NCBI GenBank assembly: GCA_963575745.1
Contig: CAUYUJ010000001.1
Location: forward strand, 558,001-622,000
DNA: 64,000 nt
Source of the DNA: Prorocentrum cordatum
Lineage: Eukaryota
Direction of reading: 5' to 3'
Notes under the pieces: model-generated
What the model was told of the DNA's origin: nothing
The model's input: the letters and a program-made list of their open reading frames with translations, nothing else
Databases searched by the model: none
Shown: positions 1 through 64,000 of the stretch, piece by piece
Numbering within the stretch: position 1 is the stretch's first letter
How the letters are laid out: each line of letters opens with the position of its first letter
Made by a program: the position numbers and the translations under genes

Positions 1-909
1 AGGCCCCAGGAGGCAACAGGAAGCGCCAGGAGGCCTCGGAAGGCAACAGGAGGCCCCGAGAGGCCCCAGGAGCAGGAGGCCTCAGAAGGCAACAGGAGTG
101 GCTCCAATCCCATGTGTTTTACGTATGCTCCTATCGATTGGGCCTCACCTGGAGCACGATTCTTTGATGTTCTACGTATGTTTCTATAGATGGTCCTTCT
201 CCTGTGTACACAATCCTAAATGTTTTACTCATGTTCCTATGTATTGGGCCTCTCCTGGGGCACGAGTCCTTGGTGTTTTACGCGTGTTCCTATAGATTGC
301 CCTTCTCCTGTGGCTCTAATCCGCAATGTTTTATGTACGTCTGTTGCTATAGATTGCGCCTCTCCTGGGGCACGAAACCTTCCTAGGAGGTCCCAGGAGG
401 TCCCAAGAGGCTCCTGGAGACCCCAGGAAGCCCCAGTAGGTTTCAGGAGGCCCCAGGAGGCCCCAGGCTCATGCACAGAGACGCGCTCGTACTACTGAGG
501 CTCATTCACACTCCAATTCATTCGCAGTTAGATTGATGTCCAGACCGTCACAACTGAAGCCCGTTAATATTCGAAAGCTCTTGCGCCTAGACATTCACGG
601 CGGACAGGTCCATGCGAGTAGATGCACATATGGGGAGCTCCACGCAGTGAATAATTACTTGGACGCCTCCTACTCCTCCTCCTTCCTCCTCTTGCCCCCT
701 ACTCATACTCAGACTTACTCACACTCAGACATACTCATACACAGACTTACTCATACACAGACTTGCTCACACCCAGACGTACTCATACACAGACTCACTC
801 ATACCCAGACTTACTCATACACAGTATTAGTCATACTCAGACTTACTCATACCCAGACGTACACATACACAGAATCATACTCAGACTTACTCATACCCAG
901 CGGATTGTG

Positions 910-1400
910 AGGCGCTGGTTTCAGCACCCCTAAGGGGAGCCGCCAGGGGTGTTTGCACGGGCTCGTTCGCGGCCATTTTGTGGGGATGTCTCAGGCGGTT
1001 TGCTTGTTTCTGGGCCCAACATCCTTCGCTTTCGGAGCAGATTTGGAGGATGTCTCAGGCGGGGCGCTGGTTTCAGCACCCCTAAGGGGAGCCGCCAGGG
1101 GTGTTTGCACGGGCTCGTTCGCGGCCATTTTGTGGGGATGTCTCAGGCGGTTTGCTTGTTTCTGGGCCCAACATCCTTCGCTTTCGGAGCAGATTTGGAG
1201 GATGTCTCGAGCGAGGCGCTCATTTCAGCACCCCTAAGGGGAGCCGCCAGGGGTGGTTGCACGGGCTCGTTCGCGGCCATTTTGTGGGGATGTCTCAGGC
1301 GGTTTGCTTGTTTCTGGGCCCAACATCCTTCGCTTTCGGAGCAGATTTGGAGGATGTCTCGAGCGAGACGCTCATTTTCACCCCCCAGGTGGGCCAGATT
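910..1400. repeat. 152-bp subrepeat array in macrosatellite unit 1 (about 3 copies)
   Basis: TTTCAGCACCCCTAAGGGGAGCCGCCAGGGG recurs with period 152; the spurious ORFs start at 949, 1101 and 1253. Confidence 0.9.
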
Positions 1401-2469
1401 TTGAGGATGTCTCGATCGGTTTGCTTGTTTTGGTGGCCAGGCTCGTGGGCGCAGATTCTTCTCAGGATGCCACAGGAGGCTCCAACAGGCTCCAGGAGGC
1501 CCCAGGAGACCACATGAGGTCCCAGGAGGCATCAGGAGGCCACAGAAAGACTCAAGAGGCCACAGGATGTCCCAAGAGGCTCCAGGAGGCCCCAGGAAGC
1601 TCCAGAAGGCCTCAGGAAACCACAGGAGGCCCCAGGAGGCAACAGGAAACGCCAGGAGGCCTCGGAAGGCAACAGGAGGCCCCGAGAGGCCCCAGGAGCA
1701 GGAGGCCTCAGAAGGCAACAGGAGTGGCTCCAATCCCATGTGTTTTACGTATGCTCCTATCGATTGGGCCTCACCTGGAGCACGATTCTTTGATGTTCTA
1801 CGTATGTTTCTATAGATGGTCCTTCTCCTGTGTACACAATCCTAAATGTTTTACTCATGTTCCTATGTATTGGGCCTCTCCTGGGGCACGAGTCCTTGGT
1901 GTTTTACGCGTGTTCCTATAGATTGCCCTTCTCCTGTGGCTCTAATCCGCAATGTTTTATGTACGTCTGTTGCTTTCCTGGGGCACGAAACCTTCCTAGG
2001 AGGTCCCAGGAGGTCCCAAGAGGCTCCTGGAGACCCCAGGAAGCCCCAGTAGGTTTCAGGAGGCCCCAGGAGGCCCCAGGCTCATGCACAGAGACGCGCT
2101 CGTACTACTGAGGCTCATTCACACTCCAATTCATTCGCAGTTAGATTGATGTCCAGACCGTCACAACTGAAGCCCGTTAATATTCGAAAGCTCTTGCGCC
2201 TAGACATTCACGGCGGACAGGTCCATGCGAGTAGATGCACATATGGGGAGCTCCACGCAGTGAATAATTATTACTTGGACTCCTCCTACTCCTCCTCCTT
2301 TCTCCTCCTCTTTTCTCCTCCCCTCCTGTCGGACATACTCAGACTTGCTCACACACAGACTTACTCATACTCAGACTTACTCATACTCAGACCTACTCAT
2401 ACTCAGACTTACTCACACTCAGGCATACTCATATACAGACTTACTCATACACAGACTTACTCATACACA

Positions 2470-3135
2470 GATTTGGAGGATGTCTCGAGCGAGGCGCTCA
2501 TTTCAGCACCCCTAAGGGGAGCCGCCAGGGGTGGTTGCACGGGCTCGTTCGCGGCCATTTTGTGGGGATGTCTCAGGCGGTTTGCCTGTTTCTGGGCCCA
2601 ACATCCTTCGCTTTCGGAGCAGATTTGGAGGATGTCTCGAGCGAGGCGCTCATTTCAGCACCCCTAAGGGGAGCCGCCAGGGGTGGTTGCACGGGCTCGT
2701 TCGCGGCCATTTTGTGGGGATGTCTCAGGCGGTTTGCCTGTTTCTGGGCCCAACATCCTTCGCTTTCGGAGCAGATTTGGAGGATGTCTCGAGCGAGGCG
2801 CTCATTTCAGCACCCCTAAGGGGAGCCGCCAGGGGTGGTTGCACGGGCTCGTTCGCGGCCATTTTGTGGGGATGTCTCAGGCGGTTTGCTGCTTGTTTCT
2901 GGGCCCAACATCCTTCGCTTTCGGAGCAGATTTGGAGGATGTCTCGAGCGAGGCGCTCATTTCAGCACCCCTAAGGGGAGCCGCCAGGGGTGTTTGCACG
3001 GGCTCGTTCGCGGCCATTTTGTGGGGATGTCTCAGGCGGTTTGCTTGTTTCTGGGCCCAACATCCTTCGCTTTCGGAGCAGATTTGGAGGATGTCTCGAG
3101 CGAGGCGCTCATTTTCACCCCCCAGGTGGGCCAGA
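2470..3135. repeat. 152-bp subrepeat array in macrosatellite unit 2 (about 4 copies)
   Basis: Same unit; the spurious ORFs start at 2531, 2683, 2835 and 2990 (one 3-bp insertion). Confidence 0.9.
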
Positions 3136-4007
3136 TTTTGAGGATGTCTCGATCGGTTTGCTTGTTTTGGTGGCCAGGCTCGTGGGCGCAGATTCTTCTC
3201 AGGATGCCACAGGAGGCTCCAACAGGCTCCAGGAGGCCCCAGGAGACCACATGAGGTCCCAGGAGGCATCAGGAGGCCACAGAAAGACTCAAGAGGCCAC
3301 AGGATGTCCCAAGAGGCTCCAGGAGGCCCCAGGAAGCTCCAGAAGGCTTCAGGAAACCACAGGAGGCCCCAGGAGGCAACAGGAAGCGCCAGGAGGCCTC
3401 GGAAGGCAACAGGAGGCCCCGAGAGGCCCCAGGAGCAGGAGGCCTCAGAAGGCAACAGGAGTGGCTCCAATCCCATGTGTTTTACGTATGCTCCTATCGA
3501 TTGGGCCTCACCTGGAGCACGATTCTTTGATGTTCTACGTATGTTTCTATAGATGGTCCTTCTCCTGTGTACACAATCCTAAATGTTTTACTCATGTTCC
3601 TATGTATTGGGCCTCTCCTGGGGCACGAGTCCTTGGTGTTTTACGCGTGTTCCTATAGATTGCCCTTCTCCTGTGGCTCTAATCCGCAATGTTTTATGTA
3701 CGTCTGTTGCTATAGATTGCGCCTCTCCTGGGGCACGAAACCTTCCTAGGAGGTCCCAGGAGGTCCCAAGAGGCTCCTGGAGACCCCAGGAAGCCCCAGT
3801 AGGTTTCAGGAGGCCCCAGGAGGCCCCAGGCTCATGCACAGAGACGCGCTCGTACTACTGAGGCTCATTCACACTCCAATTCATTCGCAGTTAGATTGAT
3901 GTCCAGACCGTCACAACTGAAGCCCGTTAATATTCGAAAGCTCTTGCGCCTAGACATTCACGGCGGACAGGTCCATGCGAGTAGATGCACATATGGGGAA
4001 CTCCACG

Positions 4008-4039
<32 letters not shown>

Positions 4040-4051
4040 TTTTCTCTCTCT

Positions 4052-4134
4052 TGATTCTGACACCCTCCTCCGTGCACCCATTTTGGCTCAAGATGGAAAA
4101 GAGATATCTTGTCCATCGACATACTATCTCATCA
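4052..4134 (+). repeat. 5' LTR of copia-1 (83 bp)
   Basis: TGATTCTGAC...ATCTCATCA, identical to 11263-11345. Contains CCATTTTGGCTCAAG, the last 15 nt of DinoSL. Confidence 0.97.
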
Positions 4135-4146
4135 TGGTAGCGTGAG
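4135..4146 (+). promoter_or_regulatory. Primer-binding site, tRNA 3'-end type, initiator-Met-like
   Basis: TGGTAGCG directly follows the LTR. TGG complements CCA, and TGGTAGC matches the usual iMet-type PBS start. Confidence 0.8.
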
Positions 4147-4575
4147 CTGGCCACTCACTGCTGCCGACCCACCAGGGCCTCGGCGCGCCCGCGGGCGCCA
4201 CGGCGAGCTGGCAAGAGGCTCGAGGCTGGAAGAGGGCGGCATCGGCCGCACCGAGCTCGGCAGCGGCCGAGCAACCGGCAGGGGCCGGGAGGAGTCAACC
4301 GGCAGGGGCCGGGAAGAGTGGCCGCAGGCGCGGCAAGAGGAGCGACGAGGCGATCGAGACCAGGCGCAAGCAGCTCCAGTTCAAGCACGACTTGAGGGAG
4401 ACGGGCAACAAGCTTCACCACCTCGCGTACATCGAGGACCATCCGTCGGAGAACTCATCGGACGCTGTTGAGAGAACGCAGAAGGAAGTCCTAGGCCGGA
4501 TTACGGACCTCGAACGCACGAGGCAAGAGATAGCAGAGAGCCGGGAGGAGCTCGCCAAGAGACACGCTGTCAAAC

Positions 4576-6522
4576 ATGGACGAGCAGATTCGGCAGCAGT
4601 TCGAACTGCTGAGGCAGGAGTTCGCGGCTCAAATAGGTCAGGCAGCCGACGAGATGAGGAGGCTGGAGAACGAGAATCAGCGTCTTCAGCAGCAGGTGGC
4701 AGGAGGCCTCGCGGCAATCCCGCAGGCGATCGAGCGGATGGGCGAGCAGATCAGAGGCGCGACGAGCGCGGGTGGAGCCGTTCAAGGTCTCGTAGACACC
4801 AAGGGGATCGGCAAGCCCACGACGCTGGGCGACGACCAAGAGAAGTTCGGCGCTTGGAATCGCAAGATGGAGAACTACGTGATCGGCGTGTACGGAGAGA
4901 GTTTTCGCCCTGTTCTTCGGTGGGCAGCCGAAGCCGAACGCCCCGTGACGATAGAGGGAGCTCGGGCGGTGCACGACGGAGTTCCAGAGCTGGAGACCAA
5001 GGTCAACCAGCTGTACGCGGCGCTGATCAGCACGACGGCGGACGGCAGCGAGAGCAACGACCTCGTGACGGGCGCCCCCGACGGGAACGGTCTCGAAGCC
5101 TGGCGGAAGCTCCACCGCAGGTGGGATCCGACGACAGGCCCGAGGAAGAGGCTGATCCTGAGGTCGATCATCTCGCCTCCGAAGTGCAGCGCGGACGAGC
5201 TGGGGTCCGCCTTAGAGAAGTGGATCCAGCAGATAGGCAGGTACGAACGCCGCCAAGGAGAAGATGGTCTGGCCGAGCTGCCGGAGGATATCAAGATGGC
5301 GGCCCTCGAGATGCTCGTGCCTCAGGACATCGAGAACCACCTCGTACTCAACAAGCATCGGCTCGTAACGTTCCAGGACAGTCTGAACGAGGTAATGACG
5401 ATCGTAGAGGCTCGGACCGGCGTGAAGATCAAGGAGCCATCGATCCGTGCGCGGGCGCATCATCCGGACGACATGGACGTCGGATCGTTCGGAGCCCCGA
5501 AAGGCAAAGGCAAAGGCAAGGGCAAGGACGGCAAGAGCAAAGGGAAAGGCAAGACTCAGGAGCCGAAGGGGAAGAGCAAATCGACGAACGGATCATACTC
5601 AGGCTCCCGCACATCCCCGACGGGTTCGGGCCGTGGTTCAGGGCACACGGCACCTCGAAGCACCAGCGGGCGCTTCGACGGCTACTGTCGGAACTGCGAG
5701 AGATGGGGCCACAAGGCATCCGACTGCTGGAGGAAAGAGCAGGGATCGAGTACGAGGGCTGGAACTGGATCCGCAACGGGGGCAAGCGCTGGTGGTAAAG
5801 TCGGTAGCCGCGGCGGCAAGGCCGGCGGCAAGGCGGCAGGCAGCCTGGAGGAGGAGCCTGAAGCGGAGGTCGCCGCTCTGGACATGGGCAGCTTGGACTG
5901 CCTGGAGCTCGCCAGCGGCAGCGGCCGCGGCGTAGCGGCGGTCGACCTCTCCCCCTTCGCGCAGGACGACTGGATGAAGTTCAACTGGGACAGCGGTGCA
6001 GCTATCTCAGCATTCCCTCGGAGCTTCGCGCCGCCGACGGGGATGAAGGGCAACGGCAGCACGTATCGTACGGCCAGTGGTGAGCTCGTCCCGGACGAGG
6101 GCAGCTTGCAGCTCAAGGCGGAGGACGAGTACGGAGTGCTACGAGCGCTCAAGGGACGCGTGACGAACGTGCACAAGCCGTTGATCTCGGTGGGGCAGGC
6201 AGCAGGAGCTGGACAGTGTTCATTCCTGGGCCGCAATGGCGGCTGGATATTCCACGAGAAGAGCCCAATCGGCAAGCGCGTGGTAGGCATGCTCGAGAAG
6301 GAGGCGAAGGCGGCGAAGCACCAGATGCTGCCGGTCTATCGCGAGCAGGGCGTCTACAACTTCTACCTCAAGAAGGGCCAACATGGCTCGGTTGCTCCTC
6401 TCGAGGAGGGACTTTCGGCGAAGTCGAAGTCCGAGCTGGTGGAGCTCCTCAGCGGCAAGTCGAAGGAGGAGCTGCTGGAGATCCTCGAGAAGACAGTCCC
6501 CAGGAGGCAGCCCTCGGCGTAA
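4576..6522 (+). CDS. gag: Gag-protease of copia-1 (648 aa)
   Basis: N-terminal coiled coil; capsid-like GLEAWRKL; CCHC-type knuckle CRNCERWGHKASDC; aspartic protease WDSGAAIS. Confidence 0.92.
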   Translation: MDEQIRQQFELLRQEFAAQIGQAADEMRRLENENQRLQQQVAGGLAAIPQAIERMGEQIRGATSAGGAVQGLVDTKGIGKPTTLGDDQEKFGAWNRKMENYVIGVYGESFRPVLRWAAEAERPVTIEGARAVHDGVPELETKVNQLYAALISTTADGSESNDLVTGAPDGNGLEAWRKLHRRWDPTTGPRKRLILRSIISPPKCSADELGSALEKWIQQIGRYERRQGEDGLAELPEDIKMAALEMLVPQDIENHLVLNKHRLVTFQDSLNEVMTIVEARTGVKIKEPSIRARAHHPDDMDVGSFGAPKGKGKGKGKDGKSKGKGKTQEPKGKSKSTNGSYSGSRTSPTGSGRGSGHTAPRSTSGRFDGYCRNCERWGHKASDCWRKEQGSSTRAGTGSATGASAGGKVGSRGGKAGGKAAGSLEEEPEAEVAALDMGSLDCLELASGSGRGVAAVDLSPFAQDDWMKFNWDSGAAISAFPRSFAPPTGMKGNGSTYRTASGELVPDEGSLQLKAEDEYGVLRALKGRVTNVHKPLISVGQAAGAGQCSFLGRNGGWIFHEKSPIGKRVVGMLEKEAKAAKHQMLPVYREQGVYNFYLKKGQHGSVAPLEEGLSAKSKSELVELLSGKSKEELLEILEKTVPRRQPSA

Positions 6523-9500
6523 GTCCACTGGAAGACTCAATACCACGGCCCCCTGCGGCATTGGCTGCGGGGGCGGCAGCGGCGGGGTCGGGACCTTCTG
6601 ACGTGAGACCGCCGGGTTTTCAGCCAGCGGCAGCGGCCGCGGCCGACGCTTTGCCAGCTGCTCCTGATGGACAGCAGGCCGACGAGGGCGAGGAGGAGGC
6701 TCGCCCGAGGGTGCTGAAGGCACCTCATGAGCCCTCTCAGAGAGAGATCGCTGAACACGAGGCGATGGGACACGCGACTTATCGCAGCTGGTGTCGCGTG
6801 TGTATTGCGGCAAAGGGCCAAGGCCAGCCGCATCTCCGCGCACCGGAGGACGACGAGACGGCGGTGCCGGTGGTCTCGTCCGACTACGCCTTCATGGGCC
6901 AGGAAGACGCGGACACCATGCCGATGCTGGTCCTTAGGGATCGGCGCTCGAAGATGATGGCAGCGACATTCGTGGAGAAGAAGGGCGACGACGCCTACGC
7001 CATCAAATTCTTCGCACGCTTCTTACGGATCCTGGGCTACAGGAAGATCGTCAACAAGTCTGACGGCGAGCCAGCGATCCTGCTGGTCAAGAGGCGTGCG
7101 GTGGAGGAGGTTCCTGGCCTCGAGGCCATTCCCCAGGAATCGGCACCGGCAGATCATCAGGCCAATGGGGAGATCGAGGTCACGGTGCGCGAGATTAAGA
7201 AGCAGGTGCGGGCGCTCAAGATGGACCTGGAGTCCAAGCTGGGCGTCAAGGTGGAGGACAAGCACCCGGTGCTAGCGCACCTGCCGGAGCACGCCGCATC
7301 GGTGATCAACCGATACCGGCGCGGCCAGGATGGCAAGACCGCTCTTCAGCGGCTCACGGGACGGCAGTGGAGGAAGCCGGTCCCGCTCTTCGGTGAACGC
7401 CTGATGGTGCGGTTCGCCGGGGAGCGCGCGAGGAAGAACGCGCTGGAGGAGCAGATGGTGGAGGCTCGCTACATCGGCCACCACCCGCGCGACGGCTCGA
7501 TGATGGTCATCACGAGCGACGGTGCGAAGAAGGCGGTCGGCTTTCGCAGCCTGCCGCAGAGCGAGAAGTGGATCACGGCGGGCTGGGATGGCCTGAAGGG
7601 CCTGCCGTGGGACGTGGCTCCGCGTGCGGCAAGCGCGCCGCGGGCCATCGTCGGACCTGGAGAGGTCGGTCCGCCACCAATTGTGGTGGCGCCGCCGCAG
7701 CCGCAGGCGCCGAGGAGGATGTACGTCCTCAAGGCGGACATCGAGCGGCTGGGCGCAACGCCGGGATGCCCAGGGTGCGTCTCGATCGCCAAGCACGGCA
7801 AGGTGCTGGCTGGCCATGCGCACAACGCGGTGTGCAGCAAGAGAATCTTCGAAGCGCTGGACGCTGAGGAGGCAGGCCGGGAGAGGACCGGCCAGTATCG
7901 AGAGCGGAGGCAGGGCCAAGAGGCCAGAGTCCGACCAGCGGCAGCGGCCGCGGCAGGGACCCCTCCGCCGAAGACGGCTCGGAGGATCACCGAGCCGGTG
8001 GCAGCGGCGGCGGCGGCATCGGCCGCGCCGGCCGCGACCCGATCGGCAGCAGCGCCAGCCGCGGCAGCTGCAGCGGCGCGCATGCGAGAGAGCCAGCCGG
8101 TAGCATCGGGCTCCGGCGTGGCGGCTCCTTCAGGAAGAGCGAGCTCCAGTTCGGGAGCAGTGCGAGCGGCAGAGGCCGCCGAGGATGTCGACATGACCGC
8201 GACCAGGTCGCGGCTGAAGCGCTTGGCGGAGGTGGCACCGGATGACGTGCCGGAGGCCCTCGAGCGCGGTGATCCACAGCCGGCAGACGTGCCGGTACCG
8301 GTGGACATGGAGGATCTCGCGGCGCAGCCGGCGCCAGCGGAAGGACCTCAGCTGCCAGCTGGAGTGGCAGTCGTGTGGAACGCCAGTGAGGGGGGGCACA
8401 TGCGGGTGCTCGCCCTCGATGTGGCATCGATCGAGCTGGTTGAGCTCGGAGTGCTGACGAGAGCGAAGGCGGAGTTGCTCCCGCTCGTTCGCGAACAGGT
8501 CAGCGGCCATTGGGCCAGCGTCGGCGTGGACATCGCCGACGAAGAGGTGGACAGCATCGCCCTATCGGCGTTGCAGCTGGGCGCCGTGGACGTGGCCGAG
8601 GTGTACTCGCCACATCGGTTCTCGGCTCGGGCAGCGGAATTTCAGCTGCGCCCGGGCTTCGCGGCGGACCTAGAGGAACTCAAGGAGGACGGGACGCCGT
8701 GGGACTTGCGGCGCCCCGAGGATGTCAAGGAGCTCGAGAAGCAGCAGGAGCGGATGGATCCCATCCTGCTCACGGGGTCCCCTCCATGCGAGAGGTTCAG
8801 CTTGCTGAGGGGCCTGAGCGCCAGGTTCAGGACCGATGAGCAGGAGGCGGCTGAGATGGAGGAGGCCAGACACCACCTGAAGGTGGCGGTCGACGCCTAC
8901 TGGCGTCAGCTCAGGAAGCCAGGCAGGTACTTCCTGCATGAGCATCCCTGGAGCGCGCGATCGTGGAATGAGGACATCGTCAAGGAGCTGGTCGCGCATC
9001 CAGGAGTCTTCGCGGTCAAAGGCCCCATGTGTCGGTGGGGCATGAAGCTCGCGAACCCACGCAGTGGCCAGGAGGAGTTCGTGCGCAAGGAGACCGGATG
9101 GGTCACCAACCATCCAGGCTTAGCCCGGAGGCTGCAGGGCACTTGCAGCAATGTGGACGGACGCGCGGAGTGGCATCGCCACATCACACTCGTGGGCGGC
9201 ATCGCGCGGTTCGCGAAGGTCTATCCACCGAAGTTGGTGGAGGCGGTGCTGGAGGAGCTCAAGGACACGCTGAATGACGTGGGGGAGCTCAGCACCGCCC
9301 AGGTGCAGCAGTCGGGCCCAGTCCCTGTGGACGCGGCAGTGCCGCCCGGGGACTGGACGAGTTACTGGGACGACGTCAATGGCGGCTACCTGGAGGCGGG
9401 CCTTGTGGCCCAGGCTCGCGCGGTCGAGCGCGAGTGGGTCAAGAAGCAGGAGCTGATCGAGATCGTCCCGAGGTCTCAAGCTTTCGCCGAGACTGGGCGT

Positions 9501-11063
9501 CCGCCCATCCCACTCAAGTGGGTCGACACGAACAAGGGTGACGCGGAGAGGCCCAACTACAGGAGCAGGCTCGTAGTGAAGGAGATCAAGGCGAAGAAGC
9601 GCCCTGACGAGCAGCTGGAGGCGTCCGAGGTCTTCTCGGCCATGCCTCCTCTGGAGGCCATGCGGTCGCTGGTCTCGCTGATGGTCACGTGGACGCGGGA
9701 AGCACCGCTCCACATTCAGGAGTCGCTTCGCAAGAAGGGCAGGAAGCCGGGCAACTTCAAGATCGGCTTCTTCGACATCAGCAGGGCGCACTTCTATGGG
9801 AAGGCGCAGCGGCGGATCTTCGTGGAACTGGAGGAGGAGAGTCGCAAGGAGTACGGCGAGGACAAGTGTGGCTTACTCCTCAAGTCCTGGTACGGCACGC
9901 AGGACGCCAGCAAGATCTGGCAGGGCGACTACACGGAGCTGTTGGAGGAAAACGGATACAAGGCGGGCATGTCGTGCCCAGCGGTCTTCTACAAGAAGGT
10001 GGACGAGACGAGACTGCTGGGGCACGGCGACGACTTCGCGGTGCTGGCTCAGCAGCAGGACATCGACAGCTTCGAGGCCACGCTGGGAAAGAAGTACGAG
10101 TTCAAGAAGACTGCGAACCTCGGCTTCGACGAGGGCGATGACAAGCAGGCGGTCTTCCTGAATCGGGTCATCGAGGTCAGTGCGGGAGTTCCGCCTGGCG
10201 GTGGCCGGCCCTGCCGGCATGCGATGATCGAGCCGGACAAGCGGCACGCGGAGATCGTGATCGACGAGTTGGGTCTCAGCAAGGCCAACGGCGTGGACAC
10301 GCCGACGGAGAAGCGTAGCGCCGACAAGCAGATGATGGATGCGAAGTCGGCGGCGTTGGGAGCAGCGGAAGCTTCGCGCTTCCGATCCCTCACCATGAGG
10401 GTGGCCTATCTGTCTCAGGACAGGCTGGACTTGGCAGAGGCATCAAAGACGCTCGCTAGGTCCATGCAGACGCCGACGGAGGCGAGTTGGCTCATGCTCA
10501 AGAGGGTTGGCCGCTACCTCAAGCGGCATCCTAGCACGGTGACGGTTTTCACGGAGCAGAAGATGTTCGACAAGATCCGGGTGTACGTGGACTCCGATCA
10601 TGCGGGCTGCGCGGTCACCCGGAAGAGCACCGGAGGCTTCGTGGCGATGCTGGGGCATCATGTCATCAAGCATGGCAGTAATCTGCAGTCGACGGTCTCT
10701 TTGAGCAGCGGGGAGAGCGAGTACTACGCCCTGGTGAAGGGCGGGAGCGTGGGCCTGGGCCTTCACAGCCTCTTCGCGGACTGGGGGCTGGACCTGAAGG
10801 TGGAGCTCGCCTCAGATTCATCGGCGGCCCGGGGCCACGTCCAACGGCGAGGTCTCGGGAAGATGCGGCATGTTCAATTTCGATACTTGTGGATCCAGGA
10901 GCGTGTGGGTAAGGGCGATCTCTCGATCGCCGCGGTTCCTGGTAAGAACAACGTCGCGGACGTGCTGACCAAGAGCGTGGGTGGATCCCTTTTGAGGAGA
11001 CACATGGCGACGCTCAACATCTGGGATCGGACACCGAGTTCGACTCAGAAGGACTTCAAGTGA
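6216..11063 (+). CDS. pol: Pol of copia-1: integrase, DNMT-like domain, RT, RNase H (-1 frame relative to gag; true start probably by frameshift near 6500)
   Basis: Integrase HEAMGH..WCRVC plus DDE (SDYAF, SDGEP, NGEIE); GSPPC/HEHP/RKET/YPP domain; RT KWVD, RSRLVVKE, DISRAHF, YGTQDA, HGDDF; RNase H DSDHAGC, SSGESEYY, SDSSAA, NVADVLTK. Confidence 0.95.
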   Translation: MFIPGPQWRLDIPREEPNRQARGRHAREGGEGGEAPDAAGLSRAGRLQLLPQEGPTWLGCSSRGGTFGEVEVRAGGAPQRQVEGGAAGDPREDSPQEAALGVSPLEDSIPRPPAALAAGAAAAGSGPSDVRPPGFQPAAAAAADALPAAPDGQQADEGEEEARPRVLKAPHEPSQREIAEHEAMGHATYRSWCRVCIAAKGQGQPHLRAPEDDETAVPVVSSDYAFMGQEDADTMPMLVLRDRRSKMMAATFVEKKGDDAYAIKFFARFLRILGYRKIVNKSDGEPAILLVKRRAVEEVPGLEAIPQESAPADHQANGEIEVTVREIKKQVRALKMDLESKLGVKVEDKHPVLAHLPEHAASVINRYRRGQDGKTALQRLTGRQWRKPVPLFGERLMVRFAGERARKNALEEQMVEARYIGHHPRDGSMMVITSDGAKKAVGFRSLPQSEKWITAGWDGLKGLPWDVAPRAASAPRAIVGPGEVGPPPIVVAPPQPQAPRRMYVLKADIERLGATPGCPGCVSIAKHGKVLAGHAHNAVCSKRIFEALDAEEAGRERTGQYRERRQGQEARVRPAAAAAAGTPPPKTARRITEPVAAAAAASAAPAATRSAAAPAAAAAAARMRESQPVASGSGVAAPSGRASSSSGAVRAAEAAEDVDMTATRSRLKRLAEVAPDDVPEALERGDPQPADVPVPVDMEDLAAQPAPAEGPQLPAGVAVVWNASEGGHMRVLALDVASIELVELGVLTRAKAELLPLVREQVSGHWASVGVDIADEEVDSIALSALQLGAVDVAEVYSPHRFSARAAEFQLRPGFAADLEELKEDGTPWDLRRPEDVKELEKQQERMDPILLTGSPPCERFSLLRGLSARFRTDEQEAAEMEEARHHLKVAVDAYWRQLRKPGRYFLHEHPWSARSWNEDIVKELVAHPGVFAVKGPMCRWGMKLANPRSGQEEFVRKETGWVTNHPGLARRLQGTCSNVDGRAEWHRHITLVGGIARFAKVYPPKLVEAVLEELKDTLNDVGELSTAQVQQSGPVPVDAAVPPGDWTSYWDDVNGGYLEAGLVAQARAVEREWVKKQELIEIVPRSQAFAETGRPPIPLKWVDTNKGDAERPNYRSRLVVKEIKAKKRPDEQLEASEVFSAMPPLEAMRSLVSLMVTWTREAPLHIQESLRKKGRKPGNFKIGFFDISRAHFYGKAQRRIFVELEEESRKEYGEDKCGLLLKSWYGTQDASKIWQGDYTELLEENGYKAGMSCPAVFYKKVDETRLLGHGDDFAVLAQQQDIDSFEATLGKKYEFKKTANLGFDEGDDKQAVFLNRVIEVSAGVPPGGGRPCRHAMIEPDKRHAEIVIDELGLSKANGVDTPTEKRSADKQMMDAKSAALGAAEASRFRSLTMRVAYLSQDRLDLAEASKTLARSMQTPTEASWLMLKRVGRYLKRHPSTVTVFTEQKMFDKIRVYVDSDHAGCAVTRKSTGGFVAMLGHHVIKHGSNLQSTVSLSSGESEYYALVKGGSVGLGLHSLFADWGLDLKVELASDSSAARGHVQRRGLGKMRHVQFRYLWIQERVGKGDLSIAAVPGKNNVADVLTKSVGGSLLRRHMATLNIWDRTPSSTQKDFK

Positions 11064-11253
11064 TGGAGTGGATCGAATCCATGCTCCGCTACCTGTGGGG
11101 CTGGATGAGGTTCCGCCGGCTGCGGTATGATCGCGCCGGACGGAGTGAGGGGCTCGCGGCATGGCCGCAGCCTAGCTGATGAGATGGGCGCGTCGGCTTG
11201 GGCGCGCCCGCGTACGACGTAGGTCGTGCCTGGCCGGGTTGGCGGCCAGGCTC

Positions 11254-11262
11254 GAGGAGGAG
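11254..11262 (+). promoter_or_regulatory. Polypurine tract of copia-1
   Basis: GAGGAGGAG abuts the TG of the 3' LTR. Confidence 0.85.
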
Positions 11263-11345
11263 TGATTCTGACACCCTCCTCCGTGCACCCATTTTGGCTC
11301 AAGATGGAAAAGAGATATCTTGTCCATCGACATACTATCTCATCA
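11263..11345 (+). repeat. 3' LTR of copia-1 (83 bp)
   Basis: Base-for-base identical to 4052-4134. Confidence 0.97.
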
Positions 11346-11924
11346 TCTCTCTCTCTCTCTCCCCCCTCTCTCTCTCGGGGGGGGGGGGAAGGGCGGTCCC
11401 CGGCACTCAGGGGGCAACCAGGCCCGGGCAGGGCAGCTGGCGGCGGCTCCCTGGTGCCCAACCACACCGGCGGCCCGCGCGGGACAGGAATGCCAGAGAA
11501 TTAATTATCAATTAATACAGCACTCGGAAGAGCAAGGGGAGGGGGAAGCGGGAGGAGCGACCCCCCGGAGGGGGGGGAGGAAGGGGCACGGGACGGGGGG
11601 CGGACGGCAAGCGGTGGTCGAGGTGGTGGTCGTGGTAGCCGTCGTGGGCGTGGGGGCGGTGGTCGTAGTTGTGATCGTGGTGGTCATGGAGGTCGTGGTG
11701 GTCGAGGTGGCAGCGGTCGTTGTCGTCGTGGTCGCTCGCGGTGGTCGCAGAGGTCGTGGCGGTCGGCGAGCGTAGTGGTGGTGGGCGGGATTGCAGTAGT
11801 GGTCGTGGGGCGGCGGTCGTGGTGGTGGCCGTGGTTGTCGTAGTGGGCATGGGCGGGCGTGCTAGTAGTCGTCGTGGAAGTGGCGGTGGTCGCGTCGGAG
11901 CTTGTGGTCGTGGCGGTGGGTTGC

Positions 11925-14010
11925 TTAAATCGCGCTCAGCAGCATTTCAGCGTTGCCGAACGCGAGGCACCGCTGAATCTTCCTCCACTTGGTAGAGATT
12001 ACAGCGGACCTGTCGGCATCAGGCAAGTCCCGACCGTAGGAGCGCACGAAGGCGACCAGCTCGTCCGCTGGCCGGCCCCCGGTCTCCAAGACGGCCGGGA
12101 TGAGTTCCCCTCCGGCCGGGGGGTAGCGCGCCCGCTTTTTGTCGACTGCCTGAGCCGCCGCCACCCCGTCCGTGCGAGCTCTGGCCTGCCTGCGAGCGTT
12201 GTTGTCGCTGTGTTCGCAGGTGACAGACCAGTCCACAAAGATCGGGGCGTTGGTAGCGGGGTCGCGCGTGGCCACGTCGAGGATAGCCTCCTCCCAGGCC
12301 CCGGTGTCGGGGTGCTGGCGGTCCCAAGCAGGGACTCGCTGCTCTGTCGTGGCCCTGTGGCCCGTCTGAGCGTAGTGCCAGGGCCCGCTCCAGTCTCGTA
12401 GGGAGTTGTGTCTGTAGTCCCTGCTGTCCCCACACCCGCACTTCCGGGCGTGCCAGCCTTTGGCGTCCAGCAGCACCCCGCAAAGCGAGCCGTCTTGTTT
12501 GCGGCGCTGGCAGCGAGAGCCCGGGGCGCACACGTCGCAGCTCAGACGCATGCGCAGGTTGCCCAGGAAGTGGTTGTCTGGGAGGGGCGCGTCGCCCTCC
12601 TCGCGCGGCAGGAGCCAGGCCCCCGCTCCTGGGCCCCCGCCGCCGCGCAGAGCGAGTTGGCCGTCCTCGTCCAGCGTCCGGAGTAGCCGCGCTGTCTTGG
12701 CGGCGGGCTGCTGCGGCGCCGGGCTGCGCCGGGGCGCCGCTCGCTGACTGAGCTGGAGGAGCTGGACGACTAGCCGAGCGGGGTCCGGGCTTGCCCGCAC
12801 CCCGCTCGGGAGGTGTCGTCGCGACGCTCCTGGAGCTCAGAGCGGGCGCAAGCGCGGGCGGGAGGGAGTGAGGAGAGAAAGGAGGTTTTCTTCCCTCAGT
12901 ACCCTTGTTGCTTGGCCTTGGGTTCGGCCAAGAGAGCTGCCCAGTCCAAGGGTTCGGCCTTCGCCTCCTGCCGGTCGAGCTCTGCTTCGGCGCGGCGCCA
13001 AGCGTCTGCTGTCTGAGGGCAGCGTGCCCGGACGGCCTCCGCCGAGGTGGCTCCGAGGCAGCCTGCCACGCCCCGAAAGCAGAAGGCCCAAGTTCCGAGG
13101 TAGGCGCGGGCGGCGGTCTCCCGGGCCGAGGGGAAGCCGTTGCCGCCGTCTTTGAGGCGGAGGGTGAGCCACTCTTTCTGCTCATTGCTCAAGGGCCCAG
13201 TTATTTCAGCGTAGGCCCCGAAGAGCAAGTCGTCGAGCTCCCCCACCCAGGCGGTCTCGTAGTTCGCGCGCAGCAGGTGGGTGCAGCAGCCCTGGGCGTA
13301 GGTGCGGAGCAGCGTGTGTGCCCCTTCCGCCGAGAGCCCGTTCTGGCGCAGCGTTCTCCAGTGGGCCAAGAAGTGCCGCATTTTGTCCAGGACCTCTCGA
13401 CCATCAGAACTGGCCAGGAGGGGCAACCTGGCGTCGTCGTCGTCCTCGTCGCGGTCGTACCACGTGACCGGGTTCCCCAGGACGGTCAAGGTGGCGGCCC
13501 GGAGCGGCGCGAGCTGGGGAGGGATCGCAGTGGCCGGGCTGGCGGTCCATACCTTGGTCTTGTCCGCGTTGAGCTCCAGGCCGGCCCGGGCCATCTCTTC
13601 CCGCACGACGTCGTGTGCCTGGGCGGCGGCCTCCGCTGGCACGACCACGAGCACGTCGTCGAGGTAGGAAAAAAGGCGGGAGGCGGGGCTCAGCAGTTGC
13701 AGGCGCTCGTGGGCGCGGGCGAGGGCGTCGGCGATCCCAATGGCGAAGAACGCGGGGCTGAGCGGGCAGCCCTGGTCGACGCCTGTCTCGGCCGACGCGG
13801 GCATCGGGGTGCCGAGGTCGTCCCAGAAGACGTGCGTCGTAGGCCTCGTCAGCCAAGCGTTGGCGATCAGCAGGAGGCTCGGCGCCCGGCGGCCCACTGC
13901 GTCAAGCACCGTTTTCTGGGGCAGGGCGTTGAAGGCATTAGTAGCATCAAAAGCCAGGACGGCGGCCCCCGGCATCGCTTCGGCCAGAGCGGTGACGCAT
14001 TCGTGGACAC
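11925..14010 (-). pseudogene. 5'-truncated CRE/SLACS-like non-LTR retrotransposon ORF (RT, Zn knuckle, restriction-like endonuclease), interrupted near 12710-12900
   Basis: RT motifs FDATNAFN, GVDQGCPLSPAFF, SYLDD, GLELNADKT, LKDGGNG; then GAGAWL, C..LD..GWHARKC, RHN, LDV..VDWSVT, K..RY, PAVLETGG, as in RLE-type elements. Confidence 0.88.
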
Positions 14011-14019
14011 GCTCGCATC

Positions 14020-14066
14020 TGTCTTTCTCCCTACCTCTCTCTCTCTCTGTTTCTCTACCTTTCTTA

Positions 14067-14134
<68 letters not shown>

Positions 14135-14292
14135 TCTCTTTCTCTACCTCTCTTACCTGTCTTTTTTTCTTTCTATCTCTGCCTCGAATCAACCGCCCCC
14201 ATCTTCGCTCCTTCTCTCCTGGCGTTTTCCCTCTTCCTTCGTCCCTCCCCCTCCCTTCCTCCCACTCTCCCTCTTTCTCCCCCTTCTCTTTT
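14020..14292. repeat. (CT)n and pyrimidine-rich microsatellite
   Basis: Direct inspection. Confidence 0.95.
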
Positions 14293-14399
14293 TGCAGGGC
14301 CCGCACCAATTCCAATGGCGGGCGCATGTACGCCCACGAAGGATTGTCCGCCCGTGCAGTTTTGCACGCCTGTCTAAGCCCGCCGCCCCCCGCAAGGAG

Positions 14400-14558
14400 A
14401 AGTAATCTCCCCAACGGGGGCGTGATCGAACACAAAAAGGGCGGGTATCGAGGGTGTGGGGAACACGTTTGGAATGACACACTGGCAGGTAAGAGCGAGC
14501 AGTCTTACATTGATTGTTGTTGGTGTTGTTGCTGTTGCTGTTGTTGTTGATGATGATG
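14400..14558 (+). mobile_element. Short SINE-like module ending in a hairpin and (TGT)n tail (family also at 14705-14801/32779-32815, 38560-38700, 43920-44290)
   Basis: Shared GGGCGGGTAYCGAGGGT...AAGAGCGARCAGTCTTA..TGATTG(TTG)n across the copies. Confidence 0.6.
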
Positions 14559-14801
14559 AACCCTCGCTACAGAAGAAGAGTTATGGTTGATCCCCGCTTT
14601 TTGGCGCACATTGTATTTTTCAATTGAAATTCCCCTCCCGGCGCTCGCACCTCTTTTTTCTGATCAGGGGAAGTCCTGGGGCTCAAAGTGTGTTGTTCCC
14701 CCGGGTTGCAACAACAACAAACAATCATGTTAAGAGTGCTCGCTCTTATCTGCTCGCGCGTCAGTCACTATGCATATCCCAAACCCTGGATACCCGCCCT
14801 C

Positions 14802-14997
14802 TGTGTATGGAACCCGTGTAATACCCTCATATATACTCCTTATCCTTACCTCTCCCGCACCTGGCCGTTTGGGCTCAGGTACTGAGTTGGAGCGATCGTA
14901 CCTTGATCGCTTGGGAGGGAAAGATATCCATCTATCCCTCCATCTCTCTACCAACGGATCAGGGGTTCTGTACTCTTGTACTTCAACCCCATACACA
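14802..14997 (+). repeat. 5' LTR of giant copia (196 bp)
   Basis: TGTGTATGG...CCATACACA forms a perfect 9-bp terminal inverted repeat; matches 32583-32778. Confidence 0.97.
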
Positions 14998-15010
14998 GGT
15001 TATCAGCCCT
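14998..15010 (+). promoter_or_regulatory. Primer-binding site of half-tRNA (anticodon-arm) type
   Basis: GGTTATCAGCCCT follows the LTR and has no TGG. It is one mismatch from GGTTATGAGCCC, the complement of the iMet anticodon stem-loop used by Ty5 and Drosophila copia. Confidence 0.75.
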
Positions 15011-15453
15011 TTAACGCTCACCTTCACCGACTCGCCCGCGGTGACCTTGCATGCGAGCCCAATGGAGCCGCTTCGGCGCATGCGCCGTAAGGGTTCCATT
15101 GGGGCTTCGCGTCCAAGCTCTCCCACGGTGCGACGGCTCGGTGACGAGTTGGAGAGCATTAGTGCGGACTGTGTTGGTGTCCCCGATACCCCCCCCCCAG
15201 CTCCCGAGGACCCGAGGCGCGTCTAGCTGCTGAACTTCGCCGCAGCGCCGCCCGCGGGGGGACAGGAGAAGGAGTAGGAACAGGAAGGAAGGAGTTTCAC
15301 ACGCCGACCTTTGATCCTCCCTCCCCTTCCCCGTCGGGAGCAATCCCAACCGCGTCAGGCGAAAGCCTTACCGGTCTCGATACTCCAGGGCGCTTCCGCG
15401 CTAACCGCCGATGGACCTCAGGTGCTGGAACCCCCAGCCCTGCGACCGTCCCT

Positions 15454-18400
15454 GTGGCGGAGCACGTAGCTACCTTCGAGGAACTCAGTAGACCAGTGTC
15501 GGCACAGCCACAGACGCGGTACCCCAAGGTATCATCGGATGAGACATCACACACACATGGTCCGAGTCGCAGCTCGTCCGCGCGCAACCGCCGTGGAGCC
15601 CCAGGCCCATGCGGCGAGCGCAGGTCGAGCCCGCGTGCTGCCTCTCAGAGGCCATGCACTCCCCGCGACAGGGGACACAGGGAAGCTGACGCTCCCCACC
15701 TCTCCATCTCAGACGACCAGCCGGCGGAGACGTCCGCCGCAGGTGACATAGCTGAGCTCAGAGACCAGGTTGAAACCTTCGTGTCCAGCCAATACTCTGG
15801 ACTACTACAGAGCGTTCAGACGAACGCCACTGATACTGCAGCCATACGTCGCGATCTTGACGGCGCCTTAGGGATCATCGATTCCAGGATCGCCGAAGAT
15901 AGACGCATCATAGGAGAACTGCAGTACCAGGTTGATCGTGAGGTGTCACACTCAGGTGAACGAACGGCGATGGTCGAGAACCTGCGCAACTCTCTCGCGC
16001 AGATGGAGCAACAACTTGTGATCGTACGCGACACAGGCATTTCTGCGGTCAGGGTTTTACACGATGAGATCCACGACCAGCTCCGTAACCGACCAACCCC
16101 AACCGAGGCCACAGACCTCGGCGACGTTCAGTCTCAGATCAATGATCTTCGATCTTACCTAGACCACACTACGGCGACGCTTCGTGCCGAAGCACACACA
16201 AACTCGTCGAACCTGATCGACATGTTGCAGCGTACTGAGAGAGTCATCACTCAAAGGCTTGATGCGACCAACGCTGTCGTGCAGCCACTCGCTAACCGGA
16301 TCTCTGACATAGAGCAGCGTTTCCCTGGTGTACAGGACGCCCTGGCAGAGTTGCGTGTCGGACGAGCCCAGACTGATCAGCTGGATTCTCCTCCCACGGT
16401 TTACGATTTCGCCCGCCTCACTGACAGGTTGCAGGAGGTTGAGAAGGCGGCGGACCACACGCAGTTAGAGCTCTCCCAGGTTATTCATGAAAGAGATACT
16501 GAGAAGGTACGTGTTGAGAGTTATCTCGCACGACTGGAAAGCGAGGTGGAGGCACAAAGCGCCCGTCTCCGAGCATGCGAGCAACGACTTGATCGGTATT
16601 CCCAACGGTCTCGGGATACTGATGAGTATACACGCCAAAAGGTGGGTCAAATACAAGAAGACATGACGAGCTGGACGAATCAGCTGATCGACCACACTAA
16701 CGACACCAACATTCACCTTCGACCTGCAGCCGACCCGCACAGGCCGACGGCAGTGTCCGCCGAAGCACCACAAGCTTCAGCAGGACAACAACGACGTACA
16801 TCTCCAGGAGCAGCCTCCGCGGCAGCTTCTGCACAGACACGCCATGTGTCTCCTGTGCGCACAGAACCAACCATCGACGGTGCACCGATACCCTCACAAC
16901 CAGTGTCTGCGGTGTCGGTACATACAACGACGCCTATCAAGGAGTCAGACACCGTTCGAGTACCTGTCTTGCCTAAGATCACGCAGCTGCTGGAGTGGCA
17001 GCAAAGAGTGCGAAAGAACTTCGGGGCCGCCTCAGGGCGACCATCCAAAGCATACGCCTTCCTATGCGTGGCAGAACAGCCCGAATGTACATTCGAGGAT
17101 TTACAAGACAGTGGAGACTTTGAGAGCATCGATTGCAAACTCGCAACCGCTCTGAGCGACATCTTATCCTCAGACTTACGCTACCAAATCAGGCTCATCG
17201 AGACCAGAGAGCACAAAGCAGGACGCATGCTCAAAGGACGCCAGATATACTGGCATATCCTACAGTCCTACAAAGTGACAGACGTCGACGACGACCTGCA
17301 CGATTTCGAGCGCCTTAAAGAACTGAGGATGAGAGACGAAGATTTGCAACGTTTCATTACCGATTGGGACGCCTTACTCTTGGAATGCCGAGAAGTACCC
17401 GATCCAAAGATATTGGAATCGCTATTCCGCACACAGATTCGTAGACATGCATGGATGAAACAAGACATGTACGAGTACCAGCGCATGAAGATGAGCGACC
17501 CGAATCGTACCTACGGTTGGCTTCGACAGCGTGTCCTGGACATACTGGAGATTAAACAATTGGAGAAGAATCAAAACAAGCTACGGTACGAACACGAGAC
17601 ACGATCTCAGGTCAACGTGTGCGTTGCATGGAAGAAAGGCAATTGTCGCAATGGTGAACGGTGCAAGGCTTTACATACATATTCCAGGGATTGGAAGAAC
17701 AACAAATCTTCCAGAACATCAACGGCTGGTGGCAACCCCCGCCGTAGTATGTCCACTCCTGCGAATCACAAGAAGCCAGCATCAAGGCCATTCTGCTTCG
17801 ATTTTGCCAAGCGCAACACATGTACCAGAGGTGATAAGTGTAACTACCCGCACGTCGCACAGTGCAAGGATTTCGCACAGAACAAGTGCACAAAAGGCGA
17901 CAAATGCAAATACGCTCATCTCGCACCTGGTGCAAAGACTCCTGAACGAAGCCCGAGTCGACCACGGACTTCCAGCCAGGACAGCCGTGGCCGATCACCA
18001 TCCCGCGGATCAGGAAGCCAACGGTCTTCACAACGCGGGGGGTTTCGCTACGCAAGCGATTCACGACAGGGACGTGACAACCGACGCCAATACGACCGAT
18101 CCCGTTCGACATCCAGGAGGTCCCAAGACTCTCGCAGCCAATCGAGAAGTCGTTACGACAGATCTTCGAGATCTACCTCCCGAGGACGAGACAATCGTGG
18201 CGGCGGACGTGGCAGTCCACGCGGCCGTGATCGATCATATGGCAGTGACAAAGGACGTGGCAAGCGGTATCCGAGCCGCGGATCGTCCCGTGGTTCACCC
18301 AACACTAGAGCACGTTCTCCTGCCAACTTTAGACATTCACGCCGTTCAGACCGCAGCTACGTCATCCGCGACAAGACCCTCATGGCCAACACCAAGGCCA

Positions 18401-21400
18401 CAACGACATCTACCAAGATACGTCGTCGGATACGCTTCGACGTACGCAACGTGGACTACTATTTCCATACCATATCTGGCAGAGCCAGACTGGACAGGTG
18501 GAAAGAGCTGCCGAATGAGGGTGACATCGTCAAAGTACCAGATCCATTACCACAAAAATGGTGGGATGATAGTGCAGAGGCCTTACGAGAATGTCAAAAA
18601 GAGGCACAACTATGGTACGACGAACTGTACGACTACCGACACAACAAAGAGTCGGTGGCCACACCAACTGCGATCCGAAAGCATGACGACACTGTCAAGC
18701 AGTCATCAAAGACTGCCCAGACGACAACAACGACAAAGCAAGTCGACACTCCACGCTCGACTGCAGCATTGACAAGGTCTTGGGTTCTTGACAGTGGTTC
18801 TGCCCATCATATTCAGGGAAAACATGAACTTACGCAGACCGAGTCGGATCGCATATCTATTCGCGAAGAGCATATTCTGGAAACTGCAAATGGTGATCGT
18901 ACCGTCAACGAGCACTACGACATACGGCTACCCGAAGTTGGACTGCATAGTTCAGCCCTTGCTTTACCAGACTGCCCATCATTACTATCAGTTGGAAAAT
19001 TGATTGAGGTTGATGGCTTTCGACAGCTTTGGGATCCTGAGCTGGGCTACATGCTTCAGGATCCGGGGGGCCAATGGTATAAGATTCCAGTCAACAATCG
19101 AGTGCCAGAGTTACGACTCGACGACTTAACACGGATACCACCGCCACGTTTATGCACTTCGTCAGCACCCCGCCGTCGTCAGCGAAAGCGTTCATCCGCC
19201 CGCTGCAACGACACTTGTTGGTGCTGCAAAACTACAGAGCAACCAACCACTGCAGACGAGCTACGACCCCACACAGGGACCTGCCCCAAGAGACCACATG
19301 TCGGAGAGGGAGGAGGAGCACGGACCATCACGGTCGAAGAACCTCCCGACACACGCACAGACGAGCCCAGCGTGGACACAACCACCGACTCGCCTACGTC
19401 TCAGACGCAGTGTTCTCCTCCACAATGCGGGGGGTTCGATATAGCTCAAGCAGACAACGACATACCGACAGAGACACCCACGCGAACGCATCCAGACAAT
19501 GATCGAGTTCTGCCCAACAGACAAAAGAAACCGATCGATCCGATGCATTACATGACTCACAGCCCAAAACATCCTGACTGTGAGATCTGTTCTCGTACGA
19601 TGGCACAGAATGCCCCGTGTAGACGACAGCGCAAACCACATCCACCGGCAGACCCCACCGAAGAGGATAACGCCTACGAAGCTTTTGTCCCGAAGGAGTT
19701 CGGTGAAGCTCTAACTGCCGACCATATCGTACTGGCCAAAGACGATGCCGCGGACAAACATGGCGACAAATATGCACTTGTTGTCCTTGACAGATATACT
19801 GGCATCTTCATGGCCTACCCAGCGCTACACAAAGACGCAGCTACTACAAAGGCATCCTTTCAACAGTTCATCGCCGCTAACGATGAAGTGAAGCATATCT
19901 ACACAGACAACTCTGGAGAGCTTCAGAAAGCTTGCCGCCAACTGGGATGGAGACACGACACGAGTACGCCACATCGTCCACAGACAGATGGACTGATTGA
20001 GCGCGTTGTCAAAATTGTCATTCTTGGTACCAGAGCTGTGTTACATATGTCTGGTCTGGGACACGAATGGTGGAAAGAGGCCATGCAAGCCTTTTGCTGT
20101 GGACACAACTTTGTGCATGCATCCACGGGCGTCGCTGCCCTCAACGAGGAGCATGCAGAAAAGACAGCTCATGAAATAAGATTTGGCGAAAGCTTTCCTG
20201 GGCACTGCATACCATTCGGTGCTCGGATATTTTGGAAATGCCTCAACCCCGAGATTAACAACGAGACTGCAAAGTTTAAAGAAAATGCTCGGGAAGGGTT
20301 ATTCATGGGATACCACTTACACTCTGGTGGACGATGGTCAGGTGACTACCTTGTTTTGGACACGGCTACATACGCCAAGAATCCTGATGGTGATCTGTGT
20401 CATGTGCACAGAGTCAAAGACATCATCATTCCTGATGGCAAGTTCACCTACCCCGTGAAAGATGGTACTCTACGACATCATAACCCTGAGGCACACGACG
20501 AGGTGAAGGCATCTACTTCTCGCCCCTTGGGTGACAAGCCAATGCCTGATCCTCCACTTTCTTACCCTAAAGAATGGGATGATCCGTCTATGATGACGAC
20601 GGAAGATAACGCTATTGATACCCAGACATCGGCTTCTGGAGTTGCTGCGCCAGCGCCGGAGCCAGACTACTGGGAACAGCGTGGATATTGCGTCATCAGA
20701 CACATTCGTACCCCAAGAAAGAAACTATTCATCCCAACGGACGACGTCATGAATATACCGGTACCTGTTGACCAACTCGACGTGACACGAGATTTCAAAA
20801 CGACTTCTACTTTCGAAGGCGAAAGTAACTTCCGAGATGTTTGGGATGGTGTTAGCGCCAACGACCACAGGGAGCTAAGCGAGCCGTGGACAGGCACGAT
20901 ACAGTTCTATGAGCTTCCAAAAATAACGCCAGACGGCAAAATGGTGGTTCGTGGACGCGAGACACGCGTGCAGAATACTACACGTCCTGATCACGTTCTT
21001 CCCGAGCATTGGAAAACACTTTCCCGTGGACAGCAAAAGAAAGAGATCGATTACGCCAACGACGTTAAACGAGCCCGTGAAATTCGTGATCGTGCTGCAT
21101 TGAGAGTGTGGACAAGACAGGATAAACAGGTCAACAATTTCCGTACTACTACATCAGGCGGACCCACATGGAATACTGTGGAACGACGGATTACATACGA
21201 CACTGACAATGGCGACGTCATCCGCGACGAGAATGTCAAAGGCGTGACAAACAAAGAAATACTGTATGCCAAATTACCTGGTGGGCCACGTGACATTACC
21301 ACGGTACTATACTACCGTCAACTACCACAACAGCACGATGGAGAAGAACGTGCTTTGGTATTTGTGGATAATGAGGGAACCGACTTTGGGACTTTGAACC

Positions 21401-21555
21401 CGCTCATACGCAAGTTCACCCAGTCGGTAGCAATACCAACCATGCCACGTGAGACCAACTACATGCCGGCACACAGAGATAAAATACCAGATTCGACATG
21501 GTCACGCCCAGCATTAGTTACCAGAAACCTGAGTAAGAAAGAAGTTGCCGCATAA
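15454..21555 (+). CDS. Gag-PR-integrase portion of the giant copia polyprotein (2033 aa open frame; start uncertain)
   Basis: Long coiled coil; three CCCH fingers; RS/RG-rich tract; WVLDSGS protease; HYMTH..CEIC plus TADH/TDNSGE/DGLIER integrase; LFMGY motif. Confidence 0.92.
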   Translation: MAEHVATFEELSRPVSAQPQTRYPKVSSDETSHTHGPSRSSSARNRRGAPGPCGERRSSPRAASQRPCTPRDRGHREADAPHLSISDDQPAETSAAGDIAELRDQVETFVSSQYSGLLQSVQTNATDTAAIRRDLDGALGIIDSRIAEDRRIIGELQYQVDREVSHSGERTAMVENLRNSLAQMEQQLVIVRDTGISAVRVLHDEIHDQLRNRPTPTEATDLGDVQSQINDLRSYLDHTTATLRAEAHTNSSNLIDMLQRTERVITQRLDATNAVVQPLANRISDIEQRFPGVQDALAELRVGRAQTDQLDSPPTVYDFARLTDRLQEVEKAADHTQLELSQVIHERDTEKVRVESYLARLESEVEAQSARLRACEQRLDRYSQRSRDTDEYTRQKVGQIQEDMTSWTNQLIDHTNDTNIHLRPAADPHRPTAVSAEAPQASAGQQRRTSPGAASAAASAQTRHVSPVRTEPTIDGAPIPSQPVSAVSVHTTTPIKESDTVRVPVLPKITQLLEWQQRVRKNFGAASGRPSKAYAFLCVAEQPECTFEDLQDSGDFESIDCKLATALSDILSSDLRYQIRLIETREHKAGRMLKGRQIYWHILQSYKVTDVDDDLHDFERLKELRMRDEDLQRFITDWDALLLECREVPDPKILESLFRTQIRRHAWMKQDMYEYQRMKMSDPNRTYGWLRQRVLDILEIKQLEKNQNKLRYEHETRSQVNVCVAWKKGNCRNGERCKALHTYSRDWKNNKSSRTSTAGGNPRRSMSTPANHKKPASRPFCFDFAKRNTCTRGDKCNYPHVAQCKDFAQNKCTKGDKCKYAHLAPGAKTPERSPSRPRTSSQDSRGRSPSRGSGSQRSSQRGGFRYASDSRQGRDNRRQYDRSRSTSRRSQDSRSQSRSRYDRSSRSTSRGRDNRGGGRGSPRGRDRSYGSDKGRGKRYPSRGSSRGSPNTRARSPANFRHSRRSDRSYVIRDKTLMANTKATTTSTKIRRRIRFDVRNVDYYFHTISGRARLDRWKELPNEGDIVKVPDPLPQKWWDDSAEALRECQKEAQLWYDELYDYRHNKESVATPTAIRKHDDTVKQSSKTAQTTTTTKQVDTPRSTAALTRSWVLDSGSAHHIQGKHELTQTESDRISIREEHILETANGDRTVNEHYDIRLPEVGLHSSALALPDCPSLLSVGKLIEVDGFRQLWDPELGYMLQDPGGQWYKIPVNNRVPELRLDDLTRIPPPRLCTSSAPRRRQRKRSSARCNDTCWCCKTTEQPTTADELRPHTGTCPKRPHVGEGGGARTITVEEPPDTRTDEPSVDTTTDSPTSQTQCSPPQCGGFDIAQADNDIPTETPTRTHPDNDRVLPNRQKKPIDPMHYMTHSPKHPDCEICSRTMAQNAPCRRQRKPHPPADPTEEDNAYEAFVPKEFGEALTADHIVLAKDDAADKHGDKYALVVLDRYTGIFMAYPALHKDAATTKASFQQFIAANDEVKHIYTDNSGELQKACRQLGWRHDTSTPHRPQTDGLIERVVKIVILGTRAVLHMSGLGHEWWKEAMQAFCCGHNFVHASTGVAALNEEHAEKTAHEIRFGESFPGHCIPFGARIFWKCLNPEINNETAKFKENAREGLFMGYHLHSGGRWSGDYLVLDTATYAKNPDGDLCHVHRVKDIIIPDGKFTYPVKDGTLRHHNPEAHDEVKASTSRPLGDKPMPDPPLSYPKEWDDPSMMTTEDNAIDTQTSASGVAAPAPEPDYWEQRGYCVIRHIRTPRKKLFIPTDDVMNIPVPVDQLDVTRDFKTTSTFEGESNFRDVWDGVSANDHRELSEPWTGTIQFYELPKITPDGKMVVRGRETRVQNTTRPDHVLPEHWKTLSRGQQKKEIDYANDVKRAREIRDRAALRVWTRQDKQVNNFRTTTSGGPTWNTVERRITYDTDNGDVIRDENVKGVTNKEILYAKLPGGPRDITTVLYYRQLPQQHDGEERALVFVDNEGTDFGTLNPLIRKFTQSVAIPTMPRETNYMPAHRDKIPDSTWSRPALVTRNLSKKEVAA

Positions 21556-24351
21556 CCACGTGCACAAGAAGCCCTACGAAAAGAATACGAGAGATTGGAA
21601 AAGAAACAAACATGGATGTTGGAGACTGTTGCAGAAAAAGCTGATATTGAGTCACAAGCTATTCGCAATGGAACAAAGGTGCATTTCTTCAATTTCTTGG
21701 CGTTATCTTCAGTCAAACACGAAGAACTTCCTCCTGATCTACGTAAATTCAAAGGCAGAGTTGTGGTTCAGGGCAATACAGGAAAAGATGAAACTGGTTT
21801 GGCCGCCATATTCGCCGACGCCGCTTCCAGTGCTTCGCATATAGAGGCTTCCAAACTTTGCGATGCTACTGCGTTATTACCGCAATATGCGGGAGAGCAA
21901 AGTGACGCACCTGGAGCTTACACGCAGGCACTATTATACGGCGACGGACGAATTGATCCAGTTGATACTTGGATTACTATACCTAAATGGCGACAACCGA
22001 CATCATGGTCAAAATGCAATAACCCAGTGTGCCGATTGCGATTGGCACTATACGGACACCCTCTTGCAGGTGTCTTTTGGGAACGAAAATGCCGTACATG
22101 CTTGGAAAGCGTCGGTTTCGAGCCTATTTCAGGATGGGAATGTGTATGGAGACACAACAAACTGGGACTGATACTTTCAGTATATGTGGACGATTTCAAA
22201 TTGGCCGGCCCAGCTCATAATCTACAGACTGGCTGGGATTATATTCGTAAAAGCGGTATCGATTTGGATCCACCTACTCCATACTCACAATATTTGGGTT
22301 GTGGACAACAAGCATATGACGTACCGCAGAGCATCTTCGACAAAAGAATGTCCACAATACGCCCTATGCTACCTGCACACAACGAGAAATAATACAATAC
22401 GGCAAAACACGTTCGTGGTATTCGACATGACATGCTTGGTTTTACAGATCAGTGCATTGAGCGGTACCTGGAATGCGCCTCCAAGCGCGCCCAGGGAACA
22501 GGGTCACGTCGGAAACGATCCGACTCGCCGAGGGCTTCGCGATCCAAATCGCCATCCTCCTCCGGGTCGGTCGCCAGACCTACTAGTGTGCTCAACGCAC
22601 GGACAAGATCATCCAGCCCAGCAAAACCGGTCGACACAACTTCTACCAATACCATACCCGCCACATACCATGATCTACCCGACGCAGAGACCCCTGGCAT
22701 CGAGGACACCTCCTTCACTGAGTCCGACTATTTAGACGAGGGCGTTCTCGGCCAGGACGCGGCAAGTGCACTAATGAAGATCCTGTACTTGGCACGTTGC
22801 TGTCGTTTCGATCTTCTACATCCGGTATGTATGTTGGCCAGAGAAATTTCCAAATGGAATACTACATGTGACAAACGTCTACATCGGTTGATATGCTGCA
22901 TCAAAACGACGCGCACACATTGCTTACACGGATGGATCGGCGATTCATCAGACAAGTTATCCATCATGCTCTTCACTGACGCCTCGTTCGCTGATTGCAT
23001 TACATCATCTAAATCCACTACCGGTGTTTTTGCTGCGCTTGTTGGACCCAATACGTTCTTTCCAGTCAACGCTGTATGTAAGAAACAAACGGTTGTTTCA
23101 CATTCATCTACTGAATCGGAGATCGTTGCTCTCGATTCCGCACTACGACTGGAAGGGTTACCACTACTATCATTCTGGGAAGCCGTGGTGGGAGTTGCCA
23201 AAACATGCAAAGAGAAGAATACATGCCTGAGTTGCCATCGACACGTTGACCCGGCGATGTGTCCTACATTGGCAGCCAAAAAGAAGCGTAAACCATCGCC
23301 TCGCAAGGCACCCCCTACTCGGGGATCTTCTCCTAGCCGTAGGCAACTACCGCTAAATACGGATTTACCTACGACTCCAAAGAGACGTACAATATCCCAT
23401 GAAGGTACCGTACTACACGTGGATCCAGAGCCAGCTCCAGAGATCAGTGCACCGAAAGTACGACTCATCGTCCTGGAGGATAACCAGGCCGTTATCAAAA
23501 TTGTCCAAAAGGGACGTACACCAGCACTTCGTCATCTTCATCGTACTCATCGTATCAATCTGGATTGGATATGCGAAACATGTCAAATTGAACATATCGA
23601 GCTTAAATATGTAGGAACAAAAGAGCAGATCGCAGATATGATGACCAAACATTTCGAGACCAAGAAAGCAGACCTTTGGAAGGACCTCTTGGAACACTCG
23701 CTTATTTTTCCTGTTACTCCGATACAATGTCCGCCGATACGAGGGCCTCGGAGGCCCGACGGTTTACCTCATGAAGCGGAACCTCCTAAATTGAATGGAT
23801 GCCCAGAAATATGCAAGATATTGCTGACGGAAAAAGAAAGATGGGGCGAGGTAGGATCAGAATGCGGATTTCAGTGTGTTGGACAAGCTAACCATGAGGG
23901 GCTATGTGCATGCATGTACCACTATGGCGTACCAGCCGCAGATACTGCGTCGCGCACACCTCGTTCACGCGCACGTTCACCGCACGGTAGACATCCTCGC
24001 CATCCTCCCTCACCTCAACGAGATGCAGAGAGAGTTAGGACATTGATTATTCGTTCACACCGCAGCAATTTTACGACTCGAGCTACAAAGCTTACAAGCA
24101 TCCTGTTTGCTGCTTGCGAGGCGAACATAAGTGAGATCGGTTCTAATCCCGACCCCTCCATCCACGAGATGGATCAGGCACAGCCGCTCAACCTCGTCGG
24201 CTGGCCCATCGGCTACGACAAGGAGTGCGACCCGAACGCCAGGGGCGATGACCGCGTGGGCTTTGCGTACCACGCTCAAACTGGTCGTCCTCGTGATCCC
24301 GAAGATGGTTACATATACATACATCAACGGCGTGCCGATCGGAGCGGATAA
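21556..24351 (+). pseudogene. RT and RNase H of giant copia, same frame as upstream ORF, broken by in-frame TAA codons (21553, 22390)
   Basis: KFKGRVVVQGN, SDAPGAYTQ, LALYGHP, YVDDF (22183), YLGC; RNase H TDASFA, SSTESEI, EDNQAVI, QIADMMTK. Confidence 0.92.
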
Positions 24352-27300
24352 TTTGATCTTCGCGTACCCGACGAGTCTTCTATCCGTGAACTTGCCCGCT
24401 TCGCGTCCGTCGAGGCTAAGGAATGGGCCAGCGCTGAGAGTGGATCCGTCGGCGGCAACGCCAACTACGAGTACAACACGTTCACAGCTACGCCGTGGCT
24501 ATCTTTCATGCGTGCTATGTGTATGATTTCCAGCCTTTTCAATCGTAATCCTTCAGTACAAGATAGTGTTCGTGGACTACATGATCACTTGAATGCGACG
24601 ATCCCAGGATCAGACCGCAAATGTCCACCATCAAACTTTACTACAATGATACTGAAGACGGAGTGGATGATGATTCACAACGATTGGTCCAAAATTGGCA
24701 GTGCAGTTCTGGGGCAATACACCGAGGACAGCGTTACGGATACGCAAAACTATTACAACAATGGTCTGAGTGTACCATCCGATGTATGCCAGAATGGATT
24801 GGTAACGCCATGCTATGCTCCTAAAATTGATCGTGCAATGGCCAAGCTACCTACTCGTCCACCTGGCATCGCCAGGACATCGGATACATCTGGGCACATC
24901 GGTCATATCGTCGAGGATAACTTGGTCACCAACACGAGAGCCTTTTCCGACCTTACCCAAACAAAGAAGTTCCGCCGCAAGCTTACTACATGGTTGACTA
25001 CGCGCGGAGGCTTTGGAAGTATCGGATCAAACTCCAAGACGGTGGCAACACCATCCGACCATCCGAATGGTTGGGTGGCGATATTGGATGATCCACAAGA
25101 GACAGAGCGTACCTATCGTTGGACACCATACAACGAGGGCAACGACTTCTTCGGCGACGCTGCTGACCACATGGGTTCGAATGATCCTGGCATGACTCCT
25201 GACAATGATGTGGACCCATTCGAGCTGGACCACGCAAAATACAGTGCTTTCTGCGGTGGTCGCTTGGTTTCTACCCTATTGTCAGACAATGGGTGGCACT
25301 CCCTCGTACAAGAGGACGTGGGACTATTACATCATGCATTTGGGCCATCGGGTCATGCGTACAAATGGACCAACTTATGCACGGACTCAACATGGATCAT
25401 GCATCCGAAGAAAGGGGCTAAGGGTGCAAACCACAAGAAGTACCCCACTTTCGGCATCGACGAGCTCAACGCTGCCCAGAAGAGAATCGACCTTGCCAAA
25501 GCATCAAATACTGCTCTTGTTCCGCTATTCATGCCGTGCCTTAACCGCGCGGAATACATGGGTGGCGCTACTCTTGAGCACCTGTCGACCATGATCCGCG
25601 ACGACATCATGATGTGGGCATTCTCTTTTGGCAATTACAGGGAATGGTTCAGACAGAATGACACGCCGATCGGTCAAGATTGCGTTCTCTTGCCTGAAGC
25701 TGGTTATGAGGGCGTACGATACGGAATGGAGGAACTACGCAAGCACCGTTTCGAGAAAGAGGAAAGCCATATCAACGCTCTTCTCAACAATCAGTTTGAG
25801 AACACTCTCGAGCAGCGCAATATGATCAGGAAGATCCGCGAAGCCAGAGGCCTCATGTTTCAAAGCGACAACGCTTCCATCAAGAAGTGGCGTGAGCTGA
25901 ACGAGACCATCTGGGAATACTGGGCCAATGATTTCCCATCATCCATAAAACAAAGACACTATCACAGGGGACTCAATGCCATGGTAGTATGGAGTGCGAA
26001 CGACATCGCATGTGCTAATCCTGGACAGAACACCATCGACATGCGCCGACATCACAGTCGTGCTCCTACCAACGTACACGAGCTCCAAAAGATGGAATGT
26101 GAGGGCGGCGTCCCGACGCTCATGCCCGTGCACGTGCTCGTGGACGTATCACGTTTTGTCGATGTGATGCAGTATTTCCGCTGCCCCACGGTCATGGGAC
26201 CTGGAAAAGCAGCGCAATGGGGCGTACACCCGAACTTTGATCACCACACGAGCGACTTGATCACTATCATGCAGAACCGTGGTATCACTGTTCTTCCATC
26301 CGACCATTGGGTGGATACGTACGACAGGGTTACCCCGCAGGCTTGGCACGCCAAACAGAATAACCACAACATGGCAATGTTTACAACGCAATTCTGCGAC
26401 GCAGTATGCTATCGCAATTTTTGCGCATTGATACAGTCTCTTCCTTCTCAGCCATATCCATTCAGGCCGCCATTGCTGACTTCTGTCACGGACAACCAGG
26501 CCTACACTCGGGCCAAGGAAATCATGGCAGCCCTCGACTTCAGAGAAAAGTTGACAAGCGAATGGAAAAGAGACCTCAGCCTCACAACATTGATGACACA
26601 GACGGCAAACGAGATGGCTCATTGTGCGTGGATGGCGTCATGTGCCGAGGGCACATTGCCGGCATCACTGCCTGCCGAGACGGGCGACACGACTGAGCCG
26701 ACTCCTGGAAGGTCTACACGTACGCCAGCAACGGACCCTAGCGATCCTGACCAAACCCTTCCTGATAATGATCCATGGGTTATGGCATACAACGACTTAT
26801 TCCAGTACCTTATGTTGTTGATCAAAGAATACCCTGGGGCTTGGGCATCTTGGCATTCTCTTGAGAAAGATGAACTTCTAGAACCCAAGATCGTCAAAAC
26901 TGTTGAAGATGCACATGCAGTTACTTGGGTTGTATTCGAGCAATTCTTACGTCAGATCAAAGAGTTGGATGGAGACGATAATGCGACCAAATCAAGACTC
27001 ATTGCAGAAGAAAACAGATTGTCTTCTCACCGCATCGGCCCAGCTGCCGAGAACGAGAAGAACATCGAGGCATGCAAAACATTCTTCAAACAGAATGCAC
27101 TGGATCGAGTTGCTTTGGGTCATGACCCTAATGTCCCTACAGCCGTATGGAGGGCAGCTGATGACACCGCACAGCCAGCCCCACCAGGCCCATTGCCCGA
27201 TCCACTGCAACCTGGACCGCAATCGATCAAAGCGTCGCAACCATCGACTCCAGAGCCTAAAGCAGAACAACAACCAGCAGATCAGCTCCCAAAAGCTGAG

Positions 27301-27891
27301 GCGGTACCGATCCCTGATGACGGCACCGACCTTGAGGCAATGGAGCTGGAGGCAACTCCTGCTGAGGAGGAGCCTTCTCCACATGAGATGAATATATTGT
27401 CATGGCAGGACAGTTGTGAGCGTTCCATGCACGAGGATACCAGCAAGCTCGGGATCTTCGACAACCCATGCACTATTCGCGAATGGAAGTTACAGTATGG
27501 CGTCAAATATGAACATCCATACATGTGCCCCATGTTGCGGGGCACGACAGCGACCAATGGATTTGCCTGCGTCGAAGACCAAGAGTGGTACGAGCAGCTA
27601 CTGCATGATGGTAGTGTAATTGCTCATGCGCCTGACATTGCACAATCTGGTTGTTTCCCAGAATGGAAATGGATACCATTACCACATTACGACGATGTAC
27701 GTTATGGTCCTGAGCTAATTGATGAAGAATGGCTGGGAACAAACAAATACATGAGCAAAGACATCACGACTATGTTACGCCATGAGATTCACTACAAAAA
27801 GTTTTGGACCAACCAATTTCATGACAGACGTATTAATATCTGGGACAAAACAACAAAGAATGATTGGAAGATTCCAAGCAATTGGAAATGA
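24352..27891 (+). CDS. Cargo region 1, in frame with pol after TAA 24349: unknown domain, probable SGNH-fold domain, and N-terminus of the Tpt1-like domain
   Basis: About 1180 open codons of high-complexity sequence; CTDSTW, GGATL, VVWSANDI and AWHA occur in SGNH block order; MSKDITTMLRHE lies near the end. Confidence 0.7.
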   Translation, partial: FDLRVPDESSIRELARFASVEAKEWASAESGSVGGNANYEYNTFTATPWLSFMRAMCMISSLFNRNPSVQDSVRGLHDHLNATIPGSDRKCPPSNFTTMILKTEWMMIHNDWSKIGSAVLGQYTEDSVTDTQNYYNNGLSVPSDVCQNGLVTPCYAPKIDRAMAKLPTRPPGIARTSDTSGHIGHIVEDNLVTNTRAFSDLTQTKKFRRKLTTWLTTRGGFGSIGSNSKTVATPSDHPNGWVAILDDPQETERTYRWTPYNEGNDFFGDAADHMGSNDPGMTPDNDVDPFELDHAKYSAFCGGRLVSTLLSDNGWHSLVQEDVGLLHHAFGPSGHAYKWTNLCTDSTWIMHPKKGAKGANHKKYPTFGIDELNAAQKRIDLAKASNTALVPLFMPCLNRAEYMGGATLEHLSTMIRDDIMMWAFSFGNYREWFRQNDTPIGQDCVLLPEAGYEGVRYGMEELRKHRFEKEESHINALLNNQFENTLEQRNMIRKIREARGLMFQSDNASIKKWRELNETIWEYWANDFPSSIKQRHYHRGLNAMVVWSANDIACANPGQNTIDMRRHHSRAPTNVHELQKMECEGGVPTLMPVHVLVDVSRFVDVMQYFRCPTVMGPGKAAQWGVHPNFDHHTSDLITIMQNRGITVLPSDHWVDTYDRVTPQAWHAKQNNHNMAMFTTQFCDAVCYRNFCALIQSLPSQPYPFRPPLLTSVTDNQAYTRAKEIMAALDFREKLTSEWKRDLSLTTLMTQTANEMAHCAWMASCAEGTLPASLPAETGDTTEPTPGRSTRTPATDPSDPDQTLPDNDPWVMAYNDLFQYLMLLIKEYPGAWASWHSLEKDELLEPKIVKTVEDAHAVTWVVFEQFLRQIKELDGDDNATKSRLIAEENRLSSHRIGPAAENEKNIEACKTFFKQNALDRVALGHDPNVPTAVWRAADDTAQPAPPGPLPDPLQPGPQSIKASQPSTPEPKAEQQPADQLPKAEAVPIPDDGTDLEAMELEATPAEEEPSPHEMNILSWQDSCERSMHEDTSKLGIFDNPCTIREWKLQYGVKYEHPYMCPMLRGTTATNGFACVEDQEWYEQLLHDGSVIAHAPDIAQSGCFPEWKWIPLPHYDDVRYGPELIDEEWLGTNKYMSKDITTMLRHEIHYKKFWTNQFHDRRINIWDKTTKNDWKIPSNWK

Positions 27892-28570
27892 TTTAAAGAA
27901 ATGGTTCAATGGAAATTCCGAGATCGCAAAGAAAGACACAATGGACCATCCATGGAAGCGGGAGTGGCACATTTCAAGAAAGACGGTGAAAATGATGGAT
28001 ACACCGATTGGAACGACTACTATCCGATATTCATTATTCGTGCGTTCCAGAAGCATATTGACCCGCAGAAAAAACATAATCGAGATATACGCCAAGCCGA
28101 TTCCTGACGGAGGTGACCCCAGCACTTTTGACTGGAACAGCGTTATTGCTATTCGGTGCGTCGGTGGTCACAGTTGTGTCAACTCATCTTCAAAGCCATG
28201 GAACATGGGATGGGAGAGCTTACAGTGGGCAGATATCAAATATCTCCATCATGGAGCAGCATCCCGCGCCTGGAAGAACATACTGAAGACAGGGATCATT
28301 CCTGGATATGTTGAACCACATTCTCAGAGAGACAGAACTTATAAACCATCGCAGCGATCTGAGGCATTCTTCAGTTCTAGCACATATTTGAACAATGTTC
28401 AACAGAACCCACATACTTCAGTGGAATCGTACAAGTTCAACAGCTACAAGAACGAAGTCGAGCTGGTGATCAACATGGAGATCGCCACAAAAGCAGGTTG
28501 CAGATTTTGGTTGGGGGCTCAGGGCGCTATCATGACTGAGAACGTGGTACCCGCTGCGGCAATTATTGCA
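27751..28570 (+). pseudogene. Tpt1/KptA-like RNA 2'-phosphotransferase (ART-fold) domain, with TGA at 27889 and a frameshift near 28075
   Basis: Ordered motifs SK.ITTMLRH, AIRCVGGHS, YLHHGA....W..IL..GI.P, RSEAFFS and I.M..A...G.RF....GAIMT..VP parallel the Tpt1 motifs LRH, IRAxQGHS, YHGT, RxHVH and GxxF..VxL. Confidence 0.78.
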
Positions 28571-31500
28571 ATTCGCCGCCTCAAACCACACCACATGCAT
28601 GGCCAGCAGCTGTGGCCAGACGGCGGCCCATGGGACTACCCGCCATTGGCAGCCAGAGAGCCATTGAGCAAGTACGAGATTTGCGCCTGCCTTCCTGGGG
28701 AACTTATTGACGACCCACCTGGATTGGCACCTATCGGCCCCGACCAAGACATGGAGCCTCCAAGGATGACGCCAGCATCAGCACCCTCGGCCAGGCTGGG
28801 GGAAACCCCTGCTGGCCGTACATCCGCAGAGGACGCCTTGGACGAGCAAATAGTACGTGCTATGATCCAGGAGACCAATCACAAAGCAGATGATAAAGAA
28901 TGGTTGATTGCATTATCACATTGTCGTGAAGCTCTTCGACCAATCACAGCAAAGATCATGCAAAAAGATTGGGATCGTCGTCCTGCATTTAACGATGTTC
29001 GAATGGGCGACTTCATTGTCATTAAGAATTGGGGCTCTACCAAATGCTTCCACTACGACAACCATTGGCCCAAAGGCAATCACAATACCAAGATTGCCTT
29101 GTCCAAGGGACACATATATGGTCCAATCATCCATTTCGGCATCTTCGACAAGTTCTTTGCGGTACAAGTACCTATTCTCAACTACGGTTTACGATGGGTA
29201 AATATCTGGTATAATGACAAAAGCATGCCCCTCAAGGGCGTTGTATTTGCATTGCCGATTCGTATCGAAGAACACGCCATCGATCCAACATGGATGGAGA
29301 CTGCCCTGAAAGGCCCGACATCTTGCAGCGAGGAGATACTGCAGCACAAGGTTAGCGGCAGCTTACCATACCTTGGAATGCCTAGCATCCATAGACCACG
29401 TATTCCGCGTACACCACCAAGAAGGCCCGCTCCACGGACACCTGATCCAGACGAGCTGGTGGCCACACCTGCCGAGGACAACGCTCAGACGGGCGACATT
29501 CCTCGACAGGGTACAGCATCATCGCATGATCCACTGATCACCGTAATCGTGGACATATCAAATATCGTTCTTACTGCAGATGAGAAAGCTGCGAACGACA
29601 ACATGAGGGCAGACCTCTCGGCAGACATCCAAGCAGAAGAGCAGATCGAGGCAAGCATCCTCGATAACATCATTGATCCGCCATCGAATTTCCTTGATCA
29701 TCCAGACTACGACCCCGACGAGGATTCAAGATGTATTAGACAGTCTGATGATTGCCGCGTGTATTGTTGGACATCGGCGCTATTGGTGGATTCGCCTATG
29801 ATCTAGATGAGGCAGATCATTGAGATACACAGTGGCGCAGACAGAATCGTAATGGACAAAATTCAGTCACATTTACAATTTGAAATTCGATTTGGATCGA
29901 AAGCATGGAACGCGGAGTCATATCATTTGAACTACAATCATACCCACAAGTGGGCACATGACTTACCCAATTGTGGTGCAGATCACTTCATCAAAAAGTT
30001 GGTACACTACCTCGACCCAGAGACTATCGAGGAGTCGACCACTGGCATCTTTCAATGGATTTCCAAAGTATACCAGAACATCTTGAAAGATAGTATTGTG
30101 GAGCTACCAGATTTCGCCAAGGAAGTCATCCATGACAACCATCCTGCACTTCAGGCATTGCGTGACCTATACAAAAATTGTACTGCGACATACGGTGATC
30201 CAGAGTTTCCTGCGTGGGAAGAGCTGGTGGAAACACCTGCTGCGCCTCGAGAGGAGGGCGCTGAGCAGGATATTCCCCAGGACCCAGGCAGTGTTGCGTC
30301 TGCAGCTCCCGATCAGGAGACTATGGTACGCATCATAGCTGAACAGACGGGACTCAAGCGCGAGGAGGGCGACAACGAGGCTACCTTGCAGAAGCAGGCT
30401 CGCCGTCTTCGTGAGGAGAACGTATGCCATGGCGGTACTGAGGATACCGACAACGTCAAGATAGAGTACAAAGGACTGCCAGGGGAAAGGTTGTCTCGGA
30501 TCGAGATCGAGGGTTTAAGCAGATCGATCGCTTCCAGGCCAAACACCGAGATCAATCGTGAGGCGATCAATCAGATCGGTCAGAGCCTCGCTCGCGGTCA
30601 GGACACCCGCTGGGGATCCCGCGATCACCTGACTTCGGCAGGGCCCCCCGAGACGATCTTGCATCCCATACCGCTCTGTAACAACTGCGGTCGAGATCTG
30701 TCCCTCGGTATCGTCACAGGTGACGGCACACTATGTGATATATGTTGGCAATACACTGTGGCCGTAGGCGCCACAGGTAAGAGCACCGCCACACAGAGTG
30801 ACCTCGCGTACCTCCAGAAGTTGACGAACTGGATCAAGACGACGTTGTCCGAGGACCAGGTCGCGAGATACATGAAGGATGGCGCACATGTCATTATGAC
30901 GGGTGCGCGATCCCCCATAGGCACAGAGAAAGATCAGTTGCGGAGATTGGCCAATACGTCCAAGAAGAGGTATCAGAAGTGGGTCGAAGCCGGTAGCCCG
31001 CCTGCACACGAATGCAGATTAATGGGCGAATCCGAGGACGACCGACCTCTGTACTACCCATACGCCAATCTCATTCAACGCTTTCTCAACGACCTCAGAT
31101 TCCATCATCAGATGACAGGAGCCCGCGTGAATGTCGGCAAGAAGCCCTGGAGAGTCGAGGACATGCGCGACGCGTGGGACATCCTTGACGTCAGTATTAG
31201 GACAGGACAGGCTGGTCGGAGAAAGTGGTGGCTGAACGAGGGACGCATTGACAGGCAGACGCGGCAGGCGCGCGGACTGATTACGGTTTCTCTCCCTCGA
31301 GGGGACGGAACCCGTGAACAGTTCACCCAGCGCAAGCTTGCCGCGATTGCCAACGAGCTGATAGGCTCCCTCGATCCGTCACACACTGACCAGAGGGGGG
31401 GTAGTACAGGGATGAGAACCGATCCAGATACACACTCCCAACAGTCCGATGACGCCATGGAGCCGCGGCCGCCGCCGCGGCCGCCGCCGCGCCCTGCTCC

Positions 31501-31837
31501 TGGCGACGCCGCTGCATCCAGCGCCTCAGGCGCGGAGGACTACATGCCCGCGATGCCGCGCGCCAAGAGAGCACGTACATATGATTACGCTGCTTACTGG
31601 CGCCACAATCTCGAGGACAGCGATTGGGGTCTTCGATGCTGGAGTTATTGCATCAAATGTTGGATCTACATTGCGATCAACAACGACGAGTATGTGTACA
31701 TCCAGGATATCACGTACAACGATTGGTTCCGCAACTGGATCCCGAGGACCACTTGGGAAACGTTTACGACAAGCTATGTGACGTACAACGGCCAGAGGGC
31801 GTGGGACCGCAGGTTCTACAAGGACGGCGACGCGTAG
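28571..31837 (+). CDS. Cargo region 2: unknown protein, same frame across TAG 29804, with a CxxC..CxxC ribbon and a Trp/Tyr-rich C-terminus
   Basis: ORFs 27782-29806 and 29807-31837 are contiguous in one frame; CNNC..CDIC lies near 30677-30745. Confidence 0.65.
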
Positions 31838-32571
31838 TGAGTCGGCCGCAAGGCCCGCTGCTCAAGAGCAGAACTTCCGTTCATCAAAGTTCGCCTTGAG
31901 CGGTGGCTAATGCATTCTTTTAGGCCACTTCAACCTTTCACACAAGTGGCCATGCGCACATATAGATATCTTTTGCGATCACCGAGGCAGCCTCCTAAGG
32001 AGCAACGCCAACGGGAGTCGCCAAACAGATTTTATACATCATTTTCGTGTTCATCAACACGACATTTTCTCCTGGCCAGGTACTTGCTTTAACGCAGATT
32101 TGCATTTCTTTCAGGATCGTGTTCGTCAACACGATCTGGGCATACATTTGCTTTTAGGCAGACTTGTGTTTGATTTCAAGATTGTGTTCATCAACGCGAT
32201 CTTAGCATGCATATTTTAACAATTTAACAATATTGTGTCGAGAATAATCTGATGCTGGTGGCAACACCTGCCTCGCAAATCTTGCGAGGCGGTTCGCGTT
32301 GCCTTGGTGCTCAGATCTTCTTTCTCCGCCTACCTTTGTCTCATTCTTCTCCTCCCTCGAGCGCCGAAGCGCTTTGGGGGGGCGCGCCGAGGGGGCGGCA
32401 AAGTCCGCCTGGAGAAGAAAATGAGACCCAAGGTATCTCTTCTTACCTCAGTTTGCAGCTGTGGCTTCGCTGACTTTTAGCCCAGCTGCCTTTCTGATTT
32501 AAGGTAAAGGAGTTCTGAGGTTACGGATTCCATCTCCCTGATCCCGAGTCCTGCCTTCACGGGCGGGATTC

Positions 32572-32582
32572 GGGACGGGGGG
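32572..32582 (+). promoter_or_regulatory. Polypurine tract of giant copia
   Basis: GGGACGGGGGG abuts the 3' LTR. Confidence 0.8.
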
Positions 32583-32778
32583 TGTGTATGGAACCCGTGT
32601 AATACCCTCATATATACTCCTTATCCTTACCTCTCCCGCACCTGGCCGTTTGGGCTCAGGTACTGAGTTGGAGCGATCGTACCTTGATCGCTTGGGAGGG
32701 AAAGATATCCATCTATCCCTCCATCTCTCTACCAACGGATCAGGGGTTCTGTACTCTTGTACTTCAACCCCATGCACA
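32583..32778 (+). repeat. 3' LTR of giant copia (196 bp)
   Basis: Identical to the 5' LTR except A14993 versus G32774. Confidence 0.97.
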
Positions 32779-33574
32779 CCCTCTTCGTCTTCGATCGTAC
32801 CCCCTGTTGGGGGGGATATTCATTCCCTGCCACGTGTGGTTGGGGAAGCCCTTGACAACGAACGGTGACAAATAACGGGGGAGAATGATGGCGAAGGGAT
32901 CGGAGGAAGGGAGGGGAGGGGCAAGAAGGAGGGAGGACGGTGATTTGCGTTGTGAGTGGCGATTCAGCTTGCGCCATGGCTTGCGCCAGCCACTCCAACA
33001 CAGGTTAACGATAAGTTTCGCCATGGCTCGCGCCATAAACAGCGCCACGTACCACCCCCTTGAAATAATATATCGTGGATACCCCCACGGGGGGACGTAC
33101 AGCTGCGAACTGGTGTCAGAAACAAATTCTGTGGAACCGTGAAAAGAAGCGGGATGTTGGGGTAGTGGGGCAGAAGGATAGTGAGAACTGCAACCGTGTC
33201 GAAAGGAGCGCGGAAGCTCGAAGTGAGAGCGCGATTCTTCAATACATTGTGAAGAAGTATCAAACGGGAGCCGCGATCCGGTGGTCAATTGCAAGGAAGT
33301 CCCAAGCGAGAGCGCGATTCTTCAATAACTTGTGAGGAAGTATCAGGCGGGAGCCTTTGTTGAACCTTAATTACTAAACAATTATTATTGTTGGACCCCC
33401 TATATTCGCCCTGGCGCTCTCGCCGAGGCGCCGGCCGCATTTCCTCTGAAATTGAGGCTCGCGCTCAGGCGTTTTGGGGTTCCGCCATAACCGGCCCCCC
33501 AACAACAACAACTCTCCGGCTCGAGACTTCCTCTTTTTTTACTCGGGCTCGGTGCTCTTGCTCGCCGCCGAGAG

Positions 33575-34695
33575 CGGCTCCCGGGCCGGACACCCGGGTC
33601 GGCGCCCGAGCCGGCGCCCGGGCGCCGGAAAATCGAGTTCCGAGGCGGCGCCGAAAAAAGGCCATTCCAATACACATTTTTCTTTCGAACATGCTGAATT
33701 TCTGCTTCCGGCGCCCGGGAGGGAGGCCGTCCGGGCCGATTCCGGAGCTCGGGCCGGCACCCGGCCCGGCTCCCGGGCCGGACGCCCGGGTCGGCGCCCG
33801 AGCCGGCGCCCGGGCGCCAGAAAATCGAGTTTCGAGGCGGCGCCGAAAAAAGGCATTTCAATACACATTTTTCTTTCGAAAATGCTGAATTTCTGCTTCC
33901 GGCGCCCGGGAGGCCGTCCGGGCCGATTCCGGAGCCTGGGCCGGCACCCGGCCGGCTCCCGGGCCGGACGCCCGGGTCGGCGCCCGAGCCGGCGCCCGGG
34001 CGCCGGAAAATCGAGTTCCGAGGCGGCGCCGAAAAAAGGCCATTCCAATACACATTTTTCTTTCGAAAATGCTGAATTTCTGCTTCCGGCGCCCGGGAGG
34101 CCGTCCGGGCCGATTCCGGAGCTCGGGCCGGCACCCGGCCCGGCTCCCGGGCCGGACGCCCGGGTCGGCGCCCGAGCCGGCGCCCGGGCGCCGGAAAATC
34201 GAGTTCCGAGGCGGCGCCGAAAAAAGGCCATTCCAATACACATTTTTCTTTCGAAAATGCTGAATTTCTGCTTCCGGCGCCCGGGAGGCCGTCCGGGCCG
34301 ATTCCGGAGCTCGGGCCGGCACCCGGCCCGGCTCCCGGGCCGGACGCCCGGGTCGGCGCCCGAGCCGGCGCCCGGGCGCCGGAAAATCGAGTTCCGAGGC
34401 GGCGCCGAAAAAAGGCCATTCCAATACACATTTTTCTTTCGAAAATGCTGAATTTCTGCTTCCGGCGCCCGGGAGGCCGTCCGGGCCGATTCCGGAGCTC
34501 GGGCCGGCACCCGGCCCGGCCGGCACCCGGCCCGGCTCCCGGGCCGGACGCCCGGGCAGTTCCGATCGCGCCGAAAAGAGGCCATTCCAATACACATTTT
34601 TCTTTCGAAAATGCTGAATTTCTGCTTGCGGCGCCCGGGAAGCCGTCCTGGGCCGATTCTGGAGCGGCTTTGGGCCGGACGCCCGAGCCGGCGCC
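33575..34695. repeat. GC-rich tandem satellite, about 188-bp unit, about 6 copies
   Basis: CCATTCCAATACACATTTTTCTTTCGAAAATGCTGAATTTC recurs with period about 188 (e.g. 34069, 34257, 34445). Confidence 0.95.
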
Positions 34696-35507
34696 CGTAC
34701 GTGGTGCTTCTCTGCTTCTGGCGCCTGCGCAGCTTCCCGAGCCGCTTCTGGAACCATATCTGGGCCGGTCCAGCGATAGGTTTCCTGGATGTGCTGAACC
34801 ATCCAACTTTTTGAGACTTCTGCGTCTCAAGGATAGGGAGAGAAGACATTAAAGGAGGATCAAAAAGCAACGTCGCTATGAACGCTTGGCTGCCGCAAGC
34901 CAGTTCTACTTACTTGGACTACTACTACCGTTACCACTACTACTAGTGCTACAGCCGCAACAACAATATCATCAACTGCTGCTACTACAACTACTCATCC
35001 TTCCTCCCCCTCCTCCCCCTCCCTTCTCCTCCTCCCCCTCCCTATCTCTCTCATCTCCCCCTCCTCTTCCTCTTCCTCTCCCTCTGAGATGCGGGGCATG
35101 CGCAAGGCGATTGCGAAGGCGATGTGCCGTCCGAGCTATGGATGTTGAAGTTCCTCGGAAGAGGTGGTGGCCAAACCTTCTTGGGCGGGATATCTGGGTG
35201 AGGGAATATCGGATCCCGCATGCCAGAAAAATCCCCCATGATGGGGTGTGTTATCCAGATGGATGCATGTGTCATGTGGAAGCATGGCGCATGAGGGTAA
35301 AATGATTGTTGTTGTTGTTGTTATAAACTGGGGGCCAACAGCGCAGTTGGACCTTGAAGGTTTTCCTCTATAAAAAACAAGGTGCGAGCCCCGGGAAGGG
35401 CACTTCAATCGAAAAAGCAATGTGCACCGGACGGGGGGAATCAACAATTATTACCTATACGACCACCCTTCGGGTGATAAGGAGGTTCGGGGGGGGGGGG
35501 GAACCAA

Positions 35508-35730
35508 CGTCTCACTCGATCGGTCTCACTATCGATCTCAGTATCGATCTCACTATCGGTCTCGCTCGATCGATCTCACTCGATCGGTCTCACAATCGAT
35601 CTCACTCGATCTATCTCCTTCGATCGATCTCACAATTGATCTCACAATCGATCTCACAATCGATCACACAATCGATCTCGCATTCGGTTTCAATATCGGT
35701 CTCACTATCGATATCACAATCGCTCTCACA
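35508..35730. repeat. 12-bp minisatellite (ATCGATCTCACA-like)
   Basis: Direct inspection. Confidence 0.85.
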
Positions 35731-36480
35731 ATGAACGTCATCATCAACATCATCGTCATCAACATCATCAACATCAACATCATCACCAACATCGTCATCA
35801 TCATGGGGGCACCGTCGTCATCACCATCATCATAAACATGATCATCAACGCCAGCATCATCACCGGGACAACATCATCATCAGCATCATCATCAGCATCT
35901 CATCATCAACATCGTCACCATCATCGGGACACAGTCATCGTCATCATCATCAGCAGCATTATCAGAAACATCATCATAATCGGGACACCATCATGATCAC
36001 CATCGTTCTCATCATGAACATTATCATCAACATCCTCATCAATCTCGGGACACCATCATCATCATGATCATCGCATCATCATCATCATCATCGACATCAT
36101 CATCAACAACATCGTCATCATTGGGGCACCATCATCATGATGAGCAACATCATCATCAACATCGTCACTATCATTATTATCATCATCGGGACACCATCAG
36201 CATCACCATCATCATCACCATCATCATCAGCGTCATCATCGGGACACCATAATCATCATCATCATCAACATCATTATCGCCGGGACACCATTTCCATCAA
36301 CATCATCGGAATCACCAACATCATCGGAATCATCATCATCATCATCATCATCATCGGGACACCATCATCGTCATCATCATCAACATAATCATCATGAGCA
36401 TCATCATCCTCATCATCGGGACACTATCATCTTCATCGACACCATCATCAACATCATCATCATCATCTTCATCGGGACAC

Positions 36481-36520
<40 letters not shown>

Positions 36521-36561
36521 TCATCATCATCATCACCATCAGCATCATCATCATCATCGTC

Positions 36562-36611
<50 letters not shown>

Positions 36612-36815
36612 TCATCATCATCATCATCATCATCCTCGCGGGACACCGCGGGACACCGGCGGGACACCGCGGGACACCGCGGGACACCGCGGGACACCGC
36701 GGGACACCGGCGGGACACCGCGGGCCCCCGGCCGCCCGGAAGGACTCATTTGGTCCGGCCGCGCCTCAGCCACACGGGACACCAGCGGGACACCGGCGGG
36801 ACACCGCGGGCCCCC
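35731..36815. repeat. (CAT)n tract punctuated by CGGGACAC, grading into (GCGGGACACC)n
   Basis: Direct inspection. Confidence 0.9.
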
Positions 36816-37019
36816 GGCCACCCGGAAGGGAGACATTTGGTCCAGCCGCGCCTCAGCCACAGGAGACTTTTTCTCGCCCGCCCACGCAGCTTCGCCTCGC
36901 CCGCACAGCACGCACGAACACGAAACCGAAATCGATTTCCCGGTAGGGGGGCTCTCCGTTCCACTTCGATCTCACCCCCCAACCTCCGATTTTTCAGAAG
37001 TGAAAGTTCAACAAGGCTC

Positions 37020-38357
37020 ACCTGAGGCTTCCTCACATTTTAGCCAGGAGCCCCGTTCCCGCCTGAGACTTCCTCGCATTTTATTAAGAAATCGCGCTTT
37101 CGCTTGGGACTGCCTTGCAATATATTGGGGGATCGCTCCCTCGGCGCTCTGGAGTCGCGCTCTCCCTGGAGACTCGCCTGTCGTTTTTAAGAATCGCGCC
37201 CTTGCTTTGCACTTTCCGGCAATTTGCTCAAGCGCCGCGCTCCCGACACAGGCACCCAGGAGTCGCGCTCAAGCTCAGGACTCCCTGAAAGATTATCTAG
37301 GAATCGGGATCTCGCTGCCCTTCGTGGCCCCGTTGAAGCCGTTCGTGGCCCCCTCGCTGCCCTTCGTGGACCCGTTGCAGCCCTCGTGGCCCCCTCGCTG
37401 CCCTTCGTGGCTCCGTTGCAGCCTTTCGTGGCCCCCTCACTGACCTGGTTCCGTTGCAGCCCTTCGTGTCCCCCTCGCTGCCCTCCGTGGCCCCGTTGCA
37501 GCCCTTCGTGGTCCCATATACGTCTGCCCTTCATGGCCCCTCTCGCTGTCCTTCGTGGCTCCGTTGCAGCCCCTCGTGGCCCCCATCGCTGCCCTTCGTG
37601 GCCCCGTTGCAGCCCGTCGCGGCCCCCTCGCTGCCCTTCGTGGCCACGTTGCAGCCCTTCGTGGCCCCCTCGCTGCCCTTCGTGGCCCCGTTGCAGCCCT
37701 TTGTGGCCCCCTCGCTGCCCTCCGTGGCCCCGTTGCAGCCCTTCGTGGTCCCACATACGTCTGCCCTTCATGGCCCCTCTCGCTGTCCTCCGTGGCTCCG
37801 TTGCAGCCCCTCGTGGCCCCCATCGCTGCCCTTCCTGGCCCCGTTGCGGCCCTTCGTGGCCCCCTCGCTGCCCTTCGTGGCCCCATATATGTATGCCCTT
37901 CGTGGCTCCCGCTCGTTCGCGCCCGTCGTGGCCCCATATGCATGCCCTTCGTGGCCCCGCTGTCGCCCGTCGTGGCCCCCTCGCTGCCCTTCGTGGCTCC
38001 GTTGCTGCCCTCAGTGGCCCCGTCCTTGCCCTCCGCCGGCCCTCCGCGGCCGATTATACGTTTGCTCTTCGTGGACCCCGCTCGTTCGCGCCCGTCGTGG
38101 CCCCATGTGCATGCCTTTCGTGGCCCTGCTGTCGCCCTTTGTGGCCCCCTCGCTGTCCTACGTGGCTCAGTTTCTACCCTCAGTGGCCCCGTCGTTGCCT
38201 TCTGTGGCCCCGCATTATCTGCCCTTCGTGGCCCCCGCTCTTTCGTGCTCTTCGTAGCCCCATACGCATTCCCTTCGTGTCCCCGCTGTCGCCCTTCGTT
38301 GCCTACTTCGTGCCCTTCGCGGCCCTGCTGTCGCTCTCTCTCTCGCTCTCGTTTTCG

Positions 38358-38424
<67 letters not shown>

Positions 38425-38700
38425 ACGTCGTCGACGTCGATGTCGTCGTGGTCGGTCTCCTGTCCGTCCCTCTTGGGGCCAGGTTGCCGCCGGTCAGCGC
38501 TGCCGCTGGCCAGGCCGACGGTCCGTGGCCGCCCCGCCGCTTGCCGGGGCCCGGCCTGCAGGGAAGAAAGGTATACCCCCCAAAAGGGGTACGATCGAAA
38601 ACGAAGAGGGCGGGTCTCGAGGGTTCGGGAAATACGCCTTCACGGATGCTCGAGCAGACAAGAGCGAACAGTCTTAAAGTGATTGCTGTTGTTGCTGTTG
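37020..38700 (+). repeat. Composite repeat: lead-in, about 21/42-bp GCCCTTCGTGGCCCC minisatellite, (GTC)n, SINE-like tail; direct copy at 42560-44290
   Basis: Both copies have the same order of blocks and shared unique junctions (GGAATCGGGATCTCGCTGCCC; GGAAGAAAGGTATACCCCCC). Confidence 0.9.
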
Positions 38701-39489
38701 AACATTATTACTTCTAAAGAATAATTATTGTTGGGACCCCTGGTACACGACCCCCCTCCAAAACCTAGGCCGCAGCTACATTTTCATCATTTTTTCGCGA
38801 AAGCTTCAGAAAAGTGGATTAGTACCGGATCCGGTTGTTTTGTTCCCCCCCGTTTTCCCTTGCAAAAAACACTATAAAATGAAATTTCTTGTTCAAATGT
38901 AATCCAATTTCAAGAATCCCTTGCAAAAAATAAGCTAAAGTGGACATTCGCGCGTGCAAGACGAAATCCTTCCAAAACCTTAGGTTTCGGAGCGATTTCA
39001 ACATAAAAACATCAAAAACCCAATGGTTTTTTAAATAAAAAATTGTCAAAATCTCATCCCGCGCGCTCTTGCGGATTCGTAGGAAAACCATCACTTTTTA
39101 AACAATTTTGTCAAACGGGCTTTTGCGAGCAACTTTTTCAAACTTCTGCGACAACGGTTGCGCACCTGCCAGGGCCATCATCCCTGTCAAATAATACCAT
39201 GCGGGACACATTCGTTTTTTCTTCGCGCGCGCACGCCGAAATCTCCAAAAACCATTGGGTTCTGTGGGTGTGTACCCCACGCCAGTGTAGTAGCCACGGT
39301 CGTCCGCACGCCACGAAGTGAAGTGTCCCAACGTCATAGGGCGGGAAGCTGGGTTTGGGTGGTCGCGAAGAGTCGTTTGGATATTTGGTAGAGCTTGTAA
39401 TGCCCCCCCACGAAGTGGGGGTATTGCCTGGTGTCGTATGAAAACCCTGGCACTGGGGAGAACACCACGCGTTCGGGTAAAATGATTGC

Positions 39490-39550
<61 letters not shown>
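38700..39550 (+). repeat. AT-rich dispersed repeat; inverted partners at 41960-42555 and 41090-41320
   Basis: CCTAGGCCGCAGCTACATTTTCATCA (38764) is the reverse complement of 42439-42464; 39280-39470 is the reverse complement of 41135-41318. Confidence 0.88.
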
Positions 39551-39552
<2 letters not shown>

Positions 39553-39619
39553 AATAGAATGCTTATGAGGGGCGTTACAGGTAGTAGAATGTTTAATATT
39601 CGAGAATTATGATTTGTTG

Positions 39620-40620
39620 GGCACCTTACAGGCGCCCAGGCGCTCTCGCCGAGGCGCCGGCTACATTTTCATTGAAAATGAGGCTCAAGCTCGAGCGGTT
39701 TCGGGGACCGCCAAAACTGGTCCCCCAACAACAACAACGCTCCCGTTCGAGACTTCCCCCTTTTTTACTCAGGGCCGGTGCTCTTGCTCGCCGCCGAAAG
39801 CCACCGTCCCAAGACAACCAGCGCTCCCGCTCGAGACTTCCTCCCGCTTTATCTTGGACTGGCGCGCTCGTCTGTCTCTCATCGGCGCCGCCCCCAGCAA
39901 AAGCAACGCTCCCGCTCGAGGCTTCCCCCCTTTTTTACTCAAGGCGGTGTTCCTTCTCGCCGCCGAAAACAGCTGCCCCGACAAAACCAGCGCTCCCGCC
40001 CGAGACTTCCTTCCGTTTTACGCTGGCCTGGCGCCCTCCTTCTTTTTGAATTGGCGCCGCTCCCAGCAAGAACAACGCTCCCGCTCGATGCTTCCTCCTT
40101 TTTTCCTGGAGACGGTGCTGTTCCTCGCCGCCGACAACCCCCGTCCCGACAAAACCACGGCTCCCGCTCGATGCTTCCCCCCTTCTAACTCAAGGCGGTG
40201 TTCCTCGCCGCCGAAAACCGCCGCCCCGACAAAACCAGCGCTCCTGCTCGATACTTCCTTCCGTGTTACGCTGGGCTGGCGCCCTACTGTCTTTTGAATT
40301 GGCGCCGCTCCCAGCAAGAACTACGCTCCCGCTCAACATTTTCTATTTTTTTTTTCCTCGGGACGGTGCTGTTCCTCGCCGCCGACAGCCCCCGTCCCGA
40401 CAAAACCATGGCTCCTGGCCGATTTTCCCTCCTTTCTTACTCAAGGCGGTGTTCCTCCTCGCCGCCGAAAGCCGCCGTCCCAACAAAACCAGCGTTCCCG
40501 CTCGAGACTTCGTTTTGTTTTACGCTGGACTAGCGCCCTACTCTCTTCAGGGCCCTGCTCCCAATAACAACAGCAGCCTTGCTCGAGATTTCATCCCTTT
40601 CTATTCAGGGCCAGGTTCTT
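39620..40620. repeat. Diverged tandem array of about 60/120 bp (CGCTCCCGCTCGAGACTTCC)
   Basis: The motif recurs throughout; the start is homologous to 33400-33575. Confidence 0.8.
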
Positions 40621-42559
40621 GCCTCACCGCCGACGGCCCCCATCCCCACCAAGGCAATCCTGTCGTTCGATACTTCCTTGTGCTTTACCCCTCGCTGGGG
40701 TTCCACTGGCGGTCTCGCATCGGCGCAGCAAGGCGCGAGCATGTGTTTTCGAGGCGGGATTTTTTGAAATTCCTCGGAGGAGGTGTTTGCAAGACCTCCT
40801 TGGGCGTGATATCTGGGAATGGGAATAACGGGCCCCGCTATAGAACAAGAGTCACCCATTACGTGGATGGTTATCATGATGGTCGCATGCTTCGTGTGGA
40901 AACATCGCACATAAGGGTAAACTGATTGTTGTTGTTGTGGACCGCTCATTCCTGAAGATTGATTATTGTCGATCCCCCCCGCCCAGTGCACAGTATATTT
41001 TTTGATTGAAGTGCCCCTCCCAGGGCTCGCATCCGGTTTTTCATCGCAGACAGTCCTGAGGCTCAAGCTGTGTTGTTGGCCCACGGGTTACAACAACAAC
41101 AACAACAACAATCATTTAAGACTGGGGACACTCCGTTCTCACCAGTGCCAGGGTTTTCATAGGAGGCGGGCAATACCCCCACTTTGTGGGGGGGCCGGTT
41201 CAAGCTCTACCAAGTTTCCAAACGACTCTTCGCCACCACCCACACCCAGCTTCCCGCCCTATGACGTTCGGACACTTCACTTCGTGGCCTGCGGACGACC
41301 TTGGCTACTACACTGGCGCATGGTTACAATGACTTCTTGTGGTAACATCTTGTGGAAACTAGCTTAGTATACGACTTATACCCCTGTTCCAACAATGGGC
41401 ACGTGTACCGTTTTCCGACGTTTTAACGTTTCTGTACCACACAAGCCAAGACCCTTATTTTGACTGGTATCACGTGCGTGGCGCCAGCATACCACAGGAC
41501 TTGTTTCCGTTGTTGTGAGACGATATATGCTCATTCTTGTTCTGTGGTTCTCGTTCCGGCCTCAATGTGCAATACTGGCTCACGGCGGGCTCTTGGGGCC
41601 TCTTGAAGGCCTCCTGGGGCAACCTATGGCGCAACCAGTAGGGGGACGTTTTATTCTCGGCGGCCGAGGGCGCAACCTATGGCGCAACCAATAGGGGGGC
41701 GTTTTATTCTCGGCGGCCGAGGGCGCAACCTATGGCGCAACCGCAAGGGATTATGGCCCCTGGCAGGCGCGCGAACCCCGTTGCAAGAGCGTGCGAAAGT
41801 AGCTCGCGCGAGCTCATGTAACATAAATGTTGGAAAACCATTGGTTTTTTTTAGGATTCGGACAGCGCGCGCGGGTAGAAATTTTGAAAAGTCGTGCAGG
41901 TGTTTTTCGAGGACCTACGGTGCGATTCGTGTGATTTTATGATGCGCGGTGCTAAAATTCTTAAGAAGCCCAATGGTTTTTGGAGATTTCGGCGTGCGCG
42001 CGCGAAGAAAAAACGAATGTGTCCCGCATGGTATTATTTGACAGGGATGATGGCCCTGGCAGGTGCGCAACCGTTGTCGCAGAAGTTCGAAAAAGTTGCT
42101 CGCAAAAGCCCGTTTGACAGAAATGTTTAAAAAGTGTTGGGTTTCCTACGAATCCGCAAGAGCGCGCGGGATGAGATTTTGACATTTTTTTGTTGAAAAA
42201 CCATTGGTTTTTTGATGTTTTTATGTTAAAATCGCTCCGAACACTAAGCTTTTGGAAGGATTTCGTCTTGCGCGCGCGAATGTCCACTTTACCTTATTTT
42301 TTGCAAGGGATTCTTGAAATTTGATTATATTAGAACAAGAAATGTCATTTTATAGTGTTTTTTGCAAGGGAAAACGGATTACAACAAAACAACCGGATCT
42401 GGATCACATCGTTTTACCTGAGGCTTCCTCACGAAAGTGATGAAAATGTAGCTGCGGCCTAGGCGGCGCAGGGGGGGCGCGCACCAGGGGGCCCAACAAT
42501 AATTATTCTTTAGAATAAATAGTGTTCAACAACGACAACAACAACAACAACAACAACTG

Positions 42560-43714
42560 CTCCCGCCTGAGACCTCCTCACAATCTAGCGAGGACCCCCG
42601 CTCCCGCCTGAGACTTCCTCGCATGTTATTCAGGAATCGCGCTCTCGCTTGGGACTTCCTTACAACAAATTATTCATGAATCGCTCCCTCGGCGCTTGGA
42701 GTCAAGCTCTCGCTGGAGACTTGCTTGCAATTTACTTAAGAATAGCGCCCTTGCGTTTGAATTTCCCGCAATTTACTCAAGCGCCGCGCCCCCGACACTC
42801 AGTCGCGCTCACGTTTCGGACTCCCTCAACAATTTTTTTGGAATCGGGATCTCGCTGCCCTTCGTGGCCCCGTAGCAGCCCTTCGTGGCCCCCTCGCTGT
42901 CCTTCGTGGACCCGTTGCAGCCCTTCGTGGCCCCCTCGCTGCCCTTCGTGGCTCCATTGCAGCCCTTCGTGTCTCCTCGATGCCCTTCGTGGCCCCGTTG
43001 CAGCCCTTCGTGGCCCCCTCGCTGCCCTTCGTGGCCCCGTTGCACCCCTTCGTGCCCCCCTCGCTGCCATTCGTGGCCCCGTTGCAGCCCTTCGTAGCCC
43101 CCTCGCTGCCCTTCGTGGCCCCGTTGCAGCCCTTTGTGGCCCCCTCGCTGCCCATCGTGGCCCCGTTGCACCCCTTCGTGCCCCCCTCGCTGCCATTCGT
43201 GGCCCCGTTGCAGCCCGTCGTGGTCCCCTCGCTGCCCTCCGTGGCCCCATGTATTTATGCCCTTCGTGGCCCCCGCTCGTTCGCGCCCGTCGTGGCCCCA
43301 TGTGCATGCCCTTCGTGGCCCCGCTGTCGCCCTTCGTGGCCCCTTTGCTGCCCTTCGTGGCCCCGTTGCTGCCCTCAGTGGCCCCGTCCTTGCCTTCCGC
43401 GGCCCTATGTACGTATGCCCTTCGTGGCCCCCGCTCGTTCGCGCCCGTCGTGGCCCCATGTTCATGCCCTTCGTGGCCCCGCTGTCGCCCTTCGTGCCCC
43501 CTCGCTGTCTTACGTGGTTCAGTTGCTACCCTGAGTGGCCCCGTCGTTGCCTCCGGTGTCCCCGCATTATCTGCCCTTCGTGGCCCCCGCTCTTCCGCGC
43601 TCTTGGTGGCCCCATACGCATTCCCTTCGTGTCCCCGCTGCCGCCCTTCGTGGCCTACTTCGTGCTCTTCTTGGCCCTGCTGTCGTTCTCTCTCTCGCTT
43701 TCGGTTTCGCTCGT

Positions 43715-43746
<32 letters not shown>

Positions 43747-44116
43747 ACGTCGTCGTCGTCGACGTCGTCGTCGTTAACGTCGTCGTCGTCGTCGTCGTCG
43801 TCGTCGTGGTCGGTCCCCTGTCCGTCCCTCTTGGGGATCAGGCTGCCGCCGATCAGCGCTGCCGCTGGCAAGGCCGACGGTACGCGGCCGCCCCGCCGCT
43901 TGCCAGGGCCCGGCCTGCAAGGAAGAAAGGTATACCCCCCAGAAGGGGTACGATCGAAGACGAAGAGGGCGGGTACCGAGGGTTTGGGGATTACGCGTTA
44001 ACGGACACTCAGGCAGATAAGAGCGAACAGTCTTACAATGATTGTTGTTGTGGTTGTTGTTGTTGTTGTTGTCGTTGTCGTTGTCGTTGTCGTTGCCGTT
44101 GTCGTTGTCGTTGTCG

Positions 44117-44153
<37 letters not shown>

Positions 44154-44156
44154 CAT

Positions 44157-44188
<32 letters not shown>

Positions 44189-44228
44189 ATGCTTCTGCTA
44201 TTGTTGTTGTTGTTGCTGCTGCTGCTGC

Positions 44229-44291
<63 letters not shown>

Positions 44292-44375
44292 GTGCGTGTT
44301 TGTGCGTGCGTGTGCGTGTGCGTGTGCGTGTGCGTGTGCGTGTGCGTGTGCGTGTGCGTGTGCGTGCGTGCGTGC

Positions 44376-44415
<40 letters not shown>
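42560..44415 (+). repeat. Second copy of the composite minisatellite repeat, ending in (GTT)n and (GT)n tracts
   Basis: Colinear with 37020-38700. Confidence 0.9.
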
Positions 44416-44418
<3 letters not shown>

Positions 44419-44919
44419 TGTCTCACGGCGCTTTGATGTTTGTCGCGACGTCGGGCGTCGGGGCCGTCCTCTTTGTTTCTCTCCCCCCCCCTCCCTCCCC
44501 GGGGAAAGTATCGACCGGGCGGGTGGAGGGCCAGGGCGCATGCCTCCAGTCCCTCCCCCACGCGGCGCACGTAGGCCCAGCGCCGTCTTGCGCCGTCGCA
44601 GCCCGGCCCTCCCTCCTGCCTGATCCCTCCCTTCTCTCTCTTCCCTGTCGTCCCTGGCTCCCTGGCTCCCTGCTCCCTCCCTCCCTCCTTCCCTCCCCTC
44701 CCTCCCTCCTCCTCCCTGCTCCCTGCTCCCTGCTCCCTGCGCCCTCCCTCCTCCCTGCTCCCTCCCCCTCGTTCCCCTTTCGGTGGCCCCGGGGGCCCGT
44801 GCCCCCCTGGCACCTCCCGCACCCTGCGCGTCGGCGGGCCCGCGATGGGCCCGGCGACGGCAGGCACCCTTCGACAGGAGCCGCCCCCCTCGGCCCCTGA
44901 GTCGTTGGGCTCTCCACTA

Positions 44920-45097
44920 CTCCAGATTTCGTAATAAAAGGGAGGGGGTCTGGACCCTCCAAGACAAGCCATTTCAGACCTCCCCCGTGGGAGAACCATC
45001 GAAAACATCGTCCCCAGACCCCCCAGGCCCTCCAAGATAGCCTGGAAGAGACCCCCCCCGAAATGAGACTCGCCTCCCTTTATTACGAAATCTGGAG
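44920..45097. mobile_element. Tc1/mariner-type MITE (178 bp)
   Basis: About 26-bp TIRs CTCCAGATTTCGTAATAAAAGGGAGG and CCTCCCTTTATTACGAAATCTGGAG, flanked by TA on both sides. Confidence 0.8.
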
Positions 45098-45946
45098 TAC
45101 TTTTGATCAGTGACTGGAGCCTCACCTTTCGAGTCGACTTTCTGTAAGAGTGACCTCTCGCCAGAGTGATCTCTGGTGCGGGCCCAGTGGGCTCCACCGG
45201 TCGCCGATCGCGGAGCGGCAGCAGCGGCTTGCGCGCCGGGGTCTGGCCTCACCACGCGTCCCCCGTGGAGTCGCGCACCAGAGGTCGTTCTTGCCCAGGG
45301 TCGGTGCCTGCGACTCGTTGCTGGCACGCTCGATGCTGCGACCTGCGTCCCCCTCCCCTCCCCTCCCCTCCCCTCCCTCCCCTCCCTCCCCTCCCCTCCT
45401 CCCCTCCTCCTTCGCCTCCTCCCTCTCCTCCCTCCCCGCCCTCTCCTACTCCTTCGCCTCCCCGTCCTCTCCTGCCTGGGCGCGGTGCTCCCCCCGATGG
45501 GGCCCGCGGCAGAGCCTGGCCGCCGCGATCTTGAAGTCGCGTTCCTTCTTGCAGCCCTTCGCGCGCGCACCCGGGGCGGTGTCGCGCCCGACTTCGGCCA
45601 TGCCCGCCGCCTCCGCCTGCCCACCGTCTTCTCCGCCTGCTCCGCCTGCTCCGCCTGCTCCGCCTGCTCCGCCTGCTCCGCCTCCTCCCCGTCCTACATA
45701 TGCTCCTCCCCCCTTCTCCTGCTCTTCCTCCTGCCCCCGTCCTGCCTGCCTCCTCCTGCCCTCCTCCTCCTCAAGCAATTGGGCCCGAGAGGTTTGCAGG
45801 GGAGCAGATCGAACGGGCCCACTGTTGCGCGCGCACCGCGCGTCCGTGCCTGCCCTGCCGCAGGTGGCGAGGCGCGCTCGCGGCTTGAGGGGCGCACCTT
45901 CGAGGTGTGGCGGAAGTCGCAGCAGAACGACGGCTACGAGGCCAAC

Positions 45947-46954
45947 ATGGGAGGAACGCGCCCGCCCTGGAAGGATGGAGGTCGAGCGGCCAGCAGAGCT
46001 CGATCACAGTCACGTTCGAAGAAAGATTACCAGGGCGGGAAGAGGAGGCCGCTTGTGGTGTGTAGCATTTGCTCTCCTGTCGGCAGCAGTTGGATCTATT
46101 GTGATCGTATCGCCGACAAGGCCAAGTGCGCAAAGTGTGGAACGTCGTGGTCAGACATCTCGACAGGGACAGCCCCGCCAGATCCACAGACCCAGGCCTT
46201 CGTCGCCCTCCTCGCAGATCAGTACAAAGTCGCCAAGGACGGCAACAATAAGGAGCAGTTGGATTTGTTGGAGCAAGCGTGCCCTCAGCTACGAGTTCCT
46301 GATCCAGCACCGCCACCAGTGCCCAAGCCCTTTGAGGAGCTGGAAACGGCAGCCCAGGCGCTCCGTATGGTCACGACGGCGGGAGAGAAGTTACGCAAAC
46401 GACTCCAACGCAACGCAGAAGAACAGAAAGACATCCTGGAAAAGCTGGCCGACAACAAAATCGCCGAGAAAGAAGCTCAGCAACAGGTGGACTTGTGTCG
46501 CGAGAAGGCGAACCGAGGACAAGCACCTGCAGCAGCGACCGTTCCCGACGATGCAGCTACCCCAGAGCTCAGCGGTGAAGAACTGGCAGTCCTTGGCGAA
46601 GCAGAAAAGAAAGAGTACGAGGCAGCTAAGGAAGCGGCCGCGGCAGCGCAGAGGACCTTGGAAGCGGCGAAGGGGGCCGCCCAGGCCCGAAAGGAGGCTG
46701 CCGAGAACCTCCGCAAGTTCGCAGACAAGGCTCAAGAGTGCAAGAGGCGCCGTGGCAATGGAGGAGAACCATCAGTTGGAGGTACCCAAGCCAAAGCTGA
46801 AGCCCAAGATGAGCCAGCCGCAGCAGAACATACCAAGCCGTGCGATTTCACGAACCCTGGCGAAGTGGACAGGTACCTGGAGACCACAGTGCGCATTCGT
46901 GAGAGGAGCAAGACGGTTGTGGCGGCCAAAACGGAGTCCAAGACGTGTTCGTAG
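45947..46954 (+). CDS. LINE ORF1 protein (CxxC..CxxC zinc ribbon and coiled coil)
   Basis: First in-element ATG of the 45176-46954 frame; CSIC..W..CAKC; Ala/Glu/Lys heptad-rich region. Confidence 0.75.
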   Translation: MGGTRPPWKDGGRAASRARSQSRSKKDYQGGKRRPLVVCSICSPVGSSWIYCDRIADKAKCAKCGTSWSDISTGTAPPDPQTQAFVALLADQYKVAKDGNNKEQLDLLEQACPQLRVPDPAPPPVPKPFEELETAAQALRMVTTAGEKLRKRLQRNAEEQKDILEKLADNKIAEKEAQQQVDLCREKANRGQAPAAATVPDDAATPELSGEELAVLGEAEKKEYEAAKEAAAAAQRTLEAAKGAAQARKEAAENLRKFADKAQECKRRRGNGGEPSVGGTQAKAEAQDEPAAAEHTKPCDFTNPGEVDRYLETTVRIRERSKTVVAAKTESKTCS

Positions 46955-49900
46955 TATTCGGCGCAAGGTCACGTTCCAGGACCCCATCAGTGATGAGCAG
47001 GACCCGTTTTTGCACGATGACCAACAGTACTCACATGTATTCGTGGCGAACATCTCACAGTACAACGCGTCAGCTCGTGATTTCATTTTGGGTTCGAAGT
47101 ACGATGTGGTGGGCCTTGTGGAACACCACCTTCAGAAGACGAAGGCAGCCAACGAGGCCCAGCGGCGTCAACCAGATGGCTGGCATTCACAGTACACTTG
47201 GACAGCAGCCAAGAAGACGGGGCGATCAGCAGACGGTACTCATGGGGGAGTATGTTGGCTACGTCGCTCTCACCTCCAGACTGCAGTGCACCTGCCCGCC
47301 GTCAAGGGGAGCAGCGCCTTTGAGAAGGAGTTGAATGACATTGCGGTGGTGCACTGGGACTTGATGGGTGGAATTCGCATCGCACTCTTCGTGGTTTACC
47401 TCGACAGCGGACCAGGCCTGACAGGGCCCAATGCAGCAAAGGTGAAGCAGCTGACACAATTGACGGCAAGTATCTCTACACCGTGGATGGCAGTGGGTGA
47501 TTGGAACGTTACCCCAGATGAGTTCATGCAGTCCACGTGGGCGAAGAAGCTCAAAGTGACCCCGGTTTGTCCGAACATCGATGCGACGTGTACGAGTGGC
47601 AGAGGCCGCATGTTAGACTACGTCATTTGCCCACAAATGTTCAGGCCTTTCTTGGGTGGCGTCGCGGCGGTAACAGAGGTACCGTGGAGATCTCATGTTG
47701 GATTGCACATCCGTATCGCCAGGAAGCCAGCCAAGTTGCAGATCTTGTCACCTGTAAGGGCTGAGCAGCACAAAGTACCATACATTACGGTGCACGTCGA
47801 GAAAGGCATCAAGAGGAAGCAGCGTGACCGAGAACAGCATGCAAAGCTTACGGAGCACCTGCCAGAGCTGGACGACATCATCTACGACACAGACCTGTCG
47901 GAAGAACAACAAGCTCTCCAACAAGAACGAGCAGACATCGACAAGCTCCTTGAACCGACGTACTCCAGAGAGGTATCGGCTACGGTCTCGGATGATGCAT
48001 GGCAAGATATTCGAAGGCAGGCAGACCACTGCGATGTATTCAGCCCAGACAAGACCACGGTGGACAGTTTGGCTTTTCAGTTAACAGAAACGAGCAGCGT
48101 GCAGTTGGGCGAGCAGTGCACTCGATGGGCACAGGCTGCAGATCACACCCTGGCCATCTTGTGCGACAAAGAAGACCAAGTTAAAACGGTTCGAGGACGG
48201 CCAGTGAAGTACCGTTTGGCCCCAGCAGCTCCTCGGCGTGAGCAGCGCACTCAGGGGCCAGAACAAGCTCGACATGATCGTTGGGTGGAAATGGGATCTC
48301 TCTTACGGCAATTGGCAGTTTCAAAGAACCTTACTCGACGGCAGCAACTTCGAGGAATGGTACGATCTCAATTGACGCACGTAGAATCATTGGAGTACCC
48401 GCCACTACCACCGTCCAGCCTCAACTGTGTACGCCAAGATGAGAAAGAAGATTCTTGGGCCTTGGATATAATTCGCAAGACAGAGCTGGACACAGGTCAT
48501 CCTTTGTGGAGTGAAGCAGTACTTCAAGAGGCGCAGCGGGCTGAACGACATGGCAAGCGAGCCTGGCAGAAAGCGAAGCAGAGTATCAACCGCTGGGCAG
48601 AGAAGGCCATGGACGGCAACATGAAGGATGCTCATGGATATCTTAAGCGACCTGAATCTCTTTCGCTTCCTGAGCTGTGCATCGACCCCGACAGCAGTGG
48701 AGTTATCGCCAACGTGCAAAGTGCGGTGGAGACGCGAGCCAGACAATGGACAGCAAGATGGACCAATCACGACGAGCACCACGCGACCAAGGCACAGCTG
48801 CAGAAGCTGCGCGCACTGGCTGAAGCAGACCTTCCTGATCGTGAAGCCATCACCTTGGACCAACTGGAAGCAGCTCTCAGGGCTACGCCCAATTCCTCAG
48901 GCCAAGGTTCTGACATGTGGAAAGTGCAGCATCTGAAGGCGTTGGCACCCCAGGCCAAGGGGGAGTTGGCCTTTTTGCTCACCAGATGCGAGCAAAGCCT
49001 TTCATGGCCGCACCAATGGTTGCACATTTGGTATGAACTTCTGCGCAAAGGATCCAACTTGAAAGCTGGAGACGAGAGGCCGATCGGCTCGATACCTTTA
49101 CCAATGCGCCTTTGGGGGCGAATCCGACAACCAACTATGGCAGAGTGGAGCAGCAAGAAGGCAGCCTTTTGGGATGCAGCAGTGGCCCAGTCGTCAGCCC
49201 TCCAGGCAGCTCTCTTCAGCATGGCCATGGACGAAAGCAGTGCTTGGGATGGAACGCAAGCGTGGGGCTCGATCTATTTGGACATCAAGAAGTTCTACGA
49301 TTCGATCAGCATCCCGATCTTGATTGATCGCGCACTTGAAGCTTGAGTTTCCCCCTGTGGAGCTTTACCTCAATTGTCTGGTATACCTCGCTCCGCGATC
49401 GATCAGAGCGGCAGGAGCCTTCGCTCCGCCGATAATCCCTGGGAGCAGCATCGTCCCAGGGTGCAACACTGCAAATAATGGTGCAAGGGCGTTCTTATAC
49501 GAAGTGTTGGAACGAGCTCACAATCAGGTACCCCGAGCACTTCCCAGACAGTACGTGGACGGCGTCACGGCGAGGTCCGACGGCTCGTACAAGCAAGTCA
49601 AGCATGAGTTGACCACTGTGGCGGTCGAATTGGTCAAAGGATGCATTGCGAGCAAGTTGGAGGTGTCTGACAAGTCGGCAATTATGGCACCCCACCCAAG
49701 TATTGAGAAAGCAGTCTCGCGAGCAGTACGGCAACTTGGGGCAGCGGTCAAAGGAGCCTCGTACGTACGTGACCTCGGCATCGACATGGCGAGAGGACGC
49801 ACGATGCGCACCACGACGGCTACAGAGAGACGCACAGCGGCCAGAGCACGAGTACGCCGAGCGCGGGGTTTCAAAGGGGCAGGCAAGCGCAGACGGAAGC

Positions 49901-52372
49901 TGGCCACGCTCAACTTAGTCAATGTCCGTGCCAAGTCATCGCACGACGTCCCTGCAGTAGGCCAGTCTCCAACAGCGGTGCGACGTGCAAGAGCTGAAGC
50001 AGCAGACATGCTCGGCTACACGACAGGCGGCAGGAGTACATCCATGGTGATGTTGTTGCACTACTTCGAGAGGGACCCCAAAGCTGTTGGGCTTCGCCGC
50101 CAAGTCTCAGAATGGATTAAGCTTTGGAAGCGGTGGCCAGACTATCATGATAAACTACGAGGAGGTTGGCATGCAGCAGTACAGCGACTCCAGCGGGCAT
50201 GACCAAGAGGACGTTGAAACGTGGTGACAGGGCCGATGACAGCTCTCGCCCAAGGACTATCAGAACTAGGATGGCAGCTAACTGAGCCAGATACGTGGAC
50301 GGATTCGCAAACAAGTGTATGGACGATGGCCCAGCAACCACACCAGCACATGATGGACGCAAGCCGTGAGGTGCCACCTTCAGTTGGTAGTCAGGACGTT
50401 CAAGGTAGCAGAGTCCACCGACCTCCAGATCGCCAACCACAGCCGGCTGTCACTTTGGCGTTGTTTGAATCATCCTGTAGTGCGGCTTCGTCATGGCGCG
50501 GTGGACTTGGACGCCAACCACAGCCGGCTGTGACCAACATGGATGGCGACCACGACCCCTTCGAAGACATGGAGGACATCACAGTTTGCCAGCAGCTTCT
50601 GGATGGAATGGGTTATTTCACATATAATCACAGAGGAGGAGGACAATTTCCAGCTCCAATGAAAGACAATGACCGTCGGAATGTGCCGCCACATCAGCAG
50701 TCAGACGACATACTTGGAGATGAAGACACCACCCAACTCATGGCGACCATCACGGCGGACGTCATCAAGGAGCTGTGGCAGCAGGCGGCCAGAGATCGCC
50801 ATGGAGGAGACTGGAGTTCTACGCCAAACCTCACGGCAGCCAGCAGAACCCTACAGAGAATGAGACGTACGGAGTCACATCGTGAAGCTGGTGCGCTAGA
50901 AGCAGTTATTTGCAATACCATTTGGACTGAAGATCGTTGCCGTGCTGAAGGCTACGAGTGTGATGGTGTCTGTACCAGGTGCGCGACAGGCCAGAAAGAG
51001 ACGATGGCCCACCGCGTCTGGAGCTGCCCTCACACCTGCGGTCAGGATCACCCTTGGATCCGTCAGAGCGCCAAGTTATGTGATGAAGCAGTCCGAGACA
51101 TTACTAACGGGACCAACCTGGAGCTGTGGCTAAGAGGGCTACTACCATCCACGTGGAACCCCGTACCGCCTCCGCCTTCGTGGGGCACGCCTTGCCTGCC
51201 GTACTACATCGACTGGGACGGGCCGTCCGTCTCGTTCGAGGGCACGGTGAACTTCGAGGACCGCATCGAGTGCAAGCTGGCCTTCCTGGACGGCTCGGCT
51301 TCGAGCAGCGACGCGCGCCTCGCGCGCGCGGGCTGGGGCGTCTACTTTGCCCAGTCCGCTGCCTGTGTGGAAAATGACGACCCCGACACCCCTCGGCCAG
51401 GAGCTTGTGGGGGCTTAGACGGAGCCCAGACGGTCCCGTGTGCGGAGTTGGCGGCCCTTTGGTGGGCTTTGAAAATGACCAAAGGGCCGATTTGGCTCTA
51501 CACGGACAGCCAGATCGTGTATGATGGATGGCACGGTTCTTCGGACACCTCGGGAGAACTCAGAGGCTGGTGGAAGAGGGTCTTCTCTGAAGCTCAAGGT
51601 CGAAGAGTGATGCTCAGTAAGTGTAATTCGCACCTAGATAGAGTTTCGCTAGCCTCCCTGGTCCAGACCCCCTGTGTCTCCCGAGGCAATGACCTTGCCG
51701 ACAAATTCGCCCAACTAGGAGTTGAACAGGTTTCAGCTGAAATTGACCCAGAGGTCAGAGATCTAGCCCATGCTGAATTCAAAGCGTGGTTGGTCCAGAG
51801 GAGGCTGGCTATAGTACATGCGGCGTCTGCTTGTGCCGACTACGAGCGTAAGAGCCGCCCGCGTAAGGATCGCCGTGTGCCCGCTGCCTGGCGCGTAAGG
51901 AAGGCTCTTGAAGCGTCTTCGGGGGCACCTGGTTTCCAAGGTCGGCTCCTCCTGGGTGTGTAGCCACTGCCAGAGTGGCCCAGGGAAGTTTTCTCTTTTG
52001 GACTGGCTTCGCAGTGGCAAATGTCCAGGACCCCAGTACCATAGAGTAGAGTCTCGAGGTAGGCCTGTGCGCCTTCCCCCTCGGTTCAGTATCGGGGGCA
52101 AGGCGGTGCATGAGTCGCACAATGCAGCAATATTGTACGGCCAGATCTTTTGTTGGAGGTGCGGGTGCCTTGGCTCTAAGACCCCCGCGGGCGGAAGGCT
52201 GGGGGCGGGCATTGCCGGCATTTGTAATGGGCACCCCACCCCTGCAGGCCGAGAGGCATTGAATAACATTCGGCGTTGGGAGGTCCCCTCAACGAAGGGT
52301 AAGGCCGTGTGGCCCGATGGCGCCCCCAATGCCCCCAGGCACCCACGGCGCGAAGTGCGCCGCAAGGGTTGA
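46955..52372 (+). pseudogene. LINE ORF2: APE endonuclease, RT, Zn knuckle, RNase H, C-terminal Cys/His fingers; disrupted
   Basis: APE VANIS, LVEHH, VGDWN, LDYVI, SH; RT ERPIG, LDIKKFYDSI, IVPGC, YVDG (YVDD mutated), RDLGID; CTRC..ET..H..WSC; RNase H LDGS, AEL, TDSQ, GNDLAD. Frameshifts near 49345 and 51925; TGA at 50200 and 50216. Confidence 0.9.
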
Positions 52373-52699
52373 GATAACCCCAGCTGCGCCAGCGGCATAT
52401 CGGCGGGATTTGCTGTCTGGTTTGTAATCGTCATCTAATCGTCCTCCTGCCCTCCTCCTCCTCCTCCTCCTCCTCCTCCTCCTCCTCCTCCCCCTCCTCC
52501 TACATCGAGGCTCGGCAGCGCTCTCTGGCACAGCGTGCAGCCCAGCTGCCGCGAGGCTCCCCAGGAGCCGTCGATCCCAAGAGGCTCAGGAAGATCACCC
52601 GATCTTCCCCGCGCAGGGCCCTACTTTGGGCTTCTTGGAAGCGCCGCCTGGTCCTCCAGGGGATCAAAACCACCGATCCCGAGGGCCACCCAGGGGTAG

Positions 52700-54780
52700 C
52701 CTGAAAGAGCTGTGCGATGGTGGATGCTCTTCGCGCTCACTGGAGACCCACCTTCGAGCGCAAGCACGTCATCGCCGTCAAGGTCCAGCAGTACATCGTC
52801 GAGCACATGCCCAGCCACCCCGCCATCGACGTCGGCGCGCCCACCAAGTCGCACATCAGGGGCTTCCTGCTTCGCAAGGCCCCGCCCGCGCCTGGGCCCG
52901 ACCTCTTGCCGTGCCGCGCCTGGCTCGCCGTGGGCGCGTTCCTGGACCTGCTGGGGGACCTTGCCTGGCATCTCCGCTCCAACCCTGACTTCACCCACGA
53001 CCTGAACGACTCTGACTACGTGTTCCTGCCGAAGGGCGACAACCTCACAGGCGTACTCACCACGGACCGCCTACCTGAGGACGCACGCCAGCTGTCTCTC
53101 AAGTACACAGATACCAAGGCCATCGCAAGCGCGGCCAACTTCCTCATCAAATCCGCTGTGGCAGAGCGGACTCATTACCCGCAGCAAAGCTTTGTCGTGG
53201 GCCGCAATCTCACCAAGCACATCGTCAACCGCGACGCCGAGATGCGCCGCGCTGGAGTTCGCCCAGAGGCCGACAAGCACAAGCCCGTTTCCACCAGCTT
53301 TGACTTCGCGGCTGCTCCTCCGTCGCTCGGCAGCGGCTGGCTCTTCGCGCCGCTGGAGCGATTCAGCGTCCCTGAGGGCCTGGTGAGCCTCTTTCGCCAG
53401 CTGTGCCACGCCCCCAACAGTTTCCTCAAAGTAGATGGCGTTCGCCACTTCGTGCTACTGATCGAGTCTGGCGTGGATCAGGGCTGCCCTGCGAGCGGCT
53501 CGGCATGGGCGTTCGCCATGGACCCGCTCGTTCGCCACATCGCCTCGTTCGTCGAGACCGTCAACGGCATACCTGACTACGACAAGGGCTACCTGGGCGT
53601 CAGCGCGGACGACACTGGCCTCCTCACGTTCTCATTCAACACGCTGCGCGCCGACGCTGAGCCCTTTGCCGCCGCTCAGGAGCTTGTGCTCCTCTCCTTG
53701 AAACCCCGCAAGTGTGTCGCCGTCCCGCTTTGGGCGAATACTTTACAGCTCGTGCAGAGTGGCAGCGATGCCACCGTTCGCCTTCACTACACCTCAGTCG
53801 TTTCAACGCTCAGCTATGTCTCGCAGATCGTTCTGCTCGATCAGAAGATCGCCCGCCGTGAACATCACATTTTCCACAGGATACCCAGTCTCCCGCCTAA
53901 CACATTTCGCAAAGTAGATCTCATTGCCATGGCGGAATGGTGCCCGCCTCCTGTCCCGCGTTCGGCTCAGATGTCAGCTGTCGCCGCCGCCATTCGATCA
54001 GCCACTCTCACGCTCCGTGGGGAGTGGGAACCATTCTTCACTGCCGCCCCGTTTCCAGCAGCTTCCGTAGCCGCGGCGAACCGCGCAGCTGCCCGCGAAA
54101 TTCGCGAGGCCCCGAGTGCTGAGCCACCGCGCCGCCCCAAGGTGCAGCGCGCGGTCGCGCTCACGCTTCAGCGGGCCTCCCTCTCATCGCCCTTCACAGT
54201 CTCGCTCGAGAAGCGTATCGCAGCCTGGGGCGTTTCTTAGCCGCCTCCGCCCCCAGAGCTTGCTACGCGATGCGCTGATCTCACGAATGCCATGCGCGCC
54301 GTCCGCCCGAGCTGGTGCTGGGCGGTACATAAGACACCCGCAGGTGGATGCTCGACGACCCACCGCATGCACGCTCTCCTGCAGAAGTCGTGTGTGTTCG
54401 GGCGCCCACCAGCGCCCGATTCATTCCCTCACTACCTCTCCTGCTCGGTCCTCCTGAGCCTCCTCTGGTCCCCCGACTCGCCCCCCCTCCACAGCACGCT
54501 TACACCCTGGGGCATGGGCCCCGACGCAGCCTATCCGTCTGAACCCGCGAACGAGCTCTCGTTAACGTGGACGATTCAGCGGATTGCGCTCGCCTTTCAC
54601 CTCTTTAACAAAATGAGGCACCCCTCGCCGACCCCAGCTACGACAGCTGAAGGGTTGAGCGCCGTCAAAGCATTGCTCTGGAAGTAGACGCGCGGTAGAC
54701 GGACAGGAGCGGACAGACTTCTTGCCCTCGTCTCGCTTCTTGCCCGCTTGCCCTCGTCTCTTCCTCTCTGGGTACGTGCA
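52700..54780 (+). pseudogene. 5'-truncated, degenerate L1/Tx1-like LINE RT fragment ending at (CCT)n
   Basis: APGPD, VFLPKG, RQLSL, QQSFVVGR, FDFAAA, GVDQGCPASG, SADDT, LKPRKC; degenerate C-terminal knuckle CVFG..DS..HY..C. Confidence 0.85.
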
Positions 54781-55124
54781 CTCCTCCTCCTCCTCCTCCT
54801 CCTCCTCCTCCTCCTCCTCCTCCTCCTCCTCCTCCTACCGGGTCGCCTCCTTTCTCCTTCAGCCCTTTTCCCCCCGTCCCCCCTCACCTTCTTCACCTCC
54901 GATGTCTATCTGTCCGTCTGTCTGTCCTGTCCGTCTGTGTGCCTGCCTGTGTGTCTGCCTGCCCGCCTGCCTGCCTGCCTGCCTGTCTGCCTGCCCGCCT
55001 GCCTGCTCGCCTGCCTATCTGCCTGCCTGCCTGCCTGTCTGTCTGCCTGCCTTTTCTGCCTGTCTGCCTGCTTGCCTGCTGTCCGTCTCTCTCTCTCTCT
55101 CTCTCTCTCTTTTCTCTCTCTCTT

Positions 55125-55159
<35 letters not shown>

Positions 55160-55250
55160 TTCTGTCTGTCCCTCTCTCTCTCTCTCTCTCTCTTTTTTCT
55201 GTTTATCATTCCTCCTCCTTCCCCCGTCTTCCGTCTTCCCCCGTCTTCTC
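54781..55250. repeat. (CCT)n, (GCCT)n and (CT)n microsatellites
   Basis: Direct inspection. Confidence 0.95.
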
Positions 55251-55699
55251 CCCACCGCTAAATTGGACGGTAGGGCGGACTGGGCGATTCGCAGAACATC
55301 TCTTCCAGAAACATATCCCAGGAGCGTAGCCTGGTCCAGGCATGTCTGGGGGAATGCAGTGACACAAAGAGACGGCAAGAGGGGGAGTTGCATGGTATCA
55401 CTCTCACGCTCCATCGGTTTTTTGATTGTAGAATTTGTAGGGACTTTTGTAGGGTCCGCGCAAAGGCCTCCTCCTCGTGGCCCTGTCGACGGAGGAGTGG
55501 AAAGAGGAGGAGGAGGATGATGAGGAAGGAGAATTTTGAGAGGAAGGAGGGAGGATGCTGCTGATGACGAAGAGGAACGCAAAGAGGCGGAAGAGGATGA
55601 GGGGAGGGCGAGCGGAAAGGAAGGGGGATATGAAGGAGCACCTTCCTTTTTCCCCAGTTGGGCTTTCCTAAGGGTTCTTATTTGGTTGCAGGTTGGTGC

Positions 55700-56566
55700 C
55701 TTGGATTCTTACGTTGCCCGTTGCTCGGAGGTTCCCCGGGCTCTTCGGGTTCCCCGGGTTCCTCGCCCTTGGTGCCTCCGATTCTTACGCTGCCCGTTGT
55801 TCAGATGTTCCCCTGGTTCCTCGGGTTCCCTGGGTTTCCCGCCCCCAGTGCCTCCTATTGTTACTTTGCCCGTTCCTCGGAGGTTGTCCGGGTTCCCTGG
55901 GATCCTCGGGTTCCCCGGGTTCCCCGGGTTCCCCGGGATCCTCGGGTTCCCCGGTTTCCCCGGGTTCCCTGGGTTCCTCGGGTTTCCCAGGATCCCCGGG
56001 TTCCCCAGGTTTGTCGCGGGTTCCTTGGGTTCCTCCGGTTCCCTGGTCTTGTCCATTGCTTGGGTTCTTCGGGTTCCCTGTTTCTTGTTTGGGTTCCTCG
56101 GGTTCCCTGGCGTCTTGTTCCTCGGATTGTCCAGGTTCCCCGGTCTTGTTAATTGCCTGGGTTCCTGGCGTTCCCAGGTCTTGTTCCTCGGGTTCCCCGG
56201 CATTGCAAAGCAATGCCAAGACAAGCAACGCCAAACAATGCAGAGCAATGCCAATCTACGCAATGCAATGCCACGCAATGCCAACCAGGGCCTATCAATG
56301 CTCAGCAAGTGCTAAGCAATGCCAAGCAACGCCAAGCAACGCAAAGCAATGCAAGGCAATGCGAAGCAATGCGAAGCAATTCCAAGCAATGCGCCCATGC
56401 AATAGGAAGTTTCCCCCTACTTGGGGTCGCGCTGGGTTCATCAAATTCTGGTAAATCCCAGGAGCGAGGATGCCGAGAATGACTTGGGAGGATGCAGCAG
56501 GGAAGAGGAGGAGGAGGAGCAGGATGCTGCTGCTGCTGATGATGCTGATGCTGATGATGATAATGC

Positions 56567-56649
<83 letters not shown>

Positions 56650-56760
56650 CTGATGCTGATGCTGATGCTGATGCTGATGTTGATGCTGACGATGAGGCGG
56701 AGGAGGAAGAGGAGGAGGAGGAGGAGGAGGAGGAGAAGGATAATGAGGAACAGGCGGAGG
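55700..56760. repeat. 9-bp GGGTTCCYC minisatellite, (GCAAT)n, (GAT)n and (GAG)n tracts
   Basis: Direct inspection. Confidence 0.9.
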
Positions 56761-58569
56761 AGGGGTACGTGAGAGGAAGACGGCGAGGACGACGAAGACG
56801 ACAATGACAGGGATCAGTCGTAAATGCCTTCTGGGGTCTTTCGCTGAAGTATGGAGCCTCTTGGAGATTTCTCGGGGCTACCTTGGAGCCCTCTTGGAGA
56901 TTTCTCGGGGCTACCTTGGAGCCCTCTTGGGTCTATTTGGGGAACTTTTGGGGCCCTTTGGGGAGTCCCTTGGGGCCCTCTTGGGTGTGCATTGGGGATC
57001 CTCTTGGAGCAACCCTAGAGGCCATCGATCAACAAGGTGTGGGTATTCGATTTCCCCCCCTTTTATCCCCCCATCGCTGTTCAGGACCGTGCTGTGATGC
57101 TTTTGGTGGTCTTTGGGACCCTCTTGCAACCCTGGTGGGCCCAGTCTGGGGTTCTCTTGGGCTACCTCGGGGCCACCTTCTTGAGATGCGAAGAGGCGAT
57201 GCGCTCCAACACATTGAACACCCTCAGGTATTTCAGGTTTTTGGGCGTCTTTTGTCCCCTAGGGGGCATCCCTGGGAGGCTTCGAAGCGTTTCGGGGCCG
57301 TCTTGGAGGCATCGCATGGTCTCCTGGAAGCATGTTGGGGGACATGCTGGTCAAACTCGGGCTTTCCTGCGTCATATTGGAGGCTATATTGGGCTATCTG
57401 GTGTCATCTTGGGGCCATCTTAGGCCACCTTGGACGCTCTGCCCTCCCCTCCGTGTCAGACTTGAGGTCGGGGGTAGGGCCGGGGGTCAAGGCTGCCTCG
57501 CCCACCCCTGCCCGCCCTCGCACCATGTTCGCAGCAGCCGAGACTCAGCAAAGGCAGAGGTCGCCATCGGAAGGAGAGTCATCGGAAACAGGTCCAGACG
57601 CCAGGTGCGCGACGCTCTCGAGGTGTGCCGCGCGTGCCAGGTGCGCCACGCACATCAGGCGCACCCAGTGAACCAGGCGCCCAAGCGCGTGGCGGGCGCG
57701 CTTGGTGTGCTACCCGCGCCACGTGTGCCACATTCACATTGCTCCAGTCGCGCCCCCGTGCTCGGATGAGAGCCCAACGCTATGCTCCAGGCGACGCGCA
57801 CACATGGGGCAGTATGTCGACACCCCACCATCCCTACCAACAACATGTGACACTGGCAGCGGGTTGGTCGGCATAGTATGCGTGGACCCGCAGTCAGGTC
57901 GCACTTGCTTTGGATGTGGAAGGCGGGCCAGCGCACAGCTGACGAATACGATCCCCCCCCCGTCATCCTCGTCAAAAGCCAGTGCAGAGGGATCGTGCGG
58001 TGCCCACCCTCGTCAGCAATATCTTGCCGCCATATGCACGTTGAGTAGTTTTTGTTGGGTGGTGGCGGTGGGGGTGCTCGTTGGTCCTGGTCGGCGGTCT
58101 GTCGACCAGGGGAAGGGGGTGTTTGTTACCGTGGGGTCATTCGGTAAGGAACGTGCCCAGGAGGCTTCAGACCCTGAGGGATTTCTCTGATGAGTGCAGC
58201 TGTGATATCCGTGGCCGAGCCTCAGTGGGTGCTCCATGGGCTTCCAGACGGTGCATCCTCAGAGGGCTGGCGGGGCTACTGCAGGGACCCGCGAAGGGCC
58301 AGGGGTAATTTGGGTCGAGAGTGGCCTCGAGGGGAGTGATAACTAGGGGGGTTGGATGTCAAGGCCAGGGCCACGAGATCTCCTCAGATTTCATGGCGGC
58401 GCCTGCTCTTATTTCAATACCCTACACCCCCCCTGGGCCGTGCACGCGCCTCGGGCCATGCCTTGCGAACCCGTCTCTTGGACGCCCCCCTCCTGGACGC
58501 CCCCGATGGGGAGGCGGAGGGTGTGCTGCAGCATCGCTGATGCATCTTGGGTATGTGTTACCCGTTACC

Positions 58570-58785
58570 CCCTCCTCCTCGTCCTCCTCCTCCTCCTCCT
58601 CCTCCTCCCTCCTCCTCCTCCTCCTCCTCCTCCTCCTCCTCCTCCTCCTCCTCCTCCTCCTCCTCGTCCTCCTCCTCCACCTCCTCCTCCTCCTCCTCCT
58701 CCACCTCCTCCTCCTCCCCCTTCTTCTCCTTCTCCTTCTCCTCCTCCTCCTCCTCCTCCTCCTCCTCCTCTTCATCCTCCCTTCT
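58570..58785. repeat. (CCT)n microsatellite
   Basis: Direct inspection. Confidence 0.95.
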
Positions 58786-59522
58786 GCCGCCCCTGGGGGG
58801 GATCAGCATCGGCCCGCCAGTCTCCAGTCTTGATGGCCCACTGGAATGGCCCTGCCAGCTGGGAGACCAGTAGGCTTCGCTCCAATGCCTTAAGAAATCT
58901 TAAGGCCAAGTGTCACCCGCGCACGGGGATTCCCCTAACTGGTGACACCCACGCGGCTTCGGAATAGCCGCGTTTTCCTCCAATCAATCGTGGTTCCCTC
59001 GTTTCCTCGGCGGAGTCATTCGAGTCGCGTGTCCCCCCTTCACCCCCCTCTCTCCTCCTCGACCACACAATGCCAGCCTCTTCTCCCCCCTCTTCTCCCC
59101 CCCCTCGTTCTGGAGCGCCCCGTGCACCTACGCCTGAGGGGGTCGCGGCCCCCCACCCCGCTGCGCTCTCGCCAGCGGCCGCGCCCCGGCGCGTGCCGCC
59201 GCGCCTCGCCGCGCCTCGCCGCGCCCCGCCTCTCCTCCTCGACGCCCCCCCCCCTCCACGCATGTGCTACCACGGGGCCCGTGCGCCGTCCGTGGGGGAC
59301 GGACGCGCTCGGCGGCGCCCCGTGCGGCCCGGCACCGCCGCCTCGTTCTGGCAGCGCGGGCCGCCCGTGCCTCGCGCGCGCGCGCGGGGGGCCTCCGAGG
59401 GGGGGCCCCCGGCGACGCGGCGTGCTCGTGCCGCCAGGGCTCCGCCCTGGGGCGCGGCCCGGCGGATGTCTGCACAGGTGGCCGCCGCCCCCGGCCAGGC
59501 CCGTCCCTGTCGAGGAGGCTCT

Positions 59523-59765
59523 AGGCTTCCTAGATGGGGTCGGAGTAGATGGGGTCGGAGTAGATGGGGTCGGAGGATCGCGCCGCATCGCCGATGCATT
59601 GCCGATGCGGCTCGATGTGCAACCCGCTTTGCTTCACGTCAACGTCGCCGATGCATCCCCGACGTCGACGATGCGTCGCCGGTGCATCGCCGATGCATCG
59701 CCGATGTATCGGCGATGCGGCGTGATCCTCCGACCCCATCTACTCCGACCCCATCTAGGAGGCCT
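59523..59765. mobile_element. MITE/foldback element with about 60-bp TIRs containing 15-bp subterminal repeats
   Basis: Left AGGCTTCCT(AGATGGGGTCGGAGT)x3..GATCGCGCCGCATCGCCGAT; the right end is its reverse complement with 2 subrepeats. Confidence 0.8.
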
Positions 59766-60947
59766 CTAGAGGCGCAATCAGGGGTTATGGCCAGGAGCTT
59801 TGGTGTGTGCGTGTACATCCCTTCTACCTATGAAATTCACAATGACAAAGCCCACGGGTCGCCGGCCTCCCCCCCATCGGAGTAGCCCCGCCGCATCCCA
59901 GGAAGCCCCCCAAAGCCCCCAAGAGGCACCCATGGAAGCGTCGCGACGGCCTTTGACCGATTCAAAACGCCCCCAGGACGACCCAAAGAGCTGCGAAATT
60001 TCGCACCAAGACGCCCTGGAAGACCCCAAGACGGCTCAAGAAGCTCCCAAGACGCCCCACGAGGCTCCCAAGATGCCTCCCCAAGAGAGCCCCGAGAGAG
60101 AAGTTCGCCACATTCCTTCGGGAAAATGTATACTTTTCGCTTCTTTGCTTCTCGGGCTCTCACTGCGTCCAAGAGGGCACTATAGCCCCCCCAGATCACC
60201 CCAGGACAGCTCAAGAGGCCCCAAACAGGAACCCAATACGTCCCAAGAAGGCCTCAAGACAGCCCAAGAGGCCCCCAAGACGGCCCAAGAAAAACCCTGG
60301 GACGGCCTCGAGAGGAGGGCCAAGAGAGAGTTCCCGACCTGACATTTCCAAGCCTTCGTTTCCAAGACGCCCCCAGGGACCCCAGAAAGCTTCCGGGAGG
60401 CCTTCAAGAAGCCACTAGAGGTCCGAGGGGACCCCAAGAGGCCCCCACAAATCTCCCGAGGGCTCCCAAGAGGCCCCACCCCAAACGCCCTCGAAGCCAC
60501 GAACGCCGACGAGCCTCTCGTTGCGCATTCCTCCCCGGAGGCTCCCAAGAAGCCATACCCTGGACGCCCCGACGGCCACAAACGCTGACATGCTTCCCGT
60601 TGTGCATTTCTTAAGACTCCATCATGTCGGCGAACGGGTTCCCAGGGCCTATGGGTCGCGTGGGGTTCGAGTTCCCAGAGCCGATGGGTTGCGGGGGTCA
60701 CGAGGAGACTAGGTACCAAGCGCCGCGCACCGCGCCTGACCCACCCGTCCCCTCGCTCCTTACCGCAATTGCAGGGTACTACATACCTGTCCATTCGCCC
60801 ATCCAGAAACACGCATCCATGAGGCGTCTTGTTCTCACGCCTATGTAGAATACCGCTGAAGCTATGTCACGCAGGTCTGCGGTCACCGTGGGCGGCCGAC
60901 AGCGTTACTCAGATGTGGTGGCCAACAACCCGACACTCATTCCCCCT

Positions 60948-61365
60948 GGCGCCACACTGTCGTCACAAATGGCCCTGTTCTCCCCCCCTCTCCCTTGCTT
61001 TCTCCTTCACTGCATCAATGGCCGGGTTCAGTCAGTGCGCTTTCCCAAACATGCGATATTGTCTTTCCCTCAATGCGGGCTCCCCCGGACCCCCCGAGAT
61101 CCCAACTACCCCCCAAACTCCGGGGGCCTTCAAGGGGCAGGTGTGGCGACTAACACAACGTGTGCTACGTTCAGTGTCCGTTGCGCCACATTGTCGTCAC
61201 AAGTGGCCTTGCTCTTCCCTTCTCCCTTGTTTAATCCTTCCCTGCATCAATGGCCGAGTTCCGTCAGTGCGGTTTCCCAGGCATGCGATGCAGTACATTT
61301 CTCAATGCGGCCCCCCCCCCCCCATGAACCTGGCTATCCCCCCGAGCTCCTGGGGCTTTCAGAGG
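60948..61365. repeat. Two diverged direct repeats of about 235 bp
   Basis: GCGCCACAYTGTCGTCACAARTGGCC at about 60948 and 61183, with colinear downstream sequence. Confidence 0.8.
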
Positions 61366-62960
61366 GGCCCGACACCGCCAGAAATCGACCCGGGGCGAAA
61401 CCTCAAGGGGAGCTGCAGACCTCGGGGACCCTCCGCCGAGACACGGCCAGGACGAACGGTCGCGTACAAAGCAGACAACGAAATGTGAGATACGGGACGG
61501 ACCTGAGCATACACTGGACACCCCAAGAGGTCCCACAAGGCTTCCAGGGCCCCCCCGAGGATGCCCTCTAGGAGACCCCCAAGAGGCCTAAAAACAAATC
61601 AAAAGACGCCTCGCATTGCTTCCAAAGCACTTCCGAAGGACCTGGACTAGCCACACAAGCGCACTGCGCCTGAGATCCATTTACAGACGCAACCAAACAA
61701 CAGGAATGCATAATGGCACCTTACCATCGATCTTCAAACCAGAACGCAGCCACTCCAACAACTCTGTTACATGACAAGCCCAGGCCAACATTACAAGCCC
61801 TCAAGAAGCGCCAGGAGGCCCCCTAGAGATCCCAAACCAACTCCCAAGAGGGCCCCCAAGAGGCTCCATACTGGACCACAAGACGACTCAGCTTGCCTCC
61901 AAGACACCTCCGAGAGACTTGCCACGGCATTCCAAGGTTCCATGATCATCGGTGACGTCATAGATATTCTACACCACGGCTCCCCGCACGACCGACGACG
62001 TCAACAAACACTTGCCCACGCAAGACATGCAGCACGAAACGCGACGAACTTTGCAATAACGCGCCGTAATCACGCCTCAGAGCCGTGTACCTATTAGCGT
62101 GAACCACGGGAGCGCAGACCGAGCAACACTGTTACCATCAGTGCCACCAGCGCGTCGCGACAGAAACGTTGCCACCCCTTGCCATTTGGGCGCCCGAGGG
62201 ATCTACAGATAGTTTTTTTCCGGAACAAACCTCCCGTAGGGCCCCTTGGCACACGAGGCTCCTCCGGGGTCCCAAAACAGCCTCCAGGGAGGCCCCCCAG
62301 AGGCTCCAAACCCGACCACAATACGTACACACGCCAGGAGCCACGTACATACAACATCAAACCACATGAAAGCAGGACGGTACCTCCCCGTCTGACTTCA
62401 AACCAAAACGACGGCACACCATGATGTACATGTGCCCTCACCATAGTTTCTATAATAGATCAAAACGACTAGTTTGAACACAAGACGCATTGAAACAGGT
62501 GTCGTCACCATGCACCATGGGCTGCACAACGGTCGCCACCACCACAGTTCCGAATCAACACAAGTCATTGCACGTACAATATCCAGGCAACTGTCCATAC
62601 CGCAGACATGCAGACCGGAACCGCTCTGTCGAATTACAAACGAAGACGCGACCACCTCATTACATGCCTCTGCCCATACCACTCGTCTCCCTCGTCCTCA
62701 TCGTCGTCCTCGTCCTCCTCCAATTCTTATTCCTCCTCCTCCTTCTCCCCGCCTTGACGCCACGCGGTCCCAAGAGCGCCGTTAGAGGGAACCTCAGCCC
62801 GGTTTTTACCGAAAAACCGCCCTGCAGCCCCTGTGGGGACTGATACAGAAAACCAGCGACGAAATCGCCTTCTCCAGAAAACTCCTCCCCCTCCTCGTCC
62901 TCGTCGTCGTCCTCGTCCTCCTTCGCCTCCTCCTCCTTCTCCTCCTCCTCCTCCTCCTCC

Positions 62961-62982
62961 TCCGTAGCCATTTTGGCTCAAG
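62961..62982 (+). other. Genomic copy of the complete dinoflagellate spliced leader (DinoSL)
   Basis: TCCGTAGCCATTTTGGCTCAAG matches DCCGTAGCCATTTTGGCTCAAG at 22/22. It is followed by ATG, not a GT donor, so it is a retro-integrated 5' end rather than an SL RNA gene. Confidence 0.95.
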
Positions 62983-63170
62983 ATGATTTCGCCCCGTGGC
63001 AGAGCACGGAGACCCTTGGTCCAGGGACAGCTAAGGACACGCTTTCATATCCTCGCCTTCCTGCTGCCCAGCGGGTTGAGCTTCATATTTGGTGCTGCAT
63101 CCGCCTGCAGACACCTTCACGCGCAATACGCAGAGGCTGGCGCGGGCCTCAGATCGCCGACGTCGCCGAC

Positions 63171-64000
63171 ATGGGTCCTCCCGGAGACTGCCTGGCCAGC
63201 GCTGCATCGACCCCTCGTGACGGAGCCACCGACCCAGTCAAGCGACAACAAGACCCATGGCATGACAGCGCATCCAAACTCGCAGTTCACGACCTTCCAG
63301 CACATGTTCGGAAGCAGCTCGAGGAGACCATGGCCGCCCAGATCAAAGACGCCACCGAAAAGTTCGAGGCCACAGCCAAGGCAGTCACAGCAAAGGCCAG
63401 CTCAGAGTTTCTTGCCTCACTCACGCAGATCACGTCCGACCTCAGCAGACGTCACGAAGCCACAGAACGAGATATCACCGCAGTCAAGCTCCGCACCAAC
63501 GTCCTGGAAGAGCAGAACTTCGAACTCAAGGCCGCCGTCGCCAAGCTGGAGTCCATCATCACAGCAGCAGAAGCACGCGCTCCCGCCCTCAACCTGGACG
63601 GCTTGGGCAGCTGGGACCGCGACCCCGACATCACCACCTTCTGGTGCAGCAGCCCGCAGGAGTTCGGTCAGCAACACCTTGAAAAAGCTCTCACCCCATG
63701 GTTCCAGGCAGCCAACATCAAGAAGGACATGGTCATCTTCAACACGGTCGGCCCTTCCAAGCGCCACTCGTTTCAGGTCAGCGGTGGCACAGTGGTGGCG
63801 GAACCTCGGGCACAACGTCTTCATAATGCTTTGCGCAATGGAAAGGATTGGCGCACATTCACTCTCGATTCTGGTAATGATAAATACGTTCCTCTATATG
63901 TCTCCGCCGACAAGAGCCCGAAGGCCGTCCGCACGGAGGTCCAGATCAAGCGCCTCGCCAAGATCATGCAGAACGTCAAGCCAGACCTCGATGCTCGCTC
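63171..64000 (+). CDS. Probable LINE ORF1-like coiled-coil protein (open to window end)
   Basis: Translated by hand: MGPPGDC...QIKDATEKFEATAK...RTNVLEEQNFELKAAVAKLESII...LYVSADKSPKAVRTEVQIKRL. No stop; follows the SL; lies after a (CCT)n tract like the other LINE. A host retrogene cannot be excluded. Confidence 0.6.
   Translation, partial: MGPPGDCLASAASTPRDGATDPVKRQQDPWHDSASKLAVHDLPAHVRKQLEETMAAQIKDATEKFEATAKAVTAKASSEFLASLTQITSDLSRRHEATERDITAVKLRTNVLEEQNFELKAAVAKLESIITAAEARAPALNLDGLGSWDRDPDITTFWCSSPQEFGQQHLEKALTPWFQAANIKKDMVIFNTVGPSKRHSFQVSGGTVVAEPRAQRLHNALRNGKDWRTFTLDSGNDKYVPLYVSADKSPKAVRTEVQIKRLAKIMQNVKPDLDAR

Follow-up and report, generated by a model that had tools for sequence, protein, structure and literature searches.

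Dinoflagellate nuclear mRNAs acquire a 22-nt leader through trans-splicing. LTR retrotransposons depend on R, a short repeat that is present at both ends of the RNA between U3 and U5 and from which minus-strand strong-stop DNA jumps to the 3′ end. Trans-splicing should harm such elements, because the 5′ R needed for minus-strand transfer is replaced. How, then, can an LTR retrotransposon be maintained in a trans-splicing host? The question is raised by a copia element in a 64,000-nt stretch of Prorocentrum cordatum DNA (contig CAUYUJ010000001.1, positions 558,001–622,000 of the forward strand; hereafter the window), both LTRs of which contain a block resembling the dinoflagellate leader (DinoSL). 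No report of a spliced leader within an LTR was found in a search of the openly accessible main texts of papers. Here, we describe the element and its leader block, follow the block through related copia elements, and weigh the explanations for its presence.

Structure of the copia element

Positions 4052–11345 hold an intact Ty1/copia element with two identical LTRs of 83 bp each (Table 1). The direct repeat on which this is based (4052–4135 and 11263–11346, 100% identical) extends one base further; the LTR is 83 bp when bounded by TG...CA, and the 84th base common to both repeats, a T, is the start of the primer-binding site (PBS) on one side and flanking DNA on the other. Copia target-site duplications are 5 bp long. 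The TCTCT found on either side of the element is weak evidence for such a duplication, because it lies inside a CT repeat. In the relatives described below, the position of the PBS is occupied by TGGTAGCGGAGC; the primer is presumably the initiator tRNA-Met, as in Ty1. The reverse transcriptase (RT) was recognized as RVT_2 (Pfam PF07727, E 1.5e-11; its 44.8 bits exceed the cut-off of 31.6). The signs of an integrase in pol are an H-x4-H...C-x2-C motif near residue 228 and the UniRef name of homologs at 95–98% identity ('Integrase catalytic domain-containing protein'); a Pfam rve match was absent. The gag-protease ORF matched no Pfam family at E < 0.01.

The element is a real Ty1/copia LTR retrotransposon, and it belongs to a young, multi-copy family, as seen from the identical LTRs, the open ORFs and the many near-identical proteins. 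About 20 proteins with 95–98% identity to that of the element carry the NCBI name Prorocentrum cordatum, and the named protein sources are all dinoflagellate. All 30 bins were covered in each of four contig sets (X1, X2, X3 and X6; of DNA or of unknown kind), which show a multi-copy family; a joint at 11310 and a loose end in X2 indicate that some of its LTRs are variant. Viral contigs gave no match to the 22-nt LTR pattern and no relative by alignment, and a protein pattern scan of metagenome contigs gave 132 matches and no relative. The sole metagenome contig that matched the LTR DNA pattern (L001) was rejected as a relative; its ORF is unrelated and the match is a chance one.

Pol contains an additional conserved domain, for which the predicted structure (AF2 model, pLDDT 85.5) has a DNMT fold of the C5 DNA methyltransferase type. 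The top matches listed by Foldseek were all C5 methyltransferases (best E 4.1e-5), as were 50 of the 50 rows in VIA, where DNMT3A scored a Z of 11.9 and an rmsd of 4.2 over 187 residues. GSPPC and FLHEHP form invariant or near-invariant columns in 24 sequences, and by eye we assign them tentatively to motif IV (catalytic Pro-Cys) and motif VI (Glu-Asn-Val). The SAM-binding FxGxG (motif I) is absent from the domain, the consensus being DVAEIYSPxR without glycines. The domain gave no Pfam match at E up to 1 and no PDB sequence match.

Table 1. Positions of the features of the two copia elements and of the leader copies in the window.
Feature	Position	Strand	Remark
TCTCT, possible 5-bp target-site duplication, left/right	4047–4051 / 11346–11350		
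5′ LTR, 83 bp, TG...CA	4052–4134	+	100% identity to 11263–11345
AG-free, pyrimidine-rich U3-like part of 17 nt	4052–4068	+	placed from the positions of the purine tract and the leader block
Leader-derived block, 5′ LTR: DinoSL positions 1–5, GCAC, positions 8–22	4069–4092	+	
AAAAG, candidate poly(A)-site motif, putative R/U5 boundary	4097–4101	+	motif of PMC2488372
PBS TGGTAGCGTGAGC	4135–4147	+	adjoins the 5′ LTR
gag-protease ORF	4534–6522	+	zinc knuckle CX2CX4HX4C, DSGA motif
pol ORF, 1659 aa	6084–11063	+	integrase-like N-terminus, DNMT-like domain, RVT_2 RT, RNase H part
Conserved DNMT-like domain	8391–9383	+	between integrase and RT
Polypurine tract GAGGAGGAG	11254–11262	+	abuts the 3′ LTR
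3′ LTR, 83 bp	11263–11345	+	repeat family D12
Leader-derived block, 3′ LTR	11280–11303	+	
Second, very distant copia element, 5′ LTR, 196 bp	14802–14997	+	
Second element, 3′ LTR	32583–32778	+	one mismatch to its 5′ LTR
Full canonical DinoSL relict, then ATG	62961–62982	+	in-window leader reference

The leader-derived block

Each LTR contains the 24-mer TCCGTGCACCCATTTTGGCTCAAG, as a sequence-only reading of this DNA had stated; it is exact in these two places, occurs nowhere else in the window, and did not appear in any of 100 shuffles of the window. The same reading had derived the 24-mer from the first 5 and the last 15 nt of DinoSL with AG replaced by GCAC, and this agrees with the canonical leader, DCCGUAGCCAUUUUGGCUCAAG (PMC5585692), as well as with the complete relict in the window: the 5 nt and the 15 nt are exact, and AG is swapped for GCAC. 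The 15-mer has three copies in the window, two in the LTRs and one in the canonical relict. A search for leader relicts in PMC5585692 took leader stretches of at least 9 nt; the LTR blocks have the features of DinoSL relicts, namely an exact leader stretch on the sense strand, 5′ of a transcribed unit. To judge from its sequence, the 24-mer is derived from the leader of the host and is not a product of chance.

The final two bases of the block (4091–4092) are the first AG in the LTR. For this LTR alone the AG-free stretch before it is not significant (2931 of 20,000 shuffles of the whole LTR match it). An ATG follows the block at 4093 and 11304, as had been reported, but we rejected a role in starting translation, because the ATG is unconserved and its frame ends in the PBS after only 15 codons. 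The block was likewise rejected as a leader-RNA gene or splice donor, with GT following the AAG in 0 of the 10 LTRs aligned below.

The window holds a second copia element with a clean target-site duplication (CCCTC, 14797–14801 and 32779–32783), the RNase H part of which is 29% identical to that of the first (E 2e-5). Its LTRs contain GCCGTTTGGGCTCAGG (14864–14879 and 32645–32660), which matches the 3′ end of the leader at 13 of 16 positions, a likeness reached by 27 of 20,000 shuffles, and which holds the first AG of the LTR. Strict local alignment gave no significant homology between the two LTR families (201 of 500 shuffles reach the score); a collinear alignment with cheap gaps gave a score reached by 5 of 1000 shuffles, on which we do not claim homology. 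GCACC recurs upstream of the T-run in this second element and in one of the relatives (L005).

Leader sequences in related copia elements

Relatives were retrieved on pol homology alone, yielding 19 loci with 154,307 nt in all. Their RT cores are 26–76% identical: L004, L005, L009, L010 and L014 form one group, to which L015 belongs as a more distant member; L016 and L019 are a pair at 59% RT identity; and several lone lineages are at most 50% identical to any other. The last 10 nt of DinoSL, TTGGCTCAAG, were found seven times in the sense and never in the antisense orientation (0.15 expected per strand); the distance from these copies to the PBS downstream is 36–127 nt. Exact leader stretches of at least 10 nt from any part of the leader numbered 10 sense and 0 antisense (1.9 expected), and 9 of the 10 fell in LTR-candidate regions.

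Twelve PBS-type junctions outside the pol-match regions were scored on the last 11 nt of the leader. Six junctions matched at 11/11 (L004, L009 twice, L010, L012 and L014), L005 matched at 10/11, L007 and the second L010 junction at 9/11, L015 at 8/11, and L016 and L018 at 7/11, L016 having TCCGTAGCC instead. Among 19,151 random 260-nt segments, none matched at 11/11 and 134 matched at 10/11 or better. The block was absent or weak at some junctions or 3′ regions (L015, L017, L018 and L019). Eleven further sites in five records, candidate copia junctions chosen by a PBS 12-mer (two are rRNA-like), showed a leader-like block at L022, L023 and L027 only.

Ten LTRs were aligned on the AG of the block; in the relatives, LTR boundaries were set by purine tracts and PBS rather than by paired copies. 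The members were picked for having the motif, and the counts do not represent 10 independent events, because six of them (L004, L005, L009 twice, the first L010 LTR and L014) belong to one group. The top-base fraction was 0.95 across the 11 leader columns versus 0.46 in either flank. Conservation stops precisely at the final AG of the leader; the flanks are unconserved and the bases right after the block differ across all 10 LTRs. The invariant part is GGCTCAAG, whereas the T-run is least conserved and its upstream half is often missing. Which part of the leader is retained varies by lineage: L013 has positions 2–14, L003 has 4–16, L016 has 1–9, and others have 11, 12 or 13 to 22. Two leader-like blocks stand in tandem in the second L010 LTR, and degenerate blocks occur in L007, L015, L027 and the second element of the window.

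The enrichment of the leader at a set position in other LTRs, which the sequence-only reading had predicted, was thus found, as a sense-only 3′ part of the leader at a set place upstream of the PBS in related and very distant copia lineages. That reading had also argued that loss of the internal AG of the leader removes the acceptor at which recycled leaders are trimmed. The argument is weakly supported: the 5′ half of the leader is absent from most relatives, and L003, L013 and L016 retain GTAGCC including the AG.

Signals on both sides of the block were compared with background. AAAA[GC] occurs 5–46 nt past the block in 7 of the 10 LTRs, against a background mean of 1.18 of 10, and a count of 7 was reached in 0 of 5000 resamplings; AAAAG/C has been published as the motif that marks poly(A) sites in dinoflagellates (PMC2488372). 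In all 10 LTRs no other AG is present for 20–106 nt before the AG of the block, a spacing reached by just 16.4% of the AG-to-AG gaps in the background. Dinoflagellate trans-splice acceptors are described as having no consensus beyond AG (PMC2488372). The U3-like parts of the LTRs are 17–100 nt long, which leaves scant space for a promoter and fits 5′-end formation through splicing.

Discussion

The reading that we favor, and to which we give an even chance, is that the block marks the U3/R boundary and that the genomic RNA is trans-spliced at its AG, so that the host leader becomes part of R. The sequence-only reading had proposed an R region that resembles the leader and has AG at its end; the edge of the block at the AG, the AG-free sequence upstream and the AAAAG/C downstream are consistent with it. 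Trans-splicing at this AG, the positions of the RNA ends, the boundaries of R and the course of transfer we infer from the DNA sequence. The genomic RNA would gain the 22-nt leader in the same way as host mRNAs, with the AG at 4091–4092 as acceptor. Since AG is also the end of the leader itself, a splice there would set the true leader in the place of the encoded copy and leave the RNA's 5′ end much like the DNA; it would read ...TAGCCATTTTGGCTCAAG joined to ATGGAAAA. In the 3′ LTR, transcription would continue through the block there, and the AAAAG a few bases later would be the poly(A) site. With the leader at the 5′ end and the block at the 3′ end, both ends of the RNA would share the 3′ part of the leader plus ATGGAAAA, and this shared sequence would be the R repeat for transfer of minus-strand strong-stop DNA. 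The 3′ part of the leader would be recopied from the spliced 5′ end in every round of reverse transcription and would stay perfect, and the sequence upstream of the transfer point (TCCGTGCAC and the 17-nt U3) would be inherited from the 3′ LTR. Completion to the 5′ end of the leader would give daughter LTRs with TAGCC and not TGCACCC; the model therefore assumes an earlier transfer. The AG in the 3′ LTR could be spliced too, cutting the genomic RNA, and this counts against the model.

Transcription might instead start at the block or a short way upstream, yielding a cis-encoded leader that mimics host mRNA for the sake of translation, stability or escape from surveillance, with no trans-splicing. 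A DinoSL reported at the 5′ ends of transcripts from a virus has been taken as molecular mimicry (cited in PMC9651163), and a gene with a genomic leader copy at the exact splice site could yield a leader-bearing message unspliced (PMC2488372). The GCAC variant in both LTRs of the first element is what a DNA-encoded 5′ end predicts, and TATATA is found about 30 nt upstream of the leader-like block in the LTR of the second. However, the 5′ start of a mimic should matter, whereas conservation has its edge at the AG, on the 3′ side; most relatives retain only the last 10–12 nt of the leader, which would be a poor mimic of 22 nt with the cap end missing, and the 17-nt U3-like part of the first element has no recognizable promoter. 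Overall, we regard a cis-encoded leader as rather unlikely. Quite unlikely, in our view, is a role of the leader T-run (TTTT/TTTG) as the dinoflagellate TATA-substitute core promoter. Such a role follows a proposal for retrogenes, upstream of which TTT(T/G) of leader relicts would be kept as a promoter motif (PMC5585692; restated in PMC9651163), but no part of the block is less conserved than the T-run. Moreover, AAAAG lies 5 nt past the block in the first element, and a start about 30 nt downstream of the T-run would leave no R.

The block could also be a passive scar: the RNA would be trans-spliced, and pieces of leader would be captured repeatedly into the LTRs, where they have no role and decay until the next capture. 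The differences between lineages in the part retained (L013, L003, L016 and others) and the degenerate blocks are in keeping with this, and the tandem blocks in the second L010 LTR resemble stacked relicts of recycled mRNAs. Against it stand the single place, the single orientation and the perfect 11-mers, despite RT cores that are about 40% identical and LTR flanks that cannot be aligned. As a captured leader enters both LTRs and thereby necessarily belongs to R, a neutral scar is hard to tell from the model that we favor; we consider it unlikely. An unrelated LTR signal that resembles the leader by chance is hardly credible. The common core is short (10–11 nt), and nothing else is in favor of chance, whereas 15 + 5 leader bases are present in the first element, other parts of the leader (9–13 nt) occur in L003, L013 and L016, exact matches are confined to the sense strand, and the protein sources are dinoflagellate throughout.

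Relict DinoSL sequences were reportedly first described by Slamovits and Keeling in 2008. Upstream of dinoflagellate retrogenes they are ascribed to mRNA recycling (PMC5585692, PMC6616646, PMC2488372), and the internal AG of a relict is usable as an acceptor, so that relicts in transcripts begin with CCA (PMC6616646). Retrogene relicts and the LTR block are alike as DNA copies of the leader, which according to the relict model stem from trans-spliced RNA that was reverse-transcribed and integrated. A retrogene relict occurs once, on the 5′ side of a host gene, and decays. The block, by contrast, is present in the two LTRs of a copia element that is autonomous, recurs in many lineages at a set distance from the PBS, and is conserved to its final AG between unconserved flanks. 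A classical R is entirely element-encoded and starts at the element's own transcription start; in the R proposed here, a part would be supplied by host RNA via trans-splicing. Cer1, a Ty3/gypsy element of the SL1 host C. elegans, is likewise an LTR element with an internal SL acceptor, but its 8-kb genomic RNA skips the site and is not trans-spliced, SL1 being found only on a 2.4-kb spliced RNA (PMC3315495); no leader copy in the Cer1 LTR is described in the available text of that paper. A dinoflagellate +ssRNA virus is another parasite with the host DinoSL at its RNA 5′ end (Levin et al. 2017, via PMC9651163), but it lacks an LTR, does not reverse-transcribe and has no need for strand transfer. 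The heat-activated Ty1-copia elements SmTCL1-4 of Symbiodinium microadriaticum resemble the present family in their recent expansion, the order of integrase before RT and the possession of LTRs (PMC5776459); that paper has nothing on leader sequences in their LTRs or RNA ends.

More generally, we may be dealing with a copia clade that lacks the classical promoter-bearing LTR. The LTRs of 80–220 bp would combine a splice acceptor with a poly(A) site, read-through host transcription would supply the genomic RNA, its 5′ end would be formed by trans-splicing of the host leader at the LTR AG, and the 3′ part of the leader would be the first half of R, recopied from the host in each cycle. We offer this wider proposal tentatively and incline somewhat against it.

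Leader relicts that have been scored as 'retrogenes' may include LTRs, and bacterial MAG records can contain eukaryote contigs of this kind, both of which call for caution. The leader tail is also a sequence signature by which copia LTRs can be located, and their orientation told, in assemblies of dinoflagellates. Fixed at the putative U3/R boundary in deeply diverged lineages, it offers a concrete and testable answer to the loss of R. If the wider proposal is true, such copia elements would be natural reporters of trans-splicing and the likely RT machinery behind the leader-tagged retrogenes of dinoflagellate genomes.

Leader block in the first element

The 24-mer singled out by the sequence-only reading was recovered exactly at 4069-4092 and 11280-11303, inside both LTRs of the first element, and the two copies lie within a direct repeat (4052-4135 and 11263-11346) that is 100% identical. 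No other copy was found across the window with up to three mismatches permitted, and the 24-mer was absent from 100 of 100 shuffles. The canonical dinoflagellate spliced leader (DinoSL) is given as DCCGUAGCCAUUUUGGCUCAAG (PMC5585692, PMC7245778). The LTR block corresponds to leader positions 1-5, GCAC replacing AG, and positions 8-22, just as had been described; among the LTRs seen, only that of the first element retains both leader halves. Leader relicts in transcripts begin with CCA, possibly through use of the internal AG as a splice site (PMC6616646). The earlier suggestion that loss of this AG removes such an acceptor fits the first element's block, which lacks it, but the related loci L003, L013 and L016 retain GTAGCC, and the suggestion is at best tentative. 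The ATG noted after the block is present but not conserved among aligned LTRs; here it begins a 15-codon frame terminating in the primer-binding site (PBS).

An intact Ty1/copia element has these repeats as its LTRs, which are unusually small. The PBS is of the type that we take, from Ty1, to be used with initiator tRNA-Met. TCTCT is found at both outer ends of the element, within a CT repeat; the third copy of the upstream tandem unit is interrupted at 4009, followed by T29 G T4 (CT)4, the insertion site of the element. About 20 homologs of the polymerase polyprotein (pol) with 95-98% identity are filed under the NCBI name Prorocentrum cordatum, and relatives with 36-53% identity carry names from Amphidinium, Symbiodinium and Durusdinium. 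Contigs from four public runs covered 30 of 30 bins of 3600-11800 with 85-99% likeness, LTR variants included. The element belongs to a multi-copy family and is young. No useful relatives came from searches of IMG/VR or the JGI metagenome collection.

Features of the window, in order of position
Feature	Position	Strand	Description
Tandem-unit region	1-4022		three copies of a 1.6-1.75-kb unit with internal 10-nt, 16-nt and 152-nt periodic repeats
LTRs, first element			83 bp each, TG...CA
LTR stretch before leader block	4052-4068		17 bases
AAAAG	4097-4101		four bases past block
PBS			TGGTAGCGTGAGC, directly 3' of 5' LTR
ORF	4534-6522		CX2CX4HX4C knuckle and DSGA motif
pol ORF	6084-11063		1659 aa, overlaps ORF 4534-6522; Pfam RVT_2, E 1.5e-11
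Predicted DNMT-like domain	8391-9383	+	pol residues 770-1100, between integrase and RT
Sequence abutting 3' LTR			GAGGAGGAG, on the 5' side of the LTR
Second copia-type element	14802-32778	+	18 kb, 196-bp LTRs with one mismatch
LTRs, second element	14802-14997 / 32583-32778
Tandem repeat	33556-34651		188-nt unit, about six copies, up to 100% identical, GC-rich surroundings
LINE-like ORFs	45114-54240	+	weak Exo_endo_phos, RNase_H and RVT_1 matches
DinoSL relict	62961-63999	+	canonical relict after (CTC)n repeat, then directly ATG and an open frame of >339 codons

Leader matches in related elements

An alignment of 24 pol proteins was scanned over genome contigs and yielded 19 loci (L002-L020), selected by pol only, independently of LTR features. 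These dinoflagellate-type copia polyproteins lie on contigs filed under bacterial MAGs (record titles name Chromatiales, Planctomycetota, Rickettsiales, an actinobacterium and others), six of them in one single record, and appear to be eukaryotic repeats that ended up in MAG bins. The RT cores share 26-76% identity among themselves and 36-50% with the first element. L004, L005, L009, L010 and L014 form a group at 65-76%, to which L015 has about 53%; L016 and L019 are a 59% pair, and there are several single lineages besides.

In the 154,307 nt of these 19 loci the leader's final 10 nt, TTGGCTCAAG, occur seven times in sense and never in antisense orientation (0.15 expected per strand). Exact matches of at least 10 nt to any leader part number 10 sense versus 0 antisense (1.9 expected), nine of the sense matches lying in LTR-candidate regions and one (L011) inside pol; with the 15 + 5 match in the first element, this excludes chance resemblance. 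The best match to the leader's final 11 nt, up to 260 nt upstream, was then scored at 12 PBS sites of type TGGTAGCGGAGC outside pol-match regions. It was 11/11 at six sites (L004, L009 twice, L010, L012, L014), 10/11 at L005, 9/11 at two (L007, second L010 junction), 8/11 at L015 and 7/11 at L016 and L018; L016 bears TCCGTAGCC instead, then a degenerate tail. Two more matches to the PBS pattern lay inside pol coding sequence and were dropped as junctions. For comparison, of 19,151 260-nt segments drawn at random from these loci, 134 scored at least 10/11 and not one scored 11/11. From the end of the block to the PBS there are 36-127 nt in the relatives and 42 nt in the first element. Other leader parts occur in the 3' regions of L013 (positions 2-14), L003 (positions 4-16) and, weakly, L019; the L017 3' region had no leader match.

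A search of five records for the PBS 12-mer gave 18 sites, seven known beforehand and 11 new, the latter only presumptively copia junctions. Three of these have leader-like sequence: the block GGCTCAAG 65 nt before the PBS (L022), a 10/11 tail match 247 nt before it (L023) and a degenerate 15-mer 32 nt before it (L027). No such block was present at the other 8 of the 11, two of which are rRNA-like. Upstream of the block in L005 (39-100), GCACCTTTTGGAGT is repeated, recalling the GCACC before the T-run in both window elements. Shortly past the pol end of L003 (~5243-5258) and L017 (~2470-2485) lies GGCTCCGCTACC, the reverse complement of the family PBS, which could pair both RNA ends or represent a copied tRNA end.

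Conservation profile of the LTRs

Ten LTRs were aligned on the AG. The top-base fraction was 0.95 in the 11 leader columns versus 0.46 in the flanks (34 columns upstream, 30 downstream), and the consensus was TTTGGCTCAAG alone; as the LTRs were picked for motif presence and six come from one group, what is informative is the sharp edge at the leader's final base and the dissimilarity of the flanks. AAAA[GC] lies between block and PBS in seven of the ten, at 5-46 nt (background mean 1.18 of 10; seven reached in 0 of 5000 resamplings). Going upstream, the next AG follows only after 20-106 nt in all ten, a length reached by just 16.4% of background AG-to-AG gaps, nine bases of the AG-free stretch being part of the block itself. 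In seven LTRs 17-100 nt separate the block from the last purine run, a spacing taken as a proxy for U3, implying whole LTRs of ~80-220 bp with inferred boundaries. In the first element the first AG of the LTR is the block's final two bases, and AAAAG lies 33 bases from the PBS.

Second copia element and neighbouring features

The second element has a clean CCCTC target-site duplication and Pfam matches to rve, RVT_2 and a CCCH zinc finger. It also has in-frame stops at 21553, 22390 and 24349 and long extra ORFs (24352-31837) without clear family. Its relationship to the first element is remote, with just the RNase H part aligning (29% identity, E 2e-5). Its LTR carries GCCGTTTGGGCTCAGG on the sense strand, 13/16 to the leader's end, a score reached by 27 of 20,000 shuffles of this LTR and by 5 of 652 real 196-nt tiles of the window, all of them at the LTR pairs of the two elements or at the canonical relict. 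GCCGTTTGGGCTCAGG includes the first AG of the LTR; the AG-free length upstream was matched by 508 of 20,000 whole-LTR and 1387 of 20,000 segment shuffles. The leader likeness in this LTR is suggestive, not strong.

At 62961-62982 the full leader copy TCCGTAGCCATTTTGGCTCAAG is followed by ATG; the subsequent frame is of low complexity with no Pfam family, and the stretch to 63999 looks like a retroposed transcript. This relict, the LINE-like ORFs and both copia elements are all on the same strand.

DNMT-like domain in pol

A 330-aa domain is conserved across 131 copia pol homologs, with GSPPC and FLHEHP among the columns that vary little or not at all. Neither Pfam (E up to 1) nor a sequence search of the PDB gave a match to it. 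An AlphaFold model from 26 sequences (pLDDT 85.5, pTM 0.77) predicts a DNMT-like fold: the top Foldseek matches listed were all C5 DNA methyltransferases (best E 4.1e-5, TM 0.30-0.44), as were 50 of 50 rows in VIA-align (DNMT3A Z 11.9, rmsd 4.2 over 187 residues). The glycine-rich SAM loop (FxGxG) is absent. The Symbiodinium Copia superfamily was described in 2018 (PMC5890265) as being without any DNMT domain.

Proposed mechanism and alternatives

The trans-splice acceptor of dinoflagellates is described as an AG without further consensus, and the motif exactly at the poly(A) site as AAAAG/C (PMC2488372). Judged from sequence, the LTR pattern would combine a 3' splice acceptor with a short R and a poly(A) site, in the order AG-free stretch, leader 3' part ending in AG, short variable stretch, AAAAG/C, U5 and PBS. 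We give about even chances to a model in which the block marks the U3/R boundary and the genomic RNA would be trans-spliced at its AG. The leader's own terminal AG means that an encoded copy would offer an acceptor at the sole place where splicing regenerates the same sequence, and the spliced RNA would have leader tail and short stretch in common with the 3'-LTR transcript.

In the established replication model, minus-strand transfer needs sequence common to the RNA 5' part and the 3'-LTR transcript, and the R of both daughter LTRs derives from the RNA 5' end. A trans-spliced element therefore necessarily acquires leader sequence in its LTRs. The host leader would refresh the leader's 3' part every cycle, which would explain perfect 11-15-mers beside unalignable flanks. 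The model has a cost: strong-stop DNA extended to the leader's 5' end would give TAGCC; the first element's family has TGCACCC, so that an earlier transfer would be required. The match ends inside or near the T-run in eight of nine aligned relative LTRs, and we speculate that transfer may jump at this weak rU:dA stretch. The model would also require that the same AG in the 3' LTR escape splicing.

A cis-encoded mimic of the leader, as has been suggested for a dinoflagellate RNA virus (work cited in PMC9651163), fits poorly, since in most relatives just the final 10-12 nt of the leader are retained and it is the block's 3' edge that is conserved. The T-run as a core promoter, proposed for retrogenes (PMC5585692), also fits poorly, the invariant part being GGCTCAAG and not the T-run. 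That the block is a neutral scar would agree with the varied leader parts across lineages, with the existence of degenerate copies and with one L010 LTR in which two leader-like blocks stand in tandem (9203-9224, CCTGGCTCAAG then TTTTGCTAAAG); its fixed place and perfect cores argue against this.

Leader relicts that precede retrogenes are well documented (PMC5585692, PMC6050394, PMC12014239, PMC6616646). The description of Symbiodinium copia elements in PMC5776459 does not mention the leader. In C. elegans, Cer1 genomic RNA escapes SL1 trans-splicing (PMC3315495). Among the main texts of open-access papers and preprints we found none locating the spliced leader in an LTR or treating it as R. 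The leader relict and the LTR R region are each known; the proposed combination of the two is seen here in a whole clade.

Follow-up and report, generated by a model that had tools for sequence, protein, structure and literature searches.

Borders of the element

Within the 64-kb window analysed here, an LTR retrotransposon spans positions 14802–32778 (17,977 bp), with all of its features on the + strand. The 5′ LTR (196 bp, 14802–14997) begins with TGTG and ends with CACA, while the 3′ LTR (196 nt, 32583–32778) lies in direct orientation with the same TG…CA ends; the two are identical at 195/196 positions, the sole difference being at 14993. Directly 3′ of the 5′ LTR is a PBS-like 12-mer, GGTTATCAGCCC (14998–15009), and a polypurine tract, GGGACGGGGGG (32572–32582), forms a purine run just before the 3′ LTR. 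The element is flanked by a target-site duplication, CCCTC, present at 14797–14801 and again at 32779–32783. These are the borders that an earlier note on this DNA had drawn from LTRs, duplication, PBS and polypurine tract, and our analysis reproduced them.

The surrounding region is very repeat-rich. The element does not resemble any other part of the 64-kb window, its proteins contain no internal repeats, and scans of the window revealed neither tRNA genes nor, with Rfam, other RNA genes.

Contigs representing the empty site were found in two public sequencing runs, X3 and X8. In these the flanks are joined and 17,982 nt are skipped, equal to the 17,977 nt of the element plus the 5 nt of one duplication. 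We conclude that this is a bona fide LTR retrotransposon that inserted recently. The abundance of repeats would favour an assembly chimera, in which two unrelated repeats had been joined between two LTR-like repeats, but such an artefact is scarcely credible in the face of the exact 5-bp duplication, the matching LTRs, the length of the empty-site joints, a single frame that runs over every junction, and contigs from four independent runs that tile all bins.

gag and pol

The gag region (15163–18780) is open from 15163, with its first in-frame ATG at 15970, and comprises a coiled N-terminal part, three CCCH zinc fingers (17620–17919; zf_CCCH_4 in three stretches, E 2.3e-10, 40.6 bits against a cut-off of 29) and an Arg/Ser-rich tail. 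The ORF starts previously listed (15454, 21595 and others) turned out to be bacterial-style GTG/TTG codons. An aspartic protease motif, VLDSGSAHH, can be read from the translation at 18784–18810, a stretch that has no Pfam match. The integrase region (19546–19980) consists of an H..H..C..C finger (19546–19590) and an rve core (19753–19980), which matched PF00665 with E 1e-6 and 29 bits, below the cut-off of 32.6; against retroviral integrase chains the region gave E 0.0046. The reverse transcriptase is of the copia type (RVT_2, 21745–22302, with YVDDF at 22183–22197), scoring E 1.8e-7 and 31.4 bits with PF07727 against a cut-off of 31.6, and 26.7 bits in the long read-through; no other reverse transcriptase family scored in the Pfam scan. 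The RNase H region (22969–23655) carries a basic insert and has no Pfam match; the motifs LFTDASFADC and ADMMTKHF, read from its translation, we take to be those of copia RNase H. An open, low-complexity linker (23656–24168) then leads into the cargo. As integrase is encoded upstream of reverse transcriptase, the order is gag-PR-IN-RT-RH, and the pol is a very divergent one of copia type.

A single, interrupted reading frame

From 15163 to 31837 the element has one coding frame of 5,558 codon positions (4,302 + 1,256), interrupted at six places, five of them stops and the sixth an extra A. The stop-to-stop stretches in the shared first frame are 15163–21555, 21556–22392, 22393–24351 and 24352–27891. 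This frame goes on beyond the TGA at 27889 as far as a 6-A run (G-A6, 28069–28074), where a +1 change leads into the next frame, whose stretches are 27755–29806 and 29807–31837 and which ends at the TAG at 31835. The earlier note had described same-frame ORFs split by single stops and followed by a frameshift near 28075, together making a near-single frame of ∼5460 codons, and this description holds. Counted over three stretches, the coding frame contains 3, 1 and 2 stops as against 29–144 in the other + frames; its openness is far beyond chance.

Two of the stops lie within pol, a TAA between integrase and reverse transcriptase (21553–21555) and a TAA between reverse transcriptase and RNase H (22390–22392), and both may be common to many copies. 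The third, a TAA at 24349–24351, is private to the window copy, all other contigs having G at 24349, which restores Glu. It is also the only one of the five among the best 40 of 1,472 variant places distinguishing the window from other copies, and the absence of the other stops from those 40 proves little. The remaining interruptions are a TGA (27889–27891), the A-run and a TAG (29804–29806). Protein relatives have Glu at 24349 (2/2), Ser, Pro or Tyr at 27889 (6/6) and, in the sole relative covering it, Arg at 29804 (1/1), and they keep a single frame across the A-run (2/2). Since the relatives that cover the breaks in the cargo read through them, the cargo would appear to be, or to have been, one selected coding region. 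Reassignment of a stop codon was considered and ruled out, because the interruptions comprise all three stop codons and one of them is private. With five stops and one frameshift, the window copy can make neither the polyprotein nor the cargo; it is a dead copy.

Some of the interruptions might instead be recoding signals: slippage at G-A6 and stop-codon read-through would then fix how much short and how much long product is made, in the manner of gag/gag-pol signals. Six As do predominate among close copies, with the 5-A form accounting for 83/595 of contig depth in run X1, 400/1593 in X3 and 0/34 in X8, so that ∼75–86% of depth carries the frameshift in X1 and X3; the near-absence of the stops from the best-ranked variant places points the same way. 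We nevertheless regard recoding as improbable: relatives at 33–63% identity read through in one frame, the shift needed is +1 and falls at the centre of the Tpt1-like domain described below, and no single type of stop codon is involved. The proposal that the ancestor made a giant Gag-Pol-cargo polyprotein thus stands in part: the cargo is in frame with pol and the stop at 24349 is private, while the extra A, being common among close copies, and the two pol stops leave an intact consensus frame of ∼5,500 codons hypothetical. That recently amplified copies mostly have a broken cargo argues that its C-terminal half is not needed in cis.

A multi-copy cargo downstream of RNase H

The cargo comprises ∼2,550 codons (24169–31837). 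Its N-terminal part (24169–27336) starts at Met 24169 and contains a conserved region of ∼820 residues, a helical stretch and a Pro-rich linker; its C-terminal part (28541–31837) has several regions between Pro/Ser-rich linkers, a CxxC…CxxC motif (30677–30754) and a Trp-rich end. All 30 bins were covered in 4/4 public runs, with 19,878 contigs placed on the element in X1 and 8,270 in X3. Some cargo contigs were identical to the window, at depths of 338–463. Summed contig depth over the cargo was about half that over gag-pol, a figure which is not a copy number. Cargo sequence was present in 20 sequencing runs from 14 studies, none of the runs listed being an RNA run. The cargo therefore belongs to a repeated element.

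We identified 143 protein relatives, fragmentary and 33–99% identical, which map between 24187 and 31798. One set of 128 representatives matches part D of the cargo (85 at E ≤ 1e-10), and a further 15 matches cover 28070–31834. One relative extends for 749 residues without a stop at 40% identity, and P0002 spans 24187–26361. As MAFFT misplaced many short fragments, the alignment used was of 32 sequences chosen by greedy testing, the other 96/128 matches being omitted. A search for protein homologues of near-equal length gave none for 28070–29803 or for 29807–31834. Searches for DNA copies in metagenome contigs gave 121 pattern stretches with the alignment as query and 7 with a single protein, none of them a relative; viral contigs contained no copy by protein search or by an exact 26-nt pattern; and genome contigs gave 22 pattern stretches without a relative and 0 exact matches.

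The cargo is a single continuous stretch of coding sequence whose frame has stayed open even in relatives of only 33–40% identity. The claim that ∼8 kb of cargo follow RNase H is accordingly borne out, the region being coding, in frame with pol, multi-copy and kept as protein in diverged relatives, and the concern that it might be unique to the window copy can be set aside. The distant relatives, found as protein fragments, may lie in copia elements or elsewhere.

Passive capture of host sequence, or nested insertion of foreign DNA, with no role for the element, would accommodate an amplified subfamily with broken cargo and the large part of the cargo (∼85%, see below) that has no family. We consider it very improbable, however, since the cargo has the strand and frame of pol and contains no internal LTRs or repeats, its frames are open in distant relatives, including the 749 codons mentioned above, and the cargo is covered from end to end in 4/4 runs.

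A second alternative is that the cargo is a separate gene, started at its own Met 24169 and expressed from a spliced or subgenomic RNA, the frame shared with pol being incidental. The two relatives that reach the N-terminal end of the cargo, P0002 and P0123, both begin with a Met at most ∼35 residues ahead of the homology, and Met 24169 is at the matching place in the window. Because these two distant relatives start just before the homology, a separately started product is possible. An independent gene is rather unlikely all the same: in this family RNase H continues into the cargo without a stop (22393–24349 is open, and the stop at 24349 is private), the 170-codon linker is stop-free, for which we estimate a chance of well under 1% at the local base composition, and gene callers may have chosen the Met at which database fragments begin.

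A Tpt1/KptA-like domain

The middle of the cargo (27754–28540) resembles the RNA 2′-phosphotransferase Tpt1/KptA, with the blocks SKDITTMLRH, IAIRCVGGHS, LHHGAAS, QRSEAFFSS and GCRFWLGAQGAIMT. In the window copy this domain is broken by the TGA at 27889 and by the extra A. The Pfam family PF01885 was matched with E 7e-4, improving to 3e-5 on read-through (24.6 bits against a cut-off of 26, 1.4 short), over model positions 73–176 of 177, and phrog_5470, ‘RNA 2′-phosphotransferase’, with E 1.4e-3. Three blocks, IRxxGHS, HGxAS and G..FW...G..T, align with Escherichia coli KptA, and SKxxxxxLRH is retained in cargo relatives.

The essential tetrad of Tpt1 is Arg-His-Arg-Arg, as described in PMC6333775. 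The Arg-His pair (LRH) and the next Arg (IRC.GGHS) are present and kept in relatives; the fourth residue, an Arg in QRSEAFF, was placed by eye beside an insert-rich stretch where the alignment is insecure. A profile comparison with E. coli KptA by hhalign gave a probability of 1.5%, and no PDB chain was found for the Tpt1-like region by sequence or profile. The support is weak but consistent: this central region probably forms an NAD-dependent enzyme of Tpt1/KptA type that acts on RNA or DNA phosphates. Enzymes of this type have two lobes, a winged-helix RNA lobe and an ADP-ribosyltransferase-like NAD lobe, and the cargo enzyme would share that build.

Outside this part the cargo appears to match no known family or fold. 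Scans of the cargo with NCBIfam, PADLOC and PHROGs gave the Tpt1 match only, Pfam gave no credible match on 38 cargo relatives, and searches of the PDB by sequence and profile gave no meaningful match, leaving ∼85% of the cargo without family assignment in these libraries and the PDB. Structure prediction, which the earlier note had suggested, covered the N-terminal part and 28070–29803 and succeeded for a limited region. The model of the N-terminal part had a mean pLDDT of 51 and was confident at residues ∼400–660 only; VIA-align wide returned long-helix matches with Z ≤ 5.6, and Foldseek found nothing in the PDB at E ≤ 0.001. The AlphaFold2 model of 28070–29803, with a mean pLDDT of 37, was unusable. 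No 19-residue window in the frames of the element has a mean Kyte–Doolittle hydropathy above 1.5, and by this measure no signal peptide or transmembrane segment of the sort that marks an Env-type post-pol product was detected. Lacking membrane segments, the cargo is not Env-like, and the label ‘virus-like’ previously attached to it fails in that sense.

Discussion

Taken together, the data make it quite probable that the window holds a defective, recent copy of a high-copy, deep-branching element of Ty1/copia order, with one long gag-PR-IN-RT-RH-linker-cargo frame of which the cargo is ∼2,550 residues. In functional copies the polyprotein would end in the cargo, which the element's protease would release, or else translation of the cargo would start at its own conserved Met. 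Its enzyme might remove a 2′-phosphate, or cap 5′-phosphate ends with ADP-ribose, on the element's own RNA or cDNA or on small RNAs of the host, and could in this way help replication or blunt silencing.

A more far-reaching reading is that the element represents an undescribed giant copia-like lineage with a polyprotein of ∼5,500 residues, the last 2,550 forming an accessory machine around a Tpt1-type enzyme that modifies nucleic-acid ends. Such a machine might ADP-ribosylate or dephosphorylate the ends of element RNA or cDNA, or the 5′-phosphates that host silencing RNAs need. We hold this full version to be unlikely; if true, it would be the first retrotransposon-borne modifier of nucleic-acid ends and would amount to a novel means of countering silencing.

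The general view of copia-type elements is that they are compact and vary little in structure, and to our knowledge those described carry far less extra cargo. Large accessory proteins also occur in some gypsy elements, in Penelope-related Terminons and in retroviruses. An 18-kb member with a frame of ∼5,500 codons suggests that the copia superfamily, too, can bear large, selected accessory proteins. With no known relatives for all but one enzyme-like domain, the ∼2,550-residue cargo family would constitute a pool of unexplored folds. For annotation, such elements could account for the long ‘orphan’ ORFs that occur in algal genomes rich in repeats. Activity of the Tpt1-like domain, if confirmed, would connect retrotransposition with the NAD-dependent modification of RNA or DNA ends, a chemistry whose roles outside tRNA splicing are described as still open in PMC6333775.

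The element shares with Ty1/copia (Pseudoviridae; among green algae, for example, Osser) its TG..CA LTRs, 5-bp target-site duplication, PBS-like site directly after the LTR, gag-PR-IN-RT-RH order, RVT_2-type reverse transcriptase with YVDD and single long frame. It differs in being about twice the usual length, with enlarged gag, integrase and integrase–reverse transcriptase spacer and 2,550 codons beyond RNase H, and in that its integrase and reverse transcriptase score just under the Pfam cut-offs. A CCHC knuckle is the norm in copia gag, whereas here the fingers are CCCH. Sirevirus/SIRE copia elements with an ‘env-like’ ORF (PMC6317226 mentions eORFs) likewise have additional coding sequence downstream of pol and ahead of the 3′ LTR. 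Their extra ORF stands apart from pol, is much shorter and is predicted to be membrane-associated. In contrast, the present cargo is in frame with pol, at least five times longer and without hydrophobic segments, and contains an enzyme-like domain.

Within the new element the putative enzyme itself departs from cellular Tpt1/KptA/TRPT1. It has the blocks of both lobes (SK....LRH, IR..GHS, HG.AS, G..FW...G..T), but the cellular proteins are free-standing and of ∼180–230 residues (E. coli KptA has 184), while the domain here is embedded in a polyprotein, with ∼120 residues rather than ∼60 between LRH and GHS and an insert before the last Arg. Nucleic-acid-modifying accessory enzymes have precedents: a DNMT fused in dinoflagellate and charophyte retrotransposons (PMC5890265), an AlkB-type m6A demethylase in an orchid Ty3/gypsy element (PMC9289625) and a viral SF1 helicase in insect elements (PMC6338049). 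They too are encoded in the element's own frame, and their presumed targets are silencing or the element's RNA. As far as the accessible portions of these papers go, Tpt1/KptA is not among the enzymes reported; unlike those single recognisable domains, the enzyme-like part here is ∼10% of a larger cargo protein.

The giant Ogre/Retand elements of Ty3/gypsy also derive their unusual length from the stretch that separates pol from the 3′ LTR. In them this stretch is largely non-coding or has a short extra ORF. Giant LTR retroelements are characterised, in PMC11963269, by ‘a long way from pol to 3′LTR’; unlike Ogre/Retand, the element described here fills that distance with what appears to be one conserved coding frame, and does so in an element of copia order.

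A recently inserted LTR element

A 196-nt direct repeat on the + strand (5′ LTR, 14802–14997; 3′ LTR, 32583–32778) delimits an LTR retrotransposon of 17,977 bp (14802–32778). The LTRs, which both start with TGTG and end with CACA, differ by a single mismatch, at 14993, and the target duplication CCCTC stands immediately outside each element end (14797–14801 and 32779–32783). GGTTATCAGCCC lies directly 3′ of the 5′ LTR, and a purine run, GGGACGGGGGG, directly 5′ of the 3′ LTR. When the element was compared with the contigs of four public sequencing runs (X1, X3, X8 and X9), contigs of X3 and X8 were found to join the left to the right flank, skipping 17,982 nt, that is, the element and one copy of the duplication; the insertion site therefore also exists empty elsewhere. 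The LTRs, the CCCTC duplication and the empty-site contigs establish that the 18-kb element described in an earlier note on this DNA is real; the window copy is a recent insertion, now dead.

The right flank (32779–33100) is repeated in the public runs, where it has many contigs, loose ends at 32813–32818 and empty-site joints; the element thus inserted into another repeat. Five copies of a satellite-like 188–191-bp repeat (33569–34520) lie shortly downstream of it. Elsewhere, three copies of a satellite-like tandem unit of 1.6–1.75 kb occupy the window start (1–4022), two related, likewise satellite-like blocks of 9–21-bp microrepeats lie ∼5.3 kb apart (37300–38700 and 42560–44340), and LINE-like ORFs on the + strand (45114–54240) match endonuclease/exonuclease/phosphatase (E 5e-4), RNase H (E 5.5e-4) and RVT_1 (E 6e-8) families.

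One long frame in copia order

The stop-to-stop stretches 15163–21555, 21556–22392, 22393–24351 and 24352–27891 all lie in the same frame, which extends beyond TGA 27889 up to a six-A run (28069–28074); after the run, the next frame continues to TAG 31835, crossing TAG 29804. The coding frame amounts to 4,302 + 1,256 codon positions, and its three stretches contain 3, 1 and 2 stops, whereas each of the other two + frames has between 29 and 144. This is the layout from which a single frame of ∼5460 codons had been proposed. The frames had been read correctly, but the ORF starts quoted with them are GTG or TTG codons; an ATG does not occur in frame until 15970, although the frame is open from 15163. 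The 269 codons open in the gag frame 5′ of this ATG (15163–15969) may reflect a non-ATG start, a start lost in this copy or a 5′ part that is spliced on.

Three CCCH zinc fingers of the form C-x8-C-x5-C-x3-H (17620–17919; Pfam zf_CCCH_4, E 2.3e-10, above cut-off) mark gag, which usually bears a CCHC knuckle instead; a long Arg/Ser-rich tract lies 3′ of the fingers. Translation of the + strand revealed a protease motif (VLDSGSAHH, 18784), the H..H..C..C finger of integrase (19546), the RT motif YVDDF (22183) and ADMMTKHF at the end of the RNase H region (23632–23655), all of which we take to be the usual copia motifs. The domain order is PR-IN-RT-RH, i.e. copia order. The Pfam scores in pol all fall slightly below the curated cut-offs, with E about 1e-6 and 29 bits against 32.6 for the integrase core, and E 1.8e-7 and 31.4 bits against 31.6 for the copia-type RT (RVT_2) 3′ of it. 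The window holds a second copia-like ORF (6084–11063; 1,659 codons, RVT_2 match E 1.5e-11), in a stretch of 62–66% GC, and no similarity was found between it and the element. These low scores, together with this lack of similarity, indicate a very divergent lineage. The integrase tail and the IN-RT spacer, like gag, are far longer than usual, and pol by itself takes up ∼8.5 kb. Between the integrase core and RT, ∼500 codons (19980–21550) without a family match far exceed a usual integrase tail.

The cargo is conserved and belongs to the element

RNase H is followed by an open, low-complexity linker of 170 codons and then by ∼2,550 codons (24169–31837), which we call the cargo. When contigs of the four public runs were mapped onto 14500–33100 in 30 bins, every bin was covered in every run (19,878 contigs in X1 and 8,270 in X3), and certain cargo contigs, at depths of 338–463, were identical to the window. 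The summed depth of the cargo was about half that of gag-pol, these being contig depths and hence not a copy number. The cargo sequence by itself occurs in 20 runs, which come from 14 studies and are mostly metagenomes of marine, estuarine and fresh water.

A HMMER search with 24352–27888 returned 128 representatives, of which 85 reach E <= 1e-10 and 21 reach E <= 1e-30; every one is a fragment, of 59–749 residues and 33–99% identity. A word-indexed short-protein search with 28070–31834 added 15 relatives of 53–90% identity, all labelled Pyramimonas sp. by their source, a label that is the sole pointer to the host. By tblastn, all 143 relatives map within 24187–31798 and none in gag-pol. The longest, P0002, remains open for 749 codons at 40% identity, which would be impossible for neutral sequence. 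Moreover, the cargo breaks of the window copy are sense in the relatives that cover them: TAA 24349 is replaced by Glu (2/2), TGA 27889 by Ser, Pro or Tyr (6/6) and TAG 29804 by Arg (1/1), and the A-run is crossed in a single continuous frame (2/2). These relatives show that the cargo forms a single contiguous coding region that has been conserved. From the multi-copy contigs and the protein relatives, we conclude that it belongs to the element and is under selection.

Interruptions in this copy and in other copies

TAA 24349 is private to the window copy, all other contigs in the four runs reading G, which restores Glu. The frameshift has a different distribution. It is located in a G-A6 run (28066–28075), and in two runs most close copies carry the six-A form; the five-A form accounts for a depth of 83/595 in X1, 400/1,593 in X3, 0/34 in X8 and the single contig of X9. 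Given this minority depth, the frameshift is common to most close copies. The run resembles viral polymerase-slippage sites; despite this appearance, relatives of the cargo cross it in one frame.

The four other stops are absent among the best-supported 40 of 1,472 variant places, which hints that they are common to many copies. One LTR difference in 196 nt leads to an estimate of ∼45 private changes in 18 kb, so these best 40 places may be most of them. Three lie outside the coding region and were left out of the count of codon effects; the remaining 37 comprise 16 synonymous and 21 nonsynonymous differences, a split that, as expected, fits post-insertion decay of the window copy.

With the six-A frameshift in most close copies and the stops perhaps shared, an intact 5,500-codon consensus of the young subfamily is so far unsupported. 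The proposal of an ancestral one-frame Gag-Pol-cargo polyprotein stands only in part: in deeper relatives the cargo was uninterrupted, and within the element's family no stop parts it from pol, but the frameshift is common to most close copies.

A probable Tpt1-type domain in the cargo

Pro/Ser-rich linkers split the cargo into at least five blocks, and no internal repeats were found in it. The sole family signal is a Tpt1/KptA-like region (27754–28540). PF01885 matched the raw frame at E 7e-4; when the stop was read as X and the extra A was passed by one four-letter step, the match improved to 24.6 bits (E 3e-5; model positions 73–176 of 177), short of the cut-off of 26. An independent PHROGs model of RNA 2′-phosphotransferase matched the same place (E 1.4e-3). 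Aligned with E. coli KptA, the cargo pairs IAIRCVGGHS with CIRAVQGHS, LHHGAASRAWKNILKTGIIPG with a 21-residue segment and GCRFWLGAQGAIMT with GLPFWQAENGVWLT, and the N-terminal SK....LRH signature is retained in relatives covering the region. Against such a domain stand the score below the Pfam cut-off, the lack of a PDB match by sequence or profile, an insignificant hhalign comparison with a single KptA sequence and an AlphaFold2 model of 28070–29803 with a pLDDT of only 37. On balance, this region is probably a true Tpt1-type domain.

The N-terminal block, of ∼820 residues, is conserved and carries motifs including GHIGHIVED and KQRHY.RGL. Its model (mean pLDDT 51) is confident at residues 400–660 only, and fold searches with it returned nothing except single long helices. 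The remaining blocks had no match in family-library or PDB searches. Since no hydrophobic segments were found in the cargo, it is not an envelope protein, and a virus-like character in that sense is not supported.

Discussion

The element has copia order and a single long frame, and its tail is a conserved multi-domain protein. The observation made in the earlier note is thus confirmed, and its interpretation, of a virus-like lineage with one ancestral polyprotein, only in part supported. We envisage that the genomic RNA would be translated into a single polyprotein, from which the element's protease would free the cargo. Alternatively, translation from the Met at 24169 would yield a separate cargo product with its own start. 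P0002 and P0123, both distant relatives reaching the cargo N-end, start with Met nearby, and the window has its Met just before the homology (24169–24195), which hints at a separate start; we regard this route as a less likely but serious alternative.

Tpt1 enzymes remove internal RNA 2′-phosphates in an NAD+-dependent reaction, and some ADP-ribosylate 5′-phosphate ends (PMC6333775, PMC12678800, PMC6582358). By analogy, the proposed substrates of the cargo enzyme would be phosphate ends in RNA or cDNA of the element, or else host small RNAs. The 5′-phosphate of small RNAs is required for Argonaute loading, and such end chemistry would help replication or weaken silencing. The presence of the frameshift inside the Tpt1-like domain in most young copies suggests that the C-terminal half of the cargo was supplied in trans or was dispensable for the latest burst.

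Among the matches listed in the open-access literature, there was no report of a retrotransposon fused to Tpt1/KptA or an ADP-ribosyltransferase, no description of large cargo-bearing copia elements and no Pyramimonas retrotransposon of such a type. Excerpts on a related prasinophyte genome give ∼68% interspersed repeats and 15% LTR elements and describe no such element (PMC10675990). In its LTRs, target duplication and gene order the element resembles Ty1/copia; with its RT just under the cut-off (31.4 against 31.6 bits), we call it a deep copia-order lineage. Copia elements of plants are described in one survey as structurally uniform except in PBS type and extra ORFs (PMC6317226). Accessory enzymes known to be fused into retrotransposon polyproteins include a DNMT carried by elements of dinoflagellates and of a charophyte (PMC5890265), an m6A demethylase in gypsy elements of orchids (PMC9289625) and a viral helicase in insects (PMC6338049). 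Beside these stands the present copia-like giant, whose conserved cargo of 2,550 codons probably includes an enzyme of the Tpt1 type.

Follow-up and report, generated by a model that had tools for sequence, protein, structure and literature searches.

Does the polyprotein of a giant LTR retrotransposon truly encode an enzyme of the Tpt1/KptA family, and what could such an enzyme do for the element? The question was raised by a sequence-only reading of the window (the whole stretch of 64,000 nucleotides analysed here), in which motifs of an RNA 2'-phosphotransferase were noticed between RNase H and the 3' LTR of a copia-type element. The analysis indicates that a genuine Tpt1/KptA-type NAD+-dependent phosphotransferase/ADP-ribosyltransferase domain very probably lies in frame in the long C-terminal extension of the polyprotein that an 18-kb copia-order family encodes. 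With regard to function, we consider it most likely that the enzyme would free primer or template RNA of 2'-phosphate, a tentative assignment to which we give somewhat less than an even chance. All positions below are those of the window, and all features are on the forward strand.

The nature of the surrounding element was read directly from the window. The Tpt1-like stretch is enclosed by a complete copia-order LTR retrotransposon of 17,977 bp. A 5' LTR of 196 bp with TG..CA ends was located at 14802..14997 by blastn and repeat-family detection, and its 3' partner at 32583..32778; the two are identical at 195 of 196 positions. Both are flanked by the 5-bp target-site duplication CCCTC (14797..14801 and 32779..32783). 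The primer-binding site GGTTATCAGCCC adjoins the 5' LTR at 14998..15009, and the purine-rich tract GGGACGGGGGG stands before the 3' LTR at 32572..32582. The primer-binding site begins with GGTTAT directly after the LTR and is devoid of TGG, and therefore does not pair with the 3' CCA end of a tRNA. A search of the window for tRNA genes gave none. A link to a ribozyme or retrozyme was considered and rejected, as the sole Rfam match between 14500 and 33100 was a sub-threshold miRNA (E 0.88).

The coding region was analysed by ORF list, motif reading and Pfam search. One frame stays in use from 15163 until 28105, after which frame 2 takes over up to 31837. The gag-PR-INT-RT-RNase H portion (15163..24351, frame 1) contains CCCH zinc fingers at 17644-17919 (zf_CCCH_4, 45.1 bits), a DSG protease motif at 18784-18810, an integrase core at 19753-19980 (rve, 30.3 bits against a cut-off of 32.6, E 5e-7), a reverse transcriptase at 21745-22302 with YVDD at 22183 (RVT_2, 27.8 bits against a cut-off of 31.6, E 2e-6), and RNase H at 22969-23667. 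The coordinates establish that PR, INT, RT and RNase H follow each other in this order, the RT being of copia type (RVT_2). Since the scores of rve and RVT_2 fall under the Pfam cut-offs, the element is a divergent member of Ty1/copia. The LTRs, target-site duplication, primer-binding site, purine tract and domain order altogether bear out the claim that the Tpt1-like domain resides inside a giant copia-order element, and its place between RNase H and the 3' LTR was likewise observed.

Behind RNase H, an extension in the same frame as pol (24352..27750, 1179 codons of open frame) leads up to the Tpt1-like domain, and the remaining extension (28619..31837, frame 2) follows it, interrupted by TAG at 29804 and closed by the stop at 31835. 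The first part gave no match in Pfam, NCBIfam, PHROGs or PDB, and the second no family or PDB match; the stretches that flank the domain (1,133 and 1,088 amino acids) likewise resembled no family or solved structure. A segment at 26146-26286 is common to the window and the relative P0062, and a conserved beta-rich segment was noted at about 28760-29450. A second known domain of any kind, including a CPDase, kinase, ligase or macro domain beside the Tpt1-like domain, was sought in Pfam, NCBIfam, PHROGs and PDB, and none was found. We rejected the idea that the domain entered as a separate nested insertion, as had been considered at the outset: the region 24000-32600 contains no direct or inverted repeat of at least 18 bp, and the reading frame continues that of pol.

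The identity of the domain was then judged from motifs and profiles. All five motifs of the earlier reading were found in place and in the order described, both in the sequence and in the ORF list: MSKDITTMLRH (27751-27783) in frame 1, followed in frame 2 by AIRCVGGHS (28148-28174), YLHHGA (from 28241), RSEAFFS (28355-28375) and GCRFWLGAQGAIMTENVVP (28496-28552). The NAD+ lobe, C-terminal and of ADP-ribosyltransferase fold, was placed at 28193..28618 by its match to positions 73-176 of the 177 of the PF01885 profile, and carries HHGA (28247-28258), IIPG (28295-28306), RSEAFFS and FWLGAQGAIMTENVVP (28505-28552). PF01885 was the only Pfam family matched: the frame-2 ORF scored 20 bits (E 7.4e-4), and the repaired reading, with X at both breaks, reached 25.6 bits (E 1.5e-5), which is 0.4 bit under the Pfam gathering cut-off of 26. 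Among the 10 proteins scanned in all, three relatives that had been retrieved with the window's own sequence exceeded this cut-off (P0053, 43.5 bits; P0062, 39.2; P0058, 27.0), P0062 covering profile positions 6-176 of 177; P0009 stayed below it (21.7 bits), five further members gave no PF01885 match, and P0063 was unrelated. The window domain in PHROGs and P0062 in NCBIfam matched models of RNA 2'-phosphotransferase only. When the profile of the family alignment (A1) was run against PDB, all eight sequences at E <= 1 were Tpt1/KptA/TRPT1. Several further searches gave little: the domain as a single sequence had just two unrelated PDB matches (E 0.61), a protein search by near length gave none, metagenome scans gave none for P0062 and one weak 50-residue match (L001) for the window piece, and three viral-contig scans gave none.

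The predicted structure points to the same family. In the AlphaFold model, residues 151-292 had block-mean pLDDT values of 62-97, and 8 of the 14 ten-residue blocks were at 80 or above. When this C-lobe was aligned by VIA, the best match was 7yw2 (Z 13.4, rmsd 2.2 A, 113 residues aligned), and the top 17 rows, with Z from 13.4 to 9.5 and identity of 14-25%, were all Tpt1, and so was each of the 13 Foldseek matches with E <= 1e-3. The model of P0062 could be aligned over both lobes (for example with 8tfi, 148 of 177 residues, Z 10.8), its N-lobe being of low confidence. Chance resemblance, or membership in another ADP-ribosyltransferase group such as DarT or the toxin-type enzymes, is highly improbable. 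Such a reading could draw on the window's Pfam score below cut-off and on the likeness of ADP-ribosyltransferase folds to each other, Scabin reaching Z 9.3, but Scabin shares only 7% identity with the model, DarT (8baq) came at rank 26 in Foldseek (E 0.064), the Tpt1-specific tetrad is present, and the relatives score above the PF01885 threshold. A DarT-like role, one of the functions first suggested, is the least favoured of those ideas, because this tetrad is kept and the fold search puts DarT at a much lower rank than Tpt1. Profile, fold matches and relatives together support the assignment to Tpt1/KptA.

The N-terminal RNA lobe is more divergent. In the window it is putatively assigned to 27751..28192 from motifs only, namely SK..LRH (27754-27783), a K-x-R-I-E strand (about 28069-28090) and AIRCVGGHS, and spans about 140 residues versus about 85 in CthTpt1. 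The model has pLDDT below 50 over residues 1-88, nine N-lobe pieces searched with PF01885 gave no match, and hhalign of the sister N-lobes with P0062 aligned 13 columns only (probability 1.4%). Both Arg and His of LRH persist in 8 of 8 A1 rows, as does the Arg of AIR in 14 of 14. The lobe is described as expanded and putative, with SK..LRH and IR..GHS as its support in the window.

Conservation of the catalytic residues was next considered. A tetrad made up of Arg-His-Arg-Arg is described as essential in Tpt1 (PMC6333775). By motif position and Pfam/HMM alignments, rather than residue-level superposition, its equivalents in the window are an R-H pair (27778-27783) followed by R residues at 28154 and 28355, and in A1 these are retained in 8/8, 8/8, 14/14 and 15/17 rows, respectively. 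Retention of the Arg-His pair and of both later Arg residues holds for the family as well as for the window. Tetrad and NAD+-lobe motifs persist even in relatives just 27-42% identical to the window in the A1 rows. Residues of HGT, an NAD+-site motif, were altered in the RslTpt1 mutant H99A-T101A, which is reported to be severely defective (PMC6333775). The change from HGT to HGA that had been noted is real for the window copy, where codon 28256..28258 encodes Ala, but is not a feature of the family: at 28256, all contig depth of four sequencing runs has A for G, giving Thr, and Thr stands in 11 of the 15 rows of A1.

A similar distinction applies to the breaks of the reading frame. That a TGA and one frameshift split the domain was confirmed in the window copy (27889..27891 and the A-run at 28069..28078, where frame 1 passes to frame 2), but neither belongs to the family at large. 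Sister fragments that span 27889 in frame have a sense codon in 9 of 9 cases (Ser in six, Pro in two, Tyr in one). At the A-run, some contigs of all four runs are one base shorter, loose ends also show the shorter form, and 8 of the 10 informative sister fragments are continuous, P0067 and P0075 matching the state of the window. The TAG at 29804 is replaced by Lys in 3 of 3 sister fragments, and of the in-frame TAA codons at 21553, 22390 and 24349, the latter two read GAA in contigs of other copies, with G for T. The stop codons TGA, TAG and the latter two TAA, like the frame change and HGA, are defects of the window copy or of a minority. An alternative genetic code or programmed read-through was rejected, as sister copies have sense codons at all four of the five stops that were compared (TAA 22390, TAA 24349, TGA 27889 and TAG 29804). 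The window copy is recently inserted, young yet inactivated by five in-frame stops, one frame change and the change of HGT to HGA, and is unable to make the Tpt1 protein.

The domain is carried by the sister copies. Because they read sense codons and mostly one continuous frame, the family very probably encodes Tpt1 in frame, as part of a polyprotein of about 5,550 codons. RT and the Tpt1 domain are physically linked on one long sequence, that of this window, the other contigs being short; a search of longer proteins with the A1 profile gave only P0058 (on a 3,127-bp contig) and no RT-Tpt1 polyprotein elsewhere. The sister copies carry the source label Pyramimonas sp., contig depth indicates a high copy number in the four runs, and the element family abounds in Pyramimonas-like marine green algae. 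Summed over contigs, the 5' half of the element has two to three times the depth of the 3' half, and therefore relatives without the extension may exist. The 40 best-supported differences from other copies include 18 synonymous and 22 nonsynonymous ones, too unclear a set for a test of selection. It is very unlikely that the domain is a mere passenger, captured once as a fragment of some cellular or viral Tpt1 gene and carried without use to the element. Accessory domains of LTR elements are described as arising through capture (PMC9289625), the window copy is broken and its N-lobe is much altered; against this stand the tetrad and NAD+-lobe motifs shared with such distant relatives, the open frame of most sister fragments, and the high copy number in four runs.

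How might the enzyme serve the element? We propose that the Tpt1 domain would be made as part of Pol, would accompany the reverse transcriptase, and would use NAD+ to strip 2'-phosphate from an RNA that the reverse transcriptase needs. One candidate substrate is a primer derived from a cleaved tRNA, at the fragment's 3' end; another is a 2'-phosphate junction in the 18-kb template RNA, resealed by a plant-type tRNA ligase. In favour of this mechanism, the primer-binding site, devoid of TGG, does not pair with a tRNA 3' CCA end. Nothing was found that ties the enzyme to primer or template RNA, nor was a CPDase, kinase, ligase or macro domain seen beside it in the databases named above, which counts against this mechanism. 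To our knowledge, other copia elements with tRNA-fragment primers do without a Tpt1 domain. A subset of Tpt1 enzymes is described as removing terminal 2'- or 3'-phosphates (PMC6573784). In its full form, the proposal is that an RNA-repair enzyme has become a replication factor of the family: fused to Pol, Tpt1 would remove 2'- or terminal phosphates from a primer made of cleaved tRNA, or from 18-kb RNA whose breaks a ligase has resealed, and would thereby allow reverse transcription to begin and to be completed; we regard this as possible but doubtful.

The same domain might perform another chemistry, ADP-ribosylation of 5'-phosphate ends of the element RNA or cDNA, leaving a mark or a cap-like shield from exonucleases or ligation. 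This is unlikely, even if the activity itself has been reported for Tpt1/TRPT1/KptA on nucleic acids (PMC12678800, PMC10415124, PMC6582358), uses the same active site that is conserved in the element domain, and suits the best fold matches, which are the mammalian TRPT1 structures 7yw2 and 7yw3. Removal of 2'-phosphate, however, is described as the general activity of the family (PMC6333775), and no ADP-ribose hydrolase partner, macro or NADAR, was seen in the element with Pfam, NCBIfam and PHROGs. A host-directed or counter-defence role, by which the enzyme would act on host RNA or a host restriction mark, and may erase tRNA 2'-phosphates or consume NAD+, is quite unlikely. Archaeal KptA is described as an eraser of internal tRNA 2'-phosphate (PMC9095486) and enzymes of NAD+ and ADP-ribose as common in virus-host conflicts (PMC9503650), but the enzyme is part of Pol and not a protein of its own, and green algae have no known defence partner or target for it.

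It is rare for a new enzyme domain to become fixed in LTR retrotransposons, and every such case has indicated a host-limited step of the life cycle. A conserved, Pol-fused Tpt1 suggests that 2'-phosphate or RNA/DNA end chemistry is important to how this giant element replicates. Beyond the splicing of tRNA in fungi and plants, the role of Tpt1 in cells has been called obscure (PMC6333775, PMC6573784), and a mobile element that keeps the tetrad offers a compact, testable system of one domain, one RNA and one reverse transcriptase. If the enzyme does act as a replication factor, it would be the first activity for healing RNA ends or junctions to be encoded by a retroelement, and would reveal in a natural setting what Tpt1 is capable of beyond tRNA splicing. 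The element also adds to the Tpt1 family an uncatalogued clade with an expanded N-lobe. Full-text literature searches gave no description of a Tpt1 domain in an LTR retrotransposon, in agreement with the initial claim for copia elements.

Compared with known systems, the element combines familiar parts in an unfamiliar way. Drosophila copia and other elements are primed by an internal tRNA fragment. Like these, the window element has a GGTTAT primer-binding site without TGG, which differs at two places from the complement of the initiator tRNA, together with a 5-bp target-site duplication and INT before RT; we know of no Tpt1 in any of these tRNA-fragment-primed elements. The DNA ADP-ribosyltransferases of the DarT group share a related fold and act on nucleic acid, but 8baq is a much weaker match, and the Tpt1 tetrad and N-terminal LRH motif are present in the element domain. 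Orchid Ty3/Gypsy elements are described as carrying an m6A RNA demethylase domain (PMC9289625), and LTR elements of plants and oomycetes an added RNase H (PMC5348765). In these enzyme-capturing elements, as here, a cellular nucleic-acid enzyme domain stands in the coding region and is kept across copies, whereas here the enzyme is Tpt1, the order is that of copia, the host is a prasinophyte-like alga, and the domain lies about 4 kb behind RNase H in a 7.5-kb, otherwise unrecognisable extension. With Tpt1/KptA/TRPT1 themselves (PF01885; 7yw2, 7yw3, 9ld4, 8tfz, 6e3a, 1wfx; Z 13.4 to 9.5), the element domain shares the NAD+-lobe fold, the Arg-His-Arg-Arg tetrad and the motif order SK..LRH, IR..GHS, HGT, R..F.S and G/N-A-I-M-T near the end. 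It differs in being internal to a polyprotein of about 5,550 codons instead of free-standing with about 180-250 residues, in an RNA lobe of about 140 rather than about 85 residues that profiles do not recognise, and in the insertions of its clade, MGW after GHS, a loop before R..F.S, and YKFN.

The element that carries the Tpt1/KptA-like domain was delimited by a 196-bp direct repeat representing its LTRs (14802-14997 and 32583-32778; 195/196 positions identical). Both LTRs start with TG and end with CA, the same five bases (CCCTC; 14797-14801 and 32779-32783) stand on either side of the pair as a target-site duplication, a primer-binding site (PBS; GGTTATCAGCCC, 14998-15009) adjoins the 5' LTR, and a purine-rich tract lies upstream of the 3' LTR. 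These features mark a complete LTR retrotransposon, 17,977 bp in length, whose interior forms essentially a single reading of about 5,550 codons, in frame 1 from 15163 to 28105 and then in frame 2 to the stop at 31835. CCHC knuckles are usual in gag of LTR elements, whereas CCCH zinc fingers were detected here (17644-17919; Pfam zf_CCCH_4, 45.1 bits). Next come a protease motif, DSG (18784), and the integrase core (19753-19980; rve, 30.3 bits), followed by a reverse transcriptase (RT) of the copia type (21745-22302; RVT_2, 27.8 bits; YVDD at 22183) and RNase H motifs (22969-23667). Integrase is upstream of RT, the copia order, and the scores of rve and RVT_2, both below Pfam cut-offs, indicate a divergent member. 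Downstream of RNase H follows about 7.5 kb more coding sequence, which contains the Tpt1-like domain.

Mobile elements were abundant in the remaining window as well, at 6084-11063, 45114-51963 and 52705-54240, among them another RT of the copia type (RVT_2, 44.8 bits), a LINE-like endonuclease accompanied by RNase H ORFs (each scoring below its cut-off) and a reverse transcriptase matching RVT_1 (33 bits). An approximately 1.7-kb unit is repeated three times at 1-4022 (copies 97-100% alike), and two blocks about 5.35 kb apart (37300-38700 and 42800-44300) are made of short tandem units of 21, 12 and 9 bp.

All motifs listed by the sequence-only reading (MSKDITTMLRH, AIRCVGGHS, YLHHGA, RSEAFFS and one more, within 27751-28570) were located at its coordinates and in its order, and the domain is split as it had described, by a TGA at 27889 and a switch from frame 1 to frame 2 inside the A-run 28069-28078. 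The profile and structure comparisons that it had proposed also pointed to Tpt1. For the frame-2 ORF alone, PF01885 was the sole Pfam match (20 bits, E 7.4e-4, profile positions 73-176/177); a read-through in which X filled each break raised this to 25.6 bits (E 1.5e-5), 0.4 bit below the cut-off. The sole match in PHROGs was an RNA 2'-phosphotransferase family. Exhaustive HMMER search with 28082-29803 gave 64 proteins at E ≤ 1e-3, mainly short fragments. Ten of these were scanned with Pfam, and PF01885 was detected in four: P0053 (43.5 bits), P0062 (39.2, spanning profile 6-176/177), P0058 (27.0) and P0009 (21.7). No PF01885 match was obtained among the ten for P0005, P0015, P0025, P0026 and P0029, and P0063 was rejected as an unrelated bacterial Ig-repeat protein. 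A 33-row alignment of the domain with its relatives (A1) was used for profile search and for an AlphaFold model. At E ≤ 1, the profile retrieved eight sequences from the PDB, every one of them Tpt1/KptA/TRPT1 (best E 0.0063).

The model had a mean pLDDT of 64. In the NAD+ lobe (C-lobe; 28193-28618, residues 151-292), block means were 62-97, with at least 80 in 8/14 ten-residue blocks. All 13 Foldseek matches at E ≤ 1e-3 were Tpt1, as were the top 17 rows of VIA-align (Z 13.4 to 9.5), the best being 7yw2 (Z 13.4, rmsd 2.2 Å, 113 aligned, 20% identity). Chance resemblance, or kinship with another ADP-ribosyltransferase, is very improbable; Scabin came next after the Tpt1 rows, at Z 9.3 and 7% identity. 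The Arg-His-Arg-Arg tetrad, described as essential in Tpt1 (PMC6333775), has equivalents in the window, kept in 8/8, 8/8, 14/14 and 15/17 rows of A1.

The putative N-terminal RNA lobe (N-lobe; 27751-28192) spans roughly 140 residues, whereas that of CthTpt1 has about 85. The predicted model is unreliable across it, pLDDT being below 50 for residues 1-88. None of nine N-lobe pieces matched PF01885, and hhalign of sister N-lobes with P0062 aligned just 13 columns (IAIR..GHS; probability 1.4%). The model of P0062 itself aligns to Tpt1 across both lobes, with low N-lobe confidence (e.g. 8tfi, 148/177 residues, Z 10.8, rmsd 4.1 Å).

A nested insertion was considered and rejected: no direct or inverted repeats of at least 18 bp were found in 24000-32600, the frame is continuous from pol through the domain and past it, and sister fragments bridge both edges, joining the N-lobe to the sequence before it and the C-lobe to the sequence after it. 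By tblastn, the domain is single-copy within the window. RT and the domain are seen on one long molecule in the window sequence. A 47-residue segment of the extension (26146-26286; ..VMGPGKAAQWGVHPNFDHH..) recurs in the N-terminal part of P0062 (36 bits, E 9e-6), suggesting that the module predates this element family. Downstream of the domain, a conserved, apparently beta-rich segment (28760-29450; G.IYGPI...FAVQ.P...GLRWVNIWYND...) had no Pfam or PDB match; it occurs also in P0002, P0010, P0038, P0047 and P0059, and in P0058 at the N-terminus, upstream of the Tpt1 domain, opposite to the window order. Summed contig depth over the gag-pol half (15000-24391) was 2-3 times that over 24392-32580 in all four public runs analysed; relatives lacking the extension may exist, or gag-pol may simply draw more distant copies.

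In these runs, contigs reached all 30 interior bins and their summed depth was high, indicating that the family is abundant. Twenty-two short proteins, all labelled Pyramimonas sp. by the source, match the N-terminal part with 57-87% identity. Where the window has T, at 22390 and at 24349, G makes up nearly the whole or the whole of the contig depth, giving GAA in place of TAA. The TGA at 27889 is Ser (6), Pro (2) or Tyr (1) in nine sister fragments spanning it in frame, and a tenth, P0075, shifts frame there. The A-run 28069-28078 is continuous in eight sister fragments and one base shorter in some contigs of each run; P0067 and P0075 stay in frame 1, a subset of copies with the out-of-frame state of the window. 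Five A at 28069-28074 are implied by the majority of sister fragments; the window contains six, and P0067 implies a still longer run. The TAG at 29804 is Lys in 3/3 sister fragments. The change of HGT to HGA, noted earlier, holds for the window copy and not for the family, in which the Ala codon (28256) is Thr in all contig depth and in 11/15 alignment rows. With sense codons, HGT or an unbroken frame in all or most other copies at the sites just compared, the family encodes an in-frame domain in which every motif is present. The domain as an unused passenger is improbable. Judged from sequence, the window copy is young, since its LTRs differ at 1/196, but disabled. The HGA change in it probably matters, because a His/Thr double mutant of the HGT motif in RslTpt1 is described as severely defective.

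Because no other recognisable domain was found in the polyprotein extension and no ribozyme in the element, the mechanism is one that we infer. In Tpt1, the substrate's 2'- and 3'-phosphates are bound by the conserved tetrad, which favours phosphate chemistry on nucleic acid over protein modification. ADP-ribose capping of 5'-phosphate ends is rather unlikely, and a host-directed or counter-defence role slightly more doubtful still. We tentatively propose, at somewhat under even chances, that the domain strips a 2'-phosphate from RNA needed by the reverse transcriptase, on our assumption that this phosphate hinders the enzyme. The PBS starts with GGTTAT, differs at two places from the complement of the initiator-tRNA anticodon loop and, lacking TGG, does not pair with a tRNA 3' CCA end. 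Since terminal 2'/3'-phosphates are removed by a subset of Tpt1 enzymes (PMC6573784), a cleaved tRNA primer would be one candidate substrate, at its 3' end. Another would be a plant-type tRNA ligase junction in the long template RNA.

Full-text literature search found no paper that links Tpt1, KptA or TRPT1 to LTR retrotransposons or to transposable elements of any other type. Extra enzyme domains as such are known from LTR elements (PMC9289625 and PMC5348765).
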